Shown here: positions 1 to 64,000 of the stretch, piece by piece
Layout of the letters: each line of letters opens with the position of its first letter
How positions within the stretch are numbered: the stretch's first letter is position 1
The notes under the pieces: generated by a model
The model's database searches: none
Told to the model about the DNA's origin: nothing
Seen by the model: only the letters and a program-made list of their open reading frames with translations
Source: Candidatus Beckwithbacteria bacterium GW2011_GWC1_49_16
Lineage (GTDB): Bacteria > Patescibacteriota > Microgenomatia > UBA1400 > CG1-02-47-37
Assembly: GCA_001029675.1 (NCBI GenBank)
Contig: CP011210.1
Coordinates: forward strand, 777,280-841,279
Length of the DNA: 64,000 nucleotides
Direction of reading: 5' to 3'
Program-made: the position numbers and the translations under genes

Positions 1-197
1 TCAAGACGGTGGCGATTGAAGACGGAGTGATTTATGAGCTGACCACGCCGGCCAGCGAGCCTTTTTGGGAACAGACCCAGAAGATGATTTTAAACAGTTT
101 TGGGTTTAGCACCGAGGCGGAGGCGGTGGAACCGCCAACACCAGAGGCAGAAGAAAACGGCGAGGTAATTTTGTTAGATGAGGCAGTGGTCGAATAA
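1..197 (+). CDS. 3' end of a hypothetical protein (gene starts upstream of window)
   Basis: Frame is open from position 1 and stops at 195-197. No recognisable motif. Confidence 0.3.
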   Translation, partial: KTVAIEDGVIYELTTPASEPFWEQTQKMILNSFGFSTEAEAVEPPTPEAEENGEVILLDEAVVE

Positions 198-199
198 AT

Positions 200-2632
200 A
201 TGCTTTTTTGGTATACCCGGGGCTTTAAATGGTTTGGCCGGTTTTTTAAAAACCTGGTGATCTTTTTGGATAACAAGCTGGCGGTGACCTTGATGGTCAA
301 CCTGTGGCTGACTCCCCTGTTTCACGATACCAGCATCATTGGCAGACTTTTAAGTTTTATCTACCGAACTTTGAGGATTGCCGTCGGGTCGGTGTTTATG
401 CTGGCGGCAATCTCGGCCATGGGATTTTGGCTTTTGGTCTGGCTGGTCTTACCCTGGACTTTGCTGGTTTATAACTTGACCTGGGGGCTGGTGGTGGTCG
501 GGGCGATGCTGGCCGGAGATGGAGTTAGATACATAAAACAGCCAAGAAAACCGCTGGACTTTCTGGAGACAGATACCAAAAAGGCAGCCAGGCTGGCCAA
601 GTTTAACAGCGGCCGGCTGTTGCCCCTGATGCTCGGTGACCCCGAGGCGGCCAAGATGCTTGAACGCTTAGAAATTTTGCCCGAGGGCTTAAAACAGATA
701 AAGATACTGCCGGTGTTTAACGAGTGGCTGAAGCTGGCGGCCGATGAGGTTGGCGGCCTAGGAAGAGTCAAGATAACCTTGAGCGATTTTTTGCTGGCGC
801 TTTTGAAACAAGACAGGTTTCGCTACGAGGAAGCAAAATTGACCTTGGCTTGGCTTGAGCAACAAAAAATCTGGGCTAAGACGCCGTTCCTATGGGATAA
901 GGAATACCTAATCCGCCCGATCGGTGGGGTCAATCGGGGTTTGACGGGGCTGCCGACGCCGACTTTGGATAAATACGGTACCGACTTAACCCAAGAGGCC
1001 CAAAAACGCCAGATAAATGAAGTCATCGGCAAAGATAACCAGCTTGATGAAATCAGTAAAATCTTGTCGCGGAGCCAACAGAACAATGTTTTGGTGGTGG
1101 GCGAGGCCGGCAGCGGCAAAACCAGTTTGATCCATGGTTTGGCCCAAGAAATTGTCCGGGGGGTGAGGGCGAAAAGCTTGAGGTTTAAACGCTTGGTACT
1201 TCTGTCCCCCACAAAGCTTGCCGCCGGGGCCAATAGCGCGGAATTAAATCACCGCATCAGCCAAATTATCGAGGAGATCAAGGCCGCCGAAAATATAATT
1301 TTGGCGGTAGACGGAGTCCATAATCTATCAAGCCTAAACCAAGATTTGCCGGAAACCAGTGACCTGTTTATTGCCTTGGAGCCGCCGCTGTCTGCCGGAG
1401 AGTTCCAGTTTATCGGCACCACCACGGCGCAAAACTACAAAAAATACCTTGAACCCAACGAGGCTTTTGCCAGGCTGTTTGAAACGGTAGAGCTGCCGGA
1501 AGCAGACCGGGAGAAAACTTTTAAGATTTTATCTTATACTGCTTGGCAAATGGAGCGTAAGACGGGGGTAGAAATTACTACTATATGTCTTAAGACCATC
1601 ATTGATCTTTCCGGACAACTGATTCACGACCGGGTCTTTCCGGACAAGGCGGTAAGGATTTTGGATGAGGTGGTGGCCCAAGTAACGGCTAAAGAAGAAA
1701 AATTGGTCAACTCCGCCGAGGCTTTAAAGCTCATTTCCCAAAAAACCAAGGTGCCGGTGAGTCAGATAACCAAGAAAGAAACTGAACTTTTATTGAACCT
1801 GGAAGCCAAACTCCATCAACGGGTGGTGGGGCAGGAGGCGGCGATCAAGGCAGTGGCCGACGCCATCAGGCGCGCCCGGACCGGGCTTAAGGATCCTGAC
1901 AAACCGATTGCCAGCTTTATGTTTGCCGGGCCGACCGGGGTGGGTAAAACCGAGACGGCCAAAACCCTGGCGGAAGAATTTTTTGGCTCGGAAAAACTGA
2001 TGATCCGCCTGGACATGAGCGAGTTCCAGACGGTGGACAGTGTCAACAGACTTATCGGGGCGCCGCCGGGGCGAGGAGCAGACGCCGGGGGGCAGTTGAC
2101 CGAAGCGGTCAGACACCAACCCTACACCCTGGTGTTGCTCGATGAGATCGAGAAAGCTCACGAAAAAATCCTCAATTTGTTTTTGCAGGTTTTAGACGAC
2201 GCCAGGCTGTCTGACAGTTCCGGCCGGGTGGTAGATTTTGCCAACACCATCATTATTGCCACCACTAATGTCGGTACCGGCAAAGCCAACGTCATGGAGG
2301 CGATTGAAAAGCATTTCCCGCCCGAGTGGTTAAACCGGTTTAGCGGCATCATCGTCTTTGAAAGCTTGAAGGCTAGTGAGGTAGAGGCGGTAGTAAAGTT
2401 AAAGCTTGCTGGCTTGCGAGCGGAACTTGCCAAACAAGAAATCGAGATTAACTTTGATCCCAGCCTGGTAAAAAAGCTGTCCCAAGAGGGATTTTCGCCT
2501 AAATGGGGCGGGCGGCAGATCGAGCGGGTAATCCAGGAAAAGGTGGCCAACGCTATCTCGAAAATGATTCTGACCGGAAAGGTAGTTAAGCGCCAGCCGA
2601 TTGAACTGACTGATGAGATTTTGAGGCAATAA
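200..2632 (+). CDS. Clp/Hsp100-family AAA+ ATPase (ClpC/ClpB-like) with N-terminal membrane domain
   Basis: Two Walker A motifs (GEAGSGKTS, GPTGVGKTE). D2 Walker B is LVLLDEIEKAH. Clp_N-like repeat (LSDFLLALL). The first ~110 aa are hydrophobic helices. Confidence 0.75.
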   Translation: MLFWYTRGFKWFGRFFKNLVIFLDNKLAVTLMVNLWLTPLFHDTSIIGRLLSFIYRTLRIAVGSVFMLAAISAMGFWLLVWLVLPWTLLVYNLTWGLVVVGAMLAGDGVRYIKQPRKPLDFLETDTKKAARLAKFNSGRLLPLMLGDPEAAKMLERLEILPEGLKQIKILPVFNEWLKLAADEVGGLGRVKITLSDFLLALLKQDRFRYEEAKLTLAWLEQQKIWAKTPFLWDKEYLIRPIGGVNRGLTGLPTPTLDKYGTDLTQEAQKRQINEVIGKDNQLDEISKILSRSQQNNVLVVGEAGSGKTSLIHGLAQEIVRGVRAKSLRFKRLVLLSPTKLAAGANSAELNHRISQIIEEIKAAENIILAVDGVHNLSSLNQDLPETSDLFIALEPPLSAGEFQFIGTTTAQNYKKYLEPNEAFARLFETVELPEADREKTFKILSYTAWQMERKTGVEITTICLKTIIDLSGQLIHDRVFPDKAVRILDEVVAQVTAKEEKLVNSAEALKLISQKTKVPVSQITKKETELLLNLEAKLHQRVVGQEAAIKAVADAIRRARTGLKDPDKPIASFMFAGPTGVGKTETAKTLAEEFFGSEKLMIRLDMSEFQTVDSVNRLIGAPPGRGADAGGQLTEAVRHQPYTLVLLDEIEKAHEKILNLFLQVLDDARLSDSSGRVVDFANTIIIATTNVGTGKANVMEAIEKHFPPEWLNRFSGIIVFESLKASEVEAVVKLKLAGLRAELAKQEIEINFDPSLVKKLSQEGFSPKWGGRQIERVIQEKVANAISKMILTGKVVKRQPIELTDEILRQ

Positions 2633-2633
2633 C

Positions 2634-3710
2634 ATGGAAGAGGTAAGAAGCTTAAAAAAACGCCTGGAAGAATTGATTGAAGCCGTGGGCTTAAAAGATA
2701 AAAGGGGCCGGGTCGAAGCGCTAAAGGCCGAAAGCCAGAGTCAGAGTTTTTGGCAAAACCAGGAGGAGGCGCAAAAGGTGATGCGGCAGCTTAGCCAATT
2801 GAACGAAGAGGTGGATAAAATTGACACCTTAAAAAAGAAAATTGACACCCTGGAAGAGCTTTTAAAAGAAGAAGGTGACGGTCAAGAATCGGTGCTGACC
2901 CGCGAGATTGCCGAGATAGAAAAGGAGCTAACCGGTTTGGAGTCGGCCAAGTTTTTGTCCGGGCCTTATGACGCCGGCGATGCCATTTTGTCGCTCCACG
3001 CCGGCCAAGGGGGAACCGAAGCGATGGACTGGACGGCGATGTTAACGAGGATGTATAGCCGTTGGGCGGAGGGGAAAAACTATAAGGTGGAGAAAGTAAG
3101 CGAGAGGCCGGGAGAGGAAGCAGGGATTAAAAGCGTCACTTTAACCATCGAAGGGCGCTACGCTTACGGCTACCTTAAAAGAGAAAGGGGCACCCATAGG
3201 CTGGTGAGGCAATCCCCTTTTAACGCCGACAATTTACGACAAACCTCGTTTGCTTTGGTGGAGGTGCTGCCGGTTCTTGAGAACTTAACCGAAGTGGAAA
3301 TTAAGTCCGACGATCTTCAAATTGAGTTTTTTCGCTCTTCCGGATCCGGAGGGCAAAACGTCAACAAGGTGGCGACCGCGGTGAGGCTAAAGCACTTACC
3401 CACCGGGATCACGGTAGAAGCTCAAACTCAACGGTACCAGGAACAAAACCGAAAAACGGCGCTAAAGATTTTGGCGGCTAAACTCTGGGAAATAGAACAG
3501 GAGAAAAGGCGGGAAAAGATCGACGAGCTGAAAGGAGAACACCAATCGGCTTCTTGGGGAAGGCAAATCAGGTCTTATGTGCTGCACCCTTATAAACAGG
3601 TAAAAGATTTAAGAACCAATTATACCGCCACCGACCCGGAAGCGGTGCTTGACGGAGCGATCGACGGCTTTATCGAAGCCGAGTTGAAACTTGATCTAGA
3701 CAAGCAGTAA
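2634..3710 (+). CDS. prfB: peptide chain release factor 2
   Basis: SPF tripeptide and GGQ motif (SGSGGQNVNK). Full-length single ORF with no +1 frameshift site. Confidence 0.85.
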   Translation: MEEVRSLKKRLEELIEAVGLKDKRGRVEALKAESQSQSFWQNQEEAQKVMRQLSQLNEEVDKIDTLKKKIDTLEELLKEEGDGQESVLTREIAEIEKELTGLESAKFLSGPYDAGDAILSLHAGQGGTEAMDWTAMLTRMYSRWAEGKNYKVEKVSERPGEEAGIKSVTLTIEGRYAYGYLKRERGTHRLVRQSPFNADNLRQTSFALVEVLPVLENLTEVEIKSDDLQIEFFRSSGSGGQNVNKVATAVRLKHLPTGITVEAQTQRYQEQNRKTALKILAAKLWEIEQEKRREKIDELKGEHQSASWGRQIRSYVLHPYKQVKDLRTNYTATDPEAVLDGAIDGFIEAELKLDLDKQ

Positions 3711-3730
3711 TATATGGTATTATTAAAAGT

Positions 3731-4231
3731 ATGGCCGATGTCAAACCTTTAAATCTTGATACTGATGCTGCCACGGAAATGCCCGAGGCAAAAAAAGCCA
3801 AACCGATTATGCCGGGGCAAAAATTAGCGGTCAAGAAAGTGGGCGGAGTGGTTTTGGGCCTGGTGCTTTTAGGAGTAGCCAGCGGTTATGGGTTGAGCCG
3901 GGTAACCAGTGAGACAGGAGGCATTGGCGGCGCGGGCTTGAAGCGGACGGTAGAAGAGAGCGAGATCACCCAAGGCACCATGGTCGGGGTCAAAGATGAA
4001 AAGGCCTTTCGCGATACCGCCGAAGGGGCTTTGGTGGCCGGGGGTATTGACGGCGAAGGGTCGCACCACCTGGAGCGTGAAGGCGGCGAGTCGCAAAACG
4101 TTTATTTAACCTCGTCAATTATCGATCTGGATCAGTTCGTCGGGCGAAAAGTGAAAGTGTGGGGAGAAACTTTCGACGCCAGAAAAGCCGGCTGGTTGAT
4201 GGATGTCGGGCGGCTTGAAGTTTTAGAATGA
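3731..4231 (+). CDS. hypothetical membrane protein, Gly-rich
   Basis: Single TM helix (VGGVVLGLVLLGVASGY). No known motif. Confidence 0.4.
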   Translation: MADVKPLNLDTDAATEMPEAKKAKPIMPGQKLAVKKVGGVVLGLVLLGVASGYGLSRVTSETGGIGGAGLKRTVEESEITQGTMVGVKDEKAFRDTAEGALVAGGIDGEGSHHLEREGGESQNVYLTSSIIDLDQFVGRKVKVWGETFDARKAGWLMDVGRLEVLE

Positions 4232-4905
4232 TTATTTTTCAAAAAGTTTCCAAAAGCTTTCCCGACGGAACGCTGGCTTTAGACAAGGCTTCGTTTCAGA
4301 TTAACAAAAAAGAGTTTGTTTTTTTTATCGGCCCCTCGGGTGCGGGCAAAACCACGGTGATGAGGCTGTTGCGTAAAGAACTAACGCCGACCTCGGGGTC
4401 GATCGTAGTCATGGATAAGAATTTAACTGACACTGAAGATGATCAAGTGCCTTTTTTGCGGCGCGACGTGGGCATGTGCTACCAAGACTTTAAATTACTC
4501 TCCGACCGGACAGTTTACGAGAATGTCGCCCTGGCGCTCGAAATCACCGGCATGGAGAGAGAGAAAATTGAGAAACGGGTGGCGGAGGTGTTAAAGAACG
4601 TCGGGCTGAGTAAAAAGGCCAACTTTTTCCCGATTCAGATTTCCGGGGGCGAGCTGCAGCGGGTGGGGATTGCCCGGGCTTTGGCGCCTGATCCGAAAAT
4701 CCTGATTGCCGACGAGCCGACGGGGAACTTAGACCCGGAATCGGGCTGGGAGATTATCAAGCTTTTCAAAGAAATCAATCTTGCCGGCACGACGGTGTTG
4801 GTCGCCACCCACAACGCGGAGGTGGTGGATAAATTCAAGGAACGGGTAATAAAGCTTGAAGACGGCAAAATCGTCAGCGATAAAAAGAAAGGCGAGTATA
4901 AATGA
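4228..4905 (+). CDS. ftsE: cell division ATP-binding protein FtsE
   Basis: Walker A GPSGAGKTT, ABC signature ISGGELQRV, Walker B ILIADEPTGNLD. Followed by ftsX. Confidence 0.85.
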   Translation: MIIFQKVSKSFPDGTLALDKASFQINKKEFVFFIGPSGAGKTTVMRLLRKELTPTSGSIVVMDKNLTDTEDDQVPFLRRDVGMCYQDFKLLSDRTVYENVALALEITGMEREKIEKRVAEVLKNVGLSKKANFFPIQISGGELQRVGIARALAPDPKILIADEPTGNLDPESGWEIIKLFKEINLAGTTVLVATHNAEVVDKFKERVIKLEDGKIVSDKKKGEYK

Positions 4906-5777
4906 ACATTCTGCAAAAAACCTACAAGCAGGCCCGGCGTAGCCCGTTTCAAGGACTGGCGGCGGTGATGATTACCACTTTGACCTTTTTGGTAATATCG
5001 GTTTTCAGCTTAATCTCTTATGGCTCGATCAAGATTTTGGAGTATTTTGAATCGGCGCCGCAAGTGATTGCTTTTTTTGAACCGGGCAAGGATTTGACCG
5101 AAGTGGAGATTGCCAACATCAGGGCGCAACTGGATAAAACCGGCAAGCTCAAAGACTTTCGCTATGTCTCCACCAACGAGGCCGAGGCTATTTACAAAGA
5201 GAAAAACAAAGACAATCCCCTGCTACTCGAGCTGGTAGACGCCAGTATTTTACCGGCGTCGATCGAGATCTCGGCTGGTGAGTTGAAAAACCTGGTGGAG
5301 CTCAAGGGAGTTTTGGAAACCCAGGAAGGGGTGGACGACGTGGTTTATTACGAGGACATCGTTAACTCGCTCTCCAGCTGGATTAACAGCGTCAAAATTA
5401 TGGGGGGAGCGGCGATTGCCTATCTGGTGATCGAGTCGGTGCTGGTGATTTTGGTGATTATTGCCCTGCAGATTGCCGCCCGGCGCGAAGAAATTGAAAT
5501 TTTGAAGCTGATCGGCGCTACCACCTGGTTTATCCGCCAGCCGTTTGTGGTCACCGGCATGGCCTATGGTTTAATCGGCGGTTTTTTGGCCTGGAGTGTC
5601 AGCTACCTGATGCTACTCTATTCGACGCCATTTTTGGCTAACTGGCTCCAGGATATTCCGCTGTTGCCGGTGTCTTTCTGGTTTATGCTGGCTTTGTTAG
5701 CCGGCGAGCTGGTCTTGGGAATTTTGATCGGGGCGGTGGGGAGTTTGATCGCCACCCGCAGGTTTTTGAAAATCTGA
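4902..5777 (+). CDS. ftsX: cell division permease FtsX
   Basis: 4-TM topology with a large periplasmic loop. Overlaps ftsE by 4 nt. Confidence 0.8.
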   Translation: MNILQKTYKQARRSPFQGLAAVMITTLTFLVISVFSLISYGSIKILEYFESAPQVIAFFEPGKDLTEVEIANIRAQLDKTGKLKDFRYVSTNEAEAIYKEKNKDNPLLLELVDASILPASIEISAGELKNLVELKGVLETQEGVDDVVYYEDIVNSLSSWINSVKIMGGAAIAYLVIESVLVILVIIALQIAARREEIEILKLIGATTWFIRQPFVVTGMAYGLIGGFLAWSVSYLMLLYSTPFLANWLQDIPLLPVSFWFMLALLAGELVLGILIGAVGSLIATRRFLKI

Positions 5778-5791
5778 TAGACTTTAAGGGT

Positions 5792-6958
5792 ATGGTGAAA
5801 AGGCTGCTGTTGATTTTAGTGGTGGTTTTTGGCTTGGCCGTCGTACCGCTTGTGGCACAAAGCTCAAATGACGAATGCATTAATAAATCGGTTGAAGAAA
5901 AAGTCACCTGTTACGAAGCCAAGCTCCAAGAAAATCGAGGACAACAAAAAACTTTGGCCAGCACGATCGCTTATCTTGACAACCGTATTGCTCTAACTCA
6001 GTCCCAAATCGCCAAAACGGAAAATGACATCAAAATCCTTGAAGAAGAGATAGCCACCCTTGGCGTTAAAATCAATCGTCTTGATGTAAGCCTAGATGAA
6101 ATTTCCAACCTTTTGATAGCCAGAATCGGTGAATCGTATAAAAGGTCACTCTTTAGTCCTCACTATAACCTTCTGGCAGTTGGCGGATTAACTGACTATT
6201 TAGAAAGAAATCAATATCTTAAGATAGCGCAGCAAAACGACCGCAAAGTGCTTTTAGAGCTTCAGGGCGCAAGAGATACAACTCAACTCCAAAAAGACTT
6301 AAAAGAGCAAAAACAACTTGAGCTGGAAGAATTAACTCTCCAGCTGGCTAACCAGAATCGAGATTTAGCCCAACAGAAAAGCAGTAAGGGCGATCTTTTG
6401 GCACAGACTAAAAACGATGAAAGAGTTTATCAGCAGTTGTTAGCTACTGCTCGGGCAGAATACCAAGCAATTCAAGCAATCGTTGCCCTTAAGGGCCAAG
6501 AAACTGAAGTGAGGCATGTTAGTGAAGGTGAAAAAATAGCTACTGTTATTCAAGGGGCTTCCTGCAATTCCACCGGAACACACGTACACTTTATTATCAG
6601 CGAGAACGGTGTCAGTAAAAATCCTTTTAGCTACTTAAGCAGCAACATTAGTTATACCAACTACTCCGGCGGGGATGCTTTTAACCCATCGGGAAGTTGG
6701 CGCTGGCCAATTGAACCACACATCAGATTTAATCAGGGTTATGGTGTGACGTGGTTTGTTCAAACCTATGGTTGGTACCCATTCCATAATGGCATTGATA
6801 TCACTAGCGAATCTTCAAACGACATCAAGGCGGTAAAGGCAGGAACTTTGTATAATGGTAGCTATTCAGGAAGCGGCGGCTGTACCCTCCCCTATGTTCG
6901 CGTCGATCACGACGAGAATAATTTGGACACTTTTTACCTGCACGTTTTTTCTAGTTAA
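5792..6958 (+). CDS. EnvC-like coiled-coil protein with peptidase M23 (LytM) domain
   Basis: Signal/TM, long coiled coil, then M23 motifs STGTHVHF and FHNGIDI. Gene is AT-rich by eye. Confidence 0.7.
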   Translation: MVKRLLLILVVVFGLAVVPLVAQSSNDECINKSVEEKVTCYEAKLQENRGQQKTLASTIAYLDNRIALTQSQIAKTENDIKILEEEIATLGVKINRLDVSLDEISNLLIARIGESYKRSLFSPHYNLLAVGGLTDYLERNQYLKIAQQNDRKVLLELQGARDTTQLQKDLKEQKQLELEELTLQLANQNRDLAQQKSSKGDLLAQTKNDERVYQQLLATARAEYQAIQAIVALKGQETEVRHVSEGEKIATVIQGASCNSTGTHVHFIISENGVSKNPFSYLSSNISYTNYSGGDAFNPSGSWRWPIEPHIRFNQGYGVTWFVQTYGWYPFHNGIDITSESSNDIKAVKAGTLYNGSYSGSGGCTLPYVRVDHDENNLDTFYLHVFSS

Positions 6959-6964
6959 ATAAAA

Positions 6965-7780
6965 ATGCCTGCCCGAAAAATTTTCAAAAGCTTTGTTATT
7001 GGCGCCATCTCTGGCGCCTTATTTTTATTCGCCGCCGCGATCCCAACCCAGGCCCAAGTAAAACTCAACGAGATTTTTGCCAACCCTGTGGACGAAAATG
7101 ACGAGTTTATTGAACTCTACAATACTGGCGATCAACCGGTAACCCTGACCGGCTATAAAGTCAACGACTTGGTCAAAACCTATGTTTTACCAGAGGCTAC
7201 CATCAGCGCTAAAGGATTTTTTGTTGTTTTAACCCGACAAGTTTCTCCTCAGGTACAACTTAATAACACTACCGAAACAGTCACCTTAAAAGATGCTGCC
7301 GACAATACCGTCGACAGCTTCAGCTACGACGGTACCACTGAAAATACCTCGTTCTCCCGCTACCCAGACGGCACCGGAAGCTGGAACAGCCAAACCGCGG
7401 TTACCCAAAACGCGCCCAACCAGGAATCACCACCTTCCCCTTCCACCACTCCCGAAGACGACCAGGAGCCGTCGCCTTCGCCCAGCCCCTCGCTGGCGCT
7501 CGGGGTAAACCCATCGCCTTCTGCCTCGGCTAAGGCGTCGGTAAAACCATCTGCCAACGCCTCGCCTAGCGACAGCTTTGACTCGATGGCGATGCTTTTA
7601 TCGACCGAGTCCGGCGAGATTTTGGGGGCGACCGAGGCGGCCGAGGAAAATACAGAAGAGAAAAAGCCGACGAGCCCATATTTTGTCCCGGGAATTTTGG
7701 CGGTTTTGGGAGTAACACTTTTTGGCGGAGCCGGGGCGGTTTTATATAAACAATACCGAAGCGGTATAATTGAGAAATGA
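6965..7780 (+). CDS. lamin-tail-domain (LTD) surface protein with Pro/Ser-rich linker and C-terminal TM anchor
   Basis: LTD motif KLNEIFANPVDENDEFIELYNTG. PS-rich low-complexity region. C-terminal hydrophobic helix. Confidence 0.6.
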   Translation: MPARKIFKSFVIGAISGALFLFAAAIPTQAQVKLNEIFANPVDENDEFIELYNTGDQPVTLTGYKVNDLVKTYVLPEATISAKGFFVVLTRQVSPQVQLNNTTETVTLKDAADNTVDSFSYDGTTENTSFSRYPDGTGSWNSQTAVTQNAPNQESPPSPSTTPEDDQEPSPSPSPSLALGVNPSPSASAKASVKPSANASPSDSFDSMAMLLSTESGEILGATEAAEENTEEKKPTSPYFVPGILAVLGVTLFGGAGAVLYKQYRSGIIEK

Positions 7781-8145
7781 AGCTAAAGCAGTTTTTTATC
7801 CGCTGGTGGCCGGTTTTGGTCTGGTGCGGCTTGATTTTTATTGTTTCGGCGATGCCGATTAACAAATCCCAAGAATTTTCCTGGCTGGATTTTATCTTCA
7901 AAAAAACCGCCCACGTGACCGAATACGCTATTTTGTTCTGGCTGGTGTTTCGGGCGGCTTCGGACCGGGGCAGGCTTTATTCGAAAAAAATCTTTGTTTG
8001 GTCATTTGTTTTTTCGGTTTTGTACGCCTTCTCCGATGAGTGGCACCAGACTTTTGTGCCTGGGCGTGAAGGAACGCTGCGAGACGTGGGTTTTGATACT
8101 TTAGGGATTCTTTTTAGCTGGATTCAGGTGAAACGCTGGGTATGA
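7777..8145 (+). CDS. VanZ-like family membrane protein
   Basis: Small 4-TM protein with a FSDEWHQ...RD motif typical of VanZ-like proteins. Confidence 0.5.
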   Translation: MKLKQFFIRWWPVLVWCGLIFIVSAMPINKSQEFSWLDFIFKKTAHVTEYAILFWLVFRAASDRGRLYSKKIFVWSFVFSVLYAFSDEWHQTFVPGREGTLRDVGFDTLGILFSWIQVKRWV

Positions 8146-9125
8146 GAGTCTTGGTCACCGGCGGTGCCGGCTACATCGGCTCGATCGTCTGTCGCCAGTT
8201 AACCCAAAAGGGTTTTGAAGTAGTGGTCTTGGACAGCCTGGAAAACGGCTCTCGCCAGGCGGCGGGCGGCTTGAAACTGGTTAAAGGCAAAACTCACGAC
8301 CAAGACTTGGTTAAAAAAACTTTGGCGCAAGAGAAGATCGAAGCAGTGATGCACTTCGCCGGCTACATTGCCATGGGCGAGTCGATGGAGAACCCAGCTA
8401 AATACTTTGACAACAATGTAGTGGGAGCGGTGGGGCTGTTTGAAGCCATGGCCGAAGCTGGCGTCACTAAAATAATTTTTTCTTCCACCGCCGGGGTTTA
8501 CGGCAATCCGGAACGGGTGCCGATCAAAGAAGAAGACTCTAAACTGCCGGAAAATCCCTACGGCGAGAGCAAGCTCATGGTAGAAAAAATGCTTGACTGG
8601 TATGACCGAATTCAGGGATTGCGCTCGATCAGCCTGCGCTATTTTAACGCCGCCGGCGCCGCTCTTGACGGCAGTTTGGGCGAAGCCCACCGGCCGGAGT
8701 CACACCTAATTCCCAACGTGATCCGGGCGGCGATGACTGGTGACGGCTTTAAACTTTACGGCAACGACTACCCCACCCCTGACGGCACTTGCATCAGAGA
8801 CTATATCCATGTTTTGGATCTGGCCGACGCCCATATTCTGGCCTTGAAAGCTTTGAGAGACGGCCACGAAACGGCGGTCTACAACGCCGGCACAGGCAAA
8901 GGCTATTCTAACCGGCAAGTGATCGACATGGTAGAAAAGGTGTCGGGTAAAAAGGTTAAGGTTGAAGTTCACCCCAGGAGGCCGGGAGACGCTAACGAAC
9001 TGGTAGCCGACTCAACTAAACTCCAAAAGGAATTTAACTGGAAGCCGAAATACTCGGACCTGAAAACGATCGTGGCCACTGCCTGGAAGTGGCACTCGAA
9101 ACATCCGGAGGGGTATTCGGGATGA
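8142..9125 (+). CDS. galE: UDP-glucose 4-epimerase
   Basis: Rossmann motif VTGGAGYIGS, YxxxK region and NAAGA motif. Length 327 aa. Confidence 0.85.
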   Translation: MRVLVTGGAGYIGSIVCRQLTQKGFEVVVLDSLENGSRQAAGGLKLVKGKTHDQDLVKKTLAQEKIEAVMHFAGYIAMGESMENPAKYFDNNVVGAVGLFEAMAEAGVTKIIFSSTAGVYGNPERVPIKEEDSKLPENPYGESKLMVEKMLDWYDRIQGLRSISLRYFNAAGAALDGSLGEAHRPESHLIPNVIRAAMTGDGFKLYGNDYPTPDGTCIRDYIHVLDLADAHILALKALRDGHETAVYNAGTGKGYSNRQVIDMVEKVSGKKVKVEVHPRRPGDANELVADSTKLQKEFNWKPKYSDLKTIVATAWKWHSKHPEGYSG

Positions 9126-9961
9126 TCCCCTCTTGGTTTTGGCTGGCGGCTGGGGCCGGAATTATCGGCAATGGGTTTAATTTTGTTAACCGGTTCAGCC
9201 TGCGGGGACAACAGGATTCCACGGCTTATGCTTGGTGGTTTGAGTTTTTAAGGCTGGTGGTATTCGGGACTTTGGCCATGTTTAACTTTCAGCTGGCGGT
9301 GAGTTCTAAAAGTTTATCGATGCTTGTTTCCCTGGGTCTGGTAGAGCTGGTGGCAATTTATTTGTATATGAAGATGCACGCTTTTACAGAACTATCGCTG
9401 TCGGCAATCATAGTCAGGTTAAGGCAGGTGTGGGTACTACTGGTGGCTTGGGTGCTGATAGGCGAAAGGTTAAATTTTACTGGCTATTTGGGAATTTTGA
9501 TTATCTTTACGGGTTTGGCGTTGGCTTTGTGGCAAAAAAATTTTAAGCCGGGTAAAGGCCTTAAGTTGGCGCTGGCATTCTCCATTGTTTCGGCGGTGAT
9601 GTGGGCGTTAATGAAGGGAGGGGCAGAGTTTGTTTCGACGCCGGTGCTGATTATGTTTTTATCTTGGCCTTCAGTGGTATTTCTGCCGCTGGTTATGAAA
9701 AACCCTGCCGGAAGAATTGTTGCCTTATGGCGGCAAAAGGTAAAAAACCTGTTACTGTCTGTTGGTAGTGACGCGGTAACGCTGTATTTAATGGCCCAAG
9801 CTTTAAGGCAAGGTCCGGTGAGTAAGGTTTTATCCGTGTCGCAGGGTATGTTGGTGCTGGCGATTTTGGCGGGAATTTTGTTTTTGGGAGAAAAAGAGCG
9901 GGCGTGGCAGAAATTGTTAGGGGGCCTGATTACCGTGGGCGGGGTGTGGCTGTTAGTGTGA
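9122..9961 (+). CDS. 10-TM membrane protein (DMT/EamA-like), paralog A
   Basis: Start MIPSW (ATGA overlap with galE stop) chosen by alignment to paralog B. The ORF track gives 9089. Confidence 0.5.
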   Translation: MIPSWFWLAAGAGIIGNGFNFVNRFSLRGQQDSTAYAWWFEFLRLVVFGTLAMFNFQLAVSSKSLSMLVSLGLVELVAIYLYMKMHAFTELSLSAIIVRLRQVWVLLVAWVLIGERLNFTGYLGILIIFTGLALALWQKNFKPGKGLKLALAFSIVSAVMWALMKGGAEFVSTPVLIMFLSWPSVVFLPLVMKNPAGRIVALWRQKVKNLLLSVGSDAVTLYLMAQALRQGPVSKVLSVSQGMLVLAILAGILFLGEKERAWQKLLGGLITVGGVWLLV

Positions 9962-9980
9962 TGTTAAAATATTTACCGGT

Positions 9981-10511
9981 ATGAAGACTACAATTAAACT
10001 AGCCAGCCTTAAAGACCTGAAAAAATATACCGATTTACTACAGCAAACATATCAGTCTGCCTACACTAATGAAAAGCTTGGCTTAACGGCTGATTGTTTC
10101 TCTAAAGAAATATTTGCCACCGATAACACTCAAGATTATTTAAAGTCTCATCTTATCAACAATCACAGCCAGAAAACCTGGCTTGCTTTTAAAGATCATG
10201 TGCTTGTTGGTTCCATTACCTGCATTCTTGAAAACGACGACGAAGCCGAGCTAACTGGCTTCTATGTACATCCAGACTATCAAGGACAAGGGGTCGGTAA
10301 AAAACTTTACCGCCAAGCGTTAGAATTTTCTGGGAACAAAGACTTCGTCCTTGATATTTATACTCACAATACAAAAACCGTTAAAATGTATGAGAAGTGG
10401 GGTTGGGTTTTAGATGTATCTCGTGGTGACAATGGCTATTTTTATAGACATTGGCCAGAATGGCCAAAAGGATTGAAAGCCAAGGCAATGTATATGAGGT
10501 TAAAACGATAA
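9981..10511 (+). CDS. GNAT family N-acetyltransferase
   Basis: Acetyl-CoA motif FYVHPDYQGQGVGKKL. AT-rich gene. Confidence 0.75.
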   Translation: MKTTIKLASLKDLKKYTDLLQQTYQSAYTNEKLGLTADCFSKEIFATDNTQDYLKSHLINNHSQKTWLAFKDHVLVGSITCILENDDEAELTGFYVHPDYQGQGVGKKLYRQALEFSGNKDFVLDIYTHNTKTVKMYEKWGWVLDVSRGDNGYFYRHWPEWPKGLKAKAMYMRLKR

Positions 10512-10518
10512 TATAGCT

Positions 10519-11352
10519 ATGCCAACGTGGGTGGTGATGGCGTTTGCGGGAGGGTTTTTGTCGAACCTGGCTTTTTTTGTCACCAGAAAAGCTTTGAAAG
10601 AAGAGGACCCGACGGCTTTCGGCTGGTGGTTTGAGGTGATGCGGCTGGCGGCTTTTAGCGCTTTGGCTTGGTTTAACTTTAAGCTTGAGCTAAGCCCGGC
10701 GGCATTTTTCTGGCTGGCGGCCTTGGGAGTGACGGAAATAGCGGCGATGTACTCTTTTGCCAAGATGCAGAGCTTGACGGAACTGTCGGTGGCCAGCATT
10801 GTGTCCCGCTTGCGGCTGGTGTGGGTGCCTTTAATCGCCTTGGCGGTTTTGGGAGAAAGACTGGCAGTAAGCGAATACCTGGGGATAGCTTTGTTGTTTT
10901 TGGGGTTGTCGGTGGTGGCCTCGCCCAGGAGAATCAGGAACGACTCGGGAATAAAGTACGCCCTGTTTTTTTCGGTGACGGCGGCGGTCAACTCGGTGCT
11001 GATGAAACGAGGTGCCGCTTTTGCCTCGACGCCGGTACTCTTGGCGGCGATGAGCCTGCCGGCCATCTTGGCTTTCCCGGCTTTAATGAAAAGCTCGAAA
11101 ATAAGAATTGCGGCCTCGTTTAAAAAGAGGATTAAGGCCAACCTGGTGTTTTTGGCGTTTAACGTGGTGTCGATGTATCTTTTCGTCGAGGCTTTGAGGG
11201 TCGGCCCTGCCAGTAAAGTGGTTGGTTTTTACCAAAGCATGCTGATTATAGCGGTGATTTTGGGAATTGTGGTCTTAAAAGAAAGAGAGCGGATTGTTAA
11301 AAAAGTCGCCGGAAGTTTGTTGACCCTGGTAGCCATTTGGCTACTGGTTTAG
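10519..11352 (+). CDS. 10-TM membrane protein (DMT/EamA-like), paralog B
   Basis: Clearly alignable to 9122..9961 (AFGWWFEVMRLAAF vs AYAWWFEFLRLVVF; GERL motif). Confidence 0.5.
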   Translation: MPTWVVMAFAGGFLSNLAFFVTRKALKEEDPTAFGWWFEVMRLAAFSALAWFNFKLELSPAAFFWLAALGVTEIAAMYSFAKMQSLTELSVASIVSRLRLVWVPLIALAVLGERLAVSEYLGIALLFLGLSVVASPRRIRNDSGIKYALFFSVTAAVNSVLMKRGAAFASTPVLLAAMSLPAILAFPALMKSSKIRIAASFKKRIKANLVFLAFNVVSMYLFVEALRVGPASKVVGFYQSMLIIAVILGIVVLKERERIVKKVAGSLLTLVAIWLLV

Positions 11353-11445
11353 ATTGGCTAGATAATATCATGTTAAGCTTGACATGTGTTTAACATAATG
11401 TTAACATGTTAAGTGTTTATATATATTTAACATGTTGTTAACATG
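11353..11445 (+). promoter_or_regulatory. AT-rich promoter region with repeated TTAACATGTT palindromes upstream of fic
   Basis: TTGACA at 11379-11384, TAACAT 17 nt downstream. Copies or half-sites of TTAACATG(TT) at about 11371, 11390, 11401-11412 (12-bp perfect palindrome), 11427-11436 and 11437-11444. Confidence 0.5.
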
Positions 11446-12831
11446 AATATGAAAAAACTTAAAAAGCTTAAATTGTCCCCACCGCTAAATTTCAAGTTAA
11501 GAAAACCCGACCTGAATAAAATTAACAGACAAAAGGTAATTAATGCCCTGGAAAAGAACCCGACCAAGTATAGAAAGATTTTGGAAAAAGCCAATGAGCC
11601 TCAATATCTTTACTGGACTAAGTTTAAGTATAAAATTCGAGATGATGTTTTAAGTCCAGAAGAACTGTGGTACTTGGTACGACAGTTTAGAAATATTTCA
11701 GCAACAGAGAGTCTTATAAAGGCCGAAAACAGCGATAACTTTAAATGGTTAAGATTGCCGTCTACCGAAGAATATCTACATTCAGTCGATATGATGGCCG
11801 GAGGGCAATTACTCCCCTATCCCAATATTCTTTCTCAATCTAATCAACAAACCTTTATTAGTCGAGGAATAATCGAAGAGGCGATTGCTTCCAGCCAACT
11901 GGAAGGAGCTCATACTACAAGAGCCGCGGCCAGGAAAATGATTATTGAAAAAAGAAGCCCTCGGAATGCGTCCGAGAGAATGATTCTTAATAATTATAAA
12001 GCAATAAATGCTATTGAGGAGAATTATAAAAACCAAGAACTTTCTCTAGATTTGCTATTTGAGCTACATCGAATCTTAACCAGAGACACTATTAATAAAA
12101 CTGAGCAAAATCGCTTGAGGGAAAACAGCGATGAAATAGTGGTTCAGGGCGAAATAGACCAAGAACAGTTTATTACTCACCTACCTCCAAGTGAAAATTT
12201 TGTTAGAGAAGAAATTAAAAGGCTAATCGACTACGCTAACGACCAAATGGGACAAAAGTTTACACATCCGATAACTAAGGCTATCTTTCTACATTTTTGG
12301 ATTGGGTATCTTCATCCTTTCACAGATGGCAACGGAAGGTTAGCCAGAGCCTTATTCTATTGGTATCTTTTGAAAAAGGGTTACTGGACATTCATGTTTT
12401 TACCCATTTCAACGGTAATTAAAAAATCCCCAAGCCAATATGCCCTAGCTTACATTTACAGCGAGCAAGATAATTTGGATATTACTTACTTTTACGATTT
12501 TCATATAAGAAAGGTTTTACAAGCGGTTGAAGATTTTAAGATATATTTAGGTTCAAAAATTAAAGAAAATCAAGAGGTAGATAAGATAATCAGTAAAAAA
12601 GTTACTTTAAATGAAAGGCAAAAACAGTTGGTCCATTATTTTATCTCTGATCCTAATCCTTCAACGACAGTTTCGTCCCACTCAACGCTAAATAATATTT
12701 CTCGTCAAACTGCGGCAAAGGACCTTAAGGTAATGGAGGCAGATAAGTTGCTGTACGCAAAACGGGAAGGAAAATATGTCCGTTACTACCCGGCAAAAAC
12801 CTTACTAGGCTTGTGGGGTGAAAGAAAATAA
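11443..12831 (+). CDS. fic: Fic family protein (class II, auto-inhibited) with C-terminal winged HTH
   Basis: Fic motif HPFTDGNGRLARA. Inhibitory helix motif SSQLEG ([ST]xxxE[GN]) N-terminal to the core. AT-rich. Confidence 0.8.
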   Translation: MNMKKLKKLKLSPPLNFKLRKPDLNKINRQKVINALEKNPTKYRKILEKANEPQYLYWTKFKYKIRDDVLSPEELWYLVRQFRNISATESLIKAENSDNFKWLRLPSTEEYLHSVDMMAGGQLLPYPNILSQSNQQTFISRGIIEEAIASSQLEGAHTTRAAARKMIIEKRSPRNASERMILNNYKAINAIEENYKNQELSLDLLFELHRILTRDTINKTEQNRLRENSDEIVVQGEIDQEQFITHLPPSENFVREEIKRLIDYANDQMGQKFTHPITKAIFLHFWIGYLHPFTDGNGRLARALFYWYLLKKGYWTFMFLPISTVIKKSPSQYALAYIYSEQDNLDITYFYDFHIRKVLQAVEDFKIYLGSKIKENQEVDKIISKKVTLNERQKQLVHYFISDPNPSTTVSSHSTLNNISRQTAAKDLKVMEADKLLYAKREGKYVRYYPAKTLLGLWGERK

Positions 12832-12849
12832 ACTAAAATTAAATGACTT

Positions 12850-13461
12850 ATGGAGTTTGATAAGCTGGTAGTATCTTTTTTGGTCGATGAGGTGGTCGGC
12901 GGCTTTTTTGTCAACGTGCCGCCCGGGCACGTCGCCTGCATCCACGACCTCGGGCGGGGGGTATTAAAAAAAGTCTGGGGGCCGGGGCTGCACCTTAAAA
13001 TCCCCTTTTGGCAGAGGGCGAAGCTGTTTAACTCGCAAATCCTGGAATACTTAATCCGCCACGATTTTGATTTATCTCACAGCGAGTCTTTGGGCGACGA
13101 GGCGATTGTCAGCAAAACCGCCGACAAGCATAACCTTCAGGTGGAGGGATCGATACTGCTTAAAATCGACAAGAGCCGGGCCAACGAACTTTGGGAAACG
13201 ATCGGCGACGACTTTGTCTCCAAAATTGTCCGGCCGGTATCCCGAAGCCGGCTTCGCTCGGTACTATCGGAAGTGACGCTGGAACAGATTACTACTTACA
13301 GGACTCAAGTCGAAGAAAAAATTAAAAAAGAATTGAACCAGGTCTACGCTCAATCGGGAATTATCTGCGATGGGTTTTTACTAAGCGAAGTCAAAGAATT
13401 AGGCGATCTTGATAAAACTTCTGACGACAAGGTGCTGTTTTCTAAACAAAAGCAATCTTGA
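12850..13461 (+). CDS. SPFH/band-7 domain protein
   Basis: Prohibitin-like pattern LHLKIPF...ILLKID. 3' end overlaps lon 3' end convergently. Confidence 0.45.
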   Translation: MEFDKLVVSFLVDEVVGGFFVNVPPGHVACIHDLGRGVLKKVWGPGLHLKIPFWQRAKLFNSQILEYLIRHDFDLSHSESLGDEAIVSKTADKHNLQVEGSILLKIDKSRANELWETIGDDFVSKIVRPVSRSRLRSVLSEVTLEQITTYRTQVEEKIKKELNQVYAQSGIICDGFLLSEVKELGDLDKTSDDKVLFSKQKQS

Positions 13462-15796
13462 GGACTTGGTCTAGGTGGTCGACGAACCGGAAAGCAATGT
13501 CTTTTTTGACCAGGTCGGGAATTTCGGTGAGGTCTTTTTGGTTGTTTTTAGGCAGGATGACGGTTTTGATCCCGGCGCGGTGGGCGGCGATGACTTTTTC
13601 TTTGACGCCGCCTATCTCCAAAACCCGGCCGCGCAGGGTAATTTCGCCGGTCATGGCGACGTCTTTTTTAACTTTTCTTTCGGTTAGAGCCGAGATCAAG
13701 GCCGTCGCCATGGTGATGCCGGCCGACGGCCCGTCTTTGGGCACGGCGCCTTCGGGGACGTGGATGTGGACGTCAACTTTGGAGTAAAAGTTTTTATCGA
13801 GTTTGAGCGCTTGCCAGCGGGAACGGGCGTAGGAAACGGCGGCGCGGGCAGACTCCTTCATCACGTCGCCCAATTGACCGGTTAAGATGATCTTGCCGCT
13901 GCCGGGAATGATGGCCACTTCGACGAACAAAACGTCGCCGCCGGATTGGGTCCAAGCCAGCCCGGTAGACAAACCGACGTCGTCTTTTTTCTCGGCCAGC
14001 GGCGGGGTGAATTTCTCCGGACCGAGATAGTCAACCAGGGTTTTGGTGCCGATGGTAAAAGGCCCGCGGCGGTTGGCGGCAATTTTTTTGGCCACTTTGC
14101 GCATGATTTTACTGATTTCTCTCTCCAGGTTCCTGACGCCGGCTTCGCTGGTGTAAGAATAAATGATTTTTTTTAAGGTAGTGGGAGAAATTTTGATCTG
14201 GGATTTTTTCAGGCCGTTGCCCAAAAGGGTTTTTTTGATCAGGTATTTTTTGGCGATTTGTTCCTTGTCGTAGGCGGTGTAGCCGGAAAAGCGGATGACT
14301 TCTAACCGATCTTTCAGGGCCGGCGGGATGGTGTCTAAGACGTTGGCGGTGGTGATGAACATCACCTGTGATAAATCGAAAGGGACCTCGAGATAATGGT
14401 CGGAAAACTCGCGGTTTTGCTCCGGGTCGAGAGCCTCGAGTAATGCCGCCGAAGGGTCGCCTCTGAAGTCGGCGCCGACCTTGTCGATTTCGTCGAGCAT
14501 AAACACCGGGTTGTTGGTGCCGGCGTTTTTGATACCCTGGATGATACGGCCGGGCATGGAGCCGACGTAGGTGCGGCGGTGGCCGCGGATTTCGGCTTCG
14601 TCGCGGATGCCGCCCAAGGACATCTTGATAAACTTCCTGCCTAAGGCCCGGGCGATGGAACGGCCGATAGAGGTCTTACCGACTCCGGGCGGGCCGACGA
14701 AACAAAGGATGGTGGGACCCGCCGGGAGATCTTTTCGACCTTGGGCCAACTTTTTTAATTGCATCACGGCCAGATACTCGACGATTCGCTCTTTGACTTC
14801 CTTTAAAGCATAGTGGTCGTTTTCTAAAATAGTCTCGGCTCTTTTGATGGTGACTTTGTTGGGAGAAGCTTTGCTCCAGGGCAGATCGCAGAGCCATTCC
14901 AGGTAGGTCCTGATGTAGCCTGATTCGGGGTTGTAGGCGTGCATGTCGGAAAGACGTTTTAATTCTTTGAGGGCTTTTACGGTTACGTCTTTGGGCATGT
15001 GGGCCTTTTTGATGCGTTTTTTTAAGTCGACGGATTCTTTGCCCTCTTCTTGTTCGCCTAACTCCTTCTGAATGGTTTTAAGCCGCTCGCGAAGCACGGT
15101 TTCGCGCATGGACTTGTCGAACTTTTTCTGGGTTTTTGAGGCGATAGACCGCTCCAACTCCAAGATTTTTAATTCCCGGGAAAGATAGTCGGAGACCTCT
15201 TCGAGACGCCTTTTGACTTCGTAGGTTTCGAGTAACTTTTGCTTTTTGGCGCTTTCGATATCCAGATTGGTGGCGACTTGGTCAGCCAGCTCTGAAGAAG
15301 AAACGCCGCCCATGATGCGCATAAAAACCATGAAGTCGACTGACTTACCCATGTTGACGGCTTTTTTGAAGTTGGCGGAAACGAGTTTTTGGAGAGCGGA
15401 GATTTCGTCTGACTCCTCGACGACTTCGGGAATTTCTTGGACTTTGGCGACGAGGAAAGGCTCGGTGGCAGACAAAGCGTCTATCTTGACCCGAGCCATA
15501 CCTTTGACCAGGGCGTTAATTTCGCCGTTGGTTTTTAAAATCCGCTCGATGCTGCAGAGGGTGCCCACATGGTAGATGTCTTTGAGCCCGGGCCGGGCAA
15601 CGGTAGGATTTTTTTGGGTGACAAAAACTATAAGGCGGTCGGAACGAAAGGCGGCCTCGACGCCGGCGTTGGAGCGGGGGCGGCCAAAAGTCAAAACCGC
15701 CTCGGTGTGGGGAAAAACCACCCCTTCGCGCAAGGGCACCAAAGGCACGGTTTTCTCCGGCTTGGATTTATTTTGCGGACCCAAGAGTATCGCCAT
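13442..15796 (-). CDS. lon: ATP-dependent protease Lon (LonA)
   Basis: LON N-domain, Walker A GPPGVGKTS, catalytic Ser motif PKDGPSAGITMATAL. Confidence 0.9.
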   Translation of the reverse strand: MAILLGPQNKSKPEKTVPLVPLREGVVFPHTEAVLTFGRPRSNAGVEAAFRSDRLIVFVTQKNPTVARPGLKDIYHVGTLCSIERILKTNGEINALVKGMARVKIDALSATEPFLVAKVQEIPEVVEESDEISALQKLVSANFKKAVNMGKSVDFMVFMRIMGGVSSSELADQVATNLDIESAKKQKLLETYEVKRRLEEVSDYLSRELKILELERSIASKTQKKFDKSMRETVLRERLKTIQKELGEQEEGKESVDLKKRIKKAHMPKDVTVKALKELKRLSDMHAYNPESGYIRTYLEWLCDLPWSKASPNKVTIKRAETILENDHYALKEVKERIVEYLAVMQLKKLAQGRKDLPAGPTILCFVGPPGVGKTSIGRSIARALGRKFIKMSLGGIRDEAEIRGHRRTYVGSMPGRIIQGIKNAGTNNPVFMLDEIDKVGADFRGDPSAALLEALDPEQNREFSDHYLEVPFDLSQVMFITTANVLDTIPPALKDRLEVIRFSGYTAYDKEQIAKKYLIKKTLLGNGLKKSQIKISPTTLKKIIYSYTSEAGVRNLEREISKIMRKVAKKIAANRRGPFTIGTKTLVDYLGPEKFTPPLAEKKDDVGLSTGLAWTQSGGDVLFVEVAIIPGSGKIILTGQLGDVMKESARAAVSYARSRWQALKLDKNFYSKVDVHIHVPEGAVPKDGPSAGITMATALISALTERKVKKDVAMTGEITLRGRVLEIGGVKEKVIAAHRAGIKTVILPKNNQKDLTEIPDLVKKDIAFRFVDHLDQVLKIAFV

Positions 15797-15822
15797 AAAT
15801 TAGCAGTATAAACGAATGAGTG

Positions 15823-16350
15823 CTAAGAGTCAACTATAGAATTTGGGGCGGCGAAACTTGACAAAGCGTATTCTACCAGCTTCTGGTAGCTTAAAGTTCT
15901 GCTAGTCAGGCCGCCGGTGAGAAAGTCGATAATGCCGCCTTTTCTTTTAATGTTTTTCGTGCCCAGGATTTTATCCATCTCTGGGCCGACTTCTCCGCCG
16001 GCTTTGATTTTTACGGCCAGCTTTTTAGGAATGAGAAAATGCATGCCGCCACCTAAAGACAATACTCTTTTGGAGTCGATAATGGCACACCAGGCGGTGC
16101 AGTACATTTTTCCATCGATGGTAGTAACACCCCCTTCTATGCCTACGGCTATGTCGGCCTGGGCTTGCTTTAGGGCGGCGCGAGCGCGGTTGACGGCGCC
16201 TAGGCGAGTTTGGCGGTCGGTGACTGGCTGTTTGCCCACTCGAGAATCGACCTTAAAGGAAAGATATTTGGCCTTAGGGTAAACGCGCTGAAAAACTTTT
16301 TTGACAGCGTTGACTTTGACCGGATTGGTAGAAGCGATCGCTACTATCAT
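15823..16350 (-). CDS. inosine/xanthosine triphosphatase (YjjX/DUF84 family)
   Basis: Aligns along its length to YjjX (ASTNPVKV..., GGLTSRTLSYQKLVEYAL). Confidence 0.7.
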   Translation of the reverse strand: MIVAIASTNPVKVNAVKKVFQRVYPKAKYLSFKVDSRVGKQPVTDRQTRLGAVNRARAALKQAQADIAVGIEGGVTTIDGKMYCTAWCAIIDSKRVLSLGGGMHFLIPKKLAVKIKAGGEVGPEMDKILGTKNIKRKGGIIDFLTGGLTSRTLSYQKLVEYALSSFAAPNSIVDS

Positions 16351-16793
16351 CTTTTTTTTGAATCAATAATTAAAGTCGTCGGGCCGTCGTTGACCAAACT
16401 AACTGCCATGTAGGCGCCAAACTCACCGGTTTTGACCTTTAAGCCGGCAGCTTGCAACCCAGTAATAAAACGGCGGTAGTATTTTTCTGCCTCTTTCGGG
16501 TCGGCGGCGGCAATGAAACTCGGGCGGTTGCCGCGGGCCACATTGCCCGCCAGGGTAAACTGGGAAATGACCAGGATTTCCCCGTTGGCCTCGGTTAAAG
16601 ATAAGTTCATTTTTTGGTTGGCGTCGGGCATGAGGCGCAAGGCGCTGACCTTTTTGACCAAATAGTCAAGGTCGGCGTCGGTGTCGCCGGCGATCACTCC
16701 TAAAAACACCAAGTAGCCGGGGCCGATTTGGCCGACTGATTTGCCGGCGACGGTAACCTGGGCCCGGGTGACGCGCTGGATTAAAGCCAACAT
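16347..16793 (-). CDS. dtd: D-aminoacyl-tRNA deacylase
   Basis: Dtd motifs VISQFTL and GNRP. Length 148 aa. Confidence 0.85.
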   Translation of the reverse strand: MLALIQRVTRAQVTVAGKSVGQIGPGYLVFLGVIAGDTDADLDYLVKKVSALRLMPDANQKMNLSLTEANGEILVISQFTLAGNVARGNRPSFIAAADPKEAEKYYRRFITGLQAAGLKVKTGEFGAYMAVSLVNDGPTTLIIDSKKR

Positions 16794-16801
16794 ACTTTAA
16801 G

Positions 16802-16836
16802 CGTAATACGTAATCGGTAATACGTAAACCGTAATT
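16802..16836. repeat. five tandem imperfect heptamers (CGTAATA)n, intergenic
   Basis: cgtaata cgtaatc ggtaata cgtaaac cgtaatt between dtd and tpiA. Confidence 0.8.
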
Positions 16837-17481
16837 TTATGAGAAGCCTGAACAGAGGTCGAGTAAGGCTGTCTCGGGGTTGCGGGCTTTGACCACGGCC
16901 GAAGCCAGGATGACGCCGGCGGCGCCCAAACTTCTCGCCTGGCTTATATCCTGGCCGCTTCTGATGCCGGCGCCGACCAGAACCGGAATTGAGGTGAATT
17001 TAACGACTTTAGCAATGTCGGTAGATTTTTGCGACACAATCGAGACAGTGCCGCCGATAAGCTTGGGGTCCTCGAATGACAATAGGTCAGGCTTTAAAGT
17101 CAGGGCTTTTTTAAACAAAGCCACGGTGTCGACAATAATCAGGGTTTTTAAGTGGTAGTGGCGGCATTTTTGGTGAATGGTTTTGATTTGGTCAAAAGGC
17201 ACCTGGCGTTCGGCGTGATTGATGACCACGCCGGTAGCCCCGGCCAATTTGACTGAATAAGGCGAGGTCCAGCCGAAGTGGCGGTCGGGGTCAATCGGGT
17301 CGACGTGCTGGGCCCAAACTTCAAGGCCGACTTCGCGGACCAAGCGGTAGATGTCGACGGCTTGGGCGATGGGGATGATGGGAACTTTTGTTTTTTGGGC
17401 TACTTTCTTGACCAGGCGGCAGAGGTTGACGGCATTTTCACCAGAGGCCACCCGGTAGGTCTTTAAACTTAAAAAGATCAT
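16837..17481 (-). CDS. tpiA: triosephosphate isomerase, archaeal-type
   Basis: Aligns to archaeal TIMs (LKTY; WAQHVDPIDPDRHFG; GVVINHAERQ; VLVGAGIRSGQD...GVILASAVVKARN). Length 214 aa. Confidence 0.8.
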   Translation of the reverse strand: MIFLSLKTYRVASGENAVNLCRLVKKVAQKTKVPIIPIAQAVDIYRLVREVGLEVWAQHVDPIDPDRHFGWTSPYSVKLAGATGVVINHAERQVPFDQIKTIHQKCRHYHLKTLIIVDTVALFKKALTLKPDLLSFEDPKLIGGTVSIVSQKSTDIAKVVKFTSIPVLVGAGIRSGQDISQARSLGAAGVILASAVVKARNPETALLDLCSGFS

Positions 17482-17487
17482 GGGTTA

Positions 17488-17904
17488 TTATAAACTACAC
17501 TCAAGCTCTGATGCTACAGCGCAGATGTCTTCTTCGAGTAACTCCTCACAGGCGCCGATTTTAATTTTTCTCACCTGTTGGGCAGGCAGGGTTTTAATAG
17601 TTTCGGTGTTTTCTTGAATTATCTTGGTCACTTCCTGGACGATGACTTTGGTGATGGCCTGGGTGGTAGCGCCGGGGTCAATTTGAGTAGGGTCGACACT
17701 GCTGTCACTATCACCTCCCGTGCCGGTATTTTGCGCCAGTTCGGTTTCAATGCCTTTGACCAAAGACGAGTCGGAAAAACGGTTTAATAAATTTGGGGCA
17801 TAAGTTTGGAGGATAATCACCAGCCCTGCCAGACCAAAGCCAAACCAAACCGCCTTGAGTAAGAATTTAGGCTTGAGAAACGTCATATAGACAGATTGTA
17901 ACAT
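17488..17904 (-). CDS. hypothetical membrane protein
   Basis: One N-terminal TM helix. No motif. Confidence 0.35.
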   Translation of the reverse strand: MLQSVYMTFLKPKFLLKAVWFGFGLAGLVIILQTYAPNLLNRFSDSSLVKGIETELAQNTGTGGDSDSSVDPTQIDPGATTQAITKVIVQEVTKIIQENTETIKTLPAQQVRKIKIGACEELLEEDICAVASELECSL

Positions 17905-17922
17905 TTTTACTAAACTTAAATT

Positions 17923-18510
17923 ATGAAAAAGTGGCTTACGGCTTTGGCTTTAGCACTGCTCTTGGTCAGCCCGGCAAACGCCTCTCCCAGGGGGATTGAA
18001 GTACAAAACTTAGAAACTTTGAAGGAACGCCTCCAAGAAAGGCTGGAAGAGAGAATCACCACCCGAGAGGAACACCGGGAAGAGCTTGACGACTGGCGGG
18101 CGACGCTATCCGCCAGGCTCAAACAAATTCGAGACGAAAGAAAACTACGATTGGCGGCGCATCTAACCGAGCGGTTTAACCAAATTAATCAAAAATATAC
18201 CGAGCACGTCGCTCGATTGCTTAACCGCATGAGGGCAATTTTGGCTAAACTCGAAACCCGAGTGGAAGAAGCCGGCGGCGACGCGGAAACCGAAGCGGCG
18301 ATTGCGGCGGCTTACTCCGCCATAGCCGAGGCAGAAACGGCCAACGAGACTCAAGCGGCCAAAGAGTACGAGCTGGTATTTGACGACGAGGCCGGCTTGC
18401 GCTCGGCGGCGGCTACGGCCAAACAACTTCTCAAAGACGATCTGGGTGAGTTGCGCGATAAGGTTCACCAGGCCAGGAAAGCGGTGGTGGAGGCGATCAG
18501 AACAGCATGA
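17923..18510 (+). CDS. hypothetical secreted coiled-coil protein
   Basis: Signal peptide MKKWLTALALALLLVSPANA. Ala/Glu/Arg-rich helical repeats. Confidence 0.4.
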   Translation: MKKWLTALALALLLVSPANASPRGIEVQNLETLKERLQERLEERITTREEHREELDDWRATLSARLKQIRDERKLRLAAHLTERFNQINQKYTEHVARLLNRMRAILAKLETRVEEAGGDAETEAAIAAAYSAIAEAETANETQAAKEYELVFDDEAGLRSAAATAKQLLKDDLGELRDKVHQARKAVVEAIRTA

Positions 18511-18737
18511 AAAAAGCCTTGATTTTTTTGGTAGTCGGGTTGGTGGTAGCGGTTTTGGCTTGGGCGTATCTGCCCCGAACCGACGAGACTAAAACCAGAG
18601 GGGAACCAGATTACGCTTCCCAGGGCCTGTCGGAAGACACGGGGCTGACTACGCTGGAGCAGGAAACCAATGAGACGGAAACGCTGGACTTTGAGGCCGA
18701 CCTTAATACCTTGGACCAAGAAATCAACCAATTGTAG
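18507..18737 (+). CDS. small membrane-anchored protein
   Basis: N-terminal TM helix and acidic tail. Overlaps the previous gene by 4 nt. Confidence 0.3.
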   Translation: MKKALIFLVVGLVVAVLAWAYLPRTDETKTRGEPDYASQGLSEDTGLTTLEQETNETETLDFEADLNTLDQEINQL

Positions 18738-19902
18738 CGATTTGTTTTTTAACCAAGGCTTTGAGTTTTTTTAAGTTTACCTTGTCGTCGGATTTTACAT
18801 AGACCCTGATCATAAACCGAGGCGATTTGGCCGGCTGGTGGGCAAACTTTCTCCTTCGCCCCAAAATGGGCAGGTGAATTTTCCGAAAGCCCTTGTCGAA
18901 CTGGGCGATGGCGGCGACGTCTTCCGGGGGCAATTTGAAGCTTTGGGCGATGGCGTCTGAAAGCCGACCGCTAAATCTAGTGTAATCGTACATCGAAGGG
19001 AACACCGGCGCGTCGACAGTCCGGTCAAAGCTGAAGACCTCTTGATAAAACTGCCAGTGATAAGCCCTGTGGATCAGTTTGGCGGTTTTGGGGTTTAAAC
19101 CTCTCAAGTAATGCAGCGCTCCATCGTCGGTTTTGAGAAAAAAGTTTTTGTCAAGCTCGCCGTTTCTGTGGGCAAAGTGAAGCGCCCGGGTGAGCATGGC
19201 GGCTGGGGCCAAGTTTTCCCGGCTGTAAAGATAGTTATAGACCTGGTGGCGGCAACGCTCCCAGGCTTTGATTTGGTCCAAGTACCTCCCGGATAAAACC
19301 AGCTGGCCGTTTTTTTGAAAGACGAAAGCTTTGACTAGTCTTTCCGGGCGGTAGTAGCTGCCGCTGGCCAGAAGCCCGACACTTTGGCCGAAGCGGAGGG
19401 TGTTGTCGAGATTGTCAAGGTCGATGCTGCCGTTGACTAAGTCTGACAGGGGTGGGTTTACACCTTCGATATAGCTTAAAATTGTATTTAAATTTCCCCC
19501 TTGGCTTCTGATCACTCTGCCAATCTCGGTGTTAACCAGAAGCTTACGAGAAAACTCTTCGTGGTTTTGACCGGTGAGGGCAATCTGGAAAGGCTCGGAC
19601 AGGTGGGAAAATGGCGGAGTGCCGATGTCGTGCAAGGTCGCGGCCAGGACGATGTTGACCGCCTCCTTTTTGATCCGCCAGTGGGCGGATTTGACTAAGA
19701 GTTTGGCGAGAAATCTTACTCCCCGACTGTGTTCGGCTTTGCTGGCGGCAACGCCGGTGGGCTGGACCCAAGTGGGAATGGCCGATAAAGACACCCGGTT
19801 TAAGCGGGCAAACTGGGGGGTTTGGTAGATCGCCAAGTCGTCGGGGGCAACTTCGCTTCTGCCGTAGATTCGATCGTAGTGGGTAAAAACGGCTTTTGCC
19901 AT
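18724..19902 (-). CDS. HD-domain phosphohydrolase (dGTPase-like)
   Basis: HD motif LHDIGTPPFSH, dNTP triphosphohydrolase-like. Confidence 0.65.
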   Translation of the reverse strand: MAKAVFTHYDRIYGRSEVAPDDLAIYQTPQFARLNRVSLSAIPTWVQPTGVAASKAEHSRGVRFLAKLLVKSAHWRIKKEAVNIVLAATLHDIGTPPFSHLSEPFQIALTGQNHEEFSRKLLVNTEIGRVIRSQGGNLNTILSYIEGVNPPLSDLVNGSIDLDNLDNTLRFGQSVGLLASGSYYRPERLVKAFVFQKNGQLVLSGRYLDQIKAWERCRHQVYNYLYSRENLAPAAMLTRALHFAHRNGELDKNFFLKTDDGALHYLRGLNPKTAKLIHRAYHWQFYQEVFSFDRTVDAPVFPSMYDYTRFSGRLSDAIAQSFKLPPEDVAAIAQFDKGFRKIHLPILGRRRKFAHQPAKSPRFMIRVYVKSDDKVNLKKLKALVKKQIATIG

Positions 19903-19909
19903 AAGGAAG

Positions 19910-20404
19910 TTATTTTACTATCTTTGGCCAACCAATCAAGGGCAGTTTTAAGGGTTTTATAAGATGGCGGCGGTAGAGGTTTAAAGTCTCGGCGTGGTCG
20001 AAGGCTATTTTCTCTGCCGGAGGCAGGGCGTCAAGCTTAAACCACTCCACCCGACTGATTTCTCCGTCCTGCTGGCCGACTTTTTTTATCGGAGTGGCCA
20101 GATAGACCAGAGCCACGTTCTGCCGATCTTCTCCTCGCCGCTTGGGGTTGTCGATCAGCCGAAACAACTCTTCAACCTTTACCTGGTAGCCGGTTTCCTC
20201 CAAGGTCTCGCGGGTGGCGGCTTCTGCCGCGGTTTCGTCGCGTTCTAAGTACCCGCCGGGCAAAGCCCACTTACCCGCTTCAAGCAGGGTGTCGTCTCCC
20301 CTTTTGACCAAAAGAATTTTGTCGGCCTTGACCACCAGCGTGTCCACTACCACGTGGCGGAGCTTGGTTGGCTGGTCGGAGTCTTCAAAGTAACAGGTGA
20401 TCAT
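19910..20404 (-). CDS. NUDIX hydrolase
   Basis: Nudix box [23 protein letters not shown]. Confidence 0.8.
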
Positions 20405-21498
20405 AACCCGTACCAGGAAAATTCCTGCTTCATAGTTTTTAAACCGTGGTTTAGCAAATCTCTCATGAATTTGTCTTCTTTAAAAGTGAGCTTTTTCTTT
20501 CTCAAGGTGATTTTGGAAACAAGATAACGCAGCCTTAAAAGATGAAACTTAGCCTCGTATTCTTTTGGTAGTGGCGAAATTTGCTGATAACCCCGCTTAA
20601 GATGTTCCAGGCGTTCCAAAGGAAAAAACAGGCTCCAGCAAGCAAAGTCGGCCATGGGGTCGCCGGAGTGGCATTCATCCCAATCTAAAACGGCGGTAAC
20701 TCGGCCATTTTGGGCCAGTTGGTTCCAGTCGGCCAGATCATTCTGGATTAAGACCGACCGCTTATAATCGAGTAAGGTTTTGTTAGCGGAGAAAATTTTG
20801 GAAATTTTTTTTCTTTGGGAGGGCGTGATAACTTGAGTCTTTTGTAAATAGTTGAGATTTTTAGTCAGAGCGGCGAGGACATGATCAGACCATTGAGGCT
20901 GAATGCCGACTAGTTGTTTTTTGGCTTTGGCGAGGCGATTGTCAAAAAAGCCAAAATTCTTGGTGTGGATGGTGTGAATTTTAGCCAGTAGTTTACCGGT
21001 ATCTTCGATTAACTTTTGATCCAGTTTTTTGGCAATCGGCCACATGTCTTTCATGTTTCTGCCCGGCAAGTACTCGGTCAACATATAGTCAAAATTAAAC
21101 TTGTCTCTTGTGTCGTCGATAAAGTAAGTTTTGTAGGCAGGCACTCCGACCTCTCTGGCTTTTTTGGCGGCGAGACTTTCGGCCCAAAAGTAGCCGTTTT
21201 TAACTTCCGGTGGGTGGCCGCGGAAAATTACCAAAGTGCCGTCGGCAAGCTTGGCCTTGATGACAACATTGACCGAACCAAAAGGAATCATCTCATAGAG
21301 CTTGACCGCCCTGGCTTTGCTTTTGGCTTTGCCAGCCTGAACCATGCCTGACTCTATCGCCTGTCTAGCCAGATCAGAATTAAAGTTTTGGTGCCGATCC
21401 AGAAAGACCTTTTTGGTTTCGGCCTCGTCAAATGGTCGATCTACCTGCCAGTAGAACATGCGGGAACGATCGACAGATTTTCCAAACTTGGCGTTCAT
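20401..21498 (-). CDS. phosphotransferase-family kinase (APH/choline-kinase-like)
   Basis: Catalytic loop [10 protein letters not shown] and DWD motif. Overlaps its neighbours by 4 nt on each side. Confidence 0.55.
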
Positions 21499-22307
21499 TG
21501 GGCTAAAATTGGCCTTATCTTTCGAGCCAGTTTTTGAGCTAGTTCTTTATGACCCATGACCAGGGTGAATTCTGTGTCTTTGATGTTTTTGCGGCTAAAG
21601 TCAGGCGGTGGCGAAATAAACTCGACGTAGGTGTCGGTTTCGTAGGCCAAAAGCAAAATGCCGCCAATGTCCCAAATGCCCTGGTTGACCATTAAAGCGA
21701 CATGGCTTCTGCCCATAACCGCCATGACGCCGTCGCTGACGGTACAGCCGTAGTAGCGGGGAAAGACGGCCACCTGACCGATGGCCTCAAACAGCTTGAG
21801 CTTTAATGAGTTGGCCCCGACGCCGGTGTAGGTGGCAAAAAGCTGCCGGGGTAGCTTGGCTTGGCGGCGCGGTTTAATGGGGTGGTTGTTTTTGAAAACG
21901 CCGCCGGAGGCTGTGGCATAGAAGACCTCTTTTTGTATCGGCAAAGAGATCATGGTGTAGACGGGCTGATTAAAATGCCACAAGCCCAAGGAAATGGCAA
22001 AAACGGGCACCCGGTTGGCAAAGTTGTAGGTGCCGTCGATGGGATCGATGACCCAGTTGTATTCTTTGAGATTGACCTTGGCAGTCTCTTCGCCGACAAA
22101 GCCGACTTGGGGGAATTTTTGTTTCAGCTCGGTTTTGAATAGCTTTTCGATGTCGCGGTCTGCCTGGGTAACAACTGAAGTAGAGATTGACTCCCGGGGT
22201 TTGAATTCCTTTTTAATTCCCTGGTAAAAATATTTAACGGCCAATTTCTCGGCGCGGGCCATCAATGGCGTAACTTCTCGGTGGACTGATTTTAAATCAA
22301 GAGTCAT
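21495..22307 (-). CDS. inositol monophosphatase family protein
   Basis: IMPase motifs WVIDPIDGT and GEE. Confidence 0.75.
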   Translation of the reverse strand: MTLDLKSVHREVTPLMARAEKLAVKYFYQGIKKEFKPRESISTSVVTQADRDIEKLFKTELKQKFPQVGFVGEETAKVNLKEYNWVIDPIDGTYNFANRVPVFAISLGLWHFNQPVYTMISLPIQKEVFYATASGGVFKNNHPIKPRRQAKLPRQLFATYTGVGANSLKLKLFEAIGQVAVFPRYYGCTVSDGVMAVMGRSHVALMVNQGIWDIGGILLLAYETDTYVEFISPPPDFSRKNIKDTEFTLVMGHKELAQKLARKIRPILAQ

Positions 22308-22326
22308 GGGTCGATTATATAACAGC

Positions 22327-23484
22327 CTAGAGATAACTATACTTTTTGCTGATTTTGGTTTGGTAGAAAATCACGGCCGGGTAGATGAGCATCACCGAGC
22401 CTAAAAGGTAAAAAATCATTCTTGGGGGCGATTGAAAGGTAAAGTTAATCGCTATCAAACCTAGACCGATGATTCGGCCAAAATTTAAAAGAAATTCTCT
22501 TATGGCAAAGCCTCGAGTGCCTTGAGGATGGAGATCGACAAAGATCGAAGTGGAAAAATTCCAAAACAAAGGCATAAGGAATCTTACCAGGCCGGTAACG
22601 ACCAACCAGTAAGCCAAACTATTTAGAGCAGCGGGAAAGACAAAAGTAATTAAGGCTAAAGCAACGGTAATCGGATAAATAAATATCAGCCGTTTTTGGA
22701 GCTTGTCAGAGAGTCGCCCTAAAAGTAGGTTGGCTAACACGCTCATCAACGCCAGGTAGGCCAGATAAGTACCGTAGTAGAAGGGGGTAGTAATAAAATA
22801 GAGGCCAAAAATGGGAATGATGCCGAAAATAATTGCCTCCCAAATGCCTTCGAGAAGCAAGAGCAAGCGCATGGCCTTAATATAGCGCCAACCTGATTTA
22901 AGGCTGAAGTAAACGGTAAAGTTTTTTTGGAATTTAGTCAAATAAAAACTCAACCCAAAAAATAATGTGGCCAAAACCCAAACAATGTTGTAGCTAATTT
23001 CAGCTAAGGCGCCGGCAACTAGAGGAGCCGCCAGGCCAATAACAGGACCCAGGCTAAACATAATCGCCGAACTGAAACTGGTACGATGGCTAGGAGTAAG
23101 CTTAAAGTGGGCCGTGTTGTAGGCGGTCCAAAACAAGACGTTAGTTAAACCAGAGATAGAGGCAACCAGGTAAAACTGCCAAGGGCTTTTAATCTTGATG
23201 ATTAAAAGAATGAAGATAATCGCCGCGATTAAGGCCCAACGCCAAGAGACGCGAGCAGAAAGCTTTTTGAGTAAAAAAAGTATTAAGACGCCACCAGAAC
23301 ATAAAAATACCGTGCCGGTAATAATTTGCTGAATGGAAAGGCCTTGGTTTAAAAAATGAGGGGCTAGAACCGAATCGGTAAAACTTCTAAACCACAGGTA
23401 AGACAAATTAAAAATAATTAAAGATAGAAAGCTGCGCCGAAGCGGGCTAGAGGTGGATTGTTTTAGTCTCTCGAGTAATTTCAT
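22327..23484 (-). CDS. multi-pass membrane transporter (MFS-like)
   Basis: About 10-12 TM helices. No specific motif. Confidence 0.4.
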   Translation of the reverse strand: MKLLERLKQSTSSPLRRSFLSLIIFNLSYLWFRSFTDSVLAPHFLNQGLSIQQIITGTVFLCSGGVLILFLLKKLSARVSWRWALIAAIIFILLIIKIKSPWQFYLVASISGLTNVLFWTAYNTAHFKLTPSHRTSFSSAIMFSLGPVIGLAAPLVAGALAEISYNIVWVLATLFFGLSFYLTKFQKNFTVYFSLKSGWRYIKAMRLLLLLEGIWEAIIFGIIPIFGLYFITTPFYYGTYLAYLALMSVLANLLLGRLSDKLQKRLIFIYPITVALALITFVFPAALNSLAYWLVVTGLVRFLMPLFWNFSTSIFVDLHPQGTRGFAIREFLLNFGRIIGLGLIAINFTFQSPPRMIFYLLGSVMLIYPAVIFYQTKISKKYSYL

Positions 23485-24601
23485 CGATAATGGTATTAAT
23501 TTTAATCTTCTCTTCTATAAATTTTACTCTTTTGCTGTCGGCTTTGGTGGCGGGATGAGCGGAGATGATCGAGCAGCAGTCTTTGTAGGGGGCAATCGCG
23601 GCTGATTCCAGCCCCAAGTTTTTGACTAAATTGATCACTTCTTGTTTGTCGCTGCCGATCAGGGGTCGAAAAATGGGTAAGTTGACCGCTTGGTCGACGG
23701 CAACGATGTTTTCCATCGTCTGGGAGGCGACTTGACCCAAAGAATCGCCCAAGACCAAAGCTTGGTAGCCTAATTTTTGGGCCAACTTCTGGCCCACTCT
23801 GACCATCAAGCGCCGGAAAGTAACCAGCTCCTGGCGGGCGTCGCGACCGGCAAGGTCTAAAACGGCCATCTGAAAAGGAGTGTAGGCGGCCAGGTAAAGT
23901 TTTTGAGATAAAGTCCACGGCTTTAATCCGTCAACAATGGTTTTGATTTTGGAATCTAAGACTTTTTTGGGGTCGGCAAAGACGTGGAAGTGTAAGAAAT
24001 CGACTGTCGCTCCCCTTTTGGCCAGTAAATACGAGGCGACGATGGAATCAAAGCCACCGGAAACAAGCGATAGGACCTTGCCGGAGGTGCCGACCGGCAA
24101 GCCGCCGGCGCCGGGGATTTTTTGGTCAAAAACTAAGGCTTTTTTCTTGGCGGCGACGATATAAAGAGTTTTGTCGGGTTTTCCTAAATCAACTTTAAGG
24201 CTGGTTTTAACTCTAACAACCTCGCCTACTTTTCTTTCCAACTCTAAACTGGTAAAAGGCAAGTTTTTGTCTTGCCTTGCTGCCCTGACGGCAAAAGTGG
24301 CCACCTTTCTGTCCCAGCCGCCCGTCAACCTTACCGCCGCCTGCTTGATCTTACCCACCTGGCTGATAGTCTCTTTTACCGGGGCAAACCAGGCTATACC
24401 AAAGACTCTTTGCAGTTTCTCGAGGCTTTTATTAATTAAATTAGATTTAACGGTTAAGACAAGCTGCTTGTTTTGCCTGACCAGACGATAGCCGCCTTTT
24501 CCCAGGGCGGTTTTAATATTTAGGGCTAGCTGATCTTCGAATTTGCCTCGATTGCCACCCTTTAAGGCAATCTCGGCGTAGCGGATGAGGATTTGAGCCA
24601 T
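23447..24601 (-). CDS. thiI: tRNA 4-thiouridine(8) synthase
   Basis: THUMP-like N-terminus and PP-loop SGGFDS. Confidence 0.8.
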   Translation of the reverse strand: MAQILIRYAEIALKGGNRGKFEDQLALNIKTALGKGGYRLVRQNKQLVLTVKSNLINKSLEKLQRVFGIAWFAPVKETISQVGKIKQAAVRLTGGWDRKVATFAVRAARQDKNLPFTSLELERKVGEVVRVKTSLKVDLGKPDKTLYIVAAKKKALVFDQKIPGAGGLPVGTSGKVLSLVSGGFDSIVASYLLAKRGATVDFLHFHVFADPKKVLDSKIKTIVDGLKPWTLSQKLYLAAYTPFQMAVLDLAGRDARQELVTFRRLMVRVGQKLAQKLGYQALVLGDSLGQVASQTMENIVAVDQAVNLPIFRPLIGSDKQEVINLVKNLGLESAAIAPYKDCCSIISAHPATKADSKRVKFIEEKIKINTIIDEITRETKTIHL

Positions 24602-24603
24602 AA

Positions 24604-25023
24604 CTACCCCAAGCGTTCAATTAGTTCTTTGGGGTTAACTATTCTTGGTCTTTTGACTCGAGTTTTTAAACTAAGAATGTGCTTTTTATCCAAGCTAACC
24701 AAGTAATCCGCCTTAATATCTTGACAAGAGGCGAGAAGATGGGCGTCTCCGGGATCTGCCACTGTCTTTGATAATTTGTCAACAGACTTTAAGCCAGGGG
24801 CTGGATAAATTTTATTAAAAGCCAATAAACAATTTCTGAAATGCCGGCGAGAAACTTTAATCTTTGAGAGGTGGCGTCTGATTTCATCGAGAACAATTTC
24901 GCTAATGACGCCGTTAATTCTTCCTTGACTACCCCAGTTGATGAGTTTAGCCGAGCCACCAGATTTTGATCTTAAAGCGGCCAAAACTACCGAAGCGTTA
25001 AAAAAGACAACCGGCACTGACAT
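24604..25023 (-). CDS. PIN-domain-like protein (putative VapC-type toxin, first Asp replaced by Asn)
   Basis: PIN-like acidic positions (EIVLDE, DPGD, SLD), but the N-terminal motif reads FFNASVV. Start overlaps the stop of the upstream AbrB gene. Confidence 0.4.
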   Translation of the reverse strand: MSVPVVFFNASVVLAALRSKSGGSAKLINWGSQGRINGVISEIVLDEIRRHLSKIKVSRRHFRNCLLAFNKIYPAPGLKSVDKLSKTVADPGDAHLLASCQDIKADYLVSLDKKHILSLKTRVKRPRIVNPKELIERLG

Positions 25024-25274
25024 TATTTTTTAGATTTTGTGCCTTTTTGCAGCTGGTCGTCAAAATCAAAAAAGTCTTTTAATTCCTCGTCGGTGTAACT
25101 TCTGACAGGATAAGGCAAAGTTCTAACCGGTTCCAGATAAATTCTACCCTTGTCTTCCTTAATCCTAATTAAACCATTTTCCTCAAGGCCATATTTAGCT
25201 CTAATCGCCTTGGGAACAGTCATGAGCCCTTTAGGCTGGAGTTTGACGATAGTCTCCAATGATTGCTTTTGCAT
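25023..25274 (-). CDS. AbrB/SpoVT-family antitoxin-like DNA-binding protein
   Basis: Swapped-hairpin motif LQPKGLMTVPKAIRAKYGL. 83 aa. Confidence 0.6.
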   Translation of the reverse strand: MQKQSLETIVKLQPKGLMTVPKAIRAKYGLEENGLIRIKEDKGRIYLEPVRTLPYPVRSYTDEELKDFFDFDDQLQKGTKSKK

Positions 25275-25349
25275 ATTTTCTACTATATAGAAATTCTAAC
25301 TTTCTGTCAAGTGTTTTTTCCCATCAACTGTAAGCTACAATATAGACAA

Positions 25350-25805
25350 ATGAATAAAATTCCCTTCACCCAGGCAGGCTTGTCTAAAGTTATCGCCGAA
25401 AGAGATAAGTTCACGGCCGAGCGGCCGGAGGCGGTGGCCCACTTGCAAAAAGCCCGGGAAATGGGCGATCTGTCCGAAAACGGCTATTATAAAGAGTCCC
25501 GGGCCCGTCTATCTTTTATCGACGGCCGGTTGAGGTACCTGGAACGGATCATTAAAGCGGCCGCGGTGGTTGCGCCGGTTGGCGGCGATACCATTGGTTT
25601 TGGCAGCCGGGTGAAGTTAAACGACGGGGTGAAAGAATTTGAATACACTCTGGTCGGTTCGTTTGAGTCCGATCCAACCAAAAAAACCATTTCCGCCCAG
25701 TCTCCTCTGGGCCAAGCCCTGATGGGCAAAAAAGTCGGCGACCAAGTGACGGTAACCACTCCCAAAGGCACGACCGGATATCAAATCCTCAACGTCAGCG
25801 CTTGA
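25350..25805 (+). CDS. greA: transcription elongation factor GreA
   Basis: GreA N-terminal coiled-coil and C-terminal FKBP-like domain. Start taken at MNKIPF (25350), not the track's 25263. Confidence 0.8.
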   Translation: MNKIPFTQAGLSKVIAERDKFTAERPEAVAHLQKAREMGDLSENGYYKESRARLSFIDGRLRYLERIIKAAAVVAPVGGDTIGFGSRVKLNDGVKEFEYTLVGSFESDPTKKTISAQSPLGQALMGKKVGDQVTVTTPKGTTGYQILNVSA

Positions 25806-27591
25806 AGTTTAAATCTTTTTTTCTTAACCGCAAATGATGCGGCGTCACTTCCAAAAGTTCGTCCGGACCGATGAAAGTTAAGTATTGCTCCAGGGACATT
25901 TTTAAGGCCGGGGCGATTTTAATGGTGGCGTCGGAGGTCGAAGCGCGCATATTGGTCAGCTGCTTGCCCTTACAGATATTAAAATACATATCTCCCTGGC
26001 GGTTATTGAGGCCGATAATCATGCCTTGGTAAACTTCTTCTCCGGGACTGACAAACGATGTCGCCCGCTCCTGAAGATGGGCAATGGCGTAGGCCAAAGC
26101 TTTGCCGGGCTCGCTGGCAACGACCGCGCCGCTTCTTTGCCACACCACCGCTTCTTCTTCCGGCTCATAGTCCCAAAAGACTGAGTTGACCACGCTCGCG
26201 CCCGAGGTTTTGGTTAAAAGTTCGCCCCGCAAGCCGATCAGGTTTTTGGTGGAGATTTTATATTCAAAGCGCACTCCGCTTTTGGCGGTCTGCATGTTGA
26301 CCATAGCTGCTTTTCTTTGACCCAGGCTGTTTAAAACCACGCCGTTATATTTTTCCGGCACTTCGAGGTACAGTTTTTCAAACGGCTCTAAAGTCTTTCC
26401 GCCTTCTTTTTTGTAAATCACCTGCGGCTGGGAAACGGAAAACTCGTAGCCTTCGCGGCGCATCGTCTCCACCAAAATCGACAAGTGCAGTTCGCCCCTG
26501 CCGGCGACGACAAAACTGTTACCCGAGGCGTCGGCTTCGATTTTGAGACTGATGTTAGTCTCGATTTCCTTCTTGAGCCTGGTCTGGATTTGTCGCGAAG
26601 TGGTCAACTTACCGTCTTTGGCCACCAAGGGTGAAGTCGATACAGACAGTTCGATTTTTAAAATCGGTTGGGTAATTTCCAACGGCGGCATTGGGTCTAA
26701 ATGCTCCGGGTCGGTCAAGGTGTCACCGATTTTGATTTCGGAAAAACCAGCCAGAGCGACGATCTCGCCCGCCGCCGCCAGGTCAATTGCCTGTTTTCTT
26801 AACCCCTGGAAAGTAAACAGATATTCGACGTTTCCCTGGCCCACCCGCTTATCGTCCCTGACAATGGCCAAACTCTGGCCAACCTTGATGGTGCCCCGGT
26901 TAATCCGGCCGATGGCGTAGCGGCCTTTATGGGCATCGTAATCCAGGGTAGTAATCTGCATCTGCGCCGGACCGCGTCGGTCACCCGGAGGCGCGGGGAT
27001 AGTTTTAATAATCGTTTCAAACAGCAGAGACAAATCTTTATCGTCTTTTAAATCCACGTTTTTGCCGACCACGCCGCGACGGCCGACGGCGTACAAAACC
27101 GGAAAATCGAGCTGATCCGAGTGCTCGACCAAGTCCAAAAACAGATCACTGATTTCGTCTAAGACTTTAGCGGCTCTTTGATCTTTGCGGTCGACTTTGT
27201 TGATGATCACGATCGGCTTTAACTTAAGTTTTAAGGCCAAAGACAAAACATAGCGGGTTTGCGACAACACCCCTTCGGCGGCATCTACCAAAAGCAAACA
27301 GCCCTCGGCCATGTTTAAAACCCGTTCGACTTCGCCGGAAAAATCGGCGTGGCCGGGGGTATCGATGATGTTAATTTTGTAACCTTGCCAGCTGATGGCC
27401 GTGTTTTTGGCCAAGATGGTCACACCCCGTTCGCGCTCCAACTCGGTGGAGTCGAGAATCATGTCCTGCTGCATTTGCGCCTCGTGGGCGGCAAAGGCGT
27501 GGGATTGCTTTAACAAATGATCAACCAGGGTAGTTTTGCCGTGGTCAACATGGGCGATGATGGCGATGTTTCTGATTTTGGCTTGATCCAT
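25795..27591 (-). CDS. typA: translational GTPase TypA/BipA
   Basis: G1 [18 protein letters not shown]. Length about 600 aa. Confidence 0.9.
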
Positions 27592-27662
27592 AAAGAGATG
27601 TTTGCATCAAAACTTGTATTATACTCCGGTTTGTTATAATTAGCTGACTTTATAGATTATTC

Positions 27663-27733
27663 TGCCGGGTGGTGAAATGGCATCACTGCTGGCTCTGAAC
27701 CAGCCATTCTAGGTTCGAATCCTAGCCCGGCAA
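27663..27733 (+). tRNA. tRNA-Gln (anticodon CTG)
   Basis: Cloverleaf folded by hand: acceptor TGCCGGG/CCCGGCA, D-stem GTGA/TCAC, anticodon loop CTCTGAA, T-arm CTAGG-TTCGAAT-CCTAG. CCA not encoded. Promoter-like TTGTAT...TATAAT upstream. Confidence 0.8.
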
Positions 27734-27745
27734 CCCCTCGACTAT

Positions 27746-28006
27746 ATGGCTTATTTTGTATATATCTTGCGAACCTCCGCAAACACTCTTTATATCGGCC
27801 AGACAAATAATTTGACAAAACGGCTTAAAGAGCATAAAGAAAAATCTAACAGGTCGGCAAGATATATCAGGTATTTTTCTTCTTTTGAACTGGTTTATAA
27901 AGAATCGCATCCTACCCGCGTCGAGGCAATGAAGAGAGAATGGCAACTGAAAAAATGGCCTCGAGCTAAAAAAGAAGCGTTGGTAAAGAAGAAGCTAAAA
28001 GCCTAG
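27746..28006 (+). CDS. GIY-YIG nuclease family protein (YhbQ/UPF0213-like)
   Basis: YFVYILRTSANTLYIGQTNNLTKRLKEH aligns to YhbQ. Starts 13 nt after the tRNA. AT-rich. Confidence 0.65.
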   Translation: MAYFVYILRTSANTLYIGQTNNLTKRLKEHKEKSNRSARYIRYFSSFELVYKESHPTRVEAMKREWQLKKWPRAKKEALVKKKLKA

Positions 28007-28024
28007 CTTTTCTTTGACGAAGAT
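27988..28024. repeat. left copy of direct repeat (degenerate 3' fragment of the LUD gene)
   Basis: Core 27999-28024 aagcctagcttttctttgacgaagat vs 33017-33042 aaccctagtttttctttgacgaagat. Minus-strand reading gives IFVKEKLGF*, the same as the true LUD C-terminus. Confidence 0.75.
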
Positions 28025-28041
28025 GGGGTCCACGTTGGAGA

Positions 28042-31000
28042 CTAACCGAAGAAATCATCTCGTGGCGATGAATTTGCTCCTATCTTATCTATAAATTCCC
28101 TTATTAGGTTAATTCTTGTGCTCTTTCTACCGCGCTGCTTATTGAGATAAAACAGGTTACGAATTTGCACAAACCACTCCCAAGGAACTTCTAGTTTATT
28201 CGATACAAAAACGTTCAACAGCCTCTGAATATAGCTGGCGTCTGATTTTCTGCCTGACCAAGCCTGCTTGATAAATTCTTTCCCTAATTCTCTCCGAACT
28301 TGCTGGCGAATTTTTTGGATTTTCTCACTGTTTAAGATACTTTGATTATGTTCGCTAACCAAACTAATGAATCCGTCGAGAAACCCAACATAGTCTCCCT
28401 GGCGAAAAGTGTTAAAAACCTCAACTTCCTGTTTAGAAAACGAAAAGTCCGTAGGTAAATCGATTGCCCCCAAGGTTCCATCTTGGCTAATAATAAAGTT
28501 GCCGGGGTGAGGATCTTGAGGGAAGATATACTGCCCAACATCCACACCTACAGGCGTTTCAAAAAAAGAATCTACAAATCCTAAAACTATATGCAACGCC
28601 TTAAGGGTTGTTTTAATATCCTCGGATAAGTTATCCTGATTTTCTAGCCACTGATTAAAATTTTTAGAATCGAATGGTACTTTGTTTTTGGCTAAATAAG
28701 AAGATACTTGACGATTTTGCAGATACCGATTAAGCGTCGAACCGGCTAAATATTCTTCTACTCTAATATGATTGTCTGGGGTGGCAAATAGCGGCTTGGC
28801 GGTGATAATTGGCTTGTCGATTTTTTCAGATATAGCTTTAATCGCCTGGCGCAAGATAGCGCCCCATTGGGGTTTGTTATCTTTCAGATCTGCCTTGCTC
28901 CAATGTCGCGCCACTCCCAACACAATTTGGGCCAGCTGGGCGTGTTTTTTGGTCTGCTCGTTTCCGTGTTTCTCGGCGTACCGGAGGGCCGCTATGGTGC
29001 TATCGTAGGAAATATCAACAAAGGCAGCAGCGTTTGCCGTATACATTTTTAAGGCAGCGGTTTTGACTCCTAGCTTCTTGATTCCTTTGGGGGTTAAAGA
29101 GACTTTGTAGGCCGAAGCAAGGCTACCTCCTCCTAAAAATTCGTCTATTGTATCTAACATTTCTCCGACAAATAGGCTTAGAGAAGTTTCCGCATCACCA
29201 GATTTATCATCCTCTACCTCCTTATGGAGATTGAGCCAAAGCTTAAATTCATCGGTGGGCTGCATCCGATCAAAGGCGTTGCTTAACCTTTTGGCTAGCT
29301 TTGGCTCGAAATCGTATACCAGCTGGGCTATTTGCAGAGAGCGCACGAATAAACTACCCATTGATTCGATACCTTGAATAAAAGACTCTGTCCGGGGGGA
29401 AAGGCCGGATTGCTCGGCCGCCTCAACCTCCTGATATTTTTGAGTCAAGTTAAAATTACTGGTATATGCTTCAAGCCATTGATGCAGGCGCCTCAAGTGA
29501 CTAGTGGATGCTTGATATAATTTTGATAGAGCCTCCAGGCCAGTTTTTCCTCTTAAAATACTGCCTATTTCTACTATGTTATCCCTTGATTCGCTGAATA
29601 AATTTGGTAAATAGCTGTATTCTGGCTTTCCTGAAAAAGCGCTGCCCCTTTTGTAAAATTCTTTCTTAATTCTGGTGTAGTTAATTGCCTGCAAATCCAG
29701 CCCGGAAAAAAGCAACGGTCCTAAAAGTTGGGATAAACCTAACCCTACCAATGAAGGTTTACCCTCGATAATTAATCCTTTGGCAACTTGCTTGACGAAG
29801 TCGTCTTCAATATTGAATGACTTGACTACGAGATCGGCCAACCACTGTCTCTTCTCGGTAGTAGCAAGCAAACCATCTGAATCAAGAAGCAAGCGCATCA
29901 TCAGACCCTTTTTAGCGCCCTCTGATAATCCTTGGAGTCCTTGAATTACATCTTTGACTGTGCGGAAACGATCACGTTCTCTAAAAGGATCGATAATTAC
30001 TTTTCTGAGCTGTCGGTCAAACTGGATTCCGCTGCTTGGCTTGGTGTCGTCGGTTTTAATCTTGGCTATAAAAGTACCCAACCAGGTTTTAGCCAAATCG
30101 GTGGTATATTTGAGCTTTGATAGCGGATCGTCTGCGATAGTACCCACCACCCACTGCTTATCCTTAAAGAGCGATACCACTAGGTCTCCGATGGCCAAAG
30201 CATCTAACTTCCAGGAATTTTCGTCTCCGCGGAGCACGGCCATTCGCTCCAAGCCGATTTGATCAAAAAAGTACTTGGCGTCGTCATAATGCTTCACCTG
30301 TTTCATCAGCACTAAAAGATCGCTATAGGAAAATTTATGGTAATTATCTAGAAAATAATCCATTCGGCTTCTTATTTTTTCTGGGTTTGACTCGGCGGAG
30401 ATAATATAGGCCAGACGCAGGTCATGAATTTTTCGACTTAGATCAGGGCTGGCGTCCGTCATGTCAATCCCACCACCAATACCACTGACGATATTCTCAA
30501 ATGCTTGAATTGCCGCTGGTAGGACTTCGGAGTCAATATCCTGATGCAAAAAGTCAATAAACTTTCCTTCAAAGAAGGGGTAGAAAATAAGTCCGGCAAG
30601 ATTTGATGAAAATATTTTTTTGGAACGATAGTGAGAGTGCATGCCGAGGTAATGAGCGTGATCGATGCGTTCGTTGTAGTCAGCCAAAGCTTGGTCTAAG
30701 GCGACAAAGGATTCAATTTGATAGGTGTGCTCCAGTTTCTTCTGAAAAGAAAGGTGAAGTGGGGAAGTAGCCAGTTTTTCTCCCATATATAAAGTTTGAT
30801 CACCAAACCAATAAGAAAAGTTAAGTACATGCCAGATTTGATCGTTAAGTGAAAGTCGGTCAAAGTCACTGCCGTAATGCTTTTCCATATAGTGTAACGA
30901 ATCGACCATTACCTGCCTTTTCTCTTCATATGCTTTAAAGGACGGATATGTATCTACTTCTAAATTTGCAATAAATGCTTCAAGGCGCATTTTCAATGAA

Positions 31001-32988
31001 CTGGGAAGCACTTTGCCCTTTTCATCAAGACTAAATAAAGTGGACGTCTCACGCTCTGTTTCAATTTGAGGGTCAAAATCAAGTCCGGTAAAATCGGCTG
31101 ATCTTACTTGCTCTCGAAGATAAGTAATGATGGGCGCATAGTGTTTTCTAATCTCAGTTGCAAGCGGGTGAGATTCTGCTAACTGAATGTTGCTATACAG
31201 CAATCTTCTTAAATTACTGAATTTTCTATATAAAACGTGTACTTCTTTCTCAGAGAAAATACTGTTGAGTATTCTAGATACCTGTTCTAAGCTAAAAAAA
31301 GCTGGCTCGGACTCAAGCTGCTCTTTATAGAGATTAACTCCGAATACTTCTAGAAAAATAGGCTCCAGCTGGTCTTTGGTTAGTTGGGTGACTCGGTCAG
31401 AATCAATGTCGCCTTTTTTGTTTCTAAAGATTTGATGAGTGCCAAGGGCGTTTTCGAGAAGCAACCATGTATCAGATGCGGGGCTATACCCTGTTTTGGC
31501 GATTTTTTGAAGTAGTTGTCTTAACTCCTTTTGGTCAACTCGTTGTGTTTTTGGATCAAATAATCTAGCCGCAATATATGTAGAAATAATGGGGTCTACA
31601 TGCCACCAGTATTTGCCGAATTGCTCGTCTTTATCCTGTCTTGCGAATTCAACATACGCCTCAATAATCTCGAGAAAAGTGTTTTCTTTTATAGCTACAC
31701 CCTGGTTAATCAAGAAAGTTATCTGGCCCTCGCAGGCAGCGTCAATGTCAGTCTGTCGGGCATACAAACCATCCCAGTCGCCTGGCCAATTGTCTCGGGC
31801 ATAGACTCCGAAAATTCTATAGTTCATTCCTCTCCATTGTTTTGGATCAATTGTGTGTCCGTGTTTAAGAATCTTGAGGTAGTCTTGGTAAGTATGGTTG
31901 GAAAAGGCATGCTGGCGCCATCTCTCATTCCCCCACCACATCGTCAAAAGAAGGCTGTCTTGGTCGAGAGGTAATAAGTCTACGTCTGTAGTACGTTTTC
32001 GAAGAAATTCAGTAAGCGCTTGTTGAAAAGCCTCACTATCTTTAAGATCCCCCCTGCTAAAACACCCGTTATCCAGTAGTTGGCATAAATCTTGAGAATG
32101 GAGCTTATCTAGTAATTCAGCCGCGTTTCCTTCAACCAGTCCCTCGGGCCACATTTCGGCAATTTCGCGGTTTGTTGGCTTAATTTCTTGTTTATAGAAA
32201 CTAATGGTTTCGCCGTCGGGTAAAGCTACCTTGTCCAAGGGAATAATGTCGGCGCTACTGAATTTCCGATTGATAAATTGGTGCTCGATGAGAGGAAGGC
32301 TGGCTCGCATCAGGGGTGATTGATGGCCTAAGTCGGTTCTTTGGTTTAAGCTTTCTTTAGCTTGGCGTTCAAAAAAATCATGGGCGACTAAAGTATTTAT
32401 TCCGACTTTATCAAGCAACCGGGAAACCTCGGCATCCGCCCCAAGCTCATGGACCCACTCTGTCGAGATGCTTTCTCGAGAAACATAGGTACCATTGATT
32501 AAATGGGCAACTTCGTGGGCAATAATACCCAAAGCGGCACTAAAAGAACCGGAGCGGTTTATCAAGGATTGAGAAAGAACTATGGTTCCGTCAGGAAGAA
32601 TAAATCCTTTTTCGGTTAACCCCCGGTTAAGAATAACTACCTGAACGTCGCCTTTGTAAACCTCACCTTGCAACATTTTCTTGGCATATTGACCTAATAT
32701 CCTGGTTCTTTCAGAACCGCTTTCTGTTTCATGGGTAACAGCTAAATATTTTTGGGTTTGATTAGTGAAATCGTTGTTTGCTTTAATTTCTTGTTCTGTT
32801 AACGTTCTGTCCGGGTAAGCGTCTGAAAGTATAAATAATGGTTTTAAAGTTATATCGGCTTCCCCCCGAAATTCCCCAGGCATGTCTGACACGGAATAAA
32901 GTGGTTCTGGCTTAGCCTCAACCTTGCGACCACCAAATAAATCTCCAAGATCCAATCCTGCCGTCTTTAGAGTAGCTACTTCCCCCAT
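28042..32988 (-). CDS. giant multidomain protein: N-terminal HExxH zincin-like domain, long helical middle, C-terminal ABC1/UbiB-like atypical kinase domain
   Basis: IIAHEVAHL...E zincin motif near aa 170. C-terminal ABC1 motifs (LASAYKV, GVKTAALKM, DPHPGNFII, AIDL). AT-rich relative to flanks. Confidence 0.6.
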   Translation of the reverse strand: MGEVATLKTAGLDLGDLFGGRKVEAKPEPLYSVSDMPGEFRGEADITLKPLFILSDAYPDRTLTEQEIKANNDFTNQTQKYLAVTHETESGSERTRILGQYAKKMLQGEVYKGDVQVVILNRGLTEKGFILPDGTIVLSQSLINRSGSFSAALGIIAHEVAHLINGTYVSRESISTEWVHELGADAEVSRLLDKVGINTLVAHDFFERQAKESLNQRTDLGHQSPLMRASLPLIEHQFINRKFSSADIIPLDKVALPDGETISFYKQEIKPTNREIAEMWPEGLVEGNAAELLDKLHSQDLCQLLDNGCFSRGDLKDSEAFQQALTEFLRKRTTDVDLLPLDQDSLLLTMWWGNERWRQHAFSNHTYQDYLKILKHGHTIDPKQWRGMNYRIFGVYARDNWPGDWDGLYARQTDIDAACEGQITFLINQGVAIKENTFLEIIEAYVEFARQDKDEQFGKYWWHVDPIISTYIAARLFDPKTQRVDQKELRQLLQKIAKTGYSPASDTWLLLENALGTHQIFRNKKGDIDSDRVTQLTKDQLEPIFLEVFGVNLYKEQLESEPAFFSLEQVSRILNSIFSEKEVHVLYRKFSNLRRLLYSNIQLAESHPLATEIRKHYAPIITYLREQVRSADFTGLDFDPQIETERETSTLFSLDEKGKVLPSSLKMRLEAFIANLEVDTYPSFKAYEEKRQVMVDSLHYMEKHYGSDFDRLSLNDQIWHVLNFSYWFGDQTLYMGEKLATSPLHLSFQKKLEHTYQIESFVALDQALADYNERIDHAHYLGMHSHYRSKKIFSSNLAGLIFYPFFEGKFIDFLHQDIDSEVLPAAIQAFENIVSGIGGGIDMTDASPDLSRKIHDLRLAYIISAESNPEKIRSRMDYFLDNYHKFSYSDLLVLMKQVKHYDDAKYFFDQIGLERMAVLRGDENSWKLDALAIGDLVVSLFKDKQWVVGTIADDPLSKLKYTTDLAKTWLGTFIAKIKTDDTKPSSGIQFDRQLRKVIIDPFRERDRFRTVKDVIQGLQGLSEGAKKGLMMRLLLDSDGLLATTEKRQWLADLVVKSFNIEDDFVKQVAKGLIIEGKPSLVGLGLSQLLGPLLFSGLDLQAINYTRIKKEFYKRGSAFSGKPEYSYLPNLFSESRDNIVEIGSILRGKTGLEALSKLYQASTSHLRRLHQWLEAYTSNFNLTQKYQEVEAAEQSGLSPRTESFIQGIESMGSLFVRSLQIAQLVYDFEPKLAKRLSNAFDRMQPTDEFKLWLNLHKEVEDDKSGDAETSLSLFVGEMLDTIDEFLGGGSLASAYKVSLTPKGIKKLGVKTAALKMYTANAAAFVDISYDSTIAALRYAEKHGNEQTKKHAQLAQIVLGVARHWSKADLKDNKPQWGAILRQAIKAISEKIDKPIITAKPLFATPDNHIRVEEYLAGSTLNRYLQNRQVSSYLAKNKVPFDSKNFNQWLENQDNLSEDIKTTLKALHIVLGFVDSFFETPVGVDVGQYIFPQDPHPGNFIISQDGTLGAIDLPTDFSFSKQEVEVFNTFRQGDYVGFLDGFISLVSEHNQSILNSEKIQKIRQQVRRELGKEFIKQAWSGRKSDASYIQRLLNVFVSNKLEVPWEWFVQIRNLFYLNKQRGRKSTRINLIREFIDKIGANSSPRDDFFG

Positions 32989-33003
32989 GCTTACATATTA
33001 CTA

Positions 33004-33042
33004 GAAGAAAACCTAAAACCCTAGTTTTTCTTTGACGAAGAT
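33004..33042. repeat. right copy of direct repeat (intact 3' end of LUD gene)
   Basis: Matches 27988-28024, with 2 mismatches across the 26-nt core. Confidence 0.75.
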
Positions 33043-33636
33043 TAAAGTGAGGCGGCCGGGCGTGGTTTCCTGATTGAAAATCAACAGCTTGCTGACGTTT
33101 GATTTTTCCATGCCGTAGGCTTTTTGGACCCTTTTTGATTCCAGGGGCAAAATATAGTCGTAAATCCTTTTGACGCCTTGCTCTTGGTCGGCTACCAGTT
33201 TTTGGGTGCCCACCACCCAAATGACGTAGGTTGAGGAATAAGCATAGGCGCCGAGCTGGCTGCCGGTGTTGGAGGCGACCAAGACCTTGCCGTCAGCGGT
33301 GACGGCGTGGACGCTGCCGACGGCGTACTCGGGAGCCGCACCGAGTTTTTGCATTTCGAGTCCCTGGGTAACTCGATCCATCTGATTTAATTTGTTTCTG
33401 ACCGAGTTGAACTTGCCCGGCTCGTTTAAAGCCTTATCCAGCCCCAAAGTTTCCAAGGTAGTCGAGGACATGTTCATCACCTCTGCCCCGGCAGGCACCA
33501 ACTCTAAAACCTTGGCCTTAGCGGCCTCTGCGTTGTCCACCACCAAGGCATTGATACCGTTTTGCTTGAGGGCGGCAATGGTTTTTTGAATGGTGGTCTC
33601 GTCGGCGAGTTGATCCCAAGTGGGCATACTACCCAC
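33013..33636 (-). CDS. LUD-domain protein (LutC/YkgG, DUF162-like)
   Basis: Resembles lactate-utilisation LutC-like proteins. C-terminus is IFVKEKLGF. Confidence 0.5.
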   Translation of the reverse strand: MGSMPTWDQLADETTIQKTIAALKQNGINALVVDNAEAAKAKVLELVPAGAEVMNMSSTTLETLGLDKALNEPGKFNSVRNKLNQMDRVTQGLEMQKLGAAPEYAVGSVHAVTADGKVLVASNTGSQLGAYAYSSTYVIWVVGTQKLVADQEQGVKRIYDYILPLESKRVQKAYGMEKSNVSKLLIFNQETTPGRLTLIFVKEKLGF

Positions 33637-33648
33637 CAGTATACCAAA

Positions 33649-34503
33649 TCAAAGCGACCCGACGCAAGCGTTGAAGGCGTTAACCTGGTTGTTGTAATCC
33701 TCTACTTGACCCTTGGTTTCAACGATTAGTTGGTTATAAACCTCAACTAGGCCGTTATACTCATCGACTTTTTGCTCGTATTCGGGGCCGCGCTTGGGCT
33801 GGTAAGCTTCCAGTTCCTGCTTTCTTTGAGCCAGTTCTTGACTCAACTGATCAAGGCGCACCTTGTTGTCTTCGATGGTGGCGGCGAGTCCCCCGTCCGG
33901 CCCGGGGCAGGCCGAGAGCGGCACGCCGAAGTGCTGGACGGCCAGCCAAGTAGTTCTGCCTTCAAAAGTGCCGCGAATGACGCCGACGCCGATCTCGCGG
34001 TAACTTCCTTTAAGAATGTTTTCCCTGTGGCCGGGGCTGTCCATCCAGGCCTCGACCAGAGTTTCGTCGTCTAAGAAATTTCCCAGAGCTAAATTTTCGC
34101 CGATCTCGATAAAGCGGTAACCCTGATCGGCGGCTAAATCGGCGACGTCAACGCCTTCGGGTGAATCGTGGGCAAAATATTGACCCTTAAGCATATCGGC
34201 CGCCTTGGCGGCGGCGGAGCGGTTGAGTAAACCGCTCTCGGCCAAAGGTGGCAAGTTGTGGATGGTTCTTTGCCGGTTGGTAAAAGCAATGACGCCCTCG
34301 ACGGTGAGGTGGGCCTGGGGCGAGTCTTGCTCCGAGCGAAGCGGCGGGGGCAGGTTGACTTTCTTTTCAATCGCCTGCTCGAGCCGAGGGAGACTAGCAA
34401 AAAACTGGCGGTAGAGATCTGTGAGGGTGTCCTGGAAAAACCACAGCCCCAAACCGAAGGCAAACAATAAAAGTAGTGGTTTAAAAAACCGATTAGAATT
34501 CAA
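33649..34503 (-). CDS. CAP/SCP (PR-1-like) domain secreted protein with C-terminal coiled coil
   Basis: N-terminal TM/signal. CAP motifs AHDSPEG, GENLALGN, WMDSPGHRENIL. Confidence 0.65.
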   Translation of the reverse strand: MNSNRFFKPLLLLFAFGLGLWFFQDTLTDLYRQFFASLPRLEQAIEKKVNLPPPLRSEQDSPQAHLTVEGVIAFTNRQRTIHNLPPLAESGLLNRSAAAKAADMLKGQYFAHDSPEGVDVADLAADQGYRFIEIGENLALGNFLDDETLVEAWMDSPGHRENILKGSYREIGVGVIRGTFEGRTTWLAVQHFGVPLSACPGPDGGLAATIEDNKVRLDQLSQELAQRKQELEAYQPKRGPEYEQKVDEYNGLVEVYNQLIVETKGQVEDYNNQVNAFNACVGSL

Positions 34504-34957
34504 GGTCGCCGCAGGCGGTGTAGACGCTGGCTTCGGTAGCGGATTTGTGGACGTTTATAGCCAGTGGCATCTCTGCTTCCAGCTGGGCCAAAGTGACTTC
34601 GAGGGTGGTTGCGGACGCGCCGTCAACCACGTTGGTTAAAGGATAAGAAACGGCCCCGACCTCGGGGCAAGAGCCGACGTGAATGTGGGCGGGCTGGGAG
34701 ACGCCGACGCTAAAACCCGTCAAGGCTAAGGTAACGGTGACTGTACCGTCTGTTTCAACCAGGGTGGCGGTGCCCGACTCGCCGGAGTCGTTTAGTTCGG
34801 CTAAAGTGAGGCTGATTTGATTTTCTGCCATCATGGCTTCGTCTTCGGTGACGGTATCGGCTGTATCTGTAGGAGCGTAGGCTGGTTGGCGGCTGGAGAA
34901 GTACCACAGGCCGCCGACTAGAAGAATGACGAGGCCGATAAGAAGGTTTTTATTCAT
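34493..34957 (-). CDS. CHRD-domain-like secreted protein
   Basis: N-terminal TM/signal. PAHIHVGSCPEVGAVSYPL resembles the CHRD AHIHxGxxGxxGPV motif. Confidence 0.4.
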   Translation of the reverse strand: MNKNLLIGLVILLVGGLWYFSSRQPAYAPTDTADTVTEDEAMMAENQISLTLAELNDSGESGTATLVETDGTVTVTLALTGFSVGVSQPAHIHVGSCPEVGAVSYPLTNVVDGASATTLEVTLAQLEAEMPLAINVHKSATEASVYTACGDLEF

Positions 34958-35021
34958 GGTTAATTGTAGGCAGAAAAAAGTTTCCGTGTCAAGGTTTATT
35001 TTGCGGGTATAATATAGTTTA

Positions 35022-35459
35022 ATGATTTACCTTGGGGCGGACAAACAAGGATTTGAGGCGATAAAAATAGCCATGGAGTGGTTGGATAACCGAGGCTTTA
35101 AATATGAAAATTTGGGAGTAAAAAGCAAAGACCAAGACATGAAACTTGAAAATTTGCTGCCGCCGATAGCGGAGAAAGTCAGGGCAGACACAAAAAACTT
35201 AGGCATTGTTTCCTGCGGCACGGGCGTGGGGGTCGAGGTGGGGATAAATAAATTCAGCGGCATCAGAGCTTGTCTGGCCGACGACCCGGAAGTGACCGAG
35301 TGGTCGAAGATTTACGACAACTGCAACGTTTTGTGTCTTATCGGCTGGCGGCCGGACAGAGGAAAAATTGAAAAGATTTTGGTGAGTTGGTTTGCCGCCG
35401 GTTATGATGGCGATTCCGACCGATTAAAAATGATGCAGGAGTTTGATAAGTGGAGATGA
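35022..35459 (+). CDS. rpiB: ribose-5-phosphate isomerase B (RpiB/LacAB family)
   Basis: GIVSCGTGVGVEVGINKFSGIRA motif. 145 aa. Confidence 0.8.
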   Translation: MIYLGADKQGFEAIKIAMEWLDNRGFKYENLGVKSKDQDMKLENLLPPIAEKVRADTKNLGIVSCGTGVGVEVGINKFSGIRACLADDPEVTEWSKIYDNCNVLCLIGWRPDRGKIEKILVSWFAAGYDGDSDRLKMMQEFDKWR

Positions 35460-35463
35460 GCAT

Positions 35464-36168
35464 ATGTACGAAGAAAAAACAAACCAAAATCTTCAAAATA
35501 TTGGCCATAAAATAGGTCACTTACCCGAGGTTCAAACCCCTCTTAGAGTAGCTCAAGAAACGCCTTGGAAGGAACTTGCCAGTACTTTTGTGTCTTACTT
35601 AAAGGTGATCAAACGACTGGCTACCCTATCCGAAAAAGACATCGATGTTATTAGAAAGGTTAATCGTCAGCTAAGTGGCCACGGCGGTGCGGAATCTTTT
35701 GCCGAAAGCCTCGGCAAAGAAAATATAGGTACTTTGGTCGCACTTGCCGCCCAAACAGTTGATCCAAATTCAGATCATTATCAAGATGCGCTAAACGAAC
35801 TAACGATAATGATGGAAAACGCGCAGGCTATAAAAAAATCAGGTAAAACTCCTGTAGATGGGGATCCTTTATCTGATGCGGCAATCTGGGGCTATACTCA
35901 AGTAACTGACCCAGCAGCTCAACGACATAACATTATCTGCCACTGGCTCGAACGGCATATTTCCCATGATTTGAGGCCAAAGGGGGTAAAAATCGCTCAA
36001 AAGAAAGATTGGTTATTAACAGCCATGGCTGATGTTGTAGCTTTAGATGGGACAAGAAAAACCTTAGCAAACCCAGAAATTTTTGAGATTTGGACAACAG
36101 CTAAGCCAAAAGGGCTTGGCTGGATTGGCCAGGAAAAAGTGACTGCGTATCGCGAGGCGCTGAAATGA
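35464..36168 (+). CDS. hypothetical protein
   Basis: No motif. AT-rich. Start taken at MYEEKT, just after the rpiB stop. Confidence 0.35.
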   Translation: MYEEKTNQNLQNIGHKIGHLPEVQTPLRVAQETPWKELASTFVSYLKVIKRLATLSEKDIDVIRKVNRQLSGHGGAESFAESLGKENIGTLVALAAQTVDPNSDHYQDALNELTIMMENAQAIKKSGKTPVDGDPLSDAAIWGYTQVTDPAAQRHNIICHWLERHISHDLRPKGVKIAQKKDWLLTAMADVVALDGTRKTLANPEIFEIWTTAKPKGLGWIGQEKVTAYREALK

Positions 36169-36782
36169 TCCCTAAAAGAATTGCGGCTATTGGGGCGAGT
36201 TACTGCGAGGGCAAGGTTGACCCCGAAGGCGGCGGGTTTGTGGGCAGGCTGCGATCCTGGCATGAGAGCTTTATCCAGGATAATCATGTATTTAACCTAG
36301 GAATCAGCGGCGATACAACCAGCGACATGCTTAAGAGACTAGAAAAAGAAATGAAACCAAGAAAACCGGATTTAATTTTAGTTGTCGGCGGCTTAAACGA
36401 CTTCATCAGGCGAGAAAGCAAAATTGCTAAGCCTGATAACACCGTCGAAGGTTATGAGAAGAATATTAGAGACCTAATCGCTAAAGCCAAAAATTTGGCA
36501 CCAGTGTTGTTTGTTGGCGTTCAACCGGTTGATGAGGCACGGACAGCGCCAGTGAGCTGGGAAAATATTTATTATCTGCTTTCGGACGCTAAAACGGCTA
36601 CCGATATTACTAAAAAAGTGTGCTTAGAAATGAAAGTCCCCTATGTAGATGTTTTTGGTGAGTTTATGAAAATTGACTATAAAAAATATCTGGCTGACGG
36701 CTTACATCCAAATAGTCAAGGCCACCAAAGAATTTTCGAGTTGGTAAAAGATAAACTGATTGGGGTCTATGGGAAAAATTAA
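36165..36782 (+). CDS. SGNH/GDSL hydrolase family protein
   Basis: Block I GASY(S-like), block III GGLND, block V DGLHPN. ATGA overlap with the previous gene. Confidence 0.65.
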   Translation: MIPKRIAAIGASYCEGKVDPEGGGFVGRLRSWHESFIQDNHVFNLGISGDTTSDMLKRLEKEMKPRKPDLILVVGGLNDFIRRESKIAKPDNTVEGYEKNIRDLIAKAKNLAPVLFVGVQPVDEARTAPVSWENIYYLLSDAKTATDITKKVCLEMKVPYVDVFGEFMKIDYKKYLADGLHPNSQGHQRIFELVKDKLIGVYGKN

Positions 36783-37917
36783 GTGGTTTATTTTGGGGGT
36801 GATCATTTTGGCGGGGGCGTGGGGGTGGAAAAAGTACGGCTATTTGTGGCAGAGTGCCAAGAATTGGCCGAGGGCAACGCAGGTGACGACCGAGCCGGTG
36901 GAGCTGACGCCGACGGCAGAAAGCGATCAGGAACTGGAACACATCAAGCTGGCCGAGGGGGCAACCATCACCTATTTTGCTAAAGACGTACCCGGGGCGC
37001 GGTCTTTGGCGCGGGGTGGGGGCGGCGTAGTTTATGTCGGCACCAGGGGCGAAGGCGTGGTTTACGCTCTGGAGGACAAAGACAACGACGGCCGGGCGGA
37101 AAGAAGAGTGGTGGTAGCCAACGGCTTAAACACCCCTAACGGCGTGGCTTACCAAGACGGCGATTTGTACGTGGCCGAAATCAGCCGGGTGATTAAATTT
37201 GCCAATATCGACCAAAGGTATGATAAAAAGCCTGACTTTGAGGTGGTTTTCGATGATTTACCAAGTGAAACCCACCACGGCTGGCGCTACATCGGCTTTG
37301 GCCCTGACGGCAAACTTTATGTAGCCATTGGTGCGCCGTGCAACATCTGTGATCCGGGTGACCCGTTTGCCAGCCTTACAAGGATAAGCCCTGAAGGTGG
37401 CGGTTTGGAGACCGTGGCCCGGGGGATCAGAAACTCGGTCGGCTTTGACTGGGACCCTAATACGGGTAAGCTCTGGTTTACCGACAACGGCCGGGATCTA
37501 ATGGGTGATGACCTGCCGCCGGATGAGCTCAACCGGCTGGATAATGTCGGCGAGCACTTCGGCTATCCGTATTGCCACGGCCAAGGGGTGGTTGATCCTC
37601 AATTTGGCCAAGGCGGATGCGATCAATATAAGCCCCCGGTGGTGGAACTGGGGCCGCACGTAGCGGCATTGGGGATGAAATTTGTAAACGGCAAGATTTA
37701 TATCCCCGAGCACGGCTCGTGGAACCGAAGCGTGCCGATCGGCTACCGGATTACTACTGTCGATCCTCAAAGCGGCCTTTACCAGGTCTTTGCCGAGGGT
37801 TGGCTTGAGGCTGACGGGACGGCGACGGGACGGCCGGTGGATATTTTGGTGATGGATGATAGGTCGATTTTGGTGAGCGATGATAAGGCTGGGGCGGTGT
37901 ACCGGATCAGTTTTTAG
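36760..37917 (+). CDS. PQQ-dependent sugar (sorbosone/glucose) dehydrogenase-like beta-propeller
   Basis: N-terminal TM. YliI-like motifs (NTPNGVAYQDGDLYVAE, LWFTDNGRD). GC-rich. Confidence 0.6.
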   Translation: MGSMGKIKWFILGVIILAGAWGWKKYGYLWQSAKNWPRATQVTTEPVELTPTAESDQELEHIKLAEGATITYFAKDVPGARSLARGGGGVVYVGTRGEGVVYALEDKDNDGRAERRVVVANGLNTPNGVAYQDGDLYVAEISRVIKFANIDQRYDKKPDFEVVFDDLPSETHHGWRYIGFGPDGKLYVAIGAPCNICDPGDPFASLTRISPEGGGLETVARGIRNSVGFDWDPNTGKLWFTDNGRDLMGDDLPPDELNRLDNVGEHFGYPYCHGQGVVDPQFGQGGCDQYKPPVVELGPHVAALGMKFVNGKIYIPEHGSWNRSVPIGYRITTVDPQSGLYQVFAEGWLEADGTATGRPVDILVMDDRSILVSDDKAGAVYRISF

Positions 37918-37934
37918 GTGGTATGATAAGTTAA

Positions 37935-39050
37935 ATGGAGGAAAAACGGTCCTGGCCATCAATCAACGCCGTTCTGGCGGCGGCAGTGGTTTTACTGTTT
38001 TTGTACCTGTTTGTCACGGGCGAGACGACGCGGTTTTACGCCAGTTTGCTGTTTGGGCTTTACGCGCTTTTAGGCCAAATGTGGTGGGCGGTGGTGGGCT
38101 TGGGGGTGTTTCAGACGATATTAATGGTACCGTTCAGGGTGATAAATCTGGCTAATGCCCGGCACGTTAAAGAGTTTAAGGAAAAGTTGAAGCAGGCGGG
38201 AGTGGAAAATAATCAACAATTTGTCATTAGGCAGAGGGTTCGCGGCGGCGACGTCAATTTACTTTTTTATTTAGTCAACTTTTTTATCCAGACGATTTCT
38301 TACGTTACCATCGGTTGGTTGTTTCTGACCGATTTCTACAGCGTTAAACTTGACCCGGGACGGCTTTATGACTTTATCCCCTATCCAAATTACCCGATCC
38401 AAGGGACGATTTATAATCTGCCCTACTTGAGGTTTGCCGAAACGGTGGACTTGGGGATCGGTTGGGTGTTGGTTGCCTGGGCGGGCGCAATCATTTACAA
38501 AATCTTGGTGCAAAAGTTTGCCGAGTTTTACCGTAAAAGAAAACAAACCACGGGTGAGATCGATGAGGGCCGGGTGGCAGACTCAATCAAGCGCTTTTTG
38601 CGGGGTTCGAGCGGAGCCTTGACGGTGATTATGGTCGGCTCCTGGTTTTTGCTGCGAAACTGGCCCAAGAAAATTGCCTGGGCGCTTTTTAGCGGCGACG
38701 TCAGCCTGGTAAACTACCGCTTTAACCTGATTACCGCTTTGATGACGGCGTTTATCATCATCTGGCTTAACTTGCCCAAAATCTATAAAAAGGTGGACCT
38801 GGCCCGAGAGCAAGGCATTGCCGAGGCAGTAATCAGAAAAACCCAAAACGAGCTTTTCCGCGAAACCCTAAGAAGCGCGCTGGTGTTTGGCTTGGGCGCC
38901 TTTTTTATCACCCGGCAGATCCCCAGCGCTTTTGAGTTGTCGATTTTTACTTTTGAAGTGATTTCGCTTATCTCGCCCTTGACGCTGGACCGGCTGATTT
39001 TGTCTAAAAGAGTTCAGGTTTTGACCGGAGACTTGGAAGAGAAAGGATAA
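37935..39050 (+). CDS. polytopic membrane protein, possibly YidC/Oxa1-like insertase
   Basis: TM1 followed by a Lys-rich amphipathic segment, then RGGDVNLLFYLVNFFIQ, reminiscent of the YidC core. Weak. Confidence 0.3.
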   Translation: MEEKRSWPSINAVLAAAVVLLFLYLFVTGETTRFYASLLFGLYALLGQMWWAVVGLGVFQTILMVPFRVINLANARHVKEFKEKLKQAGVENNQQFVIRQRVRGGDVNLLFYLVNFFIQTISYVTIGWLFLTDFYSVKLDPGRLYDFIPYPNYPIQGTIYNLPYLRFAETVDLGIGWVLVAWAGAIIYKILVQKFAEFYRKRKQTTGEIDEGRVADSIKRFLRGSSGALTVIMVGSWFLLRNWPKKIAWALFSGDVSLVNYRFNLITALMTAFIIIWLNLPKIYKKVDLAREQGIAEAVIRKTQNELFRETLRSALVFGLGAFFITRQIPSAFELSIFTFEVISLISPLTLDRLILSKRVQVLTGDLEEKG

Positions 39051-39781
39051 GCGACCGGGCCTAAAGGAATTTGGTCTTGGGGGTCGTCGACGAAGAGCAA
39101 GACCACCCGGCCTTGTTTGGGGCCGGGGTAGAAACCTAAAGCATGCATTACCTCGGGGGAGCCGCCAAACTGCTTGCCGGTGAATACGGCCGGGCCGGCG
39201 TCGCCGATGACGGCAACCACGGCTTGACCGGTGGCGGGGTTGACAACTAAAACCTTGCGGTGGCGATACCAATCCCTTAAAGCCCGTAAATCTTGGTTCC
39301 AGTTGGGCAGGTAAAAAGTTTGGACGGCGACGTAGTAGCGTTCGGCGACGGGGTCGTCAAAATAACCCCAGGCGCCGCGGTTAGCGGTCAAGCCAACTTC
39401 GGGAAAAAGGTGGCCGGCTATGGTATCGCCGGGAAAACGGGGCAGATGTTGTTCTAAGCCGATGCGGCCGAGTTGGTGGTTTAAACGGTGGCCGTCAAGC
39501 TCCACCGCGGTGGCTAGCCCCAAAGTGCCGGAAATGGCTTGGAGCAGCTTTTTCTCTTCCTTTTGAGTTAAAACCCGAGAAAAGGGAGGCAAGGCGTGGT
39601 CGAGTTTGTCGGCCAGCAGGGCTTGGAGCTCTAAGGGTGTCACCAGGCCGAGTTTTAAGCGGTATGAAGCTGATCTTTGGGGCAAGGGCTGGGTCAAGAA
39701 GGTAAAAATACCCCAAAGCGCCAAGACTAACGCGGCCAAACTAAAGGGCTTCATGGGCAGCCTGAAGACGGCGGCTGACAA
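39014..39781 (-). CDS. hypothetical secreted protein (possible RlpA-like double-psi beta-barrel)
   Basis: Signal peptide. VLVVNPATGQAVVAVIGDAGP...SPEVMHALG resembles the DPBB pattern. Confidence 0.3.
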   Translation of the reverse strand: MSAAVFRLPMKPFSLAALVLALWGIFTFLTQPLPQRSASYRLKLGLVTPLELQALLADKLDHALPPFSRVLTQKEEKKLLQAISGTLGLATAVELDGHRLNHQLGRIGLEQHLPRFPGDTIAGHLFPEVGLTANRGAWGYFDDPVAERYYVAVQTFYLPNWNQDLRALRDWYRHRKVLVVNPATGQAVVAVIGDAGPAVFTGKQFGGSPEVMHALGFYPGPKQGRVVLLFVDDPQDQIPLGPVAYPFSSKSPVKT

Positions 39782-41150
39782 CTTCCGGCCCCAAAACTTC
39801 CATCAGGGCAAAAAGCGGCGGGGTGGCGACCTTGCCGGTTAAACTCACCCTTAAAGTCATAAACAGCTCTTTTGTGGTCCAGCCGGTAAGCTCAATAAGG
39901 TCGTGGCCGATTTTTTCTAAGTTTTTTTCCTGCCAGTCGGCGGCGGAATTTTTGGCGAAAGCGGAAACAGTTTGGCCCAAGGCGGTTTTGACGGCGGCGC
40001 GGTCTTTGCCTGACTGGGCGACGATGAGGTCAAGCGGCGCTTTGATGTCGCCGGCGAAATAATCTAAAAACAAGTTGATGTCGTTTAGAGTCACCAGGCG
40101 GTCGCGGACCAGGGGAAGAATGCTGGTTAGTTTGGCGTCGGCAAGTTTGAACTTAAGCCTGGGTTTGACCAAGGCGAAAAGCTCTTGGTTTGAAAGCTGG
40201 CGGATGTATTTGGCGTTGAAGTAATTGAGTTTTTTGAGGTCAAAGATGGGATTTTGCTTTTGGACTTTTTTGAGGTCAAAAAGTTTGACCAGTTTTTTTA
40301 AGTTTAAAAGCTCGGAGTTATCATTGTGCGACCAACCCAAATAAGCCATAAAGGTGATCAGGGGTTCAACCAGGTACCCCTCATCAAGGTAGTCTAAAAC
40401 CGATTTAGCGCCGTGGCGCTTGGAGAGCTTGGCGTGATCCGGGCCTAAGATGACCGGGAAGTGGCCAATTTTGGGCACCGGCCAACCAAAGGCTTGATAC
40501 AAAAGCAAATGCTTCGGGGTGGACGAGATCCACTCGACGCCGCGGAGGATGTGGCTTACTTTCATTAAGTGGTCGTCGACGACGACGCCAAGATGGTAGG
40601 TGGGGAATTGATCTGATTTTAAAAGCACCTGGTCATCGATCTGGTTGTTTTTAAAGCTGATTTTGCCCTGGATTAAATCTACCCAAGAAGTTTCACCAGT
40701 GTCAGGAACTTTGAGGCGGATGACGTGAGGGGTTCTTTTGGCAAGCTGGGTTTTAACCTGGGCCCGAGTCAATTTTAAACAGCGGCGGTCGTAGCGGGGC
40801 AAAGCACCCCTTTTTTGTTGAGCTTTTCTCATGGCGGAGAGTCTTTCCTGGGTACAAAAACAGTAGTAGGCCTTACCGCTTTTGACCAGCTTTTCGGCGT
40901 GGTCTTGGTAGATTTTAAGGCGCTCGGACTGGGCGAACGGACCCTCGTCCCAGGCGATCCCCACGGCTTTGAGGATGGCAAGAATTTTTGGCAGGCTGTC
41001 GGGCTGTAAACGAGCCCGGTCGGTGTCTTCGATTCTTAAAACAAACTGCCCTTGATTTTTTTGGGCGAAAACATAGTTGTACAAAGCCGTCCGGGTGTTG
41101 CCGATATGGGGCACGCCGGTAGGGCTGGGGGCAAAACGGACTCGAACCAT
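39741..41150 (-). CDS. gltX: glutamate--tRNA ligase
   Basis: HIGN motif (PSPTGVPHIGNTRTAL) and KLSKR. Confidence 0.9.
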   Translation of the reverse strand: MVRVRFAPSPTGVPHIGNTRTALYNYVFAQKNQGQFVLRIEDTDRARLQPDSLPKILAILKAVGIAWDEGPFAQSERLKIYQDHAEKLVKSGKAYYCFCTQERLSAMRKAQQKRGALPRYDRRCLKLTRAQVKTQLAKRTPHVIRLKVPDTGETSWVDLIQGKISFKNNQIDDQVLLKSDQFPTYHLGVVVDDHLMKVSHILRGVEWISSTPKHLLLYQAFGWPVPKIGHFPVILGPDHAKLSKRHGAKSVLDYLDEGYLVEPLITFMAYLGWSHNDNSELLNLKKLVKLFDLKKVQKQNPIFDLKKLNYFNAKYIRQLSNQELFALVKPRLKFKLADAKLTSILPLVRDRLVTLNDINLFLDYFAGDIKAPLDLIVAQSGKDRAAVKTALGQTVSAFAKNSAADWQEKNLEKIGHDLIELTGWTTKELFMTLRVSLTGKVATPPLFALMEVLGPEVVSRRLQAAHEAL

Positions 41151-41166
41151 AATTTAGGAAATAACC

Positions 41167-41187
41167 TCTAGCTTCTAGCTTCTAGTA
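41167..41187. repeat. three tandem heptamers (TCTAGCT)n, intergenic
   Basis: tctagct tctagct tctagta between gltX and the downstream gene. Confidence 0.7.
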
Positions 41188-41211
41188 ACTTGGTTATATT
41201 ATACTCAAAGT

Positions 41212-42279
41212 ATGGCGAGTTTGACGGAAACGGCACTGATAGCCAGGCGAGCGGTAAAGTTTGGCGGTTTGGCTTTGGCGGTGATTATTGTCATCAAACT
41301 GGGTTTGGCTTTTTATAACACCTACCTTAAAGTGGTTAACCCGCCTCCCCCGCCGCCGCCGACGGTGGCTTTTGGCAAGCTGCCGGAGATAAGTTTTCCC
41401 CAAAAGATTCACCCGGAGCTGACCTTAAGGCTGGAAACACCGACAGGGGGAACGCCTGACCTGGGAGACAGAGCCACTGTCTACCTGATGCCCACGTACC
41501 GGTCGAACCTTCTGGCTTTGGACCAAGCCAAAGAAACTGCCGAGAAGATGAGGTTTAGAGACGAGCCGAGAGAAATAACCGAAAGACGTTTTCTTTGGGA
41601 AGACAACCAGTTTTTGCCCAGCTCGCTTGAAATGGACATTATCAACGGGTCTTTTTTACTCAAAAGGAATTGGCAGGCGGACCCGACGATACTCACCGAA
41701 AAACAGCTGCCGGGCAAAGAACAGGTGGTGGTGGAAGCCAAGCAGTTTTTGCGCCAGGCCGGACTTCTGACCGAGGAACTCGATGACGCCAGGGTGGAAA
41801 TTTCTTACCTTAACTTTTCCGGCGGCCAGTACGTGCCGGCAGTGAGCCTGTCGGAGGCCGACTTTGTCGAAGTGAATATTTACCGGCCGGATATAGACGA
41901 GGTACCGGTGTTGCCGGCCGACCCCGACCGCGGCATTGTCCGCTTAATTTTCTCCGGGTCGCGCGAGGCCCAACAGCGGATTATCCAGGCAGAGTATAAC
42001 TATTATCCGGTGGATAAAGACCAGTCGGCGACTTATCCGGTCAAGACGGCCAGCCAGGCTTGGAGGGAGCTTGTCACCAGACAAGGATATATTGCCAGCG
42101 TGGGCGACAACCCCAGCGGAGTGGTGGTGATCAGGCGGATTTATCTTGGTTACTATGACAATGAGGTGTCGCAGGGATTTTTGATGCCGATCATTGTCTT
42201 TGAGGGAGACAACGGTTTTTTTGGCTACGTGTCGGCGACTCTCAATGAATGGCTTGAGATGATTCCCAGCGGTGGTTGA
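41212..42279 (+). CDS. hypothetical membrane-anchored protein with poly-Pro linker
   Basis: N-terminal TM, PPPPPPP tract, no known motif. Confidence 0.4.
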   Translation: MASLTETALIARRAVKFGGLALAVIIVIKLGLAFYNTYLKVVNPPPPPPPTVAFGKLPEISFPQKIHPELTLRLETPTGGTPDLGDRATVYLMPTYRSNLLALDQAKETAEKMRFRDEPREITERRFLWEDNQFLPSSLEMDIINGSFLLKRNWQADPTILTEKQLPGKEQVVVEAKQFLRQAGLLTEELDDARVEISYLNFSGGQYVPAVSLSEADFVEVNIYRPDIDEVPVLPADPDRGIVRLIFSGSREAQQRIIQAEYNYYPVDKDQSATYPVKTASQAWRELVTRQGYIASVGDNPSGVVVIRRIYLGYYDNEVSQGFLMPIIVFEGDNGFFGYVSATLNEWLEMIPSGG

Positions 42280-43168
42280 TAAAGGCCCAGTCGATTAACT
42301 TCACACTTTCGCCGAAGCGGTCGGAGCTACCTAAAACGACGGTGATGACGGCGCGGCCGTCTCTTTGGGTGGAGGTAACCAGGCACTCGCCGGCAAGTTC
42401 GGTCCAGCCGGTTTTGACGCCGGAGAGACCGTCGACGCGACCGAGAAGTTCGTTGATGGTTTCAAGTTGATGAAAAATAGTCGAGTCGACGTCGGAGACG
42501 GTGATCCCGGTGGTGGAGACCATCTTGGCAAAAGTGGGGTTGGCCATGGCGGCGGCGGCAATTAAGCCTAAATCGTGGGCGGTGGTGTAGTGGCCGTAGG
42601 CGTCCAGGCCGGTGGCGTTTTGAAACTGGGTATTAGTTAAATTTAAATCTTTGACTTTCTGGTTCATGGCGGCAATAAAGGCATCTTCGCCGCCGGGATA
42701 ATGTTGGGCTAAGACCGCGGCAGCGTCGTTGGCGGAAGCCACGAGTAAACCGTAAAGCAGGTTTTCGACGCTAATCCTCTCGCCAAGCGCCAGCTTCATG
42801 GTCTGGCCGACAACGCCGATCGAGTCGATGGTGATGACTTGATCCAAAGGGTAGTGCTCCAGGGCGATCAAACCAGTGACGATTTTGGTGGTGGAAGCGG
42901 GAAGCAACTTTAAATCAGGATTTTTTTGATAAAGGATGGCTTTGGAGTCGGCGTCTAAAACTACCACACCCGGGGCCGATGTATAGGGCGCGGGGATTCC
43001 GGTTAGGTTGACCGGGTAGAAGCCAACCGGCTCCGGGAGAGCCGCATTCACCTCTTTTACCGGAGGACGAGCGGCGCTAAGATAAAGGTCGTAGTAATGG
43101 TTTCTTGCCGGCACCAGGCTTAAGATTAAGCTAGCAAAAATTAACTTGAGCTTAGAGTCACCAGTCAT
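42242..43168 (-). CDS. D-alanyl-D-alanine carboxypeptidase (serine peptidase S11, PBP5-like)
   Basis: SxxK (STTK), SxN (SAN), KTG (KTGWT). Confidence 0.8.
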   Translation of the reverse strand: MTGDSKLKLIFASLILSLVPARNHYYDLYLSAARPPVKEVNAALPEPVGFYPVNLTGIPAPYTSAPGVVVLDADSKAILYQKNPDLKLLPASTTKIVTGLIALEHYPLDQVITIDSIGVVGQTMKLALGERISVENLLYGLLVASANDAAAVLAQHYPGGEDAFIAAMNQKVKDLNLTNTQFQNATGLDAYGHYTTAHDLGLIAAAAMANPTFAKMVSTTGITVSDVDSTIFHQLETINELLGRVDGLSGVKTGWTELAGECLVTSTQRDGRAVITVVLGSSDRFGESVKLIDWAFINHRWESSQAIH

Positions 43169-44589
43169 TTAACTAACTTAAGGTGAAGCTCTTTGAGCTG
43201 TTCGGGTGTCGCCGGGCTGGGAGCGTCCATGACGGCGGTTTGACCGGAGGAGACGGCGGGAAAAGCAATCACTTCGCGCAAACTGGGTTCGGCAAGCGCC
43301 GCCATCAAAAAGCGGTCGATGCCGGGAGCAATACCCCCGTGAGGCGGGACTCCGTAACCAAAAGCAGTCAACATGTGGTCGAACTGATTTTTTTGTTTAT
43401 CAGTAAAACCGATTAAATCGAAGATTTTTTCCTGAACCGCCGGGTCGTGGATTCTGACCGAGCCGCCGCCGACCTCGTAACCGTTTAGAACCAAGTCGTG
43501 CTGGAGGCCACGGACCTTTAAGGGGTCAGATTCCAACAGTTTGACGTCATCGGGGTGAGGGGCGGTAAACATGTGGTGCGAGGGGGCGTATTTTACCCCG
43601 GCGCCGTGGAAAAAATCTTCCTGGGTCTGTTTGACCAGTAAGGGAAAGTCGATAATCCAGGCGAAAGCCAACTCGTCGGGGTCTTTTTTGTCTTTTCTCA
43701 AGTCGGGTTTGTCGGAGCCATATTTTTTTATCGCTTCGGCGTGGGCAATCCTTGGCCAAGGGGTGGCAGTGACCTTTTTGTCGGGGAAAATCTCCTTAAC
43801 CAACCCTGTAAACAGCTCTTCGGTTAAACTCAAGATCTCGTTTTGGTCGACAAAAGACATTTCCAAATCAAGTTGGGTAAATTCGCCGTAAGCTCTATCG
43901 TGGCGGGGATCTTCGTCCCGGAAACAGCGAGCGATTTGAAAGTAACGCTCAAAGCCGGCGACCATGAGAAGCTGTTTATACTGCTGGGGACTTTGGGGCA
44001 AAGCGTAGAATTGGCCCGGTTTAAGGCGCGAAGGCACCAGAAAGTCGCGGGCGCCTTCGGGGGTAGTCTTGGTTAAAATCGGAGTTTCGATCTCGACAAA
44101 ATCCTGGTCGGTGAGAAAGTCGTGGATGAACTTGACCGCCCGGGAGCGAAGCCTTATGTTTTTGGCCATGCGGGGGCGGCGCAAGTCTAGATAGCGGTAT
44201 TTAAGGCGAACCTGTTCGTCGATGTCGCGGCCGTCGGTGTCGATGGGCAAGGGCAGCTCACGGCTGACAGTAATCACCTCGACTGTCTGCGCCGCAACCT
44301 CGACCTTGCCGGTGGTGAGTTTCGGGTTGACCAGGTTTTGGGGGCGGGCTTTGACCCGCCCGGTAACTGCAACGACCGACTCGGGCTTAAGATCTTTGGC
44401 TAACTTCTCGCCGACCACCTGGACCAGGCCGGAGCGGTCGCGCAAATCAAAAAAAGTCAAGCCGCCATGGGAACGAACCGAGTTAATCCAACCTTTGAGG
44501 GTAACGGTTTTACCCACCAGTTCGAGGGTGGCGCCAGCTAAGGTACGGGTCATGAGTATGATTGTATCTGTATTCTCCCGCCTTGACAA
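43165..44589 (-). CDS. aspS: aspartate--tRNA ligase (short form lacking a large insertion domain)
   Basis: OB-fold N-terminus. Class II motifs FQIARCFRDED and GGGSVRIHD. 474 aa. Confidence 0.8.
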   Translation of the reverse strand: MSRRENTDTIILMTRTLAGATLELVGKTVTLKGWINSVRSHGGLTFFDLRDRSGLVQVVGEKLAKDLKPESVVAVTGRVKARPQNLVNPKLTTGKVEVAAQTVEVITVSRELPLPIDTDGRDIDEQVRLKYRYLDLRRPRMAKNIRLRSRAVKFIHDFLTDQDFVEIETPILTKTTPEGARDFLVPSRLKPGQFYALPQSPQQYKQLLMVAGFERYFQIARCFRDEDPRHDRAYGEFTQLDLEMSFVDQNEILSLTEELFTGLVKEIFPDKKVTATPWPRIAHAEAIKKYGSDKPDLRKDKKDPDELAFAWIIDFPLLVKQTQEDFFHGAGVKYAPSHHMFTAPHPDDVKLLESDPLKVRGLQHDLVLNGYEVGGGSVRIHDPAVQEKIFDLIGFTDKQKNQFDHMLTAFGYGVPPHGGIAPGIDRFLMAALAEPSLREVIAFPAVSSGQTAVMDAPSPATPEQLKELHLKLVK

Positions 44590-44619
44590 TAAAGAATTAT
44601 CTTATAGTATAATAATGCC

Positions 44620-45246
44620 ATGGATTATCCTGATCGGAAAATTTTTCCTTCGGCCATTCCCGGACAAGAGTTTAAAAGGTCGAGGGCAGTAGTGGCTGCC
44701 CTGCTAGCCCTAGAACTAGAGGGTACTGTCACAGTCGATGGTAAAGCTGTCAGCCCGGAGCATTTTTTAGAAGTAGGAGAGGGCGGAAAAATGATTTTCT
44801 CTTCCCAACCGGCTTTGAAAAACTTTGGCGCTGAAGTTAAAAGATTATTTGACCAGGCGGCTCGGGCCTTGGCCATGAAACAGGACGCTCAAACACCTTT
44901 TAACGAAATCGTCGCTGTTTTAAACCCTCAAAAACCAACTCCTCAAAAAAAACTCACACCTAGGCCATGGGAAGTCGATATTAATCAAGTAAGCGTTGAG
45001 TCTTTGTTGCCGGCGATAGAATATATCGTCAGTGACACTGCTAACCTTCTTGGACTTGACGAGTCAACATTTACTAAATTTGACCCAAAGAAAGGCCGTG
45101 TCAGTTTGAGGCCGACGATTAAAAACTTCGGCGAAAGTACCTATAGAGAGATAATTCAACAGGCGCTTAGGTTCACTTACGATGCGGGCCACCATGAACC
45201 GAGTGGAATAGTAACGGCTATGGTTAATGACGGGGTAAAATTATAA
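44620..45246 (+). CDS. hypothetical protein
   Basis: No motif. Confidence 0.35.
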   Translation: MDYPDRKIFPSAIPGQEFKRSRAVVAALLALELEGTVTVDGKAVSPEHFLEVGEGGKMIFSSQPALKNFGAEVKRLFDQAARALAMKQDAQTPFNEIVAVLNPQKPTPQKKLTPRPWEVDINQVSVESLLPAIEYIVSDTANLLGLDESTFTKFDPKKGRVSLRPTIKNFGESTYREIIQQALRFTYDAGHHEPSGIVTAMVNDGVKL

Positions 45247-46906
45247 TATCCTTGACTTTAAGCTGCAGCGATTTTTGATTATTCCAGACATTTTCATCGA
45301 TGGCGTAGGCAAGGTCGACCGTGGCTCCGGGAGAAAGGCTGGCTGATAACTGACCAAAGCCAAAGGCGATACCCCCTAGTTTCGAGTTTCGTGCTTCGTG
45401 CTTCGTGCTTAAAATTAGTTGGAGATGTTTGCCTTCCTTACCCACCTGGCGCAGGCGATCAAGTTTCACTCCCCTGGTGACAAAGACGGGCATGGGGTTG
45501 TCAAAACCAAATGGGGCAAAACGGCTTATCTCCCGATAAAGCTGCCAGCCGACGTCGGTTAAATTAATCTCGCAATCGACTTCCAAAACCGGTTTTAATT
45601 GCTCCGGCGTTAAACTCTCGGCAGCGACTTTTTGCAGCCGGGTTTTGATTTGGGGCAGGTTTTTGGTTTCGGCGGTAAAGCCGGCGGCAAGTTTATGGCC
45701 GCCGACTTCCAAAAACAGACTGCTTAGGCTTTGGAAGTTTTTGATTAAGTTGAAACCCTTGATGGAACGGGCTGAACCTTTGGATTGAGATTCACCGACG
45801 GCGACGACCACGGCCGGGCGGTGGAAGCTTCTGACCAATTGGCTCGCCACCAAGCCGACGATGCCGTCGTGGTAGCTGGGGTCGGAGACGAAGATGAGGT
45901 TTTGGTTTTTTTGCGCTTTGGCCTGGTCCAGGGCATGAAAAAAAGTTTTTCTGGTTAAATCCTGGCGGTTAAGATTGGCCGAGTTTAAGTCGCGGGAGAG
46001 CTTTTTGGCCCGGGCTTTATCGCGGGTGCAGAGTAAGCGCAGGGAATCGAGGGCCTGGTGGAGGCGGCCCATGGCGTTTAACCTGGGGGAAAGTAAAAAG
46101 CTGACTTGGTAATCATCCAGGGTTTTAAGATTGACGCCGGCGTCCCGGGCCAGAGTCACAAGGCCGGGGCGGGAGGTTTGGCGAAGATCGTTTAAGCCGT
46201 GGAAGGCCAAAGAGCGGTTGACCGACAAAAGCGGAACCATGTCGGCGATGGTGCCGAGAGCGGCGAGCTCGAGGGTGGTAACACTCCCGGAGTGGAGGAA
46301 ATGTTTCACTATTTCGCGGGCGAAAAACCAGGCGACGCCGGCACCGGAGGTCAAAGTGGTGTGGATGACGGCGGTGGCGGGGGGAAGTTTTTTTTGGGGG
46401 ACGTGGTGGTCGGAGATGATTAGGTCGATCCCCTCTTTTTTGGCAAACCGGGCGCCTTTGAAAGAGACGATGCCGTTGTCGACGGTGATGATTAAGGCGG
46501 GTTTATCTTTTTTTAAAATAGTGGTGATGCCGGCGACTGACAGGCCGCGGGTGGCGTCGCCCCTTAAGGGAATGAAGGGCAGGACTTTGGCGCCTAAGCG
46601 GTCTAAAGTTTCCCAGAGAATGGCGGTGGCGGTGATGCCGTCGGCGTCGTAGTCGCCGTAGATGTAGATTAATTGTTTTTGGGTTAAGGCCTGTTTGAGG
46701 CGGGTTAAAGCTTTTTTGACTTGTGACTCACTGATGCCGATTGTTTTTAAATCCAAGTCTTGGGGATGAGGGGGCTGGAAAAATTCTTTTTGGGCCGGTT
46801 TTGTCAGCAGGCGGCGATTTTTTAACAGAGCGGCGATGATCTGTTGGCGGCGGATTTTACTGCTTTTTCCGGAAACTTTTTGGTTGACGTGCCACACCTT
46901 GGTCAT
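45224..46906 (-). CDS. recJ: single-stranded-DNA-specific exonuclease RecJ
   Basis: DHH motifs (YGDYDADGITA, ISDHH). DHHA1 region. Confidence 0.85.
   Translation of the reverse strand: MTKVWHVNQKVSGKSSKIRRQQIIAALLKNRRLLTKPAQKEFFQPPHPQDLDLKTIGISESQVKKALTRLKQALTQKQLIYIYGDYDADGITATAILWETLDRLGAKVLPFIPLRGDATRGLSVAGITTILKKDKPALIITVDNGIVSFKGARFAKKEGIDLIISDHHVPQKKLPPATAVIHTTLTSGAGVAWFFAREIVKHFLHSGSVTTLELAALGTIADMVPLLSVNRSLAFHGLNDLRQTSRPGLVTLARDAGVNLKTLDDYQVSFLLSPRLNAMGRLHQALDSLRLLCTRDKARAKKLSRDLNSANLNRQDLTRKTFFHALDQAKAQKNQNLIFVSDPSYHDGIVGLVASQLVRSFHRPAVVVAVGESQSKGSARSIKGFNLIKNFQSLSSLFLEVGGHKLAAGFTAETKNLPQIKTRLQKVAAESLTPEQLKPVLEVDCEINLTDVGWQLYREISRFAPFGFDNPMPVFVTRGVKLDRLRQVGKEGKHLQLILSTKHEARNSKLGGIAFGFGQLSASLSPGATVDLAYAIDENVWNNQKSLQLKVKDIIILPRH
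45380..45407. repeat. four tandem heptamers (YTTCGWG)n inside recJ coding sequence
   Basis: tttcgag tttcgtg cttcgtg cttcgtg. Encodes STKHEARNS on the minus strand. Confidence 0.75.
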
Positions 46907-46926
46907 AATTTGGTTATAATCTTATC

Positions 46927-48318
46927 ATGAAGCTTGAGTTGCCGGCTTCGGTAAAAAAAGTCTTAAAGACTTTAGCTGATGCCGGATTTGAAGTTTATAT
47001 TGTGGGCGGGGCGGTGAGGGATATTTTGACCGAAACTGCCGTCACCGACTGGGACTTTACCACTGACGCTAGGCCTGAGGAAATTACCAAGCTTTTTCCT
47101 GACGCTTTTTACGACAACGTCTTTGGCACGGTGGGGGTGGCGGAAGAACACCTCGGAGGCAAAGGCGAGGGTGTTTATGAAATCACTACCTTTAGAACTG
47201 AAAGTGGCTATTCTGATCGCAGACGCCCGGACCAGGTCACTTGGGGCAAATCTTTAGAAGAGGACTTGAAGAGGCGTGACTTTACCATCAATGCCATGGC
47301 TTTGAAAATCCGAAATCCGAAATCCGAAATCCGAAAAAAATTTGAGGCGGAAGTGGTGGATCCTTTTAGGGGAGAAGCCGACCTGCAAAGCAGGTTAATC
47401 CGGGCGGTGGGAGACGCCAACAAAAGGTTTAAGGAAGATGCTTTGCGGATGATGCGGGCGATCAGGATTGGGGCGCAGTTAAAGTTTGCCATTGAAGCGA
47501 AAACTTTGGCGGCGATCAAAAAAGATAGCCGGCTAATTGGTGAAATTGCCGCCGAAAGGATCAGAGACGAACTTTTGAAAATAATCGCCTCCCCTTATCC
47601 TAAGGAAGGAATTTTGCTGATGGCCAACAGCGGATTACTGGCTCAAGTTTTGCCGGAAATAATTCCCATGCGCGGGGTCCAGCAAGGCGGGCACCACACT
47701 AAAGACGTCTGGAATCACTCTTTGGATTCTTTGGCGGCTTGCCCCTCGCCGGACCCGATGGTGAGGCTGGCGACGCTACTTCATGACGTCGGTAAACCTC
47801 AAGTCAAAAAAGACCGGGGACGGGGCAAGGAAATTACTTTTTACAACCACGAGGTGGTGGGGGCGCGGATGACCAAGGTAATTGCCGAAAGACTCAAACT
47901 GTCTAAAAAACAAAAAAATTTGTTGTGGATCCTGGTACGCTGGCACATGTTTGCTTATGAACCGCAGATGACCGACAAGGCTGTAAGACGCTTTATCCGC
48001 CGGGTGGGCCGTGACAATATTAACAAGATGATGATGCTACGAATCGGCGACCGGGTGGGCGGCGGCACCAAGGCTACCTCCTGGAGATTGAGGGAGCTGC
48101 AAGAGCGGATCGGTCAGGTGCTTTACAGCCCGATGGAAATCAAGGACTTAAAGGTGAACGGCCGCGATGTAATGAAGATTTTGGAAATTAAGTCGGGGCC
48201 AAAGGTGGGTGAAATTCTAAAGAAGCTGTTTGACGAGGTGATGGAAGACGCCGGCAAAAACAAGCGCGAGTACTTGCTGAAGCGGATTAAGCAACTCTAT
48301 CACACACCGGGTGTGTGA
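46927..48318 (+). CDS. cca: CCA-adding tRNA nucleotidyltransferase with HD domain
   Basis: Head motif GGAVRD. HD motif LLHDVGKP. The last codons HTPGV* are contributed by a REP element. Confidence 0.8.
   Translation: MKLELPASVKKVLKTLADAGFEVYIVGGAVRDILTETAVTDWDFTTDARPEEITKLFPDAFYDNVFGTVGVAEEHLGGKGEGVYEITTFRTESGYSDRRRPDQVTWGKSLEEDLKRRDFTINAMALKIRNPKSEIRKKFEAEVVDPFRGEADLQSRLIRAVGDANKRFKEDALRMMRAIRIGAQLKFAIEAKTLAAIKKDSRLIGEIAAERIRDELLKIIASPYPKEGILLMANSGLLAQVLPEIIPMRGVQQGGHHTKDVWNHSLDSLAACPSPDPMVRLATLLHDVGKPQVKKDRGRGKEITFYNHEVVGARMTKVIAERLKLSKKQKNLLWILVRWHMFAYEPQMTDKAVRRFIRRVGRDNINKMMMLRIGDRVGGGTKATSWRLRELQERIGQVLYSPMEIKDLKVNGRDVMKILEIKSGPKVGEILKKLFDEVMEDAGKNKREYLLKRIKQLYHTPGV
47308..47335. repeat. 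four tandem heptamers (ATCCGAA)n inside cca coding sequence
   Basis: atccgaa x4 followed by an A7 run. Encodes IRNPKSEIRKK. Confidence 0.8.
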
Positions 48319-48322
48319 TAGG
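48299..48322. repeat. REP-like palindromic element, copy 1
   Basis: atcacacaccgggtgtgtgatagg. Stem ATCACACACC/GGTGTGTGAT. Confidence 0.75.
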
Positions 48323-48327
48323 AGTCA

Positions 48328-49038
48328 CTACCCTGCCTCGGGTTCTTCAAGCAATAAATTTTTAATCCTGGCTAATTCTCTTTGGTAGTCTGCCTGACCA
48401 GAAACAAAGTCCTCGTAACCAGAATTACCCTTAAAATAACTTAATACCAAGTCTTTCTGGCAAAGATTATTTTCAGCTGAACCCAAGTATTCCGGTAATG
48501 AAGAGTGGGGATATTTTTTTAATTCGGTAATCGATTTAACTATTCCGGCGCTATAAGGATTTAAATGAATATATCGGGAAACATGGAGCAGTTGCTCTTC
48601 AGTTTCGACCCTAACCGATTTAAATCTACCTTGGAAAAGAGGTCCGATACGCTTATTTTTAGTGTTGAAATAATGGGCATAACTCTCTGAAAACTTACGA
48701 ATAAATTCTGAAATTCCGTTGTCGGACACTTGCTTCAACAATAAATGAAAATGATTAGGCATGAGGCAGTAGCAGATAATCTCAACTAAATAATTTTTGG
48801 TTTGCTTTAATTGCGATAGTTTTTCAACTTTGGCAGACTGCGGTAAACGAGAAAAGTAAGAATAACGTAACGGTGGGGCCGCGTGTTGATAATATAGCAT
48901 TGCTTCTAAAAAGCGGTTATAGTGGCGACCGTTAACAAAAATTGGCATCGAGGCCACGCCTCGATTAATAATGTGATAAATTTCTCCTGTCACTGAAGGG
49001 TCTTTCCTAGGCGGCATTAACTCTACTCTATCACACAC
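48328..49038 (-). mobile_element. REP-associated tyrosine transposase (RAYT) / IS200-family Y1 HuH transposase gene
   Basis: HuH motif MPNHFHLLL. Catalytic Tyr region SRYIHLNPYSAGIV. AT-rich. Flanked by identical 26-nt REP sequences. Confidence 0.7.
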
Positions 49039-49050
49039 CGGGTGTGTGAT
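49030..49050. repeat. REP-like palindromic element, copy 2
   Basis: actctatcacacaccgggtgtgtgat is identical to copy 1 including the 5' flank. Confidence 0.75.
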
Positions 49051-49921
49051 GTTTGGTTTTAAGCTGCTCCCATAAAACTAATAGAGGGGCGGCGGTAAAG
49101 GTAGATGAGTAAGTGCCGGAGATGGTGCCGATAAGAAGAGTAGCGATAAACCACTTGATGGTGTCCCCGCCCAAAAGGAATAAACTCATCAGCATAAAGA
49201 TTATGGTCAGCGAGTTGTTGATGGAGCGGGCCAGAGTTTGAGTGATCGCCTGGTTGACGACTGAAGCAAAATCTGCCTTGGGCTGGGTTTTAAGATTTTC
49301 CCGAATTCTGTCGTAAACGACGATGGTGTCGTGGACAGAAAAGGAGAGGATGGTGAGAAGAGCGGTGACAAAGAGGGCGTCGACCTCGACGCCGTAAGCG
49401 TAACCCAAGAAACTGAAGCTGCCTAAAATGATAAAAGTATCGTGGAGCATGGCTAAAATGGCACAGACGCCGTATTTTTTGTCCTTAAAGCGAAAGGTAA
49501 CGTAGGCCAGGATGAAACCGGCGGCAAGCAAAAGGCTAACCAGAGTTTTTTTGATCAATTCTTGTCCCAGGGTGGGGCCGATGGTGGCAAAACGCTTTTC
49601 GGTGACGGGCGCGTCAAGCTCGGCCGATAAAAGCTGTTGGAGTTTTAAACTTTGGCTTTGGTCGATGGGGTGGCTTCGCAGTAAAAACGAATTGGGGCCG
49701 GTTTGCTGAAGGCTGGCTAGGTTGATTTGGGGTTCTAGAACCGCTTTGACTTGGGACAGAGTGGCCGACCGGCTGGCGCTAAGTTCGACTTCCAGAAGAG
49801 TGCCGCCGGTAAAGTCGACGGCGGGCTTTAAGCCGAAACGAACCAGAAAATAGGCGCCGGAGAGAATAAAGATGGCGGAAATGAGAAAGTAAACTAGGCG
49901 GTATTTTAAAAAGTTAATCAT
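49031..49921 (-). CDS. secF: protein translocase subunit SecF
   Basis: SecF N-terminus (FLKYRLVYFLIS..., VDFTGGT). C-terminal HHTPGV* comes from the REP. Confidence 0.85.
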   Translation of the reverse strand: MINFLKYRLVYFLISAIFILSGAYFLVRFGLKPAVDFTGGTLLEVELSASRSATLSQVKAVLEPQINLASLQQTGPNSFLLRSHPIDQSQSLKLQQLLSAELDAPVTEKRFATIGPTLGQELIKKTLVSLLLAAGFILAYVTFRFKDKKYGVCAILAMLHDTFIILGSFSFLGYAYGVEVDALFVTALLTILSFSVHDTIVVYDRIRENLKTQPKADFASVVNQAITQTLARSINNSLTIIFMLMSLFLLGGDTIKWFIATLLIGTISGTYSSTFTAAPLLVLWEQLKTKHHTPGV

Positions 49922-51224
49922 GTTTTAATAAAAATGTTCTCATCAAGGTGCGGGTGACGACGATGCCGGTAAACAAGCTGATGACGACGCCTAAGAAAAG
50001 AGTCAAGGCGAAGCCGCGGACCGGGCCGGAAGTATTAAGCCAGTTTAAGTTTAAAGGGTTTAGCAAAACCAGGCTGGTGATGATGGTGGCGACGTTGGCG
50101 TCTTTGATCGAGTCCCAAGCGCGGCCGAAACCTAATTCTAAAGCGACGGCAAAGGGGCGATCGGCGCGCAGCTCTTCTTTTAATCGTTCAAAAATCAGGA
50201 TGTTTGAATCCACCGCCATGCCGACGGAGAGAATGAAGCCGGCAATGCCGGGCAGAGTCAGGGTGACGGGGATGAGCTTGTAGATTGACAAAGTGATCAG
50301 GCCATAGATGACCAAGGCGACGTCGGCCAAAAAGCCGTTGACGCCGTAGAGGCCGATCATGAACAGCATCACCAACCCCAAGCCGACGACGCCGGCGGTG
50401 AGGCTTTTTTGGATCGAGTCTGAACCCAAGGTGGCGGAGACGTTTTCCTGCTCGATAACCTTAATCGGTACGGGCAGGGCGCCGGCGTTTAGCTGGATGG
50501 AAAGCTTGGCGGCGGCTTCGGGGGTGAAGCTGCCGGAAATGACGGCTTGGCCGTTTAAGATGGGTTCGTTGACGATGGGGGCGGTGACTAATTGGTCGTC
50601 CAAGAAAATAGCCAAGGGCTGGCCGACGTTGCTTTGGGTTAACCGGGCAAATTTTTGACTCCCTTCGGGAGTAAACTCCAAGGACACCACCGGCTGGTTG
50701 ACGCCTTGCTCCCCCGGAGAGTAAGTCACGGCCGATTTTTTTAAGTCTTTACCGGTAAGATCAGTAGAGACAAAAATCAGTTTGCCTCCGGGTGAAGCTA
50801 CCTCGTCATCAAGGCCGTCAGAAACCAACTGACGAAAATCAAGCTGGGCGGTCTGGCCGATGAGGTCGACAGCTTGATTAACGTCTCTGATGCCGGGGAG
50901 TTCGACGATGAGACGAAAGCTTTCGGCGCTAGTGGCGGTTTGGATAGTGGGCTCGGTGACGCCGTAAAGGTCGACGCGGCGGGCGATGACTTCCCGGGCC
51001 GACTCCAGCGCGGTGGCTTTGTCTTCCGGGGCGATATCTTTCATGTCGGCGTCTAAAACCAGGTGAGTGCCGCCTTGAAGATCGAGGCCTAAGCGGAGGT
51101 TTAGGTCACGAACAAATTTATAAGGTCCAAGACTCAAGTTGATCCCGGGGAAACGGGGCAGATTTAAGAGAATGGCTAAACCAGTAAGCAAGGAAATGAA
51201 AAAAAGGCGGCGGCGGTTGACCAT
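49914..51224 (-). CDS. secD: protein translocase subunit SecD
   Basis: LGLDLQGGTHLVL motif. Overlaps secF by 8 nt. Confidence 0.85.
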   Translation of the reverse strand: MVNRRRLFFISLLTGLAILLNLPRFPGINLSLGPYKFVRDLNLRLGLDLQGGTHLVLDADMKDIAPEDKATALESAREVIARRVDLYGVTEPTIQTATSAESFRLIVELPGIRDVNQAVDLIGQTAQLDFRQLVSDGLDDEVASPGGKLIFVSTDLTGKDLKKSAVTYSPGEQGVNQPVVSLEFTPEGSQKFARLTQSNVGQPLAIFLDDQLVTAPIVNEPILNGQAVISGSFTPEAAAKLSIQLNAGALPVPIKVIEQENVSATLGSDSIQKSLTAGVVGLGLVMLFMIGLYGVNGFLADVALVIYGLITLSIYKLIPVTLTLPGIAGFILSVGMAVDSNILIFERLKEELRADRPFAVALELGFGRAWDSIKDANVATIITSLVLLNPLNLNWLNTSGPVRGFALTLFLGVVISLFTGIVVTRTLMRTFLLKHD

Positions 51225-51227
51225 GGC

Positions 51228-51422
51228 TTAGTTTGACTTTTTTGCCAGCGAACCGGTAAGTGATAATTGCTTGGCACCTTTGAAACCGTAAATTATCTGG
51301 CCGGTTTCTAAAATGGTTTTGACCGAGACCGAGTCACCTTTGGTGACGCCCACAGCCTTGACAAACTGGGAGGGAACGGTGACTCCCAGGCTGTTGCCGA
51401 CCTTGATCACTTTTTGCTTCAT
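51228..51422 (-). CDS. AbrB/MazE-like small DNA-binding protein
   Basis: VIKVGNSLGVTVPSQFVKAVGV swapped-hairpin motif. 64 aa. Immediately upstream of secD. Confidence 0.45.
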   Translation of the reverse strand: MKQKVIKVGNSLGVTVPSQFVKAVGVTKGDSVSVKTILETGQIIYGFKGAKQLSLTGSLAKKSN

Positions 51423-51426
51423 AAAA

Positions 51427-52011
51427 TCAACCGACCATCTCTTCTTCGTCGCCTACCAGCATCACCCGGCCGCCGGCAAAGATGGTCGATAAAAACGGGT
51501 CGCGGCGCGATTTTCTGAATTTGAATTCCTCAAAAGTCATCGGGGCGTAGTTTATCTCCTTTTCTCTTTCCGACTCGGCTTGGCGGATGAGTCTGGTCAA
51601 GGGTGCCGGATCAATGGTGCCGACGATTAACAAATCGATGTCTTCGGCTGATTTTCTGGGCATGTGGCGGGCGTAGCGGCCGGAAAGAAGTGCAAACTTG
51701 ACGTTGCCTAATTTGTTTTTGTGTTTGATGATAGCCACACCCAAGCCGGTGGTCTTGGCGACCAGGCTGATTAAGTCTTGGTAGTAGGCGTAGCTTTTGT
51801 TAAAGTGGTAGTAGAGGCGGTTGCCGCGGGGTTCTTTTTTGACCATACCCCTGTCTTCCATGCGCTTAAGCTCTCTTCTGACGGCGTTTATTTCTTCACC
51901 AGTAAGTCTCACCAGTTGGCGGACGTAAAAGATTTCCTGGGGCTGGCCTAAAAAGGTTTTAATTAGTTTGGCTCTGACCCTTGATACTAACAAGTCTTGA
52001 AGTTTAGCCAT
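51427..52011 (-). CDS. hypothetical protein with N-terminal winged-helix
   Basis: wHTH-like N-terminal 70 aa. No catalytic motif. Confidence 0.3.
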   Translation of the reverse strand: MAKLQDLLVSRVRAKLIKTFLGQPQEIFYVRQLVRLTGEEINAVRRELKRMEDRGMVKKEPRGNRLYYHFNKSYAYYQDLISLVAKTTGLGVAIIKHKNKLGNVKFALLSGRYARHMPRKSAEDIDLLIVGTIDPAPLTRLIRQAESEREKEINYAPMTFEEFKFRKSRRDPFLSTIFAGGRVMLVGDEEEMVG

Positions 52012-52034
52012 ATGGCTTCCTTCTGGGCAGAAGT

Positions 52035-53225
52035 CTAATAGTCAACTTGAGTGCCGATAGGCAAGACGGAAATCCAAATCTTGCCGGGATTAAAGGCAAT
52101 TTCTTTGCCTGATTCATCGTAAAAAATGGTCCGACTCAAGCGGCTTGACTTGGCCCAAGAACCCTCGACGGTCTTGCCGTCGATAACAATCAGGGCCTTG
52201 CCGGTACCGGTAGTACCGTAGACTAAATGGACGTTGCCGGGGTAACCGTCGTTGGCGTTTCTTTCACTAGCAAACTGGATCACCACGTTTTTGGCGGTGA
52301 GTTGTTGATCTAAGTTTAGATCTTGGTGGGGCTGGCCCCCGTTGAAGCGCTTGAAAAAATTTCCTTCCTTGTCGTACTGCCAGGAAACTTCGTAGGCGGA
52401 ATCGTCCCAGAAGTTGTAGTCGATGCTGGTGAGATCACCCCGGTCGGCAAAGTCAGCCTCGTCGGCGGTAAACTCCCAGGGCTTGAAAGCGTCGGACCAC
52501 TGCTCACCTTCGGGACCCTCACTGGTGTAGCCGCGCTTTTTACCCACGGCCCAGAGCTTCTCGGTCGTAGAATACATGGTGTGCTCGGTGGCCACCGTCC
52601 GGCCTAAGCGTTCGTAGTCACGCCAGAAAGTGGGAAAACCGATGGAGAATTGGTTTAGGTCGTTGGCCGCGCTCCAGCCGTAAGTGGTGATTTGGCCCAA
52701 AGCGTTGGCCGGGCCGGGAGTGTTGGCGCCGCCGACGTGGACGTACAAAGGAAAGTTGTATTCCGAAGCCCAGTCTAAGAAATAAGTCCGGGCGCTTCGG
52801 ACCGGGCCCAAGATCAACTCGTAAGCGGCGGCCTGGCAGTAGTAAAGACCCATGAAGCGGGTGATGCCGCCTTCGGCAACGGCCTCGTAAACGATGTCGG
52901 CGTCAGTTAAGCCCGATTGAGGACGGGACTCCTCGTGGTTTTCGATCATCACCGCCAAGGGCCTTCTGGTTTCCCAAACGTTTTTCTCCGCCTTGGTAAA
53001 TTTGGCGCCGTTTAGAAGACAAGTTTCGTTTTTGGGGCCGGTAATGTCGATTAAAGCTTTGCGGTCGGCTGATTCTTCCCCTTCTTCTTGCCCAGCGGGT
53101 AAAGGCGAGGTAAAGATCGAGCCGCGGGCAAGCGCAGTAAAGGCGCCGTAAGAAATACCGGTGGCAAGAAGATATATGCCCAAACCGGCTAAAATATAGA
53201 GAATCTTTTTTCTTTTATTTGGCAT
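52035..53225 (-). CDS. putative secreted/lipoprotein, DUF3048-like
   Basis: Signal/TM. AEGGITRF motif as in YerB-family proteins. Confidence 0.35.
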   Translation of the reverse strand: MPNKRKKILYILAGLGIYLLATGISYGAFTALARGSIFTSPLPAGQEEGEESADRKALIDITGPKNETCLLNGAKFTKAEKNVWETRRPLAVMIENHEESRPQSGLTDADIVYEAVAEGGITRFMGLYYCQAAAYELILGPVRSARTYFLDWASEYNFPLYVHVGGANTPGPANALGQITTYGWSAANDLNQFSIGFPTFWRDYERLGRTVATEHTMYSTTEKLWAVGKKRGYTSEGPEGEQWSDAFKPWEFTADEADFADRGDLTSIDYNFWDDSAYEVSWQYDKEGNFFKRFNGGQPHQDLNLDQQLTAKNVVIQFASERNANDGYPGNVHLVYGTTGTGKALIVIDGKTVEGSWAKSSRLSRTIFYDESGKEIAFNPGKIWISVLPIGTQVDY

Positions 53226-53715
53226 CTTCTATGGCGCGTTTTTCTTCTTTTGATAATTCGTAGCCACTGCCTTCGCCGTTTTTGACGGCTTTGGCGTAAA
53301 ACCGGGTGGTGTCACGCGAATGTAAAGAGCTTAGCACAAAACCGGTATCGTTTGCATCAAGTAAAGCCAAACAGAAGCTTTGGTCGCCGCCGGTGGCGGG
53401 AAAAGGGTTGAAGCGAACAAAGCCGACTTTCTGGATGTGAGTCTTTAACTTCTTTTGCTGGGCGGCGATTTGACCTTGTAATTCTTCCACTTGTTTTTGG
53501 TTCTGGTTTAACTGGGTCATGATCGATGATAAAACGGTTTTTAAGTCTTTTTGGGAAACGTTTTTGGTCAGTTTTTTGTAGTGGAGGCTGGACTGGAAGA
53601 TAAGCGCGGTCAGAATAATCACCCAAACTAAAAGGGCCAGAGCCAGCCACTGAATAATTTCCGGATTGAGTACCATCTGTCCCCTGATTGTCGGTGATTT
53701 AACAGGGTTTGTCAA
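53215..53715 (-). CDS. DUF4446-like membrane-anchored protein
   Basis: N-terminal TM, coiled coil, VGFVRFNPF...GGDQSF. Confidence 0.4.
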   Translation of the reverse strand: MTNPVKSPTIRGQMVLNPEIIQWLALALLVWVIILTALIFQSSLHYKKLTKNVSQKDLKTVLSSIMTQLNQNQKQVEELQGQIAAQQKKLKTHIQKVGFVRFNPFPATGGDQSFCLALLDANDTGFVLSSLHSRDTTRFYAKAVKNGEGSGYELSKEEKRAIEDAK

Positions 53716-53756
53716 CTGACTTTTCCCGCCACATTCCCGCCACTTTAAGCGCCTCT

Positions 53757-54038
53757 TTAAACTTCGTATTTACCACTACCGAAAACAAGTTTCTCCATAG
53801 TATTAAGTTTCCACCACTCCGCTGTTGTCTTGCCAACTACGTGGGCAACATCATCTATAACCATGTCTACTGTTTCTTGATCTCCGTTTAACAAACCAGA
53901 AACTAGCAACCTGTTCCTAGAGGCAACCCACTCAAGAGGATTTTCTCGTAAAAAGATCCTGCTGGCTTGAGACATTGGCGAGTCAGGAAAATCTGCTAAA
54001 AACTCCTGTGCTCTCTTCATGGCGGAACCTTTTTCCAT
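53757..54038 (-). CDS. hypothetical protein
   Basis: ORF only. Confidence 0.25.
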   Translation of the reverse strand: MEKGSAMKRAQEFLADFPDSPMSQASRIFLRENPLEWVASRNRLLVSGLLNGDQETVDMVIDDVAHVVGKTTAEWWKLNTMEKLVFGSGKYEV

Positions 54039-54066
54039 GGCCGAATTATACTATAATTAATAAGCC

Positions 54067-54312
54067 ATGGCCAAAAGAAGAACCAGGGAACAAAAAATAA
54101 AAGCCAAACAGAGGCTGGTCTACAGCCTGCCGGAAGCAGCGGAAGAGGCGGAGGAAGTTAAGGCCGAGGCGACGGAAACGGCCGAGCCGATGGAGACAAA
54201 TCAGGAGCAAAGACGGCTGGTTTTAGGCGACCTGAAACGAACCGGAGTGATTTTTTTGGTGATGCTAGCGCTTCTGGCCGCGGCTTACTGGTTTCTTAAC
54301 ATCACACCTTAG
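54067..54312 (+). CDS. small basic protein with C-terminal TM helix
   Basis: ORF. The last codons ITP* are encoded by a REP-like element. Confidence 0.3.
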   Translation: MAKRRTREQKIKAKQRLVYSLPEAAEEAEEVKAEATETAEPMETNQEQRRLVLGDLKRTGVIFLVMLALLAAAYWFLNITP

Positions 54313-54324
54313 AGGTGTGATAGG
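54301..54324. repeat. REP-like element, variant copy 4
   Basis: atcacaccttagaggtgtgatagg. Same stem arms and TAGG tail, different loop. Confidence 0.55.
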
Positions 54325-54341
54325 GATGATAGAAAATGACT

Positions 54342-55202
54342 TTATTTTTTAATTACCTGGTAAATGCTAAACAAAATCAGCCCGCCGCCGAAGGCTTGAG
54401 CCAAGGTGAGAGTTTCTTGGAGCAAGGCCATTGATAAAGCAGTAGAAACAATCGGGTATGATAAAGCGGTAACGGCTGACTGGGAAGGACCGATGGTGTC
54501 GACGGCTTTGTACCAGAAAATTAAAGCAGCCCAGATGAACACGCCGGAAACAATCACCCAAAAGCCGATGCTGGGATTGATGCTGGGGAAACCACCAAGA
54601 AAAAAGGCAGAAACGACCAAGGCAATGGCCCCAATGACATTTCTTAAATAAGAAAATAACTCGCCGCCGGTCTCTCTGATAGGCAATTTGGATAGGGCGT
54701 TGTTAAAGCTAAAGATAACGCTGGAGATAATGATGAGAAAATCCCCTAACTTGGGAACGACTCTACCCAAACCTACGGTTAACAGGTAGACACCGACAAC
54801 CATTATAAGAATAAACCAATATTTTCTTTTAGAAAATTTTTCTCTTAAAAGAAGCGAACTAAAAGGCAAAACTAGAAACAATGATAAGGTAACTAAAAAA
54901 CCGGCGTTGATGGCGGTAGTAAATCTTTGACCCCAGAAGAGAAAAAAGTAAGCCACCGCACCGGAACCGACACCGACAACTAAAATCTGCCACCAGGATG
55001 CTCGGGAAATTCCCTTAAGCTTCGAGAATGATTTAATAATAAAGGGCAGACCGAGTAAGGCGGCAACACTAGTGGCCACAGTGGTGTACTGGAAAGAAGT
55101 TAATGAAGAGGTGTTTAAGCCGATCTTGTTGACTACCAAGCTGGCGCCAAAAATTACAGCAGAAAGAAAACCGTAAGTGTAGTTTCTGAAAACACCAGTC
55201 AT
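54342..55202 (-). CDS. DMT/EamA-family 10-TM transporter
   Basis: Two 5-TM halves. Bracketed by REP copies 3 and 4. Confidence 0.5.
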   Translation of the reverse strand: MTGVFRNYTYGFLSAVIFGASLVVNKIGLNTSSLTSFQYTTVATSVAALLGLPFIIKSFSKLKGISRASWWQILVVGVGSGAVAYFFLFWGQRFTTAINAGFLVTLSLFLVLPFSSLLLREKFSKRKYWFILIMVVGVYLLTVGLGRVVPKLGDFLIIISSVIFSFNNALSKLPIRETGGELFSYLRNVIGAIALVVSAFFLGGFPSINPSIGFWVIVSGVFIWAALIFWYKAVDTIGPSQSAVTALSYPIVSTALSMALLQETLTLAQAFGGGLILFSIYQVIKK

Positions 55203-55233
55203 CTACTAATTCTATCAGAAACTTGTTTTCAAT

Positions 55234-55257
55234 AATCACATACCGGGTGTGTGATAG
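55234..55257. repeat. REP-like palindromic element, copy 3
   Basis: atcacataccgggtgtgtgatagg, 1 mismatch to copy 1. Confidence 0.7.
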
Positions 55258-55265
55258 GGGTGGGG

Positions 55266-56336
55266 TTAGAGAAATTTACCTTCTTTTAAAATCGCTTTGC
55301 CGTTGGCGAGAATCTGGCTACCTTTTAAACGCATGTCTTTGACGATGTCCCAGTGGAGAGCCGAGCGGTTGGTGCCGCCGCCGATTTTGTCTGGGTAGCT
55401 GTTGCCCAGGGCCATATGGATGGTGCCGCCGATTTTTTCATCAAAGAGGGTATTGAGCATGGCTTTTTTGATGCCAAAGTTGGTGCCGATCCCCAACTCG
55501 CCGACGTGGCTGGCTCCTTTGTCGGTGGCCAAAGCGGCTTTAAGATAGTTTTGACCCCGGCTCGCCCGGGCTTTGACGACGCGACCGGCTTTAAACTCAA
55601 GATAAACGCCTTCGACGACATGGCCGGAGCGGAGCGAAGGCAGGTCAAAGTAGATCTTACCGGAAACCGAGGTGGTGACCGGCGCCGAGAAAATCTCGCC
55701 GTCGGGCATGTTGTAGTTGCCGGCGCAAGGGGCAAACAGCCGCCCCTTGAAACTCATGGTCAGGTTGGTGTCTTGACCGATAAGAGTGACTTTGGCGCCG
55801 TCGAGCTTTTTTTTGAGGCGGTTTAATCCCCGCTTGGTCTTGGCCCAGTCTTTGAGGCAGGCTTTAAAGTAAATGTCTTCGAGTTCGTCTAAGGACATAC
55901 TGGCGGTCTGGGCCATCGACTCTGAAGGAAACTCTGTCAAGACCCAGGGTTTTGACAGCATCACCTTTTGTACCGGCGGCACGGTGGCTTTGGAGTGAAC
56001 CATTAGGCGCTTGGGGTCGATGGTAGCCAGCTGGCTGTTGTTTTTGGCCGAGTAAAGGCGGATAAACTTGTCGGCCCAGTTGGCTAGCATTAGGGCCACT
56101 TCGGGCTTTCTAGTCAACTGCTGGTGGCTGGCGTTTTGGTAAAAAAAGTAGTCGAGCTCCCCGGGCGCGTAAACCAGATGGGGAAAGGCACCCAGTTTTA
56201 AGGTGAGCTTATAAACCTCTTTGCCCAAAGGCCAAGCGGCCGGGTTGACGGAGATTAAAACCTTGTCACCGGCGCGGACGGCAACCGAGTAGGTGACCAA
56301 AATCTTGGCTAAACGAGTCAGTCGGGAGTCGGTCAT
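55266..56336 (-). CDS. aminopeptidase, peptidase M29 (AmpS/aminopeptidase T-like)
   Basis: N-terminus MTDSRLTRLAKILVTYSV...GDKVLIS is typical of M29. Confidence 0.5.
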   Translation of the reverse strand: MTDSRLTRLAKILVTYSVAVRAGDKVLISVNPAAWPLGKEVYKLTLKLGAFPHLVYAPGELDYFFYQNASHQQLTRKPEVALMLANWADKFIRLYSAKNNSQLATIDPKRLMVHSKATVPPVQKVMLSKPWVLTEFPSESMAQTASMSLDELEDIYFKACLKDWAKTKRGLNRLKKKLDGAKVTLIGQDTNLTMSFKGRLFAPCAGNYNMPDGEIFSAPVTTSVSGKIYFDLPSLRSGHVVEGVYLEFKAGRVVKARASRGQNYLKAALATDKGASHVGELGIGTNFGIKKAMLNTLFDEKIGGTIHMALGNSYPDKIGGGTNRSALHWDIVKDMRLKGSQILANGKAILKEGKFL

Positions 56337-56908
56337 GGGCGTAGTTTAAGGTATTTGACTAGCTTTTGCAAAGCTTGGGCACGGTGGCTTAACTTATTTT
56401 TAACCGAGGCCGGAAGTTGCCCAAAAGTTTTTGAGTAACCGGCAGGGATAAAGATCGAGTCGTAGCCGAAACCGCCCCGGCCGCGGGTGAAATTGGCGAT
56501 AGTGCCTTCGACTTTGCCGCTAAAGGTTTTGGAACGATCCGTTTTGGGGTCGTAAAGGACGGCGACGCAGATAAAACGGGCGCTGCGGCGAGATTGTGGA
56601 ACTAATTTAAGTAATTGAAGTAGGCGTTTTTTGGCTGGGGTAAAGCCGCCAAAGCTTTTGGCAAAGCGGGCCGAGCGGATACCAAGTTGATTAGGTAAGG
56701 CGTCGATAGTCAAACCGGAGTCGTCGGCGACGGTGAGCGTCTGGTACTTTTTGCCGTAAGCCCGAGCCTTGATAATGGCGTTGGCGGCAAAGGTTTTGCC
56801 CGTTTCTCTGACGACAAGCGACGGGGCCACAACCAGAGAAACGCCGGGCAGTAAAGCTTTAAACTCCCTCAACTTGCCTTGATTGCCAGTGGCTAGCAGT
56901 AGCTTCAT
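56333..56908 (-). CDS. rdgB: dITP/XTP pyrophosphatase (Ham1/RdgB)
   Basis: LLATGNQGKLREF, FGYDSIF. Confidence 0.8.
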   Translation of the reverse strand: MKLLLATGNQGKLREFKALLPGVSLVVAPSLVVRETGKTFAANAIIKARAYGKKYQTLTVADDSGLTIDALPNQLGIRSARFAKSFGGFTPAKKRLLQLLKLVPQSRRSARFICVAVLYDPKTDRSKTFSGKVEGTIANFTRGRGGFGYDSIFIPAGYSKTFGQLPASVKNKLSHRAQALQKLVKYLKLRP

Positions 56909-56910
56909 AT

Positions 56911-57522
56911 TTGGTTATTGATTATAATAGTAGCATGGAAATCATGGCGCTATCGGCCGAAAAACAATGGAAGCTGACGGCGGTGTTTAAGTTCTTGAGC
57001 CTGTTTTTGAGCCTGATTGTGGCGGCGATGGTACTGATGTGGTTCAGGCAAAACCGAATGATTGACACCAATGAAAGCAAGGCAGGGTTTGCCAAACTTT
57101 TAACCCAAGAAGAAGTGAGGCTGACGGTGCCCTACAAGCAAACGGTTTACAAACACTTTGGCAGCGCCATCAATCCCCAAGTGGAGCTGCCGGTAAAAAC
57201 GATCACCGGGTATAAAAATTGGGAGTTTTTGATCGACAGCGGGGCGGTGGTGTCGGCTTTGCCCAAGACGGCGGCGACCGACATGGGAGCGGACTTGACT
57301 AGCCTCCCCAGAATTACCATTGAAGGGTTTGCCGGGCAAAGAACTTTTGCCTATCAAGGAGAAATGGTGATCAAGGTAGGCAGTAGCGAGGTGGTGATCC
57401 CGGTGGTGTTTTCGGAAAACCCCTATGCCAATAACATTTTGGGGCGGATCGGCTTTTTTGACAATTTTAATATCACTTTTGATGTTGACCAAAAAACGAT
57501 TACAATTAGTAAAAGAGGGTAA
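56911..57522 (+). CDS. retropepsin-like aspartic protease, membrane anchored
   Basis: TM helix plus FLIDSGA active-site motif and ILGRIGFF. Confidence 0.55.
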   Translation: MVIDYNSSMEIMALSAEKQWKLTAVFKFLSLFLSLIVAAMVLMWFRQNRMIDTNESKAGFAKLLTQEEVRLTVPYKQTVYKHFGSAINPQVELPVKTITGYKNWEFLIDSGAVVSALPKTAATDMGADLTSLPRITIEGFAGQRTFAYQGEMVIKVGSSEVVIPVVFSENPYANNILGRIGFFDNFNITFDVDQKTITISKRG

Positions 57523-57524
57523 AC

Positions 57525-58367
57525 ATGCCTAATGCTTCTACCAGAACCTTAAAGTGGTTTTATAAGCTCTCGTGGAAAAAGATTTTGGGGTTTAACGCTT
57601 TTGTAATGCTTGTAGCCAGTTTTTGGTTGGCGCGACAACTGGCTTTGAGCCCCACCCGGACCCAGTCCAAGGCGGCGTTACTCCCCCGGCCCCAAGAAAT
57701 AACTAGCCAGTTTGAGACGCCGACCGGGCCGCCGCAAGTTTACCTGGTGGACCATTTTTTCGGCAAGGTGGGCGACGCGGTCTTAATCCACGGCAAGAAC
57801 TTAGGCGGCGCAAGCGACAACACCTGGGTGGCGCTTGCCGGCAAAAGATTGACCGAGGCAGATTTGGTGGCCTGGACGGGCAGCTTTATTGAATTTCGGG
57901 TGCCCCAAGGGGCAACGTCGGGCCCGGTAACGGTTAACGTTTTGGGGCAAGAAACGGCTTGGGAAGGGGTGTTTTTTGTGATTGATGAGACTACCCCGGG
58001 CCAGTTGCGATTGGTGGCTGATGAGACCAACCCTAATAAGGCGGTTTTGTCGGTCAAAGGGTTGGCTGACGGCAACAGTTTGCTGTTATGGTTTTTGGTG
58101 GTTTCGGGCGAAGGCGAGGTGACGATCGCCCCGGCTCCTGGAGTGAATTTTTCCCAAGTGGAAAAAAACTTGCCGGTGGGCAAGATTTATGAAGTCAACT
58201 TAACCTGGAATCAGAGCTTGAATCAGGCGTCGGTAGTTAACTTTGTGCCGCTTTTGACCGTGACTCGCGGGGCAGAGATGTCGGTCGGGGTAGCCAGAGC
58301 GGAGTTAACCAACGCCAACGGCGCCTTGATCCCCTTGGGCGTTCACCCCTTGTACGTCAGCTTTTAA
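57525..58367 (+). CDS. secreted protein with IPT/TIG-like domain
   Basis: N-terminal TM/signal. IHGKNLG...FIEFRVPQGATSGPVTVNV. Confidence 0.4.
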   Translation: MPNASTRTLKWFYKLSWKKILGFNAFVMLVASFWLARQLALSPTRTQSKAALLPRPQEITSQFETPTGPPQVYLVDHFFGKVGDAVLIHGKNLGGASDNTWVALAGKRLTEADLVAWTGSFIEFRVPQGATSGPVTVNVLGQETAWEGVFFVIDETTPGQLRLVADETNPNKAVLSVKGLADGNSLLLWFLVVSGEGEVTIAPAPGVNFSQVEKNLPVGKIYEVNLTWNQSLNQASVVNFVPLLTVTRGAEMSVGVARAELTNANGALIPLGVHPLYVSF

Positions 58368-58369
58368 AC

Positions 58370-59110
58370 TCAAAGAAACAACAAGACGATTAGACCCAAA
58401 GTCAGGCAGTAATAGGCAAAAGGAGATAAGTTTTTACTAATGACGACGGTACGCAAAAGTTTTAGGGCAAAAAAACCAGAAACCAAAGCGGTGACAAAAC
58501 CGGTTATCAGAATGGAAACGGGAATTGAAGAAGCAGTCAACTGGGGCAACTGAATCATCTGGGCGCCTAAAATGGCGGGCAGAGCCAACAAAAAGGAAAA
58601 GGTGAAGGCCAGGGAGGGTTTAACCCCTAGAATGATGGCGGCGGCGATGGTGCTGCCGGAGCGGGAGATGCCGGGGAGAATGGCCAGAGCCTGAAACAGA
58701 CCGATTAAAAAAGCGGTTTTGGAAGTCAACTGAATCGAGCGGGCTTTGGGGTAGCGGGAAATGGCGGCAAAAAGTAGCAGGCTGGTGATTAATAAGCTTC
58801 CGCCGACTAAGGGCAAAGAATTAAAGAGAACATCGAGCCTGGAGTTTAAAAGCAGACCGACGACAACGGCCGGCAGAGTGCCGATGACGACGGCAACCAG
58901 GGTGTCTAGTTTTAAGCTTTTGATCACCGGCCAGAGAAAGATAACCACGGCGGCGGCCGTTGCCAGGTGAACCAAGACGTCAAAGGTTACCGGAGGCTGA
59001 CTAAACCCCAAGAGTTTTTGAGCGATGACCAAATGGCCGGAACTACTAACCGGCAAAAACTCGGTCAGGCCTTGGATAAGGCCTAAAAGAAATCCTTGGA
59101 CCAGGTTCAT
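58370..59110 (-). CDS. uppP: undecaprenyl-diphosphatase
   Basis: GLTEFLPVSSSGHL and PGISRSG motifs. Confidence 0.85.
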   Translation of the reverse strand: MNLVQGFLLGLIQGLTEFLPVSSSGHLVIAQKLLGFSQPPVTFDVLVHLATAAAVVIFLWPVIKSLKLDTLVAVVIGTLPAVVVGLLLNSRLDVLFNSLPLVGGSLLITSLLLFAAISRYPKARSIQLTSKTAFLIGLFQALAILPGISRSGSTIAAAIILGVKPSLAFTFSFLLALPAILGAQMIQLPQLTASSIPVSILITGFVTALVSGFFALKLLRTVVISKNLSPFAYYCLTLGLIVLLFL

Positions 59111-59116
59111 CTTAGC

Positions 59117-59818
59117 TTACTTTCCCTTTTTAGCCCCAGAATACCAGTCCATGAGCATTTTGGCTACTAGGTCTTTGGCTCCTAAACCGATCGCCAGTCC
59201 TAACCCTAAAGTCAGGGTAGCGATTACCCCGATAAACAGGGTGTTGATCAACGATTGGGCTATCCCCAACTCATTGACTGCGGCCAGAGCCGAGACGACG
59301 ACTACCAGGTAGCTGCCGATTTTAGCCAAGAGTCTGCTGGTTTTGGCGTCGATCTGGCTGACGGCGCCTTTGATCAGGCTTTCAACCAGGCCGGCCAAGA
59401 GCACCCCGATGGTCAAAACCAGAACGGCGGAAAAGATACTGGGGATGTAACCCAAGAGACTGTTTAAGACCAAGGAAACCGTGGTTAGACCCAGGATGTT
59501 GACGCCGGCGATAAAGAAGACCAGGACGATCAGCCAGCGGATGATCTCGCCTAAAAAGACCTCAAACTTGACTCTGATGTCGGCGCGTTTAAGAAAGGGG
59601 TCGAGGCCGCTTTTCCTTAAAAGGCTGTCCAGTTTGACGGCGCCCAAGATTTTGACGGTCAGGGCTTTGCCCCAACGGGCTAAAACTAAGCCGACAATAA
59701 AAATCAAAATGGCACCGACCAGACTGGGAAGGAAATAAAGCACCCGGCTTAAAACGTTAGCGCCGGCAAGCCAGATGGCTTCCTGCCAATTGGAAATGGC
59801 TCCATAAGAAGTTGGCAT
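59117..59818 (-). CDS. hypothetical polytopic membrane protein
   Basis: Four to five TM helices. No motif. Confidence 0.35.
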   Translation of the reverse strand: MPTSYGAISNWQEAIWLAGANVLSRVLYFLPSLVGAILIFIVGLVLARWGKALTVKILGAVKLDSLLRKSGLDPFLKRADIRVKFEVFLGEIIRWLIVLVFFIAGVNILGLTTVSLVLNSLLGYIPSIFSAVLVLTIGVLLAGLVESLIKGAVSQIDAKTSRLLAKIGSYLVVVVSALAAVNELGIAQSLINTLFIGVIATLTLGLGLAIGLGAKDLVAKMLMDWYSGAKKGK

Positions 59819-59884
59819 AACTTTGTTTCACCCCCTTTCCGCGTGAAAATGTAACTGACTCCATTATGGTATAATATTTATCGG

Positions 59885-60190
59885 TTGACAAGTGAAGCGA
59901 TGCCCCGGTCACGACTTTAGTCGGACCGTGGGAGGAAAGTCCGGACTGCTGGAAGCAAGGTGCCCCGACGTTAAGTCGGGGGGTCCCCGACGTAACTGTC
60001 GGGGGGACAGTGAAGCCACAGAGACGAGTTCTCCGATGAGCTAACTGCTTATCGTGAGAGGTGAAACGCGGCAATTCTCCCTGCAGCAACTTCCGACCGG
60101 CCCGCTTGAGGACGCTTCCCCGAGGGCCAAAGCTTGAAGGCATTAGACAGATATCGCTTTAAAAACAGAATCCGGCTTACTACTTGTCAA
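59885..60190 (+). ncRNA. rnpB: RNase P RNA (bacterial type A-like, compact)
   Basis: P4 strands GGAGGAAAGTCCGGAC and ACAGAATCCGGCTTAC. P1 pairing GACAAGT/ACTTGTC. TATAAT at 59869-59874. Confidence 0.75.
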
Positions 60191-60203
60191 CCTTTTTTGT
60201 GGC

Positions 60204-61178
60204 TTAGGCGCGGCGGCGGTAGATGTCGTTGACGATAATTTCCAGGACTAAAACGGTGGGAATGGCCAGGATGGCGCCGGCGATGCCGGCGACTCTGAAG
60301 CCGATAAGAAGCGAGACGATGGTAACCAGAGGGCTTAAGCCGACGACCTTTTGCATCACCTTGGGGACGATAAGGTTGTTTTCGACCTGCTGGATGACAA
60401 AGTAAAGGGCAAAGACGGCCAAAGCCAAGACGGGGGAAGAATTGAGGGCGACTAAAATTGCCGGGATCATGGCGATGACCGGGCCGACGTTGATGATGAT
60501 TTCAGTTAATCCTGCCAAAAAGGCCAAGGGCACGGCAAAGGGGACGCCTAAAAAGATGAGGCCGAAGTAAGACATCAGGCCGACGATAACCATGAGGACG
60601 ATCTCTCCCCTGACCCAACTGCCGAGTTTGTGCTCGACCCGATCCAGAAATTTTTCTGCCCGTTTTTCGGCGTTGGTTTTGCCAAATAAAAACACCAAGT
60701 ATTTTTTGAGGTTTTTCCTTTCCATAATCATGTAAAAGACGATGACCATGAGGGTAAAGATGGTGACCAGGTTGTTGAAGGCGCCGACGACAAACTTGAC
60801 GGCCCGCTGGGGCAAAGAGGCCAGCTGGGAATCGAAAACCGAGAGGTTAAGGTTGCCTTGGCTTAGGCCGTCGAGGGTTTGAGGTAGGCTACCGATAAAC
60901 TTGGTGGATTGTTCGACCAAGGGCGGCACCAGCGCGGCTAAGCCGTAACTAACCGCCCCCCAGATTAAAAGGTAAAAAAGAAGGGTGGCCAGTCCCCGGG
61001 GAACACGGCGCTTTTCCAGTTTATCAACCAGCGGGGAAAGGGCCGACATGAAGATGACGGCGATGAAAAGCAGTAAAATGACGTGGCGGATTTTGTAAAG
61101 AAAGAAGAGAAAAATGGTAAACAGCGCCGTAAAAACGATGCTTTTGTGAGTGATCTCAATGGTTTGGGCTCGCGGCAT
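60204..61178 (-). CDS. AI-2E family transporter (PerM/UPF0118)
   Basis: 8-TM topology with a characteristic N-terminus. Confidence 0.65.
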   Translation of the reverse strand: MPRAQTIEITHKSIVFTALFTIFLFFLYKIRHVILLLFIAVIFMSALSPLVDKLEKRRVPRGLATLLFYLLIWGAVSYGLAALVPPLVEQSTKFIGSLPQTLDGLSQGNLNLSVFDSQLASLPQRAVKFVVGAFNNLVTIFTLMVIVFYMIMERKNLKKYLVFLFGKTNAEKRAEKFLDRVEHKLGSWVRGEIVLMVIVGLMSYFGLIFLGVPFAVPLAFLAGLTEIIINVGPVIAMIPAILVALNSSPVLALAVFALYFVIQQVENNLIVPKVMQKVVGLSPLVTIVSLLIGFRVAGIAGAILAIPTVLVLEIIVNDIYRRRA

Positions 61179-61182
61179 ATCT

Positions 61183-62043
61183 TTAAGTATACCAAGCTTT
61201 AACTCTAGTTTCTACTTTGGCGCGGAAGTTTTTTGAACTGACGTCAAACCAGGCAATTTCCTTGACTTTTTTAAACCAGGTCAACTGCCTTCTTAGGTAC
61301 TGTCGTTCGGCGGTAATCCAGCGGTTAACATCAGGAAGCTGGCGGTAACCGATGGCCGACATTGAGGGTAAATCTTGGCGGTATTTTTTCTTTAACCGGC
61401 TCCACTCTTGAAGCGCTCCGCTTTTAAGCCTTTGACCAACCCGCTTTTCCACCCGCGCGTCTAAAACCGGCAAAGACGCAGTCAGACCGATTAAAAGCGT
61501 GTCGGCGGCTAGAGGCTTTTCCACCTTCAAGGATAAACCCTGAAGGTGAGTGGCGACTTCGACGGCGCGGATTAAACGGCGGGGGTTTAAGCGGTCGGAA
61601 GCATTCAGGCTGGCAGCCTTTTGAGGATTAAGTTGCTTGAGTAACTTAAGAAGCTTAGGAGCGGAAAAAGCCTCAAGCTTTTTCCGCAAGTGATGGTCTG
61701 CCGGAACCGCGATGGTGTCGATCGGCTCGGTTAAGGCCTTAACCCAAAAACCGGTGCCGCCGACGACTAGGGGCAGATTCCCCCGGCGCCAGATTTTTTC
61801 GATGGCGGGCTGGGCAAAGGCGACGAAGTGGGCGACGCTGAAATCTTCGTCGGGTTTGACCAAATCGTAGCCGTGCAAGCGCACCCCGGCAGGGCGATCC
61901 TTGCCGGTGACGATGTCCATACCTTTAAATACCTGGCGGGAGTCGGCAGAAATAATTTCCCCGGAAAACTTCTGGGCCAAAAATGCCCCCAGCCCGGTTT
62001 TGCCGGTGGCGGTGGGGCCGACGATGAAAAGAAGTTTTCTCAC
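61183..62043 (-). CDS. miaA: tRNA dimethylallyltransferase
   Basis: P-loop GPTATGKT, DSRQVFKGMDIVTGK. Confidence 0.85.
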   Translation of the reverse strand: MRKLLFIVGPTATGKTGLGAFLAQKFSGEIISADSRQVFKGMDIVTGKDRPAGVRLHGYDLVKPDEDFSVAHFVAFAQPAIEKIWRRGNLPLVVGGTGFWVKALTEPIDTIAVPADHHLRKKLEAFSAPKLLKLLKQLNPQKAASLNASDRLNPRRLIRAVEVATHLQGLSLKVEKPLAADTLLIGLTASLPVLDARVEKRVGQRLKSGALQEWSRLKKKYRQDLPSMSAIGYRQLPDVNRWITAERQYLRRQLTWFKKVKEIAWFDVSSKNFRAKVETRVKAWYT

Positions 62044-63269
62044 TTGATCACTTGGGGGCGCTGACTCATATGATTTAAGTTGATCAGTTTATCCAAAACC
62101 TTGAAGCGGCGTTTTTTTTCGGCGGGGGGAACGCTATCTTTGAAAAGCTTGTCCGAGGCGGTGCCGGGGCGGGGCGAGTATTGGGCGACGAAAGCGACGT
62201 GCCAGCGGGCTAGTTTGGCTAAAGCGACGGTGGCGGCAAAGTCTTTTTTGGTTTCACCGGGGAAGCCGACGATGATGTCGGTGCCTAGCTTAACCCGGGG
62301 CACTCTGGCGCGGAGTTTTTTGACTAGTTTTAAATAGTGCTCCCTGGTGTAGCCGCGGTTCATTTTGGCTAAAATTTTATCGCTCCCCGACTGGACCGGC
62401 AGGTGGATGAAGCGGTCGATTTTTTGGTTTCGGGCGATGCAGTCGATGAGCTCGTCGGAAAAGTCCCAAGGGTTGGAAGTCAAGAAGCGAACTTTGGTGA
62501 TGCCAGGGATGGCACAGACTTTATCTAAAAGCTTGACGAAGGGGGGCCGGCCGGTGAATTTTTTGTACTGGGAGAGGTTGGAAGGAAGTTTAATTTGATT
62601 CGGATGGCGCATCAAAAGCTTTCGCAAACCGATGCCGACTTTTTCTAAACCGAACGAGTTGACGTTTTGGCCGAGCAGGGTAATTTCCTGATACCCCTGT
62701 TTGGCTAGGTCACGGATTTCTTTTAAGATGTGGGCTTCGGGGCGGGATTGTTCCCGGCCGCGCGAGTAAGGCACGATGCAAAAGGAGCAAAAGGAGTTAC
62801 AACCGGTGGAGATAGGCACCCAAGCGTGGGTTTGGTCGCGGCGGACCGTGGGCGAGTTGAAGCCGACCTCGGCGATGGGTAAAATCTCGTCGACGGCCGG
62901 CATCATCTTTAGCAGTTTATGCTCGCCGTGGTGAATCATGCAGCCGGTGACGATGATTTTAGGCCCCACTTCGCCAAGGCTTCGTGAGGCAGGCCTGTCG
63001 GCGTACTGGCGGAATTTTTTAGCCAGGTTGTTGACCAAGCTCATCGCCCGGTGTTCGGCCCGGGCGCGGACGGCGCAGGTATTGACCACGATCTCGTCGG
63101 CGTCTTCGACCTTTGGAGCGGCTTTAAATCCCCTGGCCTCATAGTCGCCGGCGATTCTTTCCGAGTCGGACTTGTTGGCCTGGCAACCAAAGGTAAAGAT
63201 AAAGTATTTTTTGGTTGTCTTCATCGGGGTATATTGTAGCATGGTTTTGGTCTTGACAGTTATATACAT
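62040..63269 (-). CDS. miaB: tRNA methylthiotransferase (MiaB-like radical SAM)
   Basis: MTTase N-terminal Cys cluster. Radical SAM CNSFCSFC. Overlaps miaA. Confidence 0.7.
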   Translation of the reverse strand: MYITVKTKTMLQYTPMKTTKKYFIFTFGCQANKSDSERIAGDYEARGFKAAPKVEDADEIVVNTCAVRARAEHRAMSLVNNLAKKFRQYADRPASRSLGEVGPKIIVTGCMIHHGEHKLLKMMPAVDEILPIAEVGFNSPTVRRDQTHAWVPISTGCNSFCSFCIVPYSRGREQSRPEAHILKEIRDLAKQGYQEITLLGQNVNSFGLEKVGIGLRKLLMRHPNQIKLPSNLSQYKKFTGRPPFVKLLDKVCAIPGITKVRFLTSNPWDFSDELIDCIARNQKIDRFIHLPVQSGSDKILAKMNRGYTREHYLKLVKKLRARVPRVKLGTDIIVGFPGETKKDFAATVALAKLARWHVAFVAQYSPRPGTASDKLFKDSVPPAEKKRRFKVLDKLINLNHMSQRPQVIK

Positions 63270-63281
63270 CAGATGTATAAT
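63252..63281 (+). promoter_or_regulatory. consensus sigma70-type promoter with operator palindrome for the RHH-PIN operon
   Basis: TTGACA, 17 nt, TATAAT. The spacer contains the inverted repeat ATACATC-A-GATGTAT. Coordinates +/-1 nt. Confidence 0.55.
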
Positions 63282-63521
63282 TCAAATATGATTAGAACTC
63301 AAATTTATATTCCGGATGAACTACATCAAGATGCCAAAAATATGGCTAGAAGGCAAGAACAGTCCTTGGCCAGATTGCTGCGGCGGTTAATTGCCAAAGG
63401 CCTGAAAGAAGAGAAAAGGAAGTTAAAACCAAAATCCCTTGCCTCTTTGGCTAGGCTCAAGATTACCACCGGACCGAAGGATTTGTCTAAGAACATGGAT
63501 AAATACCTCTACGCGGAATGA
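63273..63521 (+). CDS. ribbon-helix-helix (CopG/VapB-like) antitoxin
   Basis: N-terminal beta-strand RTQIYIPDEL. 82 aa. ATGA overlap with the PIN gene. Confidence 0.6.
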   Translation: MYNSNMIRTQIYIPDELHQDAKNMARRQEQSLARLLRRLIAKGLKEEKRKLKPKSLASLARLKITTGPKDLSKNMDKYLYAE

Positions 63522-64000
63522 AAATTTCTGATCACCTTGGAGAAAAATCTTTGCTTGATAATACTGAGGAAGCCGGATACCTAAAAGACGTGTTGGTGGA
63601 CGCCGACGCTCTGGTGGCTTTGGCAAAAACTAATGACTCTAACCATAAAAGAGCGATAAGGTTGAGTGAAAAATTACAAAAAGCAGGAGTTAGCTTTTAC
63701 TTCTCTCCGTTTACTGTGGCTGAAGCAACGACGGTTTTAAGTTATAAAACCAGTCAGCCAGATGCAAAAAAATTTCTTAAACAAATCAGGAGCCTACAGA
63801 TTCCGGTACTTGAGTTGCCCGAAAAGTTTAGCAGCCTTGCCGATGAGTGGTTTTTAAAACAGAAGCAAAAGGGAACTTCATATTTTGATTGTTACAACAT
63901 GGCCCTTTTGGATAGATATAAAAAACAATTGGTGGCAATTTTTAGCTTTGACGTTATCTATAAAAAGAACGGCTTTACGCTGGTTGCAGAGATGGTTTAA
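63518..64000 (+). CDS. PIN-domain toxin (VapC-like)
   Basis: Acidic residues at canonical spacing (VLVDADALVAL, E, FDCYN, SFD). Stop TAA at the window end. Confidence 0.6.
   Translation: MKISDHLGEKSLLDNTEEAGYLKDVLVDADALVALAKTNDSNHKRAIRLSEKLQKAGVSFYFSPFTVAEATTVLSYKTSQPDAKKFLKQIRSLQIPVLELPEKFSSLADEWFLKQKQKGTSYFDCYNMALLDRYKKQLVAIFSFDVIYKKNGFTLVAEMV

Follow-up and report, generated by a model that had tools for sequence, protein, structure and literature searches.

How did a gene of almost 5 kb come to lie between two copies of the 3' end of a much smaller gene, and is the repeat that flanks it a trace of its arrival? The question arises at a locus in the 64-kb stretch of DNA analysed here (the window). 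An earlier note had read a 26-nt direct repeat on both sides of the giant gene as a duplication of the end of a LUD-domain gene, and had likened it to the attL/attR sites left by site-specific or homing-type insertion. The features concerned are the following.

27663 to 27735, plus strand: tRNA-Gln(CTG), 10 nt upstream of the GIY-YIG gene, a linkage kept in the syntenic relative L107.
27746 to 28006, plus strand: GIY-YIG gene encoding 86 aa with no more than the catalytic domain; relatives are homologous up to 27985.
27992 to 28024, minus strand: left repeat copy, an orphan LUD 3' relic that reads IFVKEKLGF-stop and has no start codon; a gapped alignment extends it to 27986.
28025 to 28041, no strand: spacer of 17 nt between the relic and the stop codon of the giant ORF, with the putative junction of incoming and resident DNA at 28024/28025.
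28042 to 32988, minus strand: giant ORF of 1648 aa, filling the segment between the repeat copies and co-oriented with LUD.
33010 to 33042, minus strand: right repeat copy, the live LUD 3' end, comprising the last nine codons (IFVKEKLGF), the stop codon at 33013-33015 and 3 further nt; a gapped alignment extends it to 33005.
33013 to 33627, minus strand: intact LUD-domain gene, 204 aa from an ATG at 33627, with the right copy as its 3' end.

Pairwise alignment reproduced the 26-nt cores of the earlier note (27999-28024 versus 33017-33042) with their two mismatches, at 28001 (G/C) and 28007 (C/T), and an exact run of 17 nt (28008-28024). The ungapped direct repeat is 33 nt long with 30 of 33 positions identical, ending 3 nt beyond the LUD stop codon, while a single gap stretches it to 39 versus 38 nt (27986-28024 versus 33005-33042); the copies are 5,018 bp apart. 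This pair is the strongest direct repeat between 25 and 36 kb, and no third copy was detected in the 64-kb window. A 23-mer pattern with three mismatches allowed matched solely the two repeat sites and had no match in 100 shuffles, and the alignment score of 25.5 exceeded the maximum of 21 obtained across 40 simulated 64-kb sequences. On the minus strand, both copies translate to IFVKEKLGF-stop, as the note had stated, and this is the conserved C-terminus across LUD homologues; the right copy is, as proposed, the genuine LUD C-terminus, and because the repeat encodes a family-conserved C-terminus together with its stop codon, the left copy is LUD-derived.

Readings in which the repeat records no historical event, and stems from chance, from low complexity or from convergence on a functional motif (for instance the hairpin of a bidirectional terminator), are very improbable. 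A/T richness, a partial palindrome (AAAAGC-CTA-GCTTTT) and weak predicted hairpins near the left copy speak for them; however, fold z-scores reach just -1.7 and -1.6 at the left copy and lie close to 0 at the right one, no terminator was called at either copy, and the sole match in an Rfam search of the locus was the tRNA. The shuffles, the simulations and the in-frame match of the left copy to a conserved C-terminus with its stop codon effectively refute a chance or low-complexity origin.

Over IFVKEKLGF-stop, the two copies are identical at 28 of 30 nt. This is only moderately above the baseline, since the peptide is conserved family-wide and any two LUD genes already agree at 22-25 of the 30 nt in this C-terminal stretch; for two random encodings of IFVKEKLGF with the codon usage of this genome, P is approximately 0.016. 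Both copies carry a rare CTA Leu codon and a TAG stop codon, and their identity exceeds that among unrelated LUD genes. At both mismatches within the reading frame, the relic has the state of the LUD gene of a syntenic relative, to which it is closer (27/30) than is the live tail (25/30), in keeping with a relic that is the native tail.

The left copy is an orphan fragment next to the stop codon of the giant gene, as the note had described: the in-frame stop upstream of it lies at 28055-28057, and the reading ends in RLVSNVDPIFVKEKLGF and the stop. A frameshift from the giant ORF into the frame of the relic was considered on the sequence only and dropped, as it would need a -1 shift at GAU UUC UUC GGU, which does not match a canonical slippery site. 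The overlap with the GIY-YIG gene was likewise seen: its last codons and stop (KKKLKA-stop, of which the note had listed KKLKA) are the antisense of LUD-derived sequence, and the gene lacks the canonical tail of its family (xGxLxLLKKL). The missing tail and the end of homology to L107 at 27985 indicate that both edges of the relic are true breakpoints, at approximately 27986-27992 on the side of the truncated GIY-YIG gene and at 28024/28025 on the side of the 3' flank of the giant gene. At least two events are needed, one for the GIY-YIG truncation junction and one for the giant-gene junction. In total, we conclude with a probability of about 0.9 that the two copies are the scar of an event in which the giant gene came to lie at the LUD 3' end and LUD stayed intact.

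The surroundings of the scar are conserved, and its content is not. The syntenic relatives L107 and L092 keep the frame from LUD to GreA/GIY-YIG/tRNA-Gln/ThiI, yet the place of the giant gene is taken by an acyltransferase and further ordinary genes; in one syntenic relative, six ordinary genes stand there with the frame LUD, GIY-YIG and tRNA-Gln kept. Because the linkage of tRNA-Gln to GIY-YIG is kept in L107, the DNA on the tRNA side of the junction is resident. The relic shows that the giant gene is a later arrival at the LUD locus. A recurrent cassette site, suggested by the acyltransferase after LUD in both L092 and L107, was rejected, as no LUD relic follows the acyltransferase. TypA led us to L012 and L013 among species-representative genomes; at 85% identity they have other neighbours, with no GIY-YIG or LUD gene nearby, and so do not give the ancestral state. 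The search for an empty site proposed in the note was carried out: an exact pattern (GIY-side flank, 10-40 nt, LUD-side flank) was unmatched in metagenome contigs, and all contigs with identical LUD, giant or GIY-YIG proteins had the filled arrangement. The ancestral LUD/GIY-YIG junction is thus reconstructed rather than observed, as the collections searched contain neither an empty site nor a closer relative.

The 4,985 bp between the copies consist of the single giant ORF with margins of 17 and 21 nt; the ORF starts 24 nt past the LUD stop codon, and the gene is probably co-transcribed with LUD. It belongs to a family of proteins of 1,500-1,750 aa, and Pfam searches with the whole protein and with four pieces gave a weak M48-like HEXXH region near the N-terminus. 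Within the window, the gene is a compositional outlier in GC (42.4% versus 49.5%), GC3 (41% versus 58%) and tetranucleotide distance (0.28 versus 0.11-0.18); its low GC is partly a family trait, since the homologue in L178 is also approximately 6 points below its own flanks. The five homologues with readable context neighbour DnaJ, NAGPA, MurJ/YchF or Trx/DUF4153; LUD is absent next to P0122, P0124, P0245 and P0247, and neither LUD tails nor flanking repeats were detected at the homologues in L004, L005 and L178. Conversely, a giant homologue is lacking at all 88 LUD loci, in a sparse sampling in which the closest giant homologue is only 37% identical.

With the insertion at the gene end and the regeneration of that end upheld, the mechanism offered in the note, attL/attR sites of site-specific or homing-type insertion, was not supported. 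A site-specific integration would make the copies the attL and attR of an integrative element that is specific for the LUD 3' end and brings a substitute for it, with its integrase lost or acting in trans. In line with this, a 33-39-nt imperfect repeat lies at the 3' end of a conserved gene, an identical 17-nt block with exact matches at both ends of the insert lies by the gene body and is followed by a diverged tail as in a core plus replacement end, LUD tails are duplicated in 2 of the 88 LUD loci, and an element-borne replacement end would likewise evolve under coding constraint. We nevertheless consider this reading improbable. No integrase, recombinase or excisionase is present in the insert or within 10 kb: Pfam detected no recombinase, transposase or nuclease domain in the giant ORF, precomputed Pfam lists for all genes contained no integrase or transposase within 10 kb on either side, and a recombinase hidden in the giant protein was rejected because Pfam in pieces and a sequence search of the PDB, which had no match, gave none. 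A single-ORF insert with margins of 17 and 21 nt leaves no space for arm sites. In L098, where a LUD relic also occurs, the insert has no sequence in common with the giant-gene insert, and homologues of the giant gene elsewhere lack LUD-tail repeats. A viral or plasmid origin was also rejected, as searches of IMG/VR, the INPHARED phages and PLSDB plasmids gave no hits for the giant gene. No repeated fragment of tRNA-Gln was found elsewhere in the window; with the tRNA-GIY-YIG linkage being ancestral, a tRNA-targeting island was rejected.

Homing is not supported by the position and nature of the candidate nuclease, as the GIY-YIG gene lies outside the segment bounded by the repeat, encodes a bare catalytic domain without a DNA-binding domain, and is a resident gene. 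Its family is conserved, with 1,549 homologues at E<=1e-15 and protein lengths of 82-90 aa, and its position next to tRNA-Gln(CTG) is shared with L107. Nor does the locus have the marks of a transposon: there is no transposase domain, no terminal inverted repeats join the ends of the insert, and the repeat is, as the note had remarked, too long for a typical target-site duplication (33-39 nt and imperfect versus 2-15 nt and identical). The only transposase of the window is of the Y1 type (48328-49038), 15 kb from the locus; together with its REP-like hairpins (48.3-49.1 kb) it was rejected as the agent, as the hairpin motif is absent near the repeat.

The layout of LUD, giant ORF and orphan IFVKEKLGF-stop in direct orientation matches the anatomy of C-terminal displacement, and we put at roughly even odds that the scar arose in this manner by homology-facilitated illegitimate recombination (HFIR). 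In the ancestor, LUD and a 3'-truncated GIY-YIG gene would have converged with an overlap of approximately 12 nt, so that GIY-YIG read its last codons and stop off the antisense of the LUD tail. The incoming segment, most likely acquired by uptake of foreign DNA, would have consisted of the 3' part of a diverged LUD gene and the giant gene. One end would have been joined by a homologous crossover inside LUD and the other by an illegitimate join at 28024/28025, 30 nt ahead of the stop codon of the resident LUD; no element-encoded recombinase would be required. The product would be an intact LUD gene with an incoming tail, the giant gene, and then the stranded last 30 nt and stop of the old LUD. 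The relic would owe its survival to the fact that the end of GIY-YIG is now read from it. What we infer here is HFIR itself, along with the sequence of steps and the foreign source of the LUD tail.

A crossover inside LUD predicts a mosaic gene. For the first and the second third of LUD, the ranks of the syntenic relatives are 4th (L107) and 1st (P0010), but for the last third they are 119th and 40th of 122. Maximum chi-square tests placed a breakpoint at approximately aa 150-166, with significance for L107/P0007 (p = 0.0005-0.05), comparators of a type that itself has a divergent C-terminus, and without significance for P0010 (p = 0.08-0.66); the comparators had been picked post hoc. A donor-type arrangement, with LUD directly followed by a giant-family gene, was absent from the 88 LUD loci and from the contexts of giant homologues that were read.

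Related genomes have the same architecture at other genes: TypA in L050, LUD and FtsZ in L098, FtsZ in L116, and in L097; relics also occur at UvrD-like genes. In total, gene-end relics are present at approximately 0.5% of genes in the related genomes sampled. The cargo is unrelated and recombinase-free at TypA, FtsZ and UvrD-like genes, which further argues against site-specific integration. The TypA relic in L050 is 70 nt long (61/70 identical) and flanks ORFs of 1200 and 283 aa; its similarity ends 5 nt past the stop codon, and that of the FtsZ relics in L098 and L116 ends at the stop codon. Similarity that ends at or near the stop, as in the window and L050, is expected for two versions of one gene and not for a target-site or tandem duplication. 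An outgroup comparison for the L050 relic was uninformative, as the length of the TypA C-terminus varies among relatives, and L006 was rejected as an empty-site comparator for L098, as its downstream genes are unrelated.

For the relics as a class, differences from the live tails fall at codon positions 1/2/3 in the numbers 15/3/27 (chi-square p = 7e-5), and the four pairs that are best preserved differ at 17 codons, 15 of them synonymously (P = 1e-4 to 0.03 if an in-situ duplicate decayed neutrally). The mostly synonymous differences indicate that relic and live copies diverged while both were coding. The window alone has two differing codons, both synonymous, which by itself is not significant (P = 0.18-0.41), and its relic is additionally constrained by the GIY-YIG frame on the opposite strand.

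These relics bear on an origin of the repeat in situ, which we regard as unlikely, if less so than site-specific integration. The giant gene would have entered the overlapping ends of LUD and GIY-YIG by staggered-break repair, giving a long duplication like that of a target site; or a tandem duplication with its endpoint in the LUD tail would have been followed by deletion of the body of the second copy, with only those outcomes surviving in which both genes were intact. Direct repeats do flank the insert exactly, the identity of 28/30 with the shared CTA and TAG codons exceeds that of unrelated LUD genes, and the tandem-duplication model reproduces the order of the L098 relics; moreover, convergent overlaps exist in this compact genome (11 nt between TypA and GreA), and parting LUD from GIY-YIG would demand that their overlap be duplicated. 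However, an origin in situ leaves unexplained why the repeat breaks off at the stop codon both in the window and in L050, the class-wide excess of synonymous differences is unexpected for a non-coding duplicate decaying neutrally, and among 1,280 genes there was no young, identical relic. In addition, an imperfect duplication of 33-70 nt fits no known transposition chemistry, and neither terminal inverted repeats nor a transposase were found.

Two copies that were once both functional would also differ at synonymous sites only, as expected if the left copy were the tail of a second, tandem LUD gene nearest GIY-YIG that was deleted or overwritten by the giant gene. The L098 relic, which resembles a longer decayed LUD fragment of approximately 37 codons with internal stops, is in keeping with this. 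Still, duplicated housekeeping genes would be unusual in such small genomes, and a second LUD gene was found at 0 of 88 LUD loci within the fetched flanks, which argues against a decayed paralogue. This reading, which we rate slightly below site-specific integration, also takes more steps than HFIR, as the giant gene must still arrive separately.

HFIR is known from natural transformation in Streptococcus pneumoniae, Acinetobacter baylyi and Pseudomonas stutzeri, where one homologous and one illegitimate junction give insertions coupled with deletions or with short resident leftovers (reviewed in PMC3240628). The locus resembles these cases in having foreign DNA beside a homologous anchor gene and no element-encoded recombinase; unlike them, it points to HFIR by its sequence anatomy alone. 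In other bacteria, displacement is documented to have orphaned 3' ends at Rhs, CDI and T6SS effector loci (PMC5361080 and the Rhs work cited there), and HFIR has been proposed as the mechanism for these too. As described there, an intact gene, new DNA and the displaced 3' end of the previous version follow each other in direct orientation, as in the window. Those displaced ends code for toxin domains that differ, and immunity genes give an adaptive rationale for keeping them; the one in the window spans only 33 nt, its nine residues are those of the live end of a housekeeping-type LUD protein, and the cargo is a single giant predicted ORF. With genomic islands in the 3' ends of tRNA or protein genes, the locus shares imperfect repeats that flank atypical DNA and a regenerated target end; unlike them, it has no integrase, arm sequences or recurrent element, the cargo fills the whole interval, and the neighbouring tRNA-Gln is not the sequence duplicated. 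As in transposon target-site duplications, the direct repeats lie immediately beside the insertion; unlike in those, the edge of the repeat coincides with a stop codon.

Altogether, the scar most likely stems from ordinary recombination rather than from a mobile element, and it is informative yet fairly ordinary. It marks the limits of resident DNA to the base at 28024/28025 on one side and at approximately 27986 on the other, and it accounts for the atypical C-terminus of the GIY-YIG gene. It also cautions against labelling repeats of this kind att sites or evidence of mobile elements. Because gene-end relics occur at roughly 0.5% of the genes sampled, enclose recombinase-free cargo including very large ORFs and carry a signature of coding constraint, they can serve as a simple sequence marker of genes gained when diverged homologues recombine in uncultured bacteria with small genomes. 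More speculatively, and in our estimate doubtfully, recombinase-free insertion with regeneration of the gene tail may be a regular route by which small-genome Patescibacteria/CPR acquire large accessory genes. If so, giant ORFs would move together with the 3' end of a conserved housekeeping gene as a portable homology anchor, LUD in the window and TypA in L050, and displaced gene-end relics would form a genome-wide, datable record of acquisitions.

The direct repeat on both sides of the giant gene is, with a probability of about 90%, the scar of a rearrangement or insertion that displaced a LUD 3' end. Pairwise alignment located the 26-nt cores described in the earlier note (27999-28024 and 33017-33042; 2 mismatches) and showed that, ungapped, the repeat spans 33 nt (27992-28024 versus 33010-33042; identity 30/33, including 17 consecutive nt without mismatch), while with one gap allowed it extends to 27986-28024 versus 33005-33042. 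A distance of 5,018 bp separates the copies, which rank top among the direct repeats of the surrounding 11 kb. Moreover, a 23-mer pattern that tolerated at most 3 mismatches matched only these two sites in the 64 kb and none in 100 shuffles, and the repeat score of 25.5 exceeds the best score of 21 from 40 simulated 64-kb sequences. The features of the region are as follows.

25350-25805, plus strand: GreA
25795-27591, minus strand: TypA
27663-27735, plus strand: tRNA-Gln(CTG)
27746-28006, plus strand: GIY-YIG gene (Pfam E = 3e-18)
27992-28024: LUD relic (left repeat copy), between the GIY-YIG gene and the giant ORF
28042-32988, minus strand: giant ORF, 1648 aa
33013-33627, minus strand: LUD gene (Pfam E = 2e-18)
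Beyond LUD, in this order: CAP-domain gene, CHRD-domain gene, RpiB

Both copies read IFVKEKLGF-stop on the minus strand, as had been claimed. The left copy lacks a start codon, and its frame is closed by a stop 19 codons upstream. A gap of 17 nt separates it from the stop codon of the giant ORF, and on its other side it includes the end (last codons and stop) of the plus-strand GIY-YIG ORF; it is thus the orphan fragment that the earlier note took it to be. Similarly, the right copy is the genuine LUD C terminus: LUD homologues from different Patescibacteria lineages (n=16; 64-71% identical overall) almost all terminate in (L)I[FL]VKEKLGF-stop. Because this ending is family-wide, the repeat consists of LUD coding sequence, which makes the left copy a LUD 3' fragment. 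Between the copies, the giant ORF takes up the whole interval apart from margins of 17 and 21 nt. It is on the same strand as LUD and begins 24 nt past the LUD stop, with no terminator called between the two, so that co-transcription of LUD and the giant gene is plausible from the sequence. In the Rifle groundwater Patescibacteria population, the same arrangement was present every time across about 100 sample blocks. The small GIY-YIG gene is preceded at 10 nt by the tRNA-Gln(CTG) gene, the sole tRNA of the window, in which no repeated tRNA fragment was found.

The 1,549 GIY-YIG homologues detected at E<=1e-15 are typically 82-90 aa long and usually end in AKKEALI-xGxLxLLKKL. Homology of the window gene to its 75%-identical counterpart in L107, a syntenic relative, ceases at 27985 (...KKEALV) in both DNA and protein, and for its final codons (KKKLKA-stop) the gene uses the antisense strand of LUD-derived sequence. 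The relic edges, at about 27986-27992 on the GIY-YIG side and at 28024/28025 on the giant-gene side, are therefore two genuine breakpoints. The convergent TypA (minus strand) and GreA (plus strand) genes overlap by 11 nt at 25795-25805; thus, convergent end overlaps are normal in this genome, making an inferred former overlap of LUD and GIY-YIG plausible.

Over the coding and stop nucleotides, the live tail, i.e. the 3' end of the LUD gene itself, and the relic are 28/30 identical, against a baseline of 22-25/30 that unrelated LUD genes already share through conservation of the peptide; when the peptide is encoded twice at random with the codon usage of this genome, the mean is 24/30 (P(>=28/30) = 0.016). 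Compared with the tail in L092, the second syntenic relative, the relic matches at 27/30 and the live tail at 25/30, and at both in-ORF mismatches (AAG/AAA and GGC/GGG) the relic has the state of this relative. Since the relic is the closer of the two, it looks like the lineage's own older tail, and the live tail would have either changed since or come from elsewhere.

L092 has S11 peptidase, h354, GluRS, h263 and then LUD and GreA in common with the window, with a 342-aa acyltransferase 24 nt past LUD. In L107, the order is LUD, acyltransferase, DUF5680, GreA, His-phosphatase, permease, dCMP deaminase, GIY-YIG, thioredoxin-like gene, tRNA-Gln(CTG) and ThiI; tRNA-Gln and GIY-YIG are linked here as well, with the thioredoxin-like gene in between. 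This gene order indicates that the frame LUD...GIY-YIG...tRNA-Gln...ThiI is ancestral and that GIY-YIG and tRNA-Gln are resident. Between the LUD and GIY-YIG 3' ends, the window has the giant gene versus six ordinary genes in L107. An empty site, for which the earlier note had proposed to search, was found neither by an exact-pattern scan nor in contigs with identical proteins. For LUD and GIY-YIG, no relative was closer than about 70-80% identity, and for the giant protein none exceeded 37%; in relatives at 85% TypA identity the neighbours already differ.

By composition, the giant gene is the outlier within the window (GC 42.4% versus a gene mean of 49.5%; GC3 41% versus 58%), and its tetranucleotide distance is 0.28 versus 0.11-0.18 in all other 5-kb windows. 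A homologue in L178 is also about 6 GC points under its own flanks; part of the deviation is therefore a trait of the gene family. Other low-GC3 genes, at 24604-25274 and 35443-36782, are the PIN-domain gene of a MazE/PIN pair (GC3 0.39), a 241-aa ORF without Pfam match (35443-36168; GC3 0.36) and a GDSL lipase gene (GC3 0.44); they may be further acquired genes. An exhaustive search with giant residues 1-1200 gave 141 cluster representatives (about 140 clusters at 50% identity). Most are 1,500-1,750 aa long, and two blocks are conserved, namely about residues 70-300 (M48-like HEXXH) and 850-1150. Identity reaches 35-37% in the best full-length matches, and the two closest homologues are both near a YchF GTPase gene. 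One homologue has an ABC1 kinase-like Pfam match; in the window protein, a DPHPGN...IDL motif lies towards the C terminus, and no Pfam match backs the resemblance. Pfam identified no recombinase, transposase or nuclease domain in the giant protein, PDB gave no sequence match, and no viral or plasmid relatives were found. Homologues with a readable context lie beside DnaJ, NAGPA, MurJ/YchF or Trx/DUF4153; none is beside LUD and none is flanked by repeats.

Of 88 LUD loci whose 3' end is complete, only two have a second LUD tail, the window (score 26.5) and L098 (25.0), against a background maximum of 14.5. That the relic is the remnant of a decayed tandem LUD paralogue is quite improbable, as none of these loci contains two LUD genes. 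A relic scan with the 3' ends of 1,280 genes across all fetched loci of related genomes detected about seven independent downstream direct relics versus 2 inverted and 0 upstream, including the following.

L050, 6212-6281 and 10772-10841: TypA relic, last 21 codons, stop and 5 nt; 70 nt, 61/70 identical, copies 4,560 bp apart
L098 (Levybacteria-like contig), 3857-3917 versus 3532-3593: LUD tails, 77% identity
L098, 3733-3765: FtsZ tail relic (...IPAFLRQRN-stop), 33 nt, on the other strand than the LUD tails and in the spacer between them
L116, 7020-7048: 29-nt relic of an FtsZ tail, 3.1 kb downstream of the gene, with the LUD 3' end about 1 kb away
L097/L100 (UvrD-like gene) and L073: further relics

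The TypA relic of L050, a Pacebacteria contig, is the closest parallel to the LUD relic. The insert between its copies has lower GC and contains a co-oriented 1200-aa NHL-repeat ORF and a 283-aa ORF, without a recombinase. The L098 LUD relic is longer and more decayed (62 nt, about 37 recognisable codons including stops); the intact FtsZ gene is 2.3 kb off, past three small genes. In L116, the position of the FtsZ relic suggests that LUD and FtsZ once converged in this lineage. The genes enclosed by relics are unrelated to each other (serine hydrolase, PPC-domain protein, aspartyl protease and PAP2) and include no recombinase.

Elsewhere in the window, a 236-aa ORF (48328-49038, minus strand) matches Pfam Y1_Tnp (IS200-like HUH transposase; E = 6e-10) and has on either side a perfect 26-nt copy of ACTCTATCACACACCGGGTGTGTGAT that contains a 21-nt palindrome. 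Its neighbours converge: a CCA-adding/poly(A) polymerase-like gene (46927-48318, plus strand) and SecF (49031-49921, minus strand) both finish in ...HTPGV-stop within the hairpin, of which a third copy with 1 mismatch is at 55235-55255. The unit (48294-49050) looks like a RAYT/REP- or IS200-type element.

In the window, L050 and the FtsZ cases, the distal repeat boundary lies 0-5 nt past the stop codon. Homology between two versions of a gene ends there, which favours two diverged functional copies over in-situ duplication by a staggered cut or tandem duplication, neither of which has reason to end at a stop codon. Moreover, differences between relics and live tails fall at codon positions 1/2/3 as 15/3/27 (chi-square p = 7e-5), and in the four best-preserved pairs synonymous changes account for 15/17 differing codons (P = 1e-4 to 0.03 under neutral decay of a non-coding duplicate). 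The share is 7/8 in the L050 TypA pair, and in the L116 FtsZ relic every differing codon is synonymous. In the window alone, the codon evidence consists of two sites, where the GIY-YIG frame places a second constraint on the relic. The 3' ends scanned included no young relic identical to its live tail. The mostly synonymous differences likewise favour two diverged functional copies, and in-situ duplication is unlikely. The same codon signature would be given by a replacement end borne by a degenerate or trans-acting site-specific element with the repeats as att sites, in line with the site-specific or homing insertion proposed in the earlier note; however, recombinases are wholly absent, the margins are tight, the cargos are unrelated and several genes are targeted, and we regard such an element as quite improbable.

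With the att-site and paralogue models disfavoured, homology-facilitated illegitimate recombination (HFIR; one homologous crossover plus one illegitimate join) is the remaining model, and we give it an even chance. One-sided homologous recombination within a conserved gene, here LUD, would be combined with an illegitimate join at the other end that would strand the resident 3' end. Naturally transformable bacteria have been shown to undergo HFIR (PMC3240628), and it has also been put forward to explain orphaned 3' ends at Rhs and T6SS loci (PMC5361080). The order of both relics in L098 is likewise reproduced by one HFIR event if LUD and FtsZ were convergent in the donor. The mosaic structure of LUD predicted under HFIR is only hinted at: its C-terminal third ranks closest to Levybacteria-type sequences, and the maximum chi-square breakpoint is near aa 150-166, with a significance that varies by comparator and comparators that were picked after seeing the data. 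Further weaknesses of the model are that LUD directly followed by a giant-family gene was found in no genome and that it takes at least two events.

In total, the present evidence does not argue for a new mechanism. The scar is a further case of a known kind, i.e. a displaced gene end after recombination-mediated gene gain, in a lineage previously uncatalogued for it. It serves to date and delimit the acquisition of the giant gene, and suggests a simple genome-wide marker.

Follow-up and report, generated by a model that had tools for sequence, protein, structure and literature searches.

The window, by which we mean the whole 64-kb stretch of DNA analyzed here, contained one Y1 gene. It was located between the convergent genes cca (plus strand) and secF (minus strand), downstream of secF and on the same strand as secF, in agreement with the gene order given in a preliminary description of this DNA. 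The genes and features of the locus, together with two related hairpins found elsewhere in the window, were as follows.

46927–48318, plus strand: cca (tRNA nucleotidyltransferase), whose tail ...YHTPGV and stop codon are encoded by the REP copy
48294–48319, plus strand: REP copy downstream of the RAYT-like gene, consisting of ACTCT and the 21-nt palindrome core (48299–48319); the palindrome reaches 48297–48321
48328–49017, minus strand: RAYT-like Y1 HUH tyrosine nuclease/transposase gene (229 aa), the last gene on its strand after secD-secF
48556–48573, minus strand: catalytic tyrosine motif Y149-I-H-L-N-P with the class 2 "Y---NP" signature, from sequence reading and alignment
48745–48756, minus strand: HUH motif N88-H89-F90-H91, from sequence reading and alignment
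49025–49050, plus strand: REP copy upstream of the RAYT-like gene, the identical 26 nt, with its core at 49030–49050
49031–49921, minus strand: secF, whose tail ...HHTPGV and stop codon are encoded by the REP copy
54301–54321, plus strand: type B hairpin, ATCACACC-TTAGA-GGTGTGAT, between convergent genes, with the basal stem of type A and a different apex
55235–55255, plus strand: solo REP copy of type A with one mismatch, which gives a G-T pair; intergenic, between an EamA-type gene and an M29 peptidase gene

The preliminary description had assigned the gene to an ORF of 236 aa (48328–49038, minus strand). This ORF was present, but the start was moved to the ATG at 49017, giving a protein of 229 aa, because the sequence M1-P2-x-R4 was invariant in an alignment of 36 homologues; the GTG at 49038 fell within the upstream hairpin. 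Several pipelines gave the 236-aa product rather than the 229-aa one, their start calls having been misled by the hairpin. The HUH motif and the catalytic tyrosine context were found as first read, and N88, H89, and H91 of the former and Y149, H151, N153, and P154 of the latter were invariant among the 36 homologues. F128-Q129 and S172-S173 motifs were also present in the 229-aa protein. The Pfam profile Y1_Tnp (PF01797), which had been proposed as a check, matched with 39.7 bits against a cutoff of 23. The structure of the 229-aa protein was modeled with AlphaFold (pLDDT 89.4), and a Foldseek search with the model gave E. coli TnpA_REP (PDB ID: 4ER8) as the top match, with an E-value of 8e-8 and a TM score of 0.74, followed by IS608, ISDra2, and IS200 at approximately 6e-4; 4ER8, 2A6O, 2XMA, and 2F4F were each matched with a probability of 1.00. 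From the profile score above the cutoff, the HUH and tyrosine motifs, and the Y1 fold, we concluded that the protein is a member of the Y1 HUH superfamily.

Within this superfamily, the protein was closer to the REP-associated tyrosine transposases than to the IS200 transposases, as the preliminary description had supposed. The sole meaningful NCBIfam match of the window protein was REP_Tyr_transpos (NF047646; 59.7 bits, E = 3e-16), which covered profile positions 41–145 only and did not reach the equivalog cutoff of 80 bits. The same model was matched by all 36 family members (best E = 4e-17); the bit score compared with the cutoff was that of the window protein. The IS200 model of NCBIfam gave weak matches in six of the 36 family members and did not match the window protein. 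A sequence search of the PDB agreed with the Foldseek result, the E-value being 0.011 for 4ER8 versus 0.6 for ISDra2. The tyrosine motif also pointed to the RAYTs, since class 2 RAYTs carry Y---NP and IS200 transposases Y---Q (Quentin et al. 2018, PMC6006769).

The gene was flanked on both sides by the identical 26-nt sequence ACTCTATCACACACCGGGTGTGTGAT, as had been described, with the downstream 26-mer 8 nt past the stop codon and the upstream core 12 nt ahead of the ATG. The 21-nt palindrome core, ATCACACACC, which we designate type A, folded as single-stranded DNA with a 9-bp stem and a 3-nt loop rather than the 10-bp stem originally proposed; in the downstream (left) copy, the stem was extended to approximately 13–14 pairs. 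The predicted DNA folding energies were −11 kcal/mol (z = −5.4) for the left copy and −8 kcal/mol (z = −4.5) for the right copy, within a z range of −4.5 to −5.5, and the core had no match in 100 shuffled windows. The preliminary description had stated that occurrence of the repeat at these two positions only would count against a REP system; the palindrome was found again at 55235–55255, where the fold was weaker (−4.7 kcal/mol, z = −1.8). There was no other degenerate copy of the core in the window at up to five mismatches, and allowing six added only the type B hairpin, which provides the TAG stop of an 81-aa ORF (54067–54312). Both neighbors of the RAYT-like gene also ended inside a palindrome: the TGA of cca was located in the downstream copy and the TGA of secF, on the minus strand, in the upstream copy, and both proteins ended in ...HTPGV*. 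The secF-type tail was also present in L011 and L053. A further hairpin followed by a T-run, at 48947–48965 within the RAYT-like gene, was not kept in the orthologues and was regarded as a chance structure.

The surroundings of the hairpins differed from those of canonical REPs, which carry GT[AG]G and belong to groups 2 and 3 or to subclasses 2.2, 2.4, 2.5, 2.7, and 2.8. The tetranucleotide GT[AG]G was absent from the 0–2 nt 5' of the hairpin foot. On one strand, the 5' flanks of the three window copies read ACTCT, ACTCT, and CAATA, and on the opposite strand they read CTCCT, CAAAC, and CCCCT; position −1 across 61 copies was T or C and almost never G. The dinucleotide found most often immediately 5' of the core was CT (21 of 61 copies), and it preceded every intact copy flanking a RAYT gene when read on the plus strand of the window. 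There were no REPIN or BIME inverted doublets in the window, where the copies were singlets of the same orientation; pairs of copies occurred occasionally elsewhere, for example at L009 2392/2576.

The exact core was detected in 46 stretches from approximately 20 other MAGs, most of them without an adjacent RAYT gene. Exact copies per MAG ranged from 2 to 12, the latter in one Amesbacteria MAG, and were mostly solo, so that solo hairpins outnumbered gene-linked ones. Because 53 of 63 copies did not end an ORF of at least 80 codons, the repeat is mostly extragenic. Its density was low, at approximately one solo copy per 40–60 kb; the 64 kb of the window held a single solo copy and a single related hairpin. 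Across the window and these MAGs, the repeat appeared dispersed, in tens of copies at most, not hundreds. Flanking by a hairpin repeat on both sides, the arrangement expected of a REPtron, was found here and in the orthologues. RAYT homologues in L009, L012, L033, L050, and L053 were flanked on each side by the type A core or a degenerate version of it, and the homologue in L011 had the type A core upstream and a type-B-like hairpin downstream. The type B hairpin itself flanked related RAYT genes (L062, and downstream in L011 and L137) and was multi-copy in Amesbacteria MEXE01. Of 67 relatives sampled without bias from metagenomes, 58 had an exact word of at least 12 nt, usually palindromic, common to both flanks, compared with 5/300 and 0/60 in the controls (approximately 0–2%). 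Hairpin types were common to sister RAYTs and shifted in sequence with RAYT lineage. These results indicated that flanking by a cognate, lineage-specific palindrome is a family-wide trait. In L028 and L137, a REP was located at the secD/secF junction; it was absent from the window and from L053, where secD and secF overlap. This comparison of sequences indicated at least one new, lineage-specific REP insertion, at the secD/secF junction of L028/L137. The large Y1 family had top matches that, where named, were all from Microgenomates. Viral contigs gave no core match and only one protein relative, which was distant (33% identity), and phage-borne spread was rejected on these grounds.

One alternative is that the 757-bp hairpin-tnpA-hairpin unit (48294–49050) is an autonomous insertion sequence of the IS200/IS605 type, mobile as a whole, with the hairpins as its left and right ends and a recent AT-rich donor as its source. 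The two hairpins were indeed directly oriented on one strand, like the ends of IS200/IS605 elements, one MAG assembly broke precisely at both of them, and exact excision would leave one hairpin that still gave the stops of both neighbors. The AT-richness noted in the preliminary description was also evident, the RAYT-like gene having a GC content of 38.6% and a GC3 of 36.5% versus 50–54% and 59–66% in its neighbors. However, genes of this family were AT-rich relative to their surroundings at 42 of 44 loci, and their composition tracked that of the host (r = 0.75); a family-wide offset that follows host GC rules out AT-richness as a sign of recent transfer. The distribution of the gene was also unlike that of a mobile element. 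With a single copy in the window, the same neighborhood was found in 24 of 24 contigs carrying the exact Cca protein and in 24 of 24 carrying the exact SecF protein, and among these contigs there was neither an empty site, with cca adjoining secF without the RAYT gene, nor any within-species polymorphism of insertion or excision. The synteny secF-RAYT-cca-recJ was present in four species, where RAYT identity (66–72%) was similar to that of the neighboring cca (65–77%), and the Woesebacteria homologue P0068 also occupied one fixed locus. One Gottesmanbacteria MAG had two RAYT genes, which were 41% identical and had a separate hairpin each. Strict vertical descent is unproven because the housekeeping genes pair L011 with L053 as closest and RAYT does not. 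The RAYT-like gene nevertheless behaves as a fixed resident of single or low copy number without near-identical paralogues, and not as an insertion sequence. Since the protein in addition carries Y---NP rather than Y---Q and is unmatched by the IS200 model, the ORF list had no tnpB-like ORF next to the gene, solo hairpins exceed gene-linked ones, and viral contigs lack the core, an autonomous element is distinctly improbable. A different origin of the two 26-mers, as a duplication of the recombination or target-site type that arose when a functionally unrelated gene was inserted into a single palindrome, would account for their identity running 5 nt past the palindrome (ACTCT) at both copies, and a single-hairpin ancestor would retain the stops of both neighbors. 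Y1 transposition of the IS200/IS605 kind generates no target duplication. Moreover, the CTCT 5' flank recurred on copies in L006, L013, L027, L028, and L038, so that ACTCT is part of the repeat unit, and insertion duplication cannot explain every pair of matching palindromes in the 58 unrelated family members, where both direct and inverted pairs occur. The flank statistics of the family and the recurrent CTCT ruled out reading the 26-mer as a target-site duplication, and we consider an origin by duplication of any such type to be very improbable indeed.

The palindromes might, on the other hand, be primarily host elements, serving as mRNA 3'-end stabilizers, terminators, or a protein-binding site, with a domesticated Y1 protein that acts at them for the host and does not copy them. 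The location of copies at the 3' ends of genes and in the gaps between convergent ones is in keeping with such a role, as is the persistence of the system, with its locus fixed, in very small genomes, and host roles for REPs have been reported. The 21-nt core was invariant despite RAYT identities of 38–45%, which points to strong purifying selection acting directly on the DNA or RNA. Against this, a T-run after the stem was missing in most copies, and the Rfam search of the window gave no match at the hairpins, its single match being a tRNA. The hairpin sequence varies with RAYT lineage, as expected of an enzyme-substrate pair, and the insertion at the secD/secF junction is new. A primarily host-serving role is therefore unlikely; it would be compatible with the main explanation given below, since exaptation and mobilization may coexist. 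The invariance of the core raises a related point. The identical core was used by at least three RAYT lineages, of the Beckwith-, Ames-, and Gottesmanbacteria types, and closer RAYT relatives used other hairpins. An ultra-conserved 21-nt hairpin common across the Microgenomates could reflect a partnership kept deeply through a host function, or a hairpin family that spread horizontally and recruited unrelated resident enzymes; we put this forward tentatively, as a reading somewhat short of even odds. A host function of this kind might involve, for example, gene 3' ends, where the last residues and stop codons of SecF and Cca lie within the hairpin.

In our preferred explanation, to which we give a probability of roughly 0.8, the locus is a REPtron-like unit in which a RAYT-type (TnpA_REP) Y1 HUH nuclease is encoded by a resident gene, present once and located between two cognate hairpins whose solo copies are dispersed. 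The proposal of a complete REPtron-type unit in a CPR-type genome was thus borne out, in an atypical form with no GTAG foot and with few, single hairpins in direct orientation. By analogy with TnpA_REP of E. coli, S. maltophilia, and Marinomonas and with IS608 TnpA, the enzyme would bind the folded hairpin on single-stranded DNA, and Tyr149 would cut beside the hairpin to form a 5'-phosphotyrosine link, with the HUH histidines 89 and 91 holding the metal. Rejoining of the strand elsewhere would then spread or reshuffle hairpin copies while the gene stays put. The nuclease activity of the window protein, its single-stranded DNA substrate, and its role as the mover of the hairpins are accordingly presumed from these relatives. 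For the cleavage site, CT offers a lead.

The characterized system closest in structure was E. coli TnpA_REP (RayT/YafM; Bertels Group 2, Quentin subclass 2.2), which was the best structural match and the best specific PDB sequence match. Both proteins have the HUH and Y---NP motifs, and both are encoded by a single-copy gene with its own flanking hairpin repeat, which is dispersed intergenically. However, identity in the structural alignment was 14%, and the window protein had approximately 33 additional residues (43–75) separating its first helix from its second strand, as well as a helical C-terminal domain of approximately 70 residues. Whereas E. coli has hundreds of REP copies, there was a handful here, and the hairpin had a perfect 9-bp stem without a bulge, without the GTAG foot, and without BIME or REPIN doublets. 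Oligonucleotide assays with purified protein have established that TnpA_REP enzymes cleave single-stranded REP DNA and transfer strands in a manner specific for both sequence and structure; the GTAG foot is indispensable for the E. coli enzyme, and GT[AG]G is essential for the characterized TnpA_REP enzymes (PMC8266576). The short perfect palindromic REPs of Group 3 (subclass 2.5; Pseudomonas, Stenotrophomonas, and Marinomonas) were closer in architecture, the S. maltophilia REP, with an 8-bp perfect stem and a 3-nt loop, being nearly as here (PMC8266576). CT, the commonest 5' dinucleotide here, is the cleavage dinucleotide of these enzymes. Their motifs are DH[LF]H, WQ, and YI[VI]ANP (PMC6006769), in contrast to NHFH, FQ, and YIHLNP in the window protein, and their GTAG, very high copy numbers, and REPIN doublets had no counterpart here. 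This indicated that the locus is not a canonical REPtron of group 2 or group 3, given the lack of a GT[AG]G foot and of REPIN/BIME doublets and the low copy number.

The motifs instead resembled the published signature of subclass 2.1, namely NH[YF]H, FQ, Y[IV]HLNP, and "SS" in the proximal tail, with a median length of 238 aa (PMC6006769, Table 1), to be compared with 229 aa here. Judged by this motif signature only, as given in Table 1, the family fits with subclass 2.1 (Bertels Group 1, largely the "TIRYT/TIRtron" of Di Nocera et al. 2013), whose genes are likewise of low copy number. In Group 1, the 16-mers flanking the genes average approximately 12 occurrences and the flanking repeat families are small. 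Several properties differed. No REP-like structures were reported beside subclass 2.1 genes (Quentin et al. 2018, PMC6006769), whereas short hairpins on both sides were the rule here. The C-terminal HTH of subclass 2.1 was undetected, none of the 36 members having a Pfam match to Bac_DnaA_C, HTH_23, or HTH_28 at E ≤ 1. TIRs have the consensus GGGGWSAS and are in some cases self-complementary (Di Nocera et al. 2013), and the hairpin here does not fit this consensus. In addition, the descriptions of subclass 2.1/Group 1 concern cultured phyla, Proteobacteria among them, and not CPR. The IS200/IS605 TnpA proteins (IS608, ISDra2, and IS200) share the Y1 HUH fold and the hairpins bounding the gene on the same strand, but the tyrosine motif, the fixed single-copy gene, the solo hairpins, and the lack of tnpB set the present locus apart from them.

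To our knowledge, almost all studies of REP/RAYT systems have concerned proteobacteria and a few further cultured phyla. No description of REP/RAYT in CPR was found in the literature searched, in line with the remark in the preliminary description that such systems were uncharacterized there, and the divergent family found here, common in these bacteria, is apparently undescribed. In CPR bacteria, our results show the REP/RAYT architecture to be a common trait of a large Y1 family. CPR genomes are approximately 1 Mb in size, have very little intergenic DNA, and are strongly streamlined; persistence in such genomes bears on the question of whether the host tolerates these systems as parasites or benefits from them. 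As subclass 2.1 was reported without REP-like partners, the family may link "TIRYT"-type and REP-type systems. The use of one core by deeply diverged enzymes provides a natural experiment on how Y1 enzymes read a hairpin without a GTAG guide. If the reading of an ultra-conserved hairpin were true, the situation would differ from that in proteobacteria, whose REPs are species-specific, and REP-RAYT systems would be regularly present and maintained in minimal symbiont genomes. At a practical level, the hairpins break assemblies and lengthen or end annotated ORFs, as in SecF, Cca, and SecD.

The region at 48294–49050 contained an ORF on the minus strand, the only Y1 gene in the window. This gene lay downstream of secD-secF in the same orientation, began 12 nt past the hairpin and faced cca. 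The features of the window referred to here were as follows.

27663–27733: tRNA gene, the sole Rfam match in the window
48294–48319: 26-nt repeat ACTCTATCACACACCGGGTGTGTGAT, downstream of the RAYT gene
48318 (plus strand): end of cca
48328–49017 (minus strand): RAYT gene
49025–49050: identical 26-nt repeat, upstream of the RAYT gene
49031 (minus strand): end of secF
51228–51422 (minus strand): 64-aa MazE/AbrB-like gene immediately upstream of secD, kept in all syntenic loci (L001, L053, L137)
54067–54312: 81-aa ORF whose TAG stop is provided by the type B hairpin
54301–54321: type B hairpin ATCACACC-TTAGA-GGTGTGAT, with the basal stem of type A and a different apex
54342–55202: EamA-type gene, bracketed by the type B hairpin and the third type A copy
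55235–55255: third type A copy with one mismatch, between the EamA-type gene and an M29 peptidase gene

The stop codons of both cca and secF fell within the palindromes, and Cca and SecF shared the C-terminal sequence ...HTPGV. The mechanical start of the ORF, GTG 49038, was located within the upstream hairpin. All homologues in a 36-member alignment opened with an invariant M-P-x-R, and the start was therefore assigned to ATG 49017, giving 229 residues; the minus-strand ORF of the preliminary description (48328..49038, 236 aa) is thus present, but with a later start. Among the annotations of 49017–49038, those of several pipelines (JGI, ENA) gave 236 aa from the GTG in the hairpin, while NCBI, like the alignment, favoured 229 aa. 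The gene was AT-rich, as had been described, with a GC content of 38.6% (GC3 36.5%) against 50–54% (GC3 59–66%) for its neighbours. At 42 of 44 related loci, RAYT genes were likewise AT-richer than host DNA, with a mean offset of −6 points and a correlation with host GC of r = 0.75. GC3 in the window was low despite the old, fixed locus.

The identity of the 26-nt flanks on both sides, also described previously, was borne out. Their 21-nt core (type A), ATCACACACCGGGTGTGTGAT, was palindromic except for its central base and had no match in 100 shuffles of the window. The hairpin had been credited with a 10-bp stem; folded as single-stranded DNA, the core did form a hairpin, but with a 9-bp stem and a 3-nt loop, extending further in the left copy. 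The flanking hairpins folded at −8 to −11 kcal/mol (z −4.5 to −5.5). Position −1 outside the core was a pyrimidine on either strand (centre-G strand: T in 36, C in 18 and G in 1 of 61 copies), and the commonest dinucleotide 5′ of the core in these 61 copies was CT. The CTCT flank of both window copies recurred at several Beckwith-type copies, which indicated that ACTCT is part of the repeat unit and ruled it out as a target duplication. Contig L003 (GCA_003510465.1; 1–33 and 752–865) started at the upstream hairpin and had a run of N at the downstream one, an example of this repeat breaking a short-read assembly.

The protein matched Pfam Y1_Tnp above the cutoff (39.7 versus 23 bits), in agreement with its initial assignment. 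Its sole meaningful NCBIfam match was REP_Tyr_transpos (E = 3e-16); the score of 59.7 bits fell short of the 80-bit equivalog cutoff, and the match was limited to the latter half of the profile. This model matched 36 of the 36 aligned family members, and the IS200 model matched six, weakly. The HuH motif and catalytic tyrosine context noted earlier held across the family, N88, H89 and H91 and the tyrosine-motif residues Y149, H151, N153 and P154 being invariant in the 36-member alignment. Structure prediction by AlphaFold with this alignment as input gave a confident model (pLDDT 89.4, pTM 0.85), and its best PDB match was E. coli TnpA_REP with a REP hairpin (4ER8; E = 8e-8, TM 0.74 on the target), followed by the IS608, ISDra2 and IS200 transposases (E about 6e-4 to 1e-3); a PDB sequence search ranked the Y1 enzymes in the same order. 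Beyond the minimal Y1 core, the protein had a helical segment (~43–75) and a conserved helical C-terminal domain (~160–224) containing a YPxSS motif. No further domain, including a helix-turn-helix, was detected in the 36 members.

RAYT homologues at five other loci (L009, L012, L033, L050 and L053) were closely flanked on both sides by this core or by a degenerate version of it. To avoid the bias of a hairpin search, 80 metagenome loci were chosen by protein similarity alone (33–62% identity). In 58 of the 67 loci with enough flank, the upstream and downstream flanks shared an exact word of at least 12 nt (median 17), compared with 5 of 300 pairings of flanks from different loci and 0 of 60 displaced positions in the same loci. 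Nearly all of these words were short palindromes differing by lineage, such as TTCCACC-TCTAA-GGTGGAA, TACACC-TCCGA-GGTGTA, TGTACACC-TGAGA-GGTGTACA and GAAGTCCGACTTC; the hairpin type tended to be common to sister RAYT proteins, and the two copies were in direct or inverted orientation. CACC-TCTAA-GGTG hairpins in the same pattern occurred in a complete Levybacteria genome (L052) and beside a Woesebacteria homologue (L147). Extra copies near the RAYT genes were rare (7 in 300 kb), a density of the same order as that of the window. The RAYT gene of the sister species L011 had a type A core upstream and a type-B-like hairpin downstream, ATCACACC-TCTAA-GGTGAAAT (L011 1063–1090; L137 downstream of 3690), which suggests that both types may serve a single enzyme, or that type B may be a decayed copy.

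The RAYT gene behaved as a resident gene and not as an insertion sequence. The neighbourhood was the same, with RAYT present, in 24 of 24 contigs with the exact Cca and 24 of 24 with the exact SecF. Four species, represented by the window, L011 (= L137), L033 and L053, kept the order secD-secF-hairpin-RAYT-hairpin-cca-recJ, and among them pairwise protein identities were 66–72% for RAYT, 65–77% for Cca, 65–87% for SecF and 48–64% for RecJ. By pairwise identity, housekeeping genes paired L011 and L053 most closely, and RAYT did not. The hairpin-encoded SecF tail HHTPGV was common to three of the four species, indicating that the hairpin at the secF site is older than their split. The homologues P0010 and P0068 each occupied one locus across many samples, and one Gottesmanbacteria MAG carried two RAYT genes, 41% identical, each with its own hairpin. 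At L053, an inserted HTH_3/Gp49 toxin-antitoxin-like pair (10772–11378) separated the downstream hairpin from cca.

With its third copy in the window, the repeat was not confined to the two flanks. A core scan with one genome per species recovered 46 stretches from about 20 MAGs; where labels existed, they read Beckwith-, Ames- or Gottesmanbacteria, Microgenomates or 'Patescibacteria group', besides a few doubtful ones. The majority of copies had no RAYT gene nearby. Exact copies numbered 12 in Amesbacteria MEXE01, six each in JAHJSD01 and CAZFAN01, and four each in CAZYUF01 and PFMK01; these numbers, taken from fragmented MAGs, are probably too low. Since only 10 of 63 copies provided the stop of an ORF of at least 80 codons, the repeat is mainly extragenic. 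Composite elements were seen in JAHJSD01 (L021, L030, L040, L041, L046), where the core lay inside a longer repeated unit, ATCACACACCGGGTGTGTGATAGGTTGACACCTCGGGAATT, and at L036, with partial tandem copies. Titles such as 'uncultured Pseudomonadales' or 'Gammaproteobacteria' for L007, L011, L027 and L028 (CAZYUF01) and for other TPA MAGs look wrong; L011 shared synteny and about 69% protein identity with the Beckwithbacteria-type window.

Hairpin positions differed between species, which speaks for movement of the hairpins. In the L011/L028/L137 species, a copy lay exactly at the secD/secF junction (L028 7421–7441; L137 2055–2075), and the SecD frame ran through it with about 13 added residues, whereas in the window and L053 secD and secF overlapped without a hairpin. 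Solo copies occupied non-homologous sites, at 55235 in the window beside genes absent from L053 and at 3170 in L053 beside a gene absent from the window. The part of L053 syntenic with this stretch lacked the M29 peptidase and EamA genes, so the window hairpins beside these genes sit in a variable stretch. No within-species hairpin polymorphism was seen in the contigs of the window species.

The preliminary reading of a RAYT flanked by REPs was supported by the structural match to 4ER8, the dispersed repeat and the paired flanks of the relatives, and the unit appears to work like a REPtron with an enzyme of Y1 class 2. Two canonical features were absent, the GTAG foot and an equivalog-level NCBIfam score; in shape the hairpin resembled the group 3 REPs, which are short and perfect, but it lacked GTAG. 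The motifs NHFH, FQ and YIHLNP, the SS tail motif and the length of about 229 aa corresponded to the signature of subclass 2.1 (Quentin et al. 2018, PMC6006769), whose counterparts are Bertels Group 1 and, for the most part, the TIRYTs of Di Nocera et al. 2013. However, this subclass was reported to have a C-terminal HTH and no REP-like flanking structures (PMC6006769), whereas hairpins on both sides were the rule here and an HTH was undetected in the 36 members; the unit thus has properties unreported for the subclass it most resembles. REPs have also been described as species-specific, but one identical core flanked the RAYT genes of three lineages that were 38–45% identical to one another, each with closer relatives (up to 55%) carrying other hairpins. 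Weight was placed on these pairwise identities, the RAYT tree being a plain neighbour-joining reconstruction that carried no support values. Our literature search found no description of REP/RAYT systems in CPR bacteria.

The TnpA_REP proteins of E. coli, S. maltophilia and Marinomonas and the TnpA of IS608 and ISDra2 bind a folded single-stranded DNA hairpin, and the tyrosine cleaves nearby to give a 5′-phosphotyrosine intermediate, followed by strand transfer (PMC8266576). The window enzyme probably uses the same chemistry, given its intact fold and catalytic residues and the pairing of every enzyme lineage with a hairpin of its own. Because GTAG is absent, recognition would have to use the stem and loop, perhaps with a pyrimidine-rich foot. 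TnpA_REP cuts at CT, 5′ or 3′ of the REP, with a varying need for the GTAG foot and loop bases (PMC8266576), and the CT adjoining the core is a candidate cleavage site, as a lead only.
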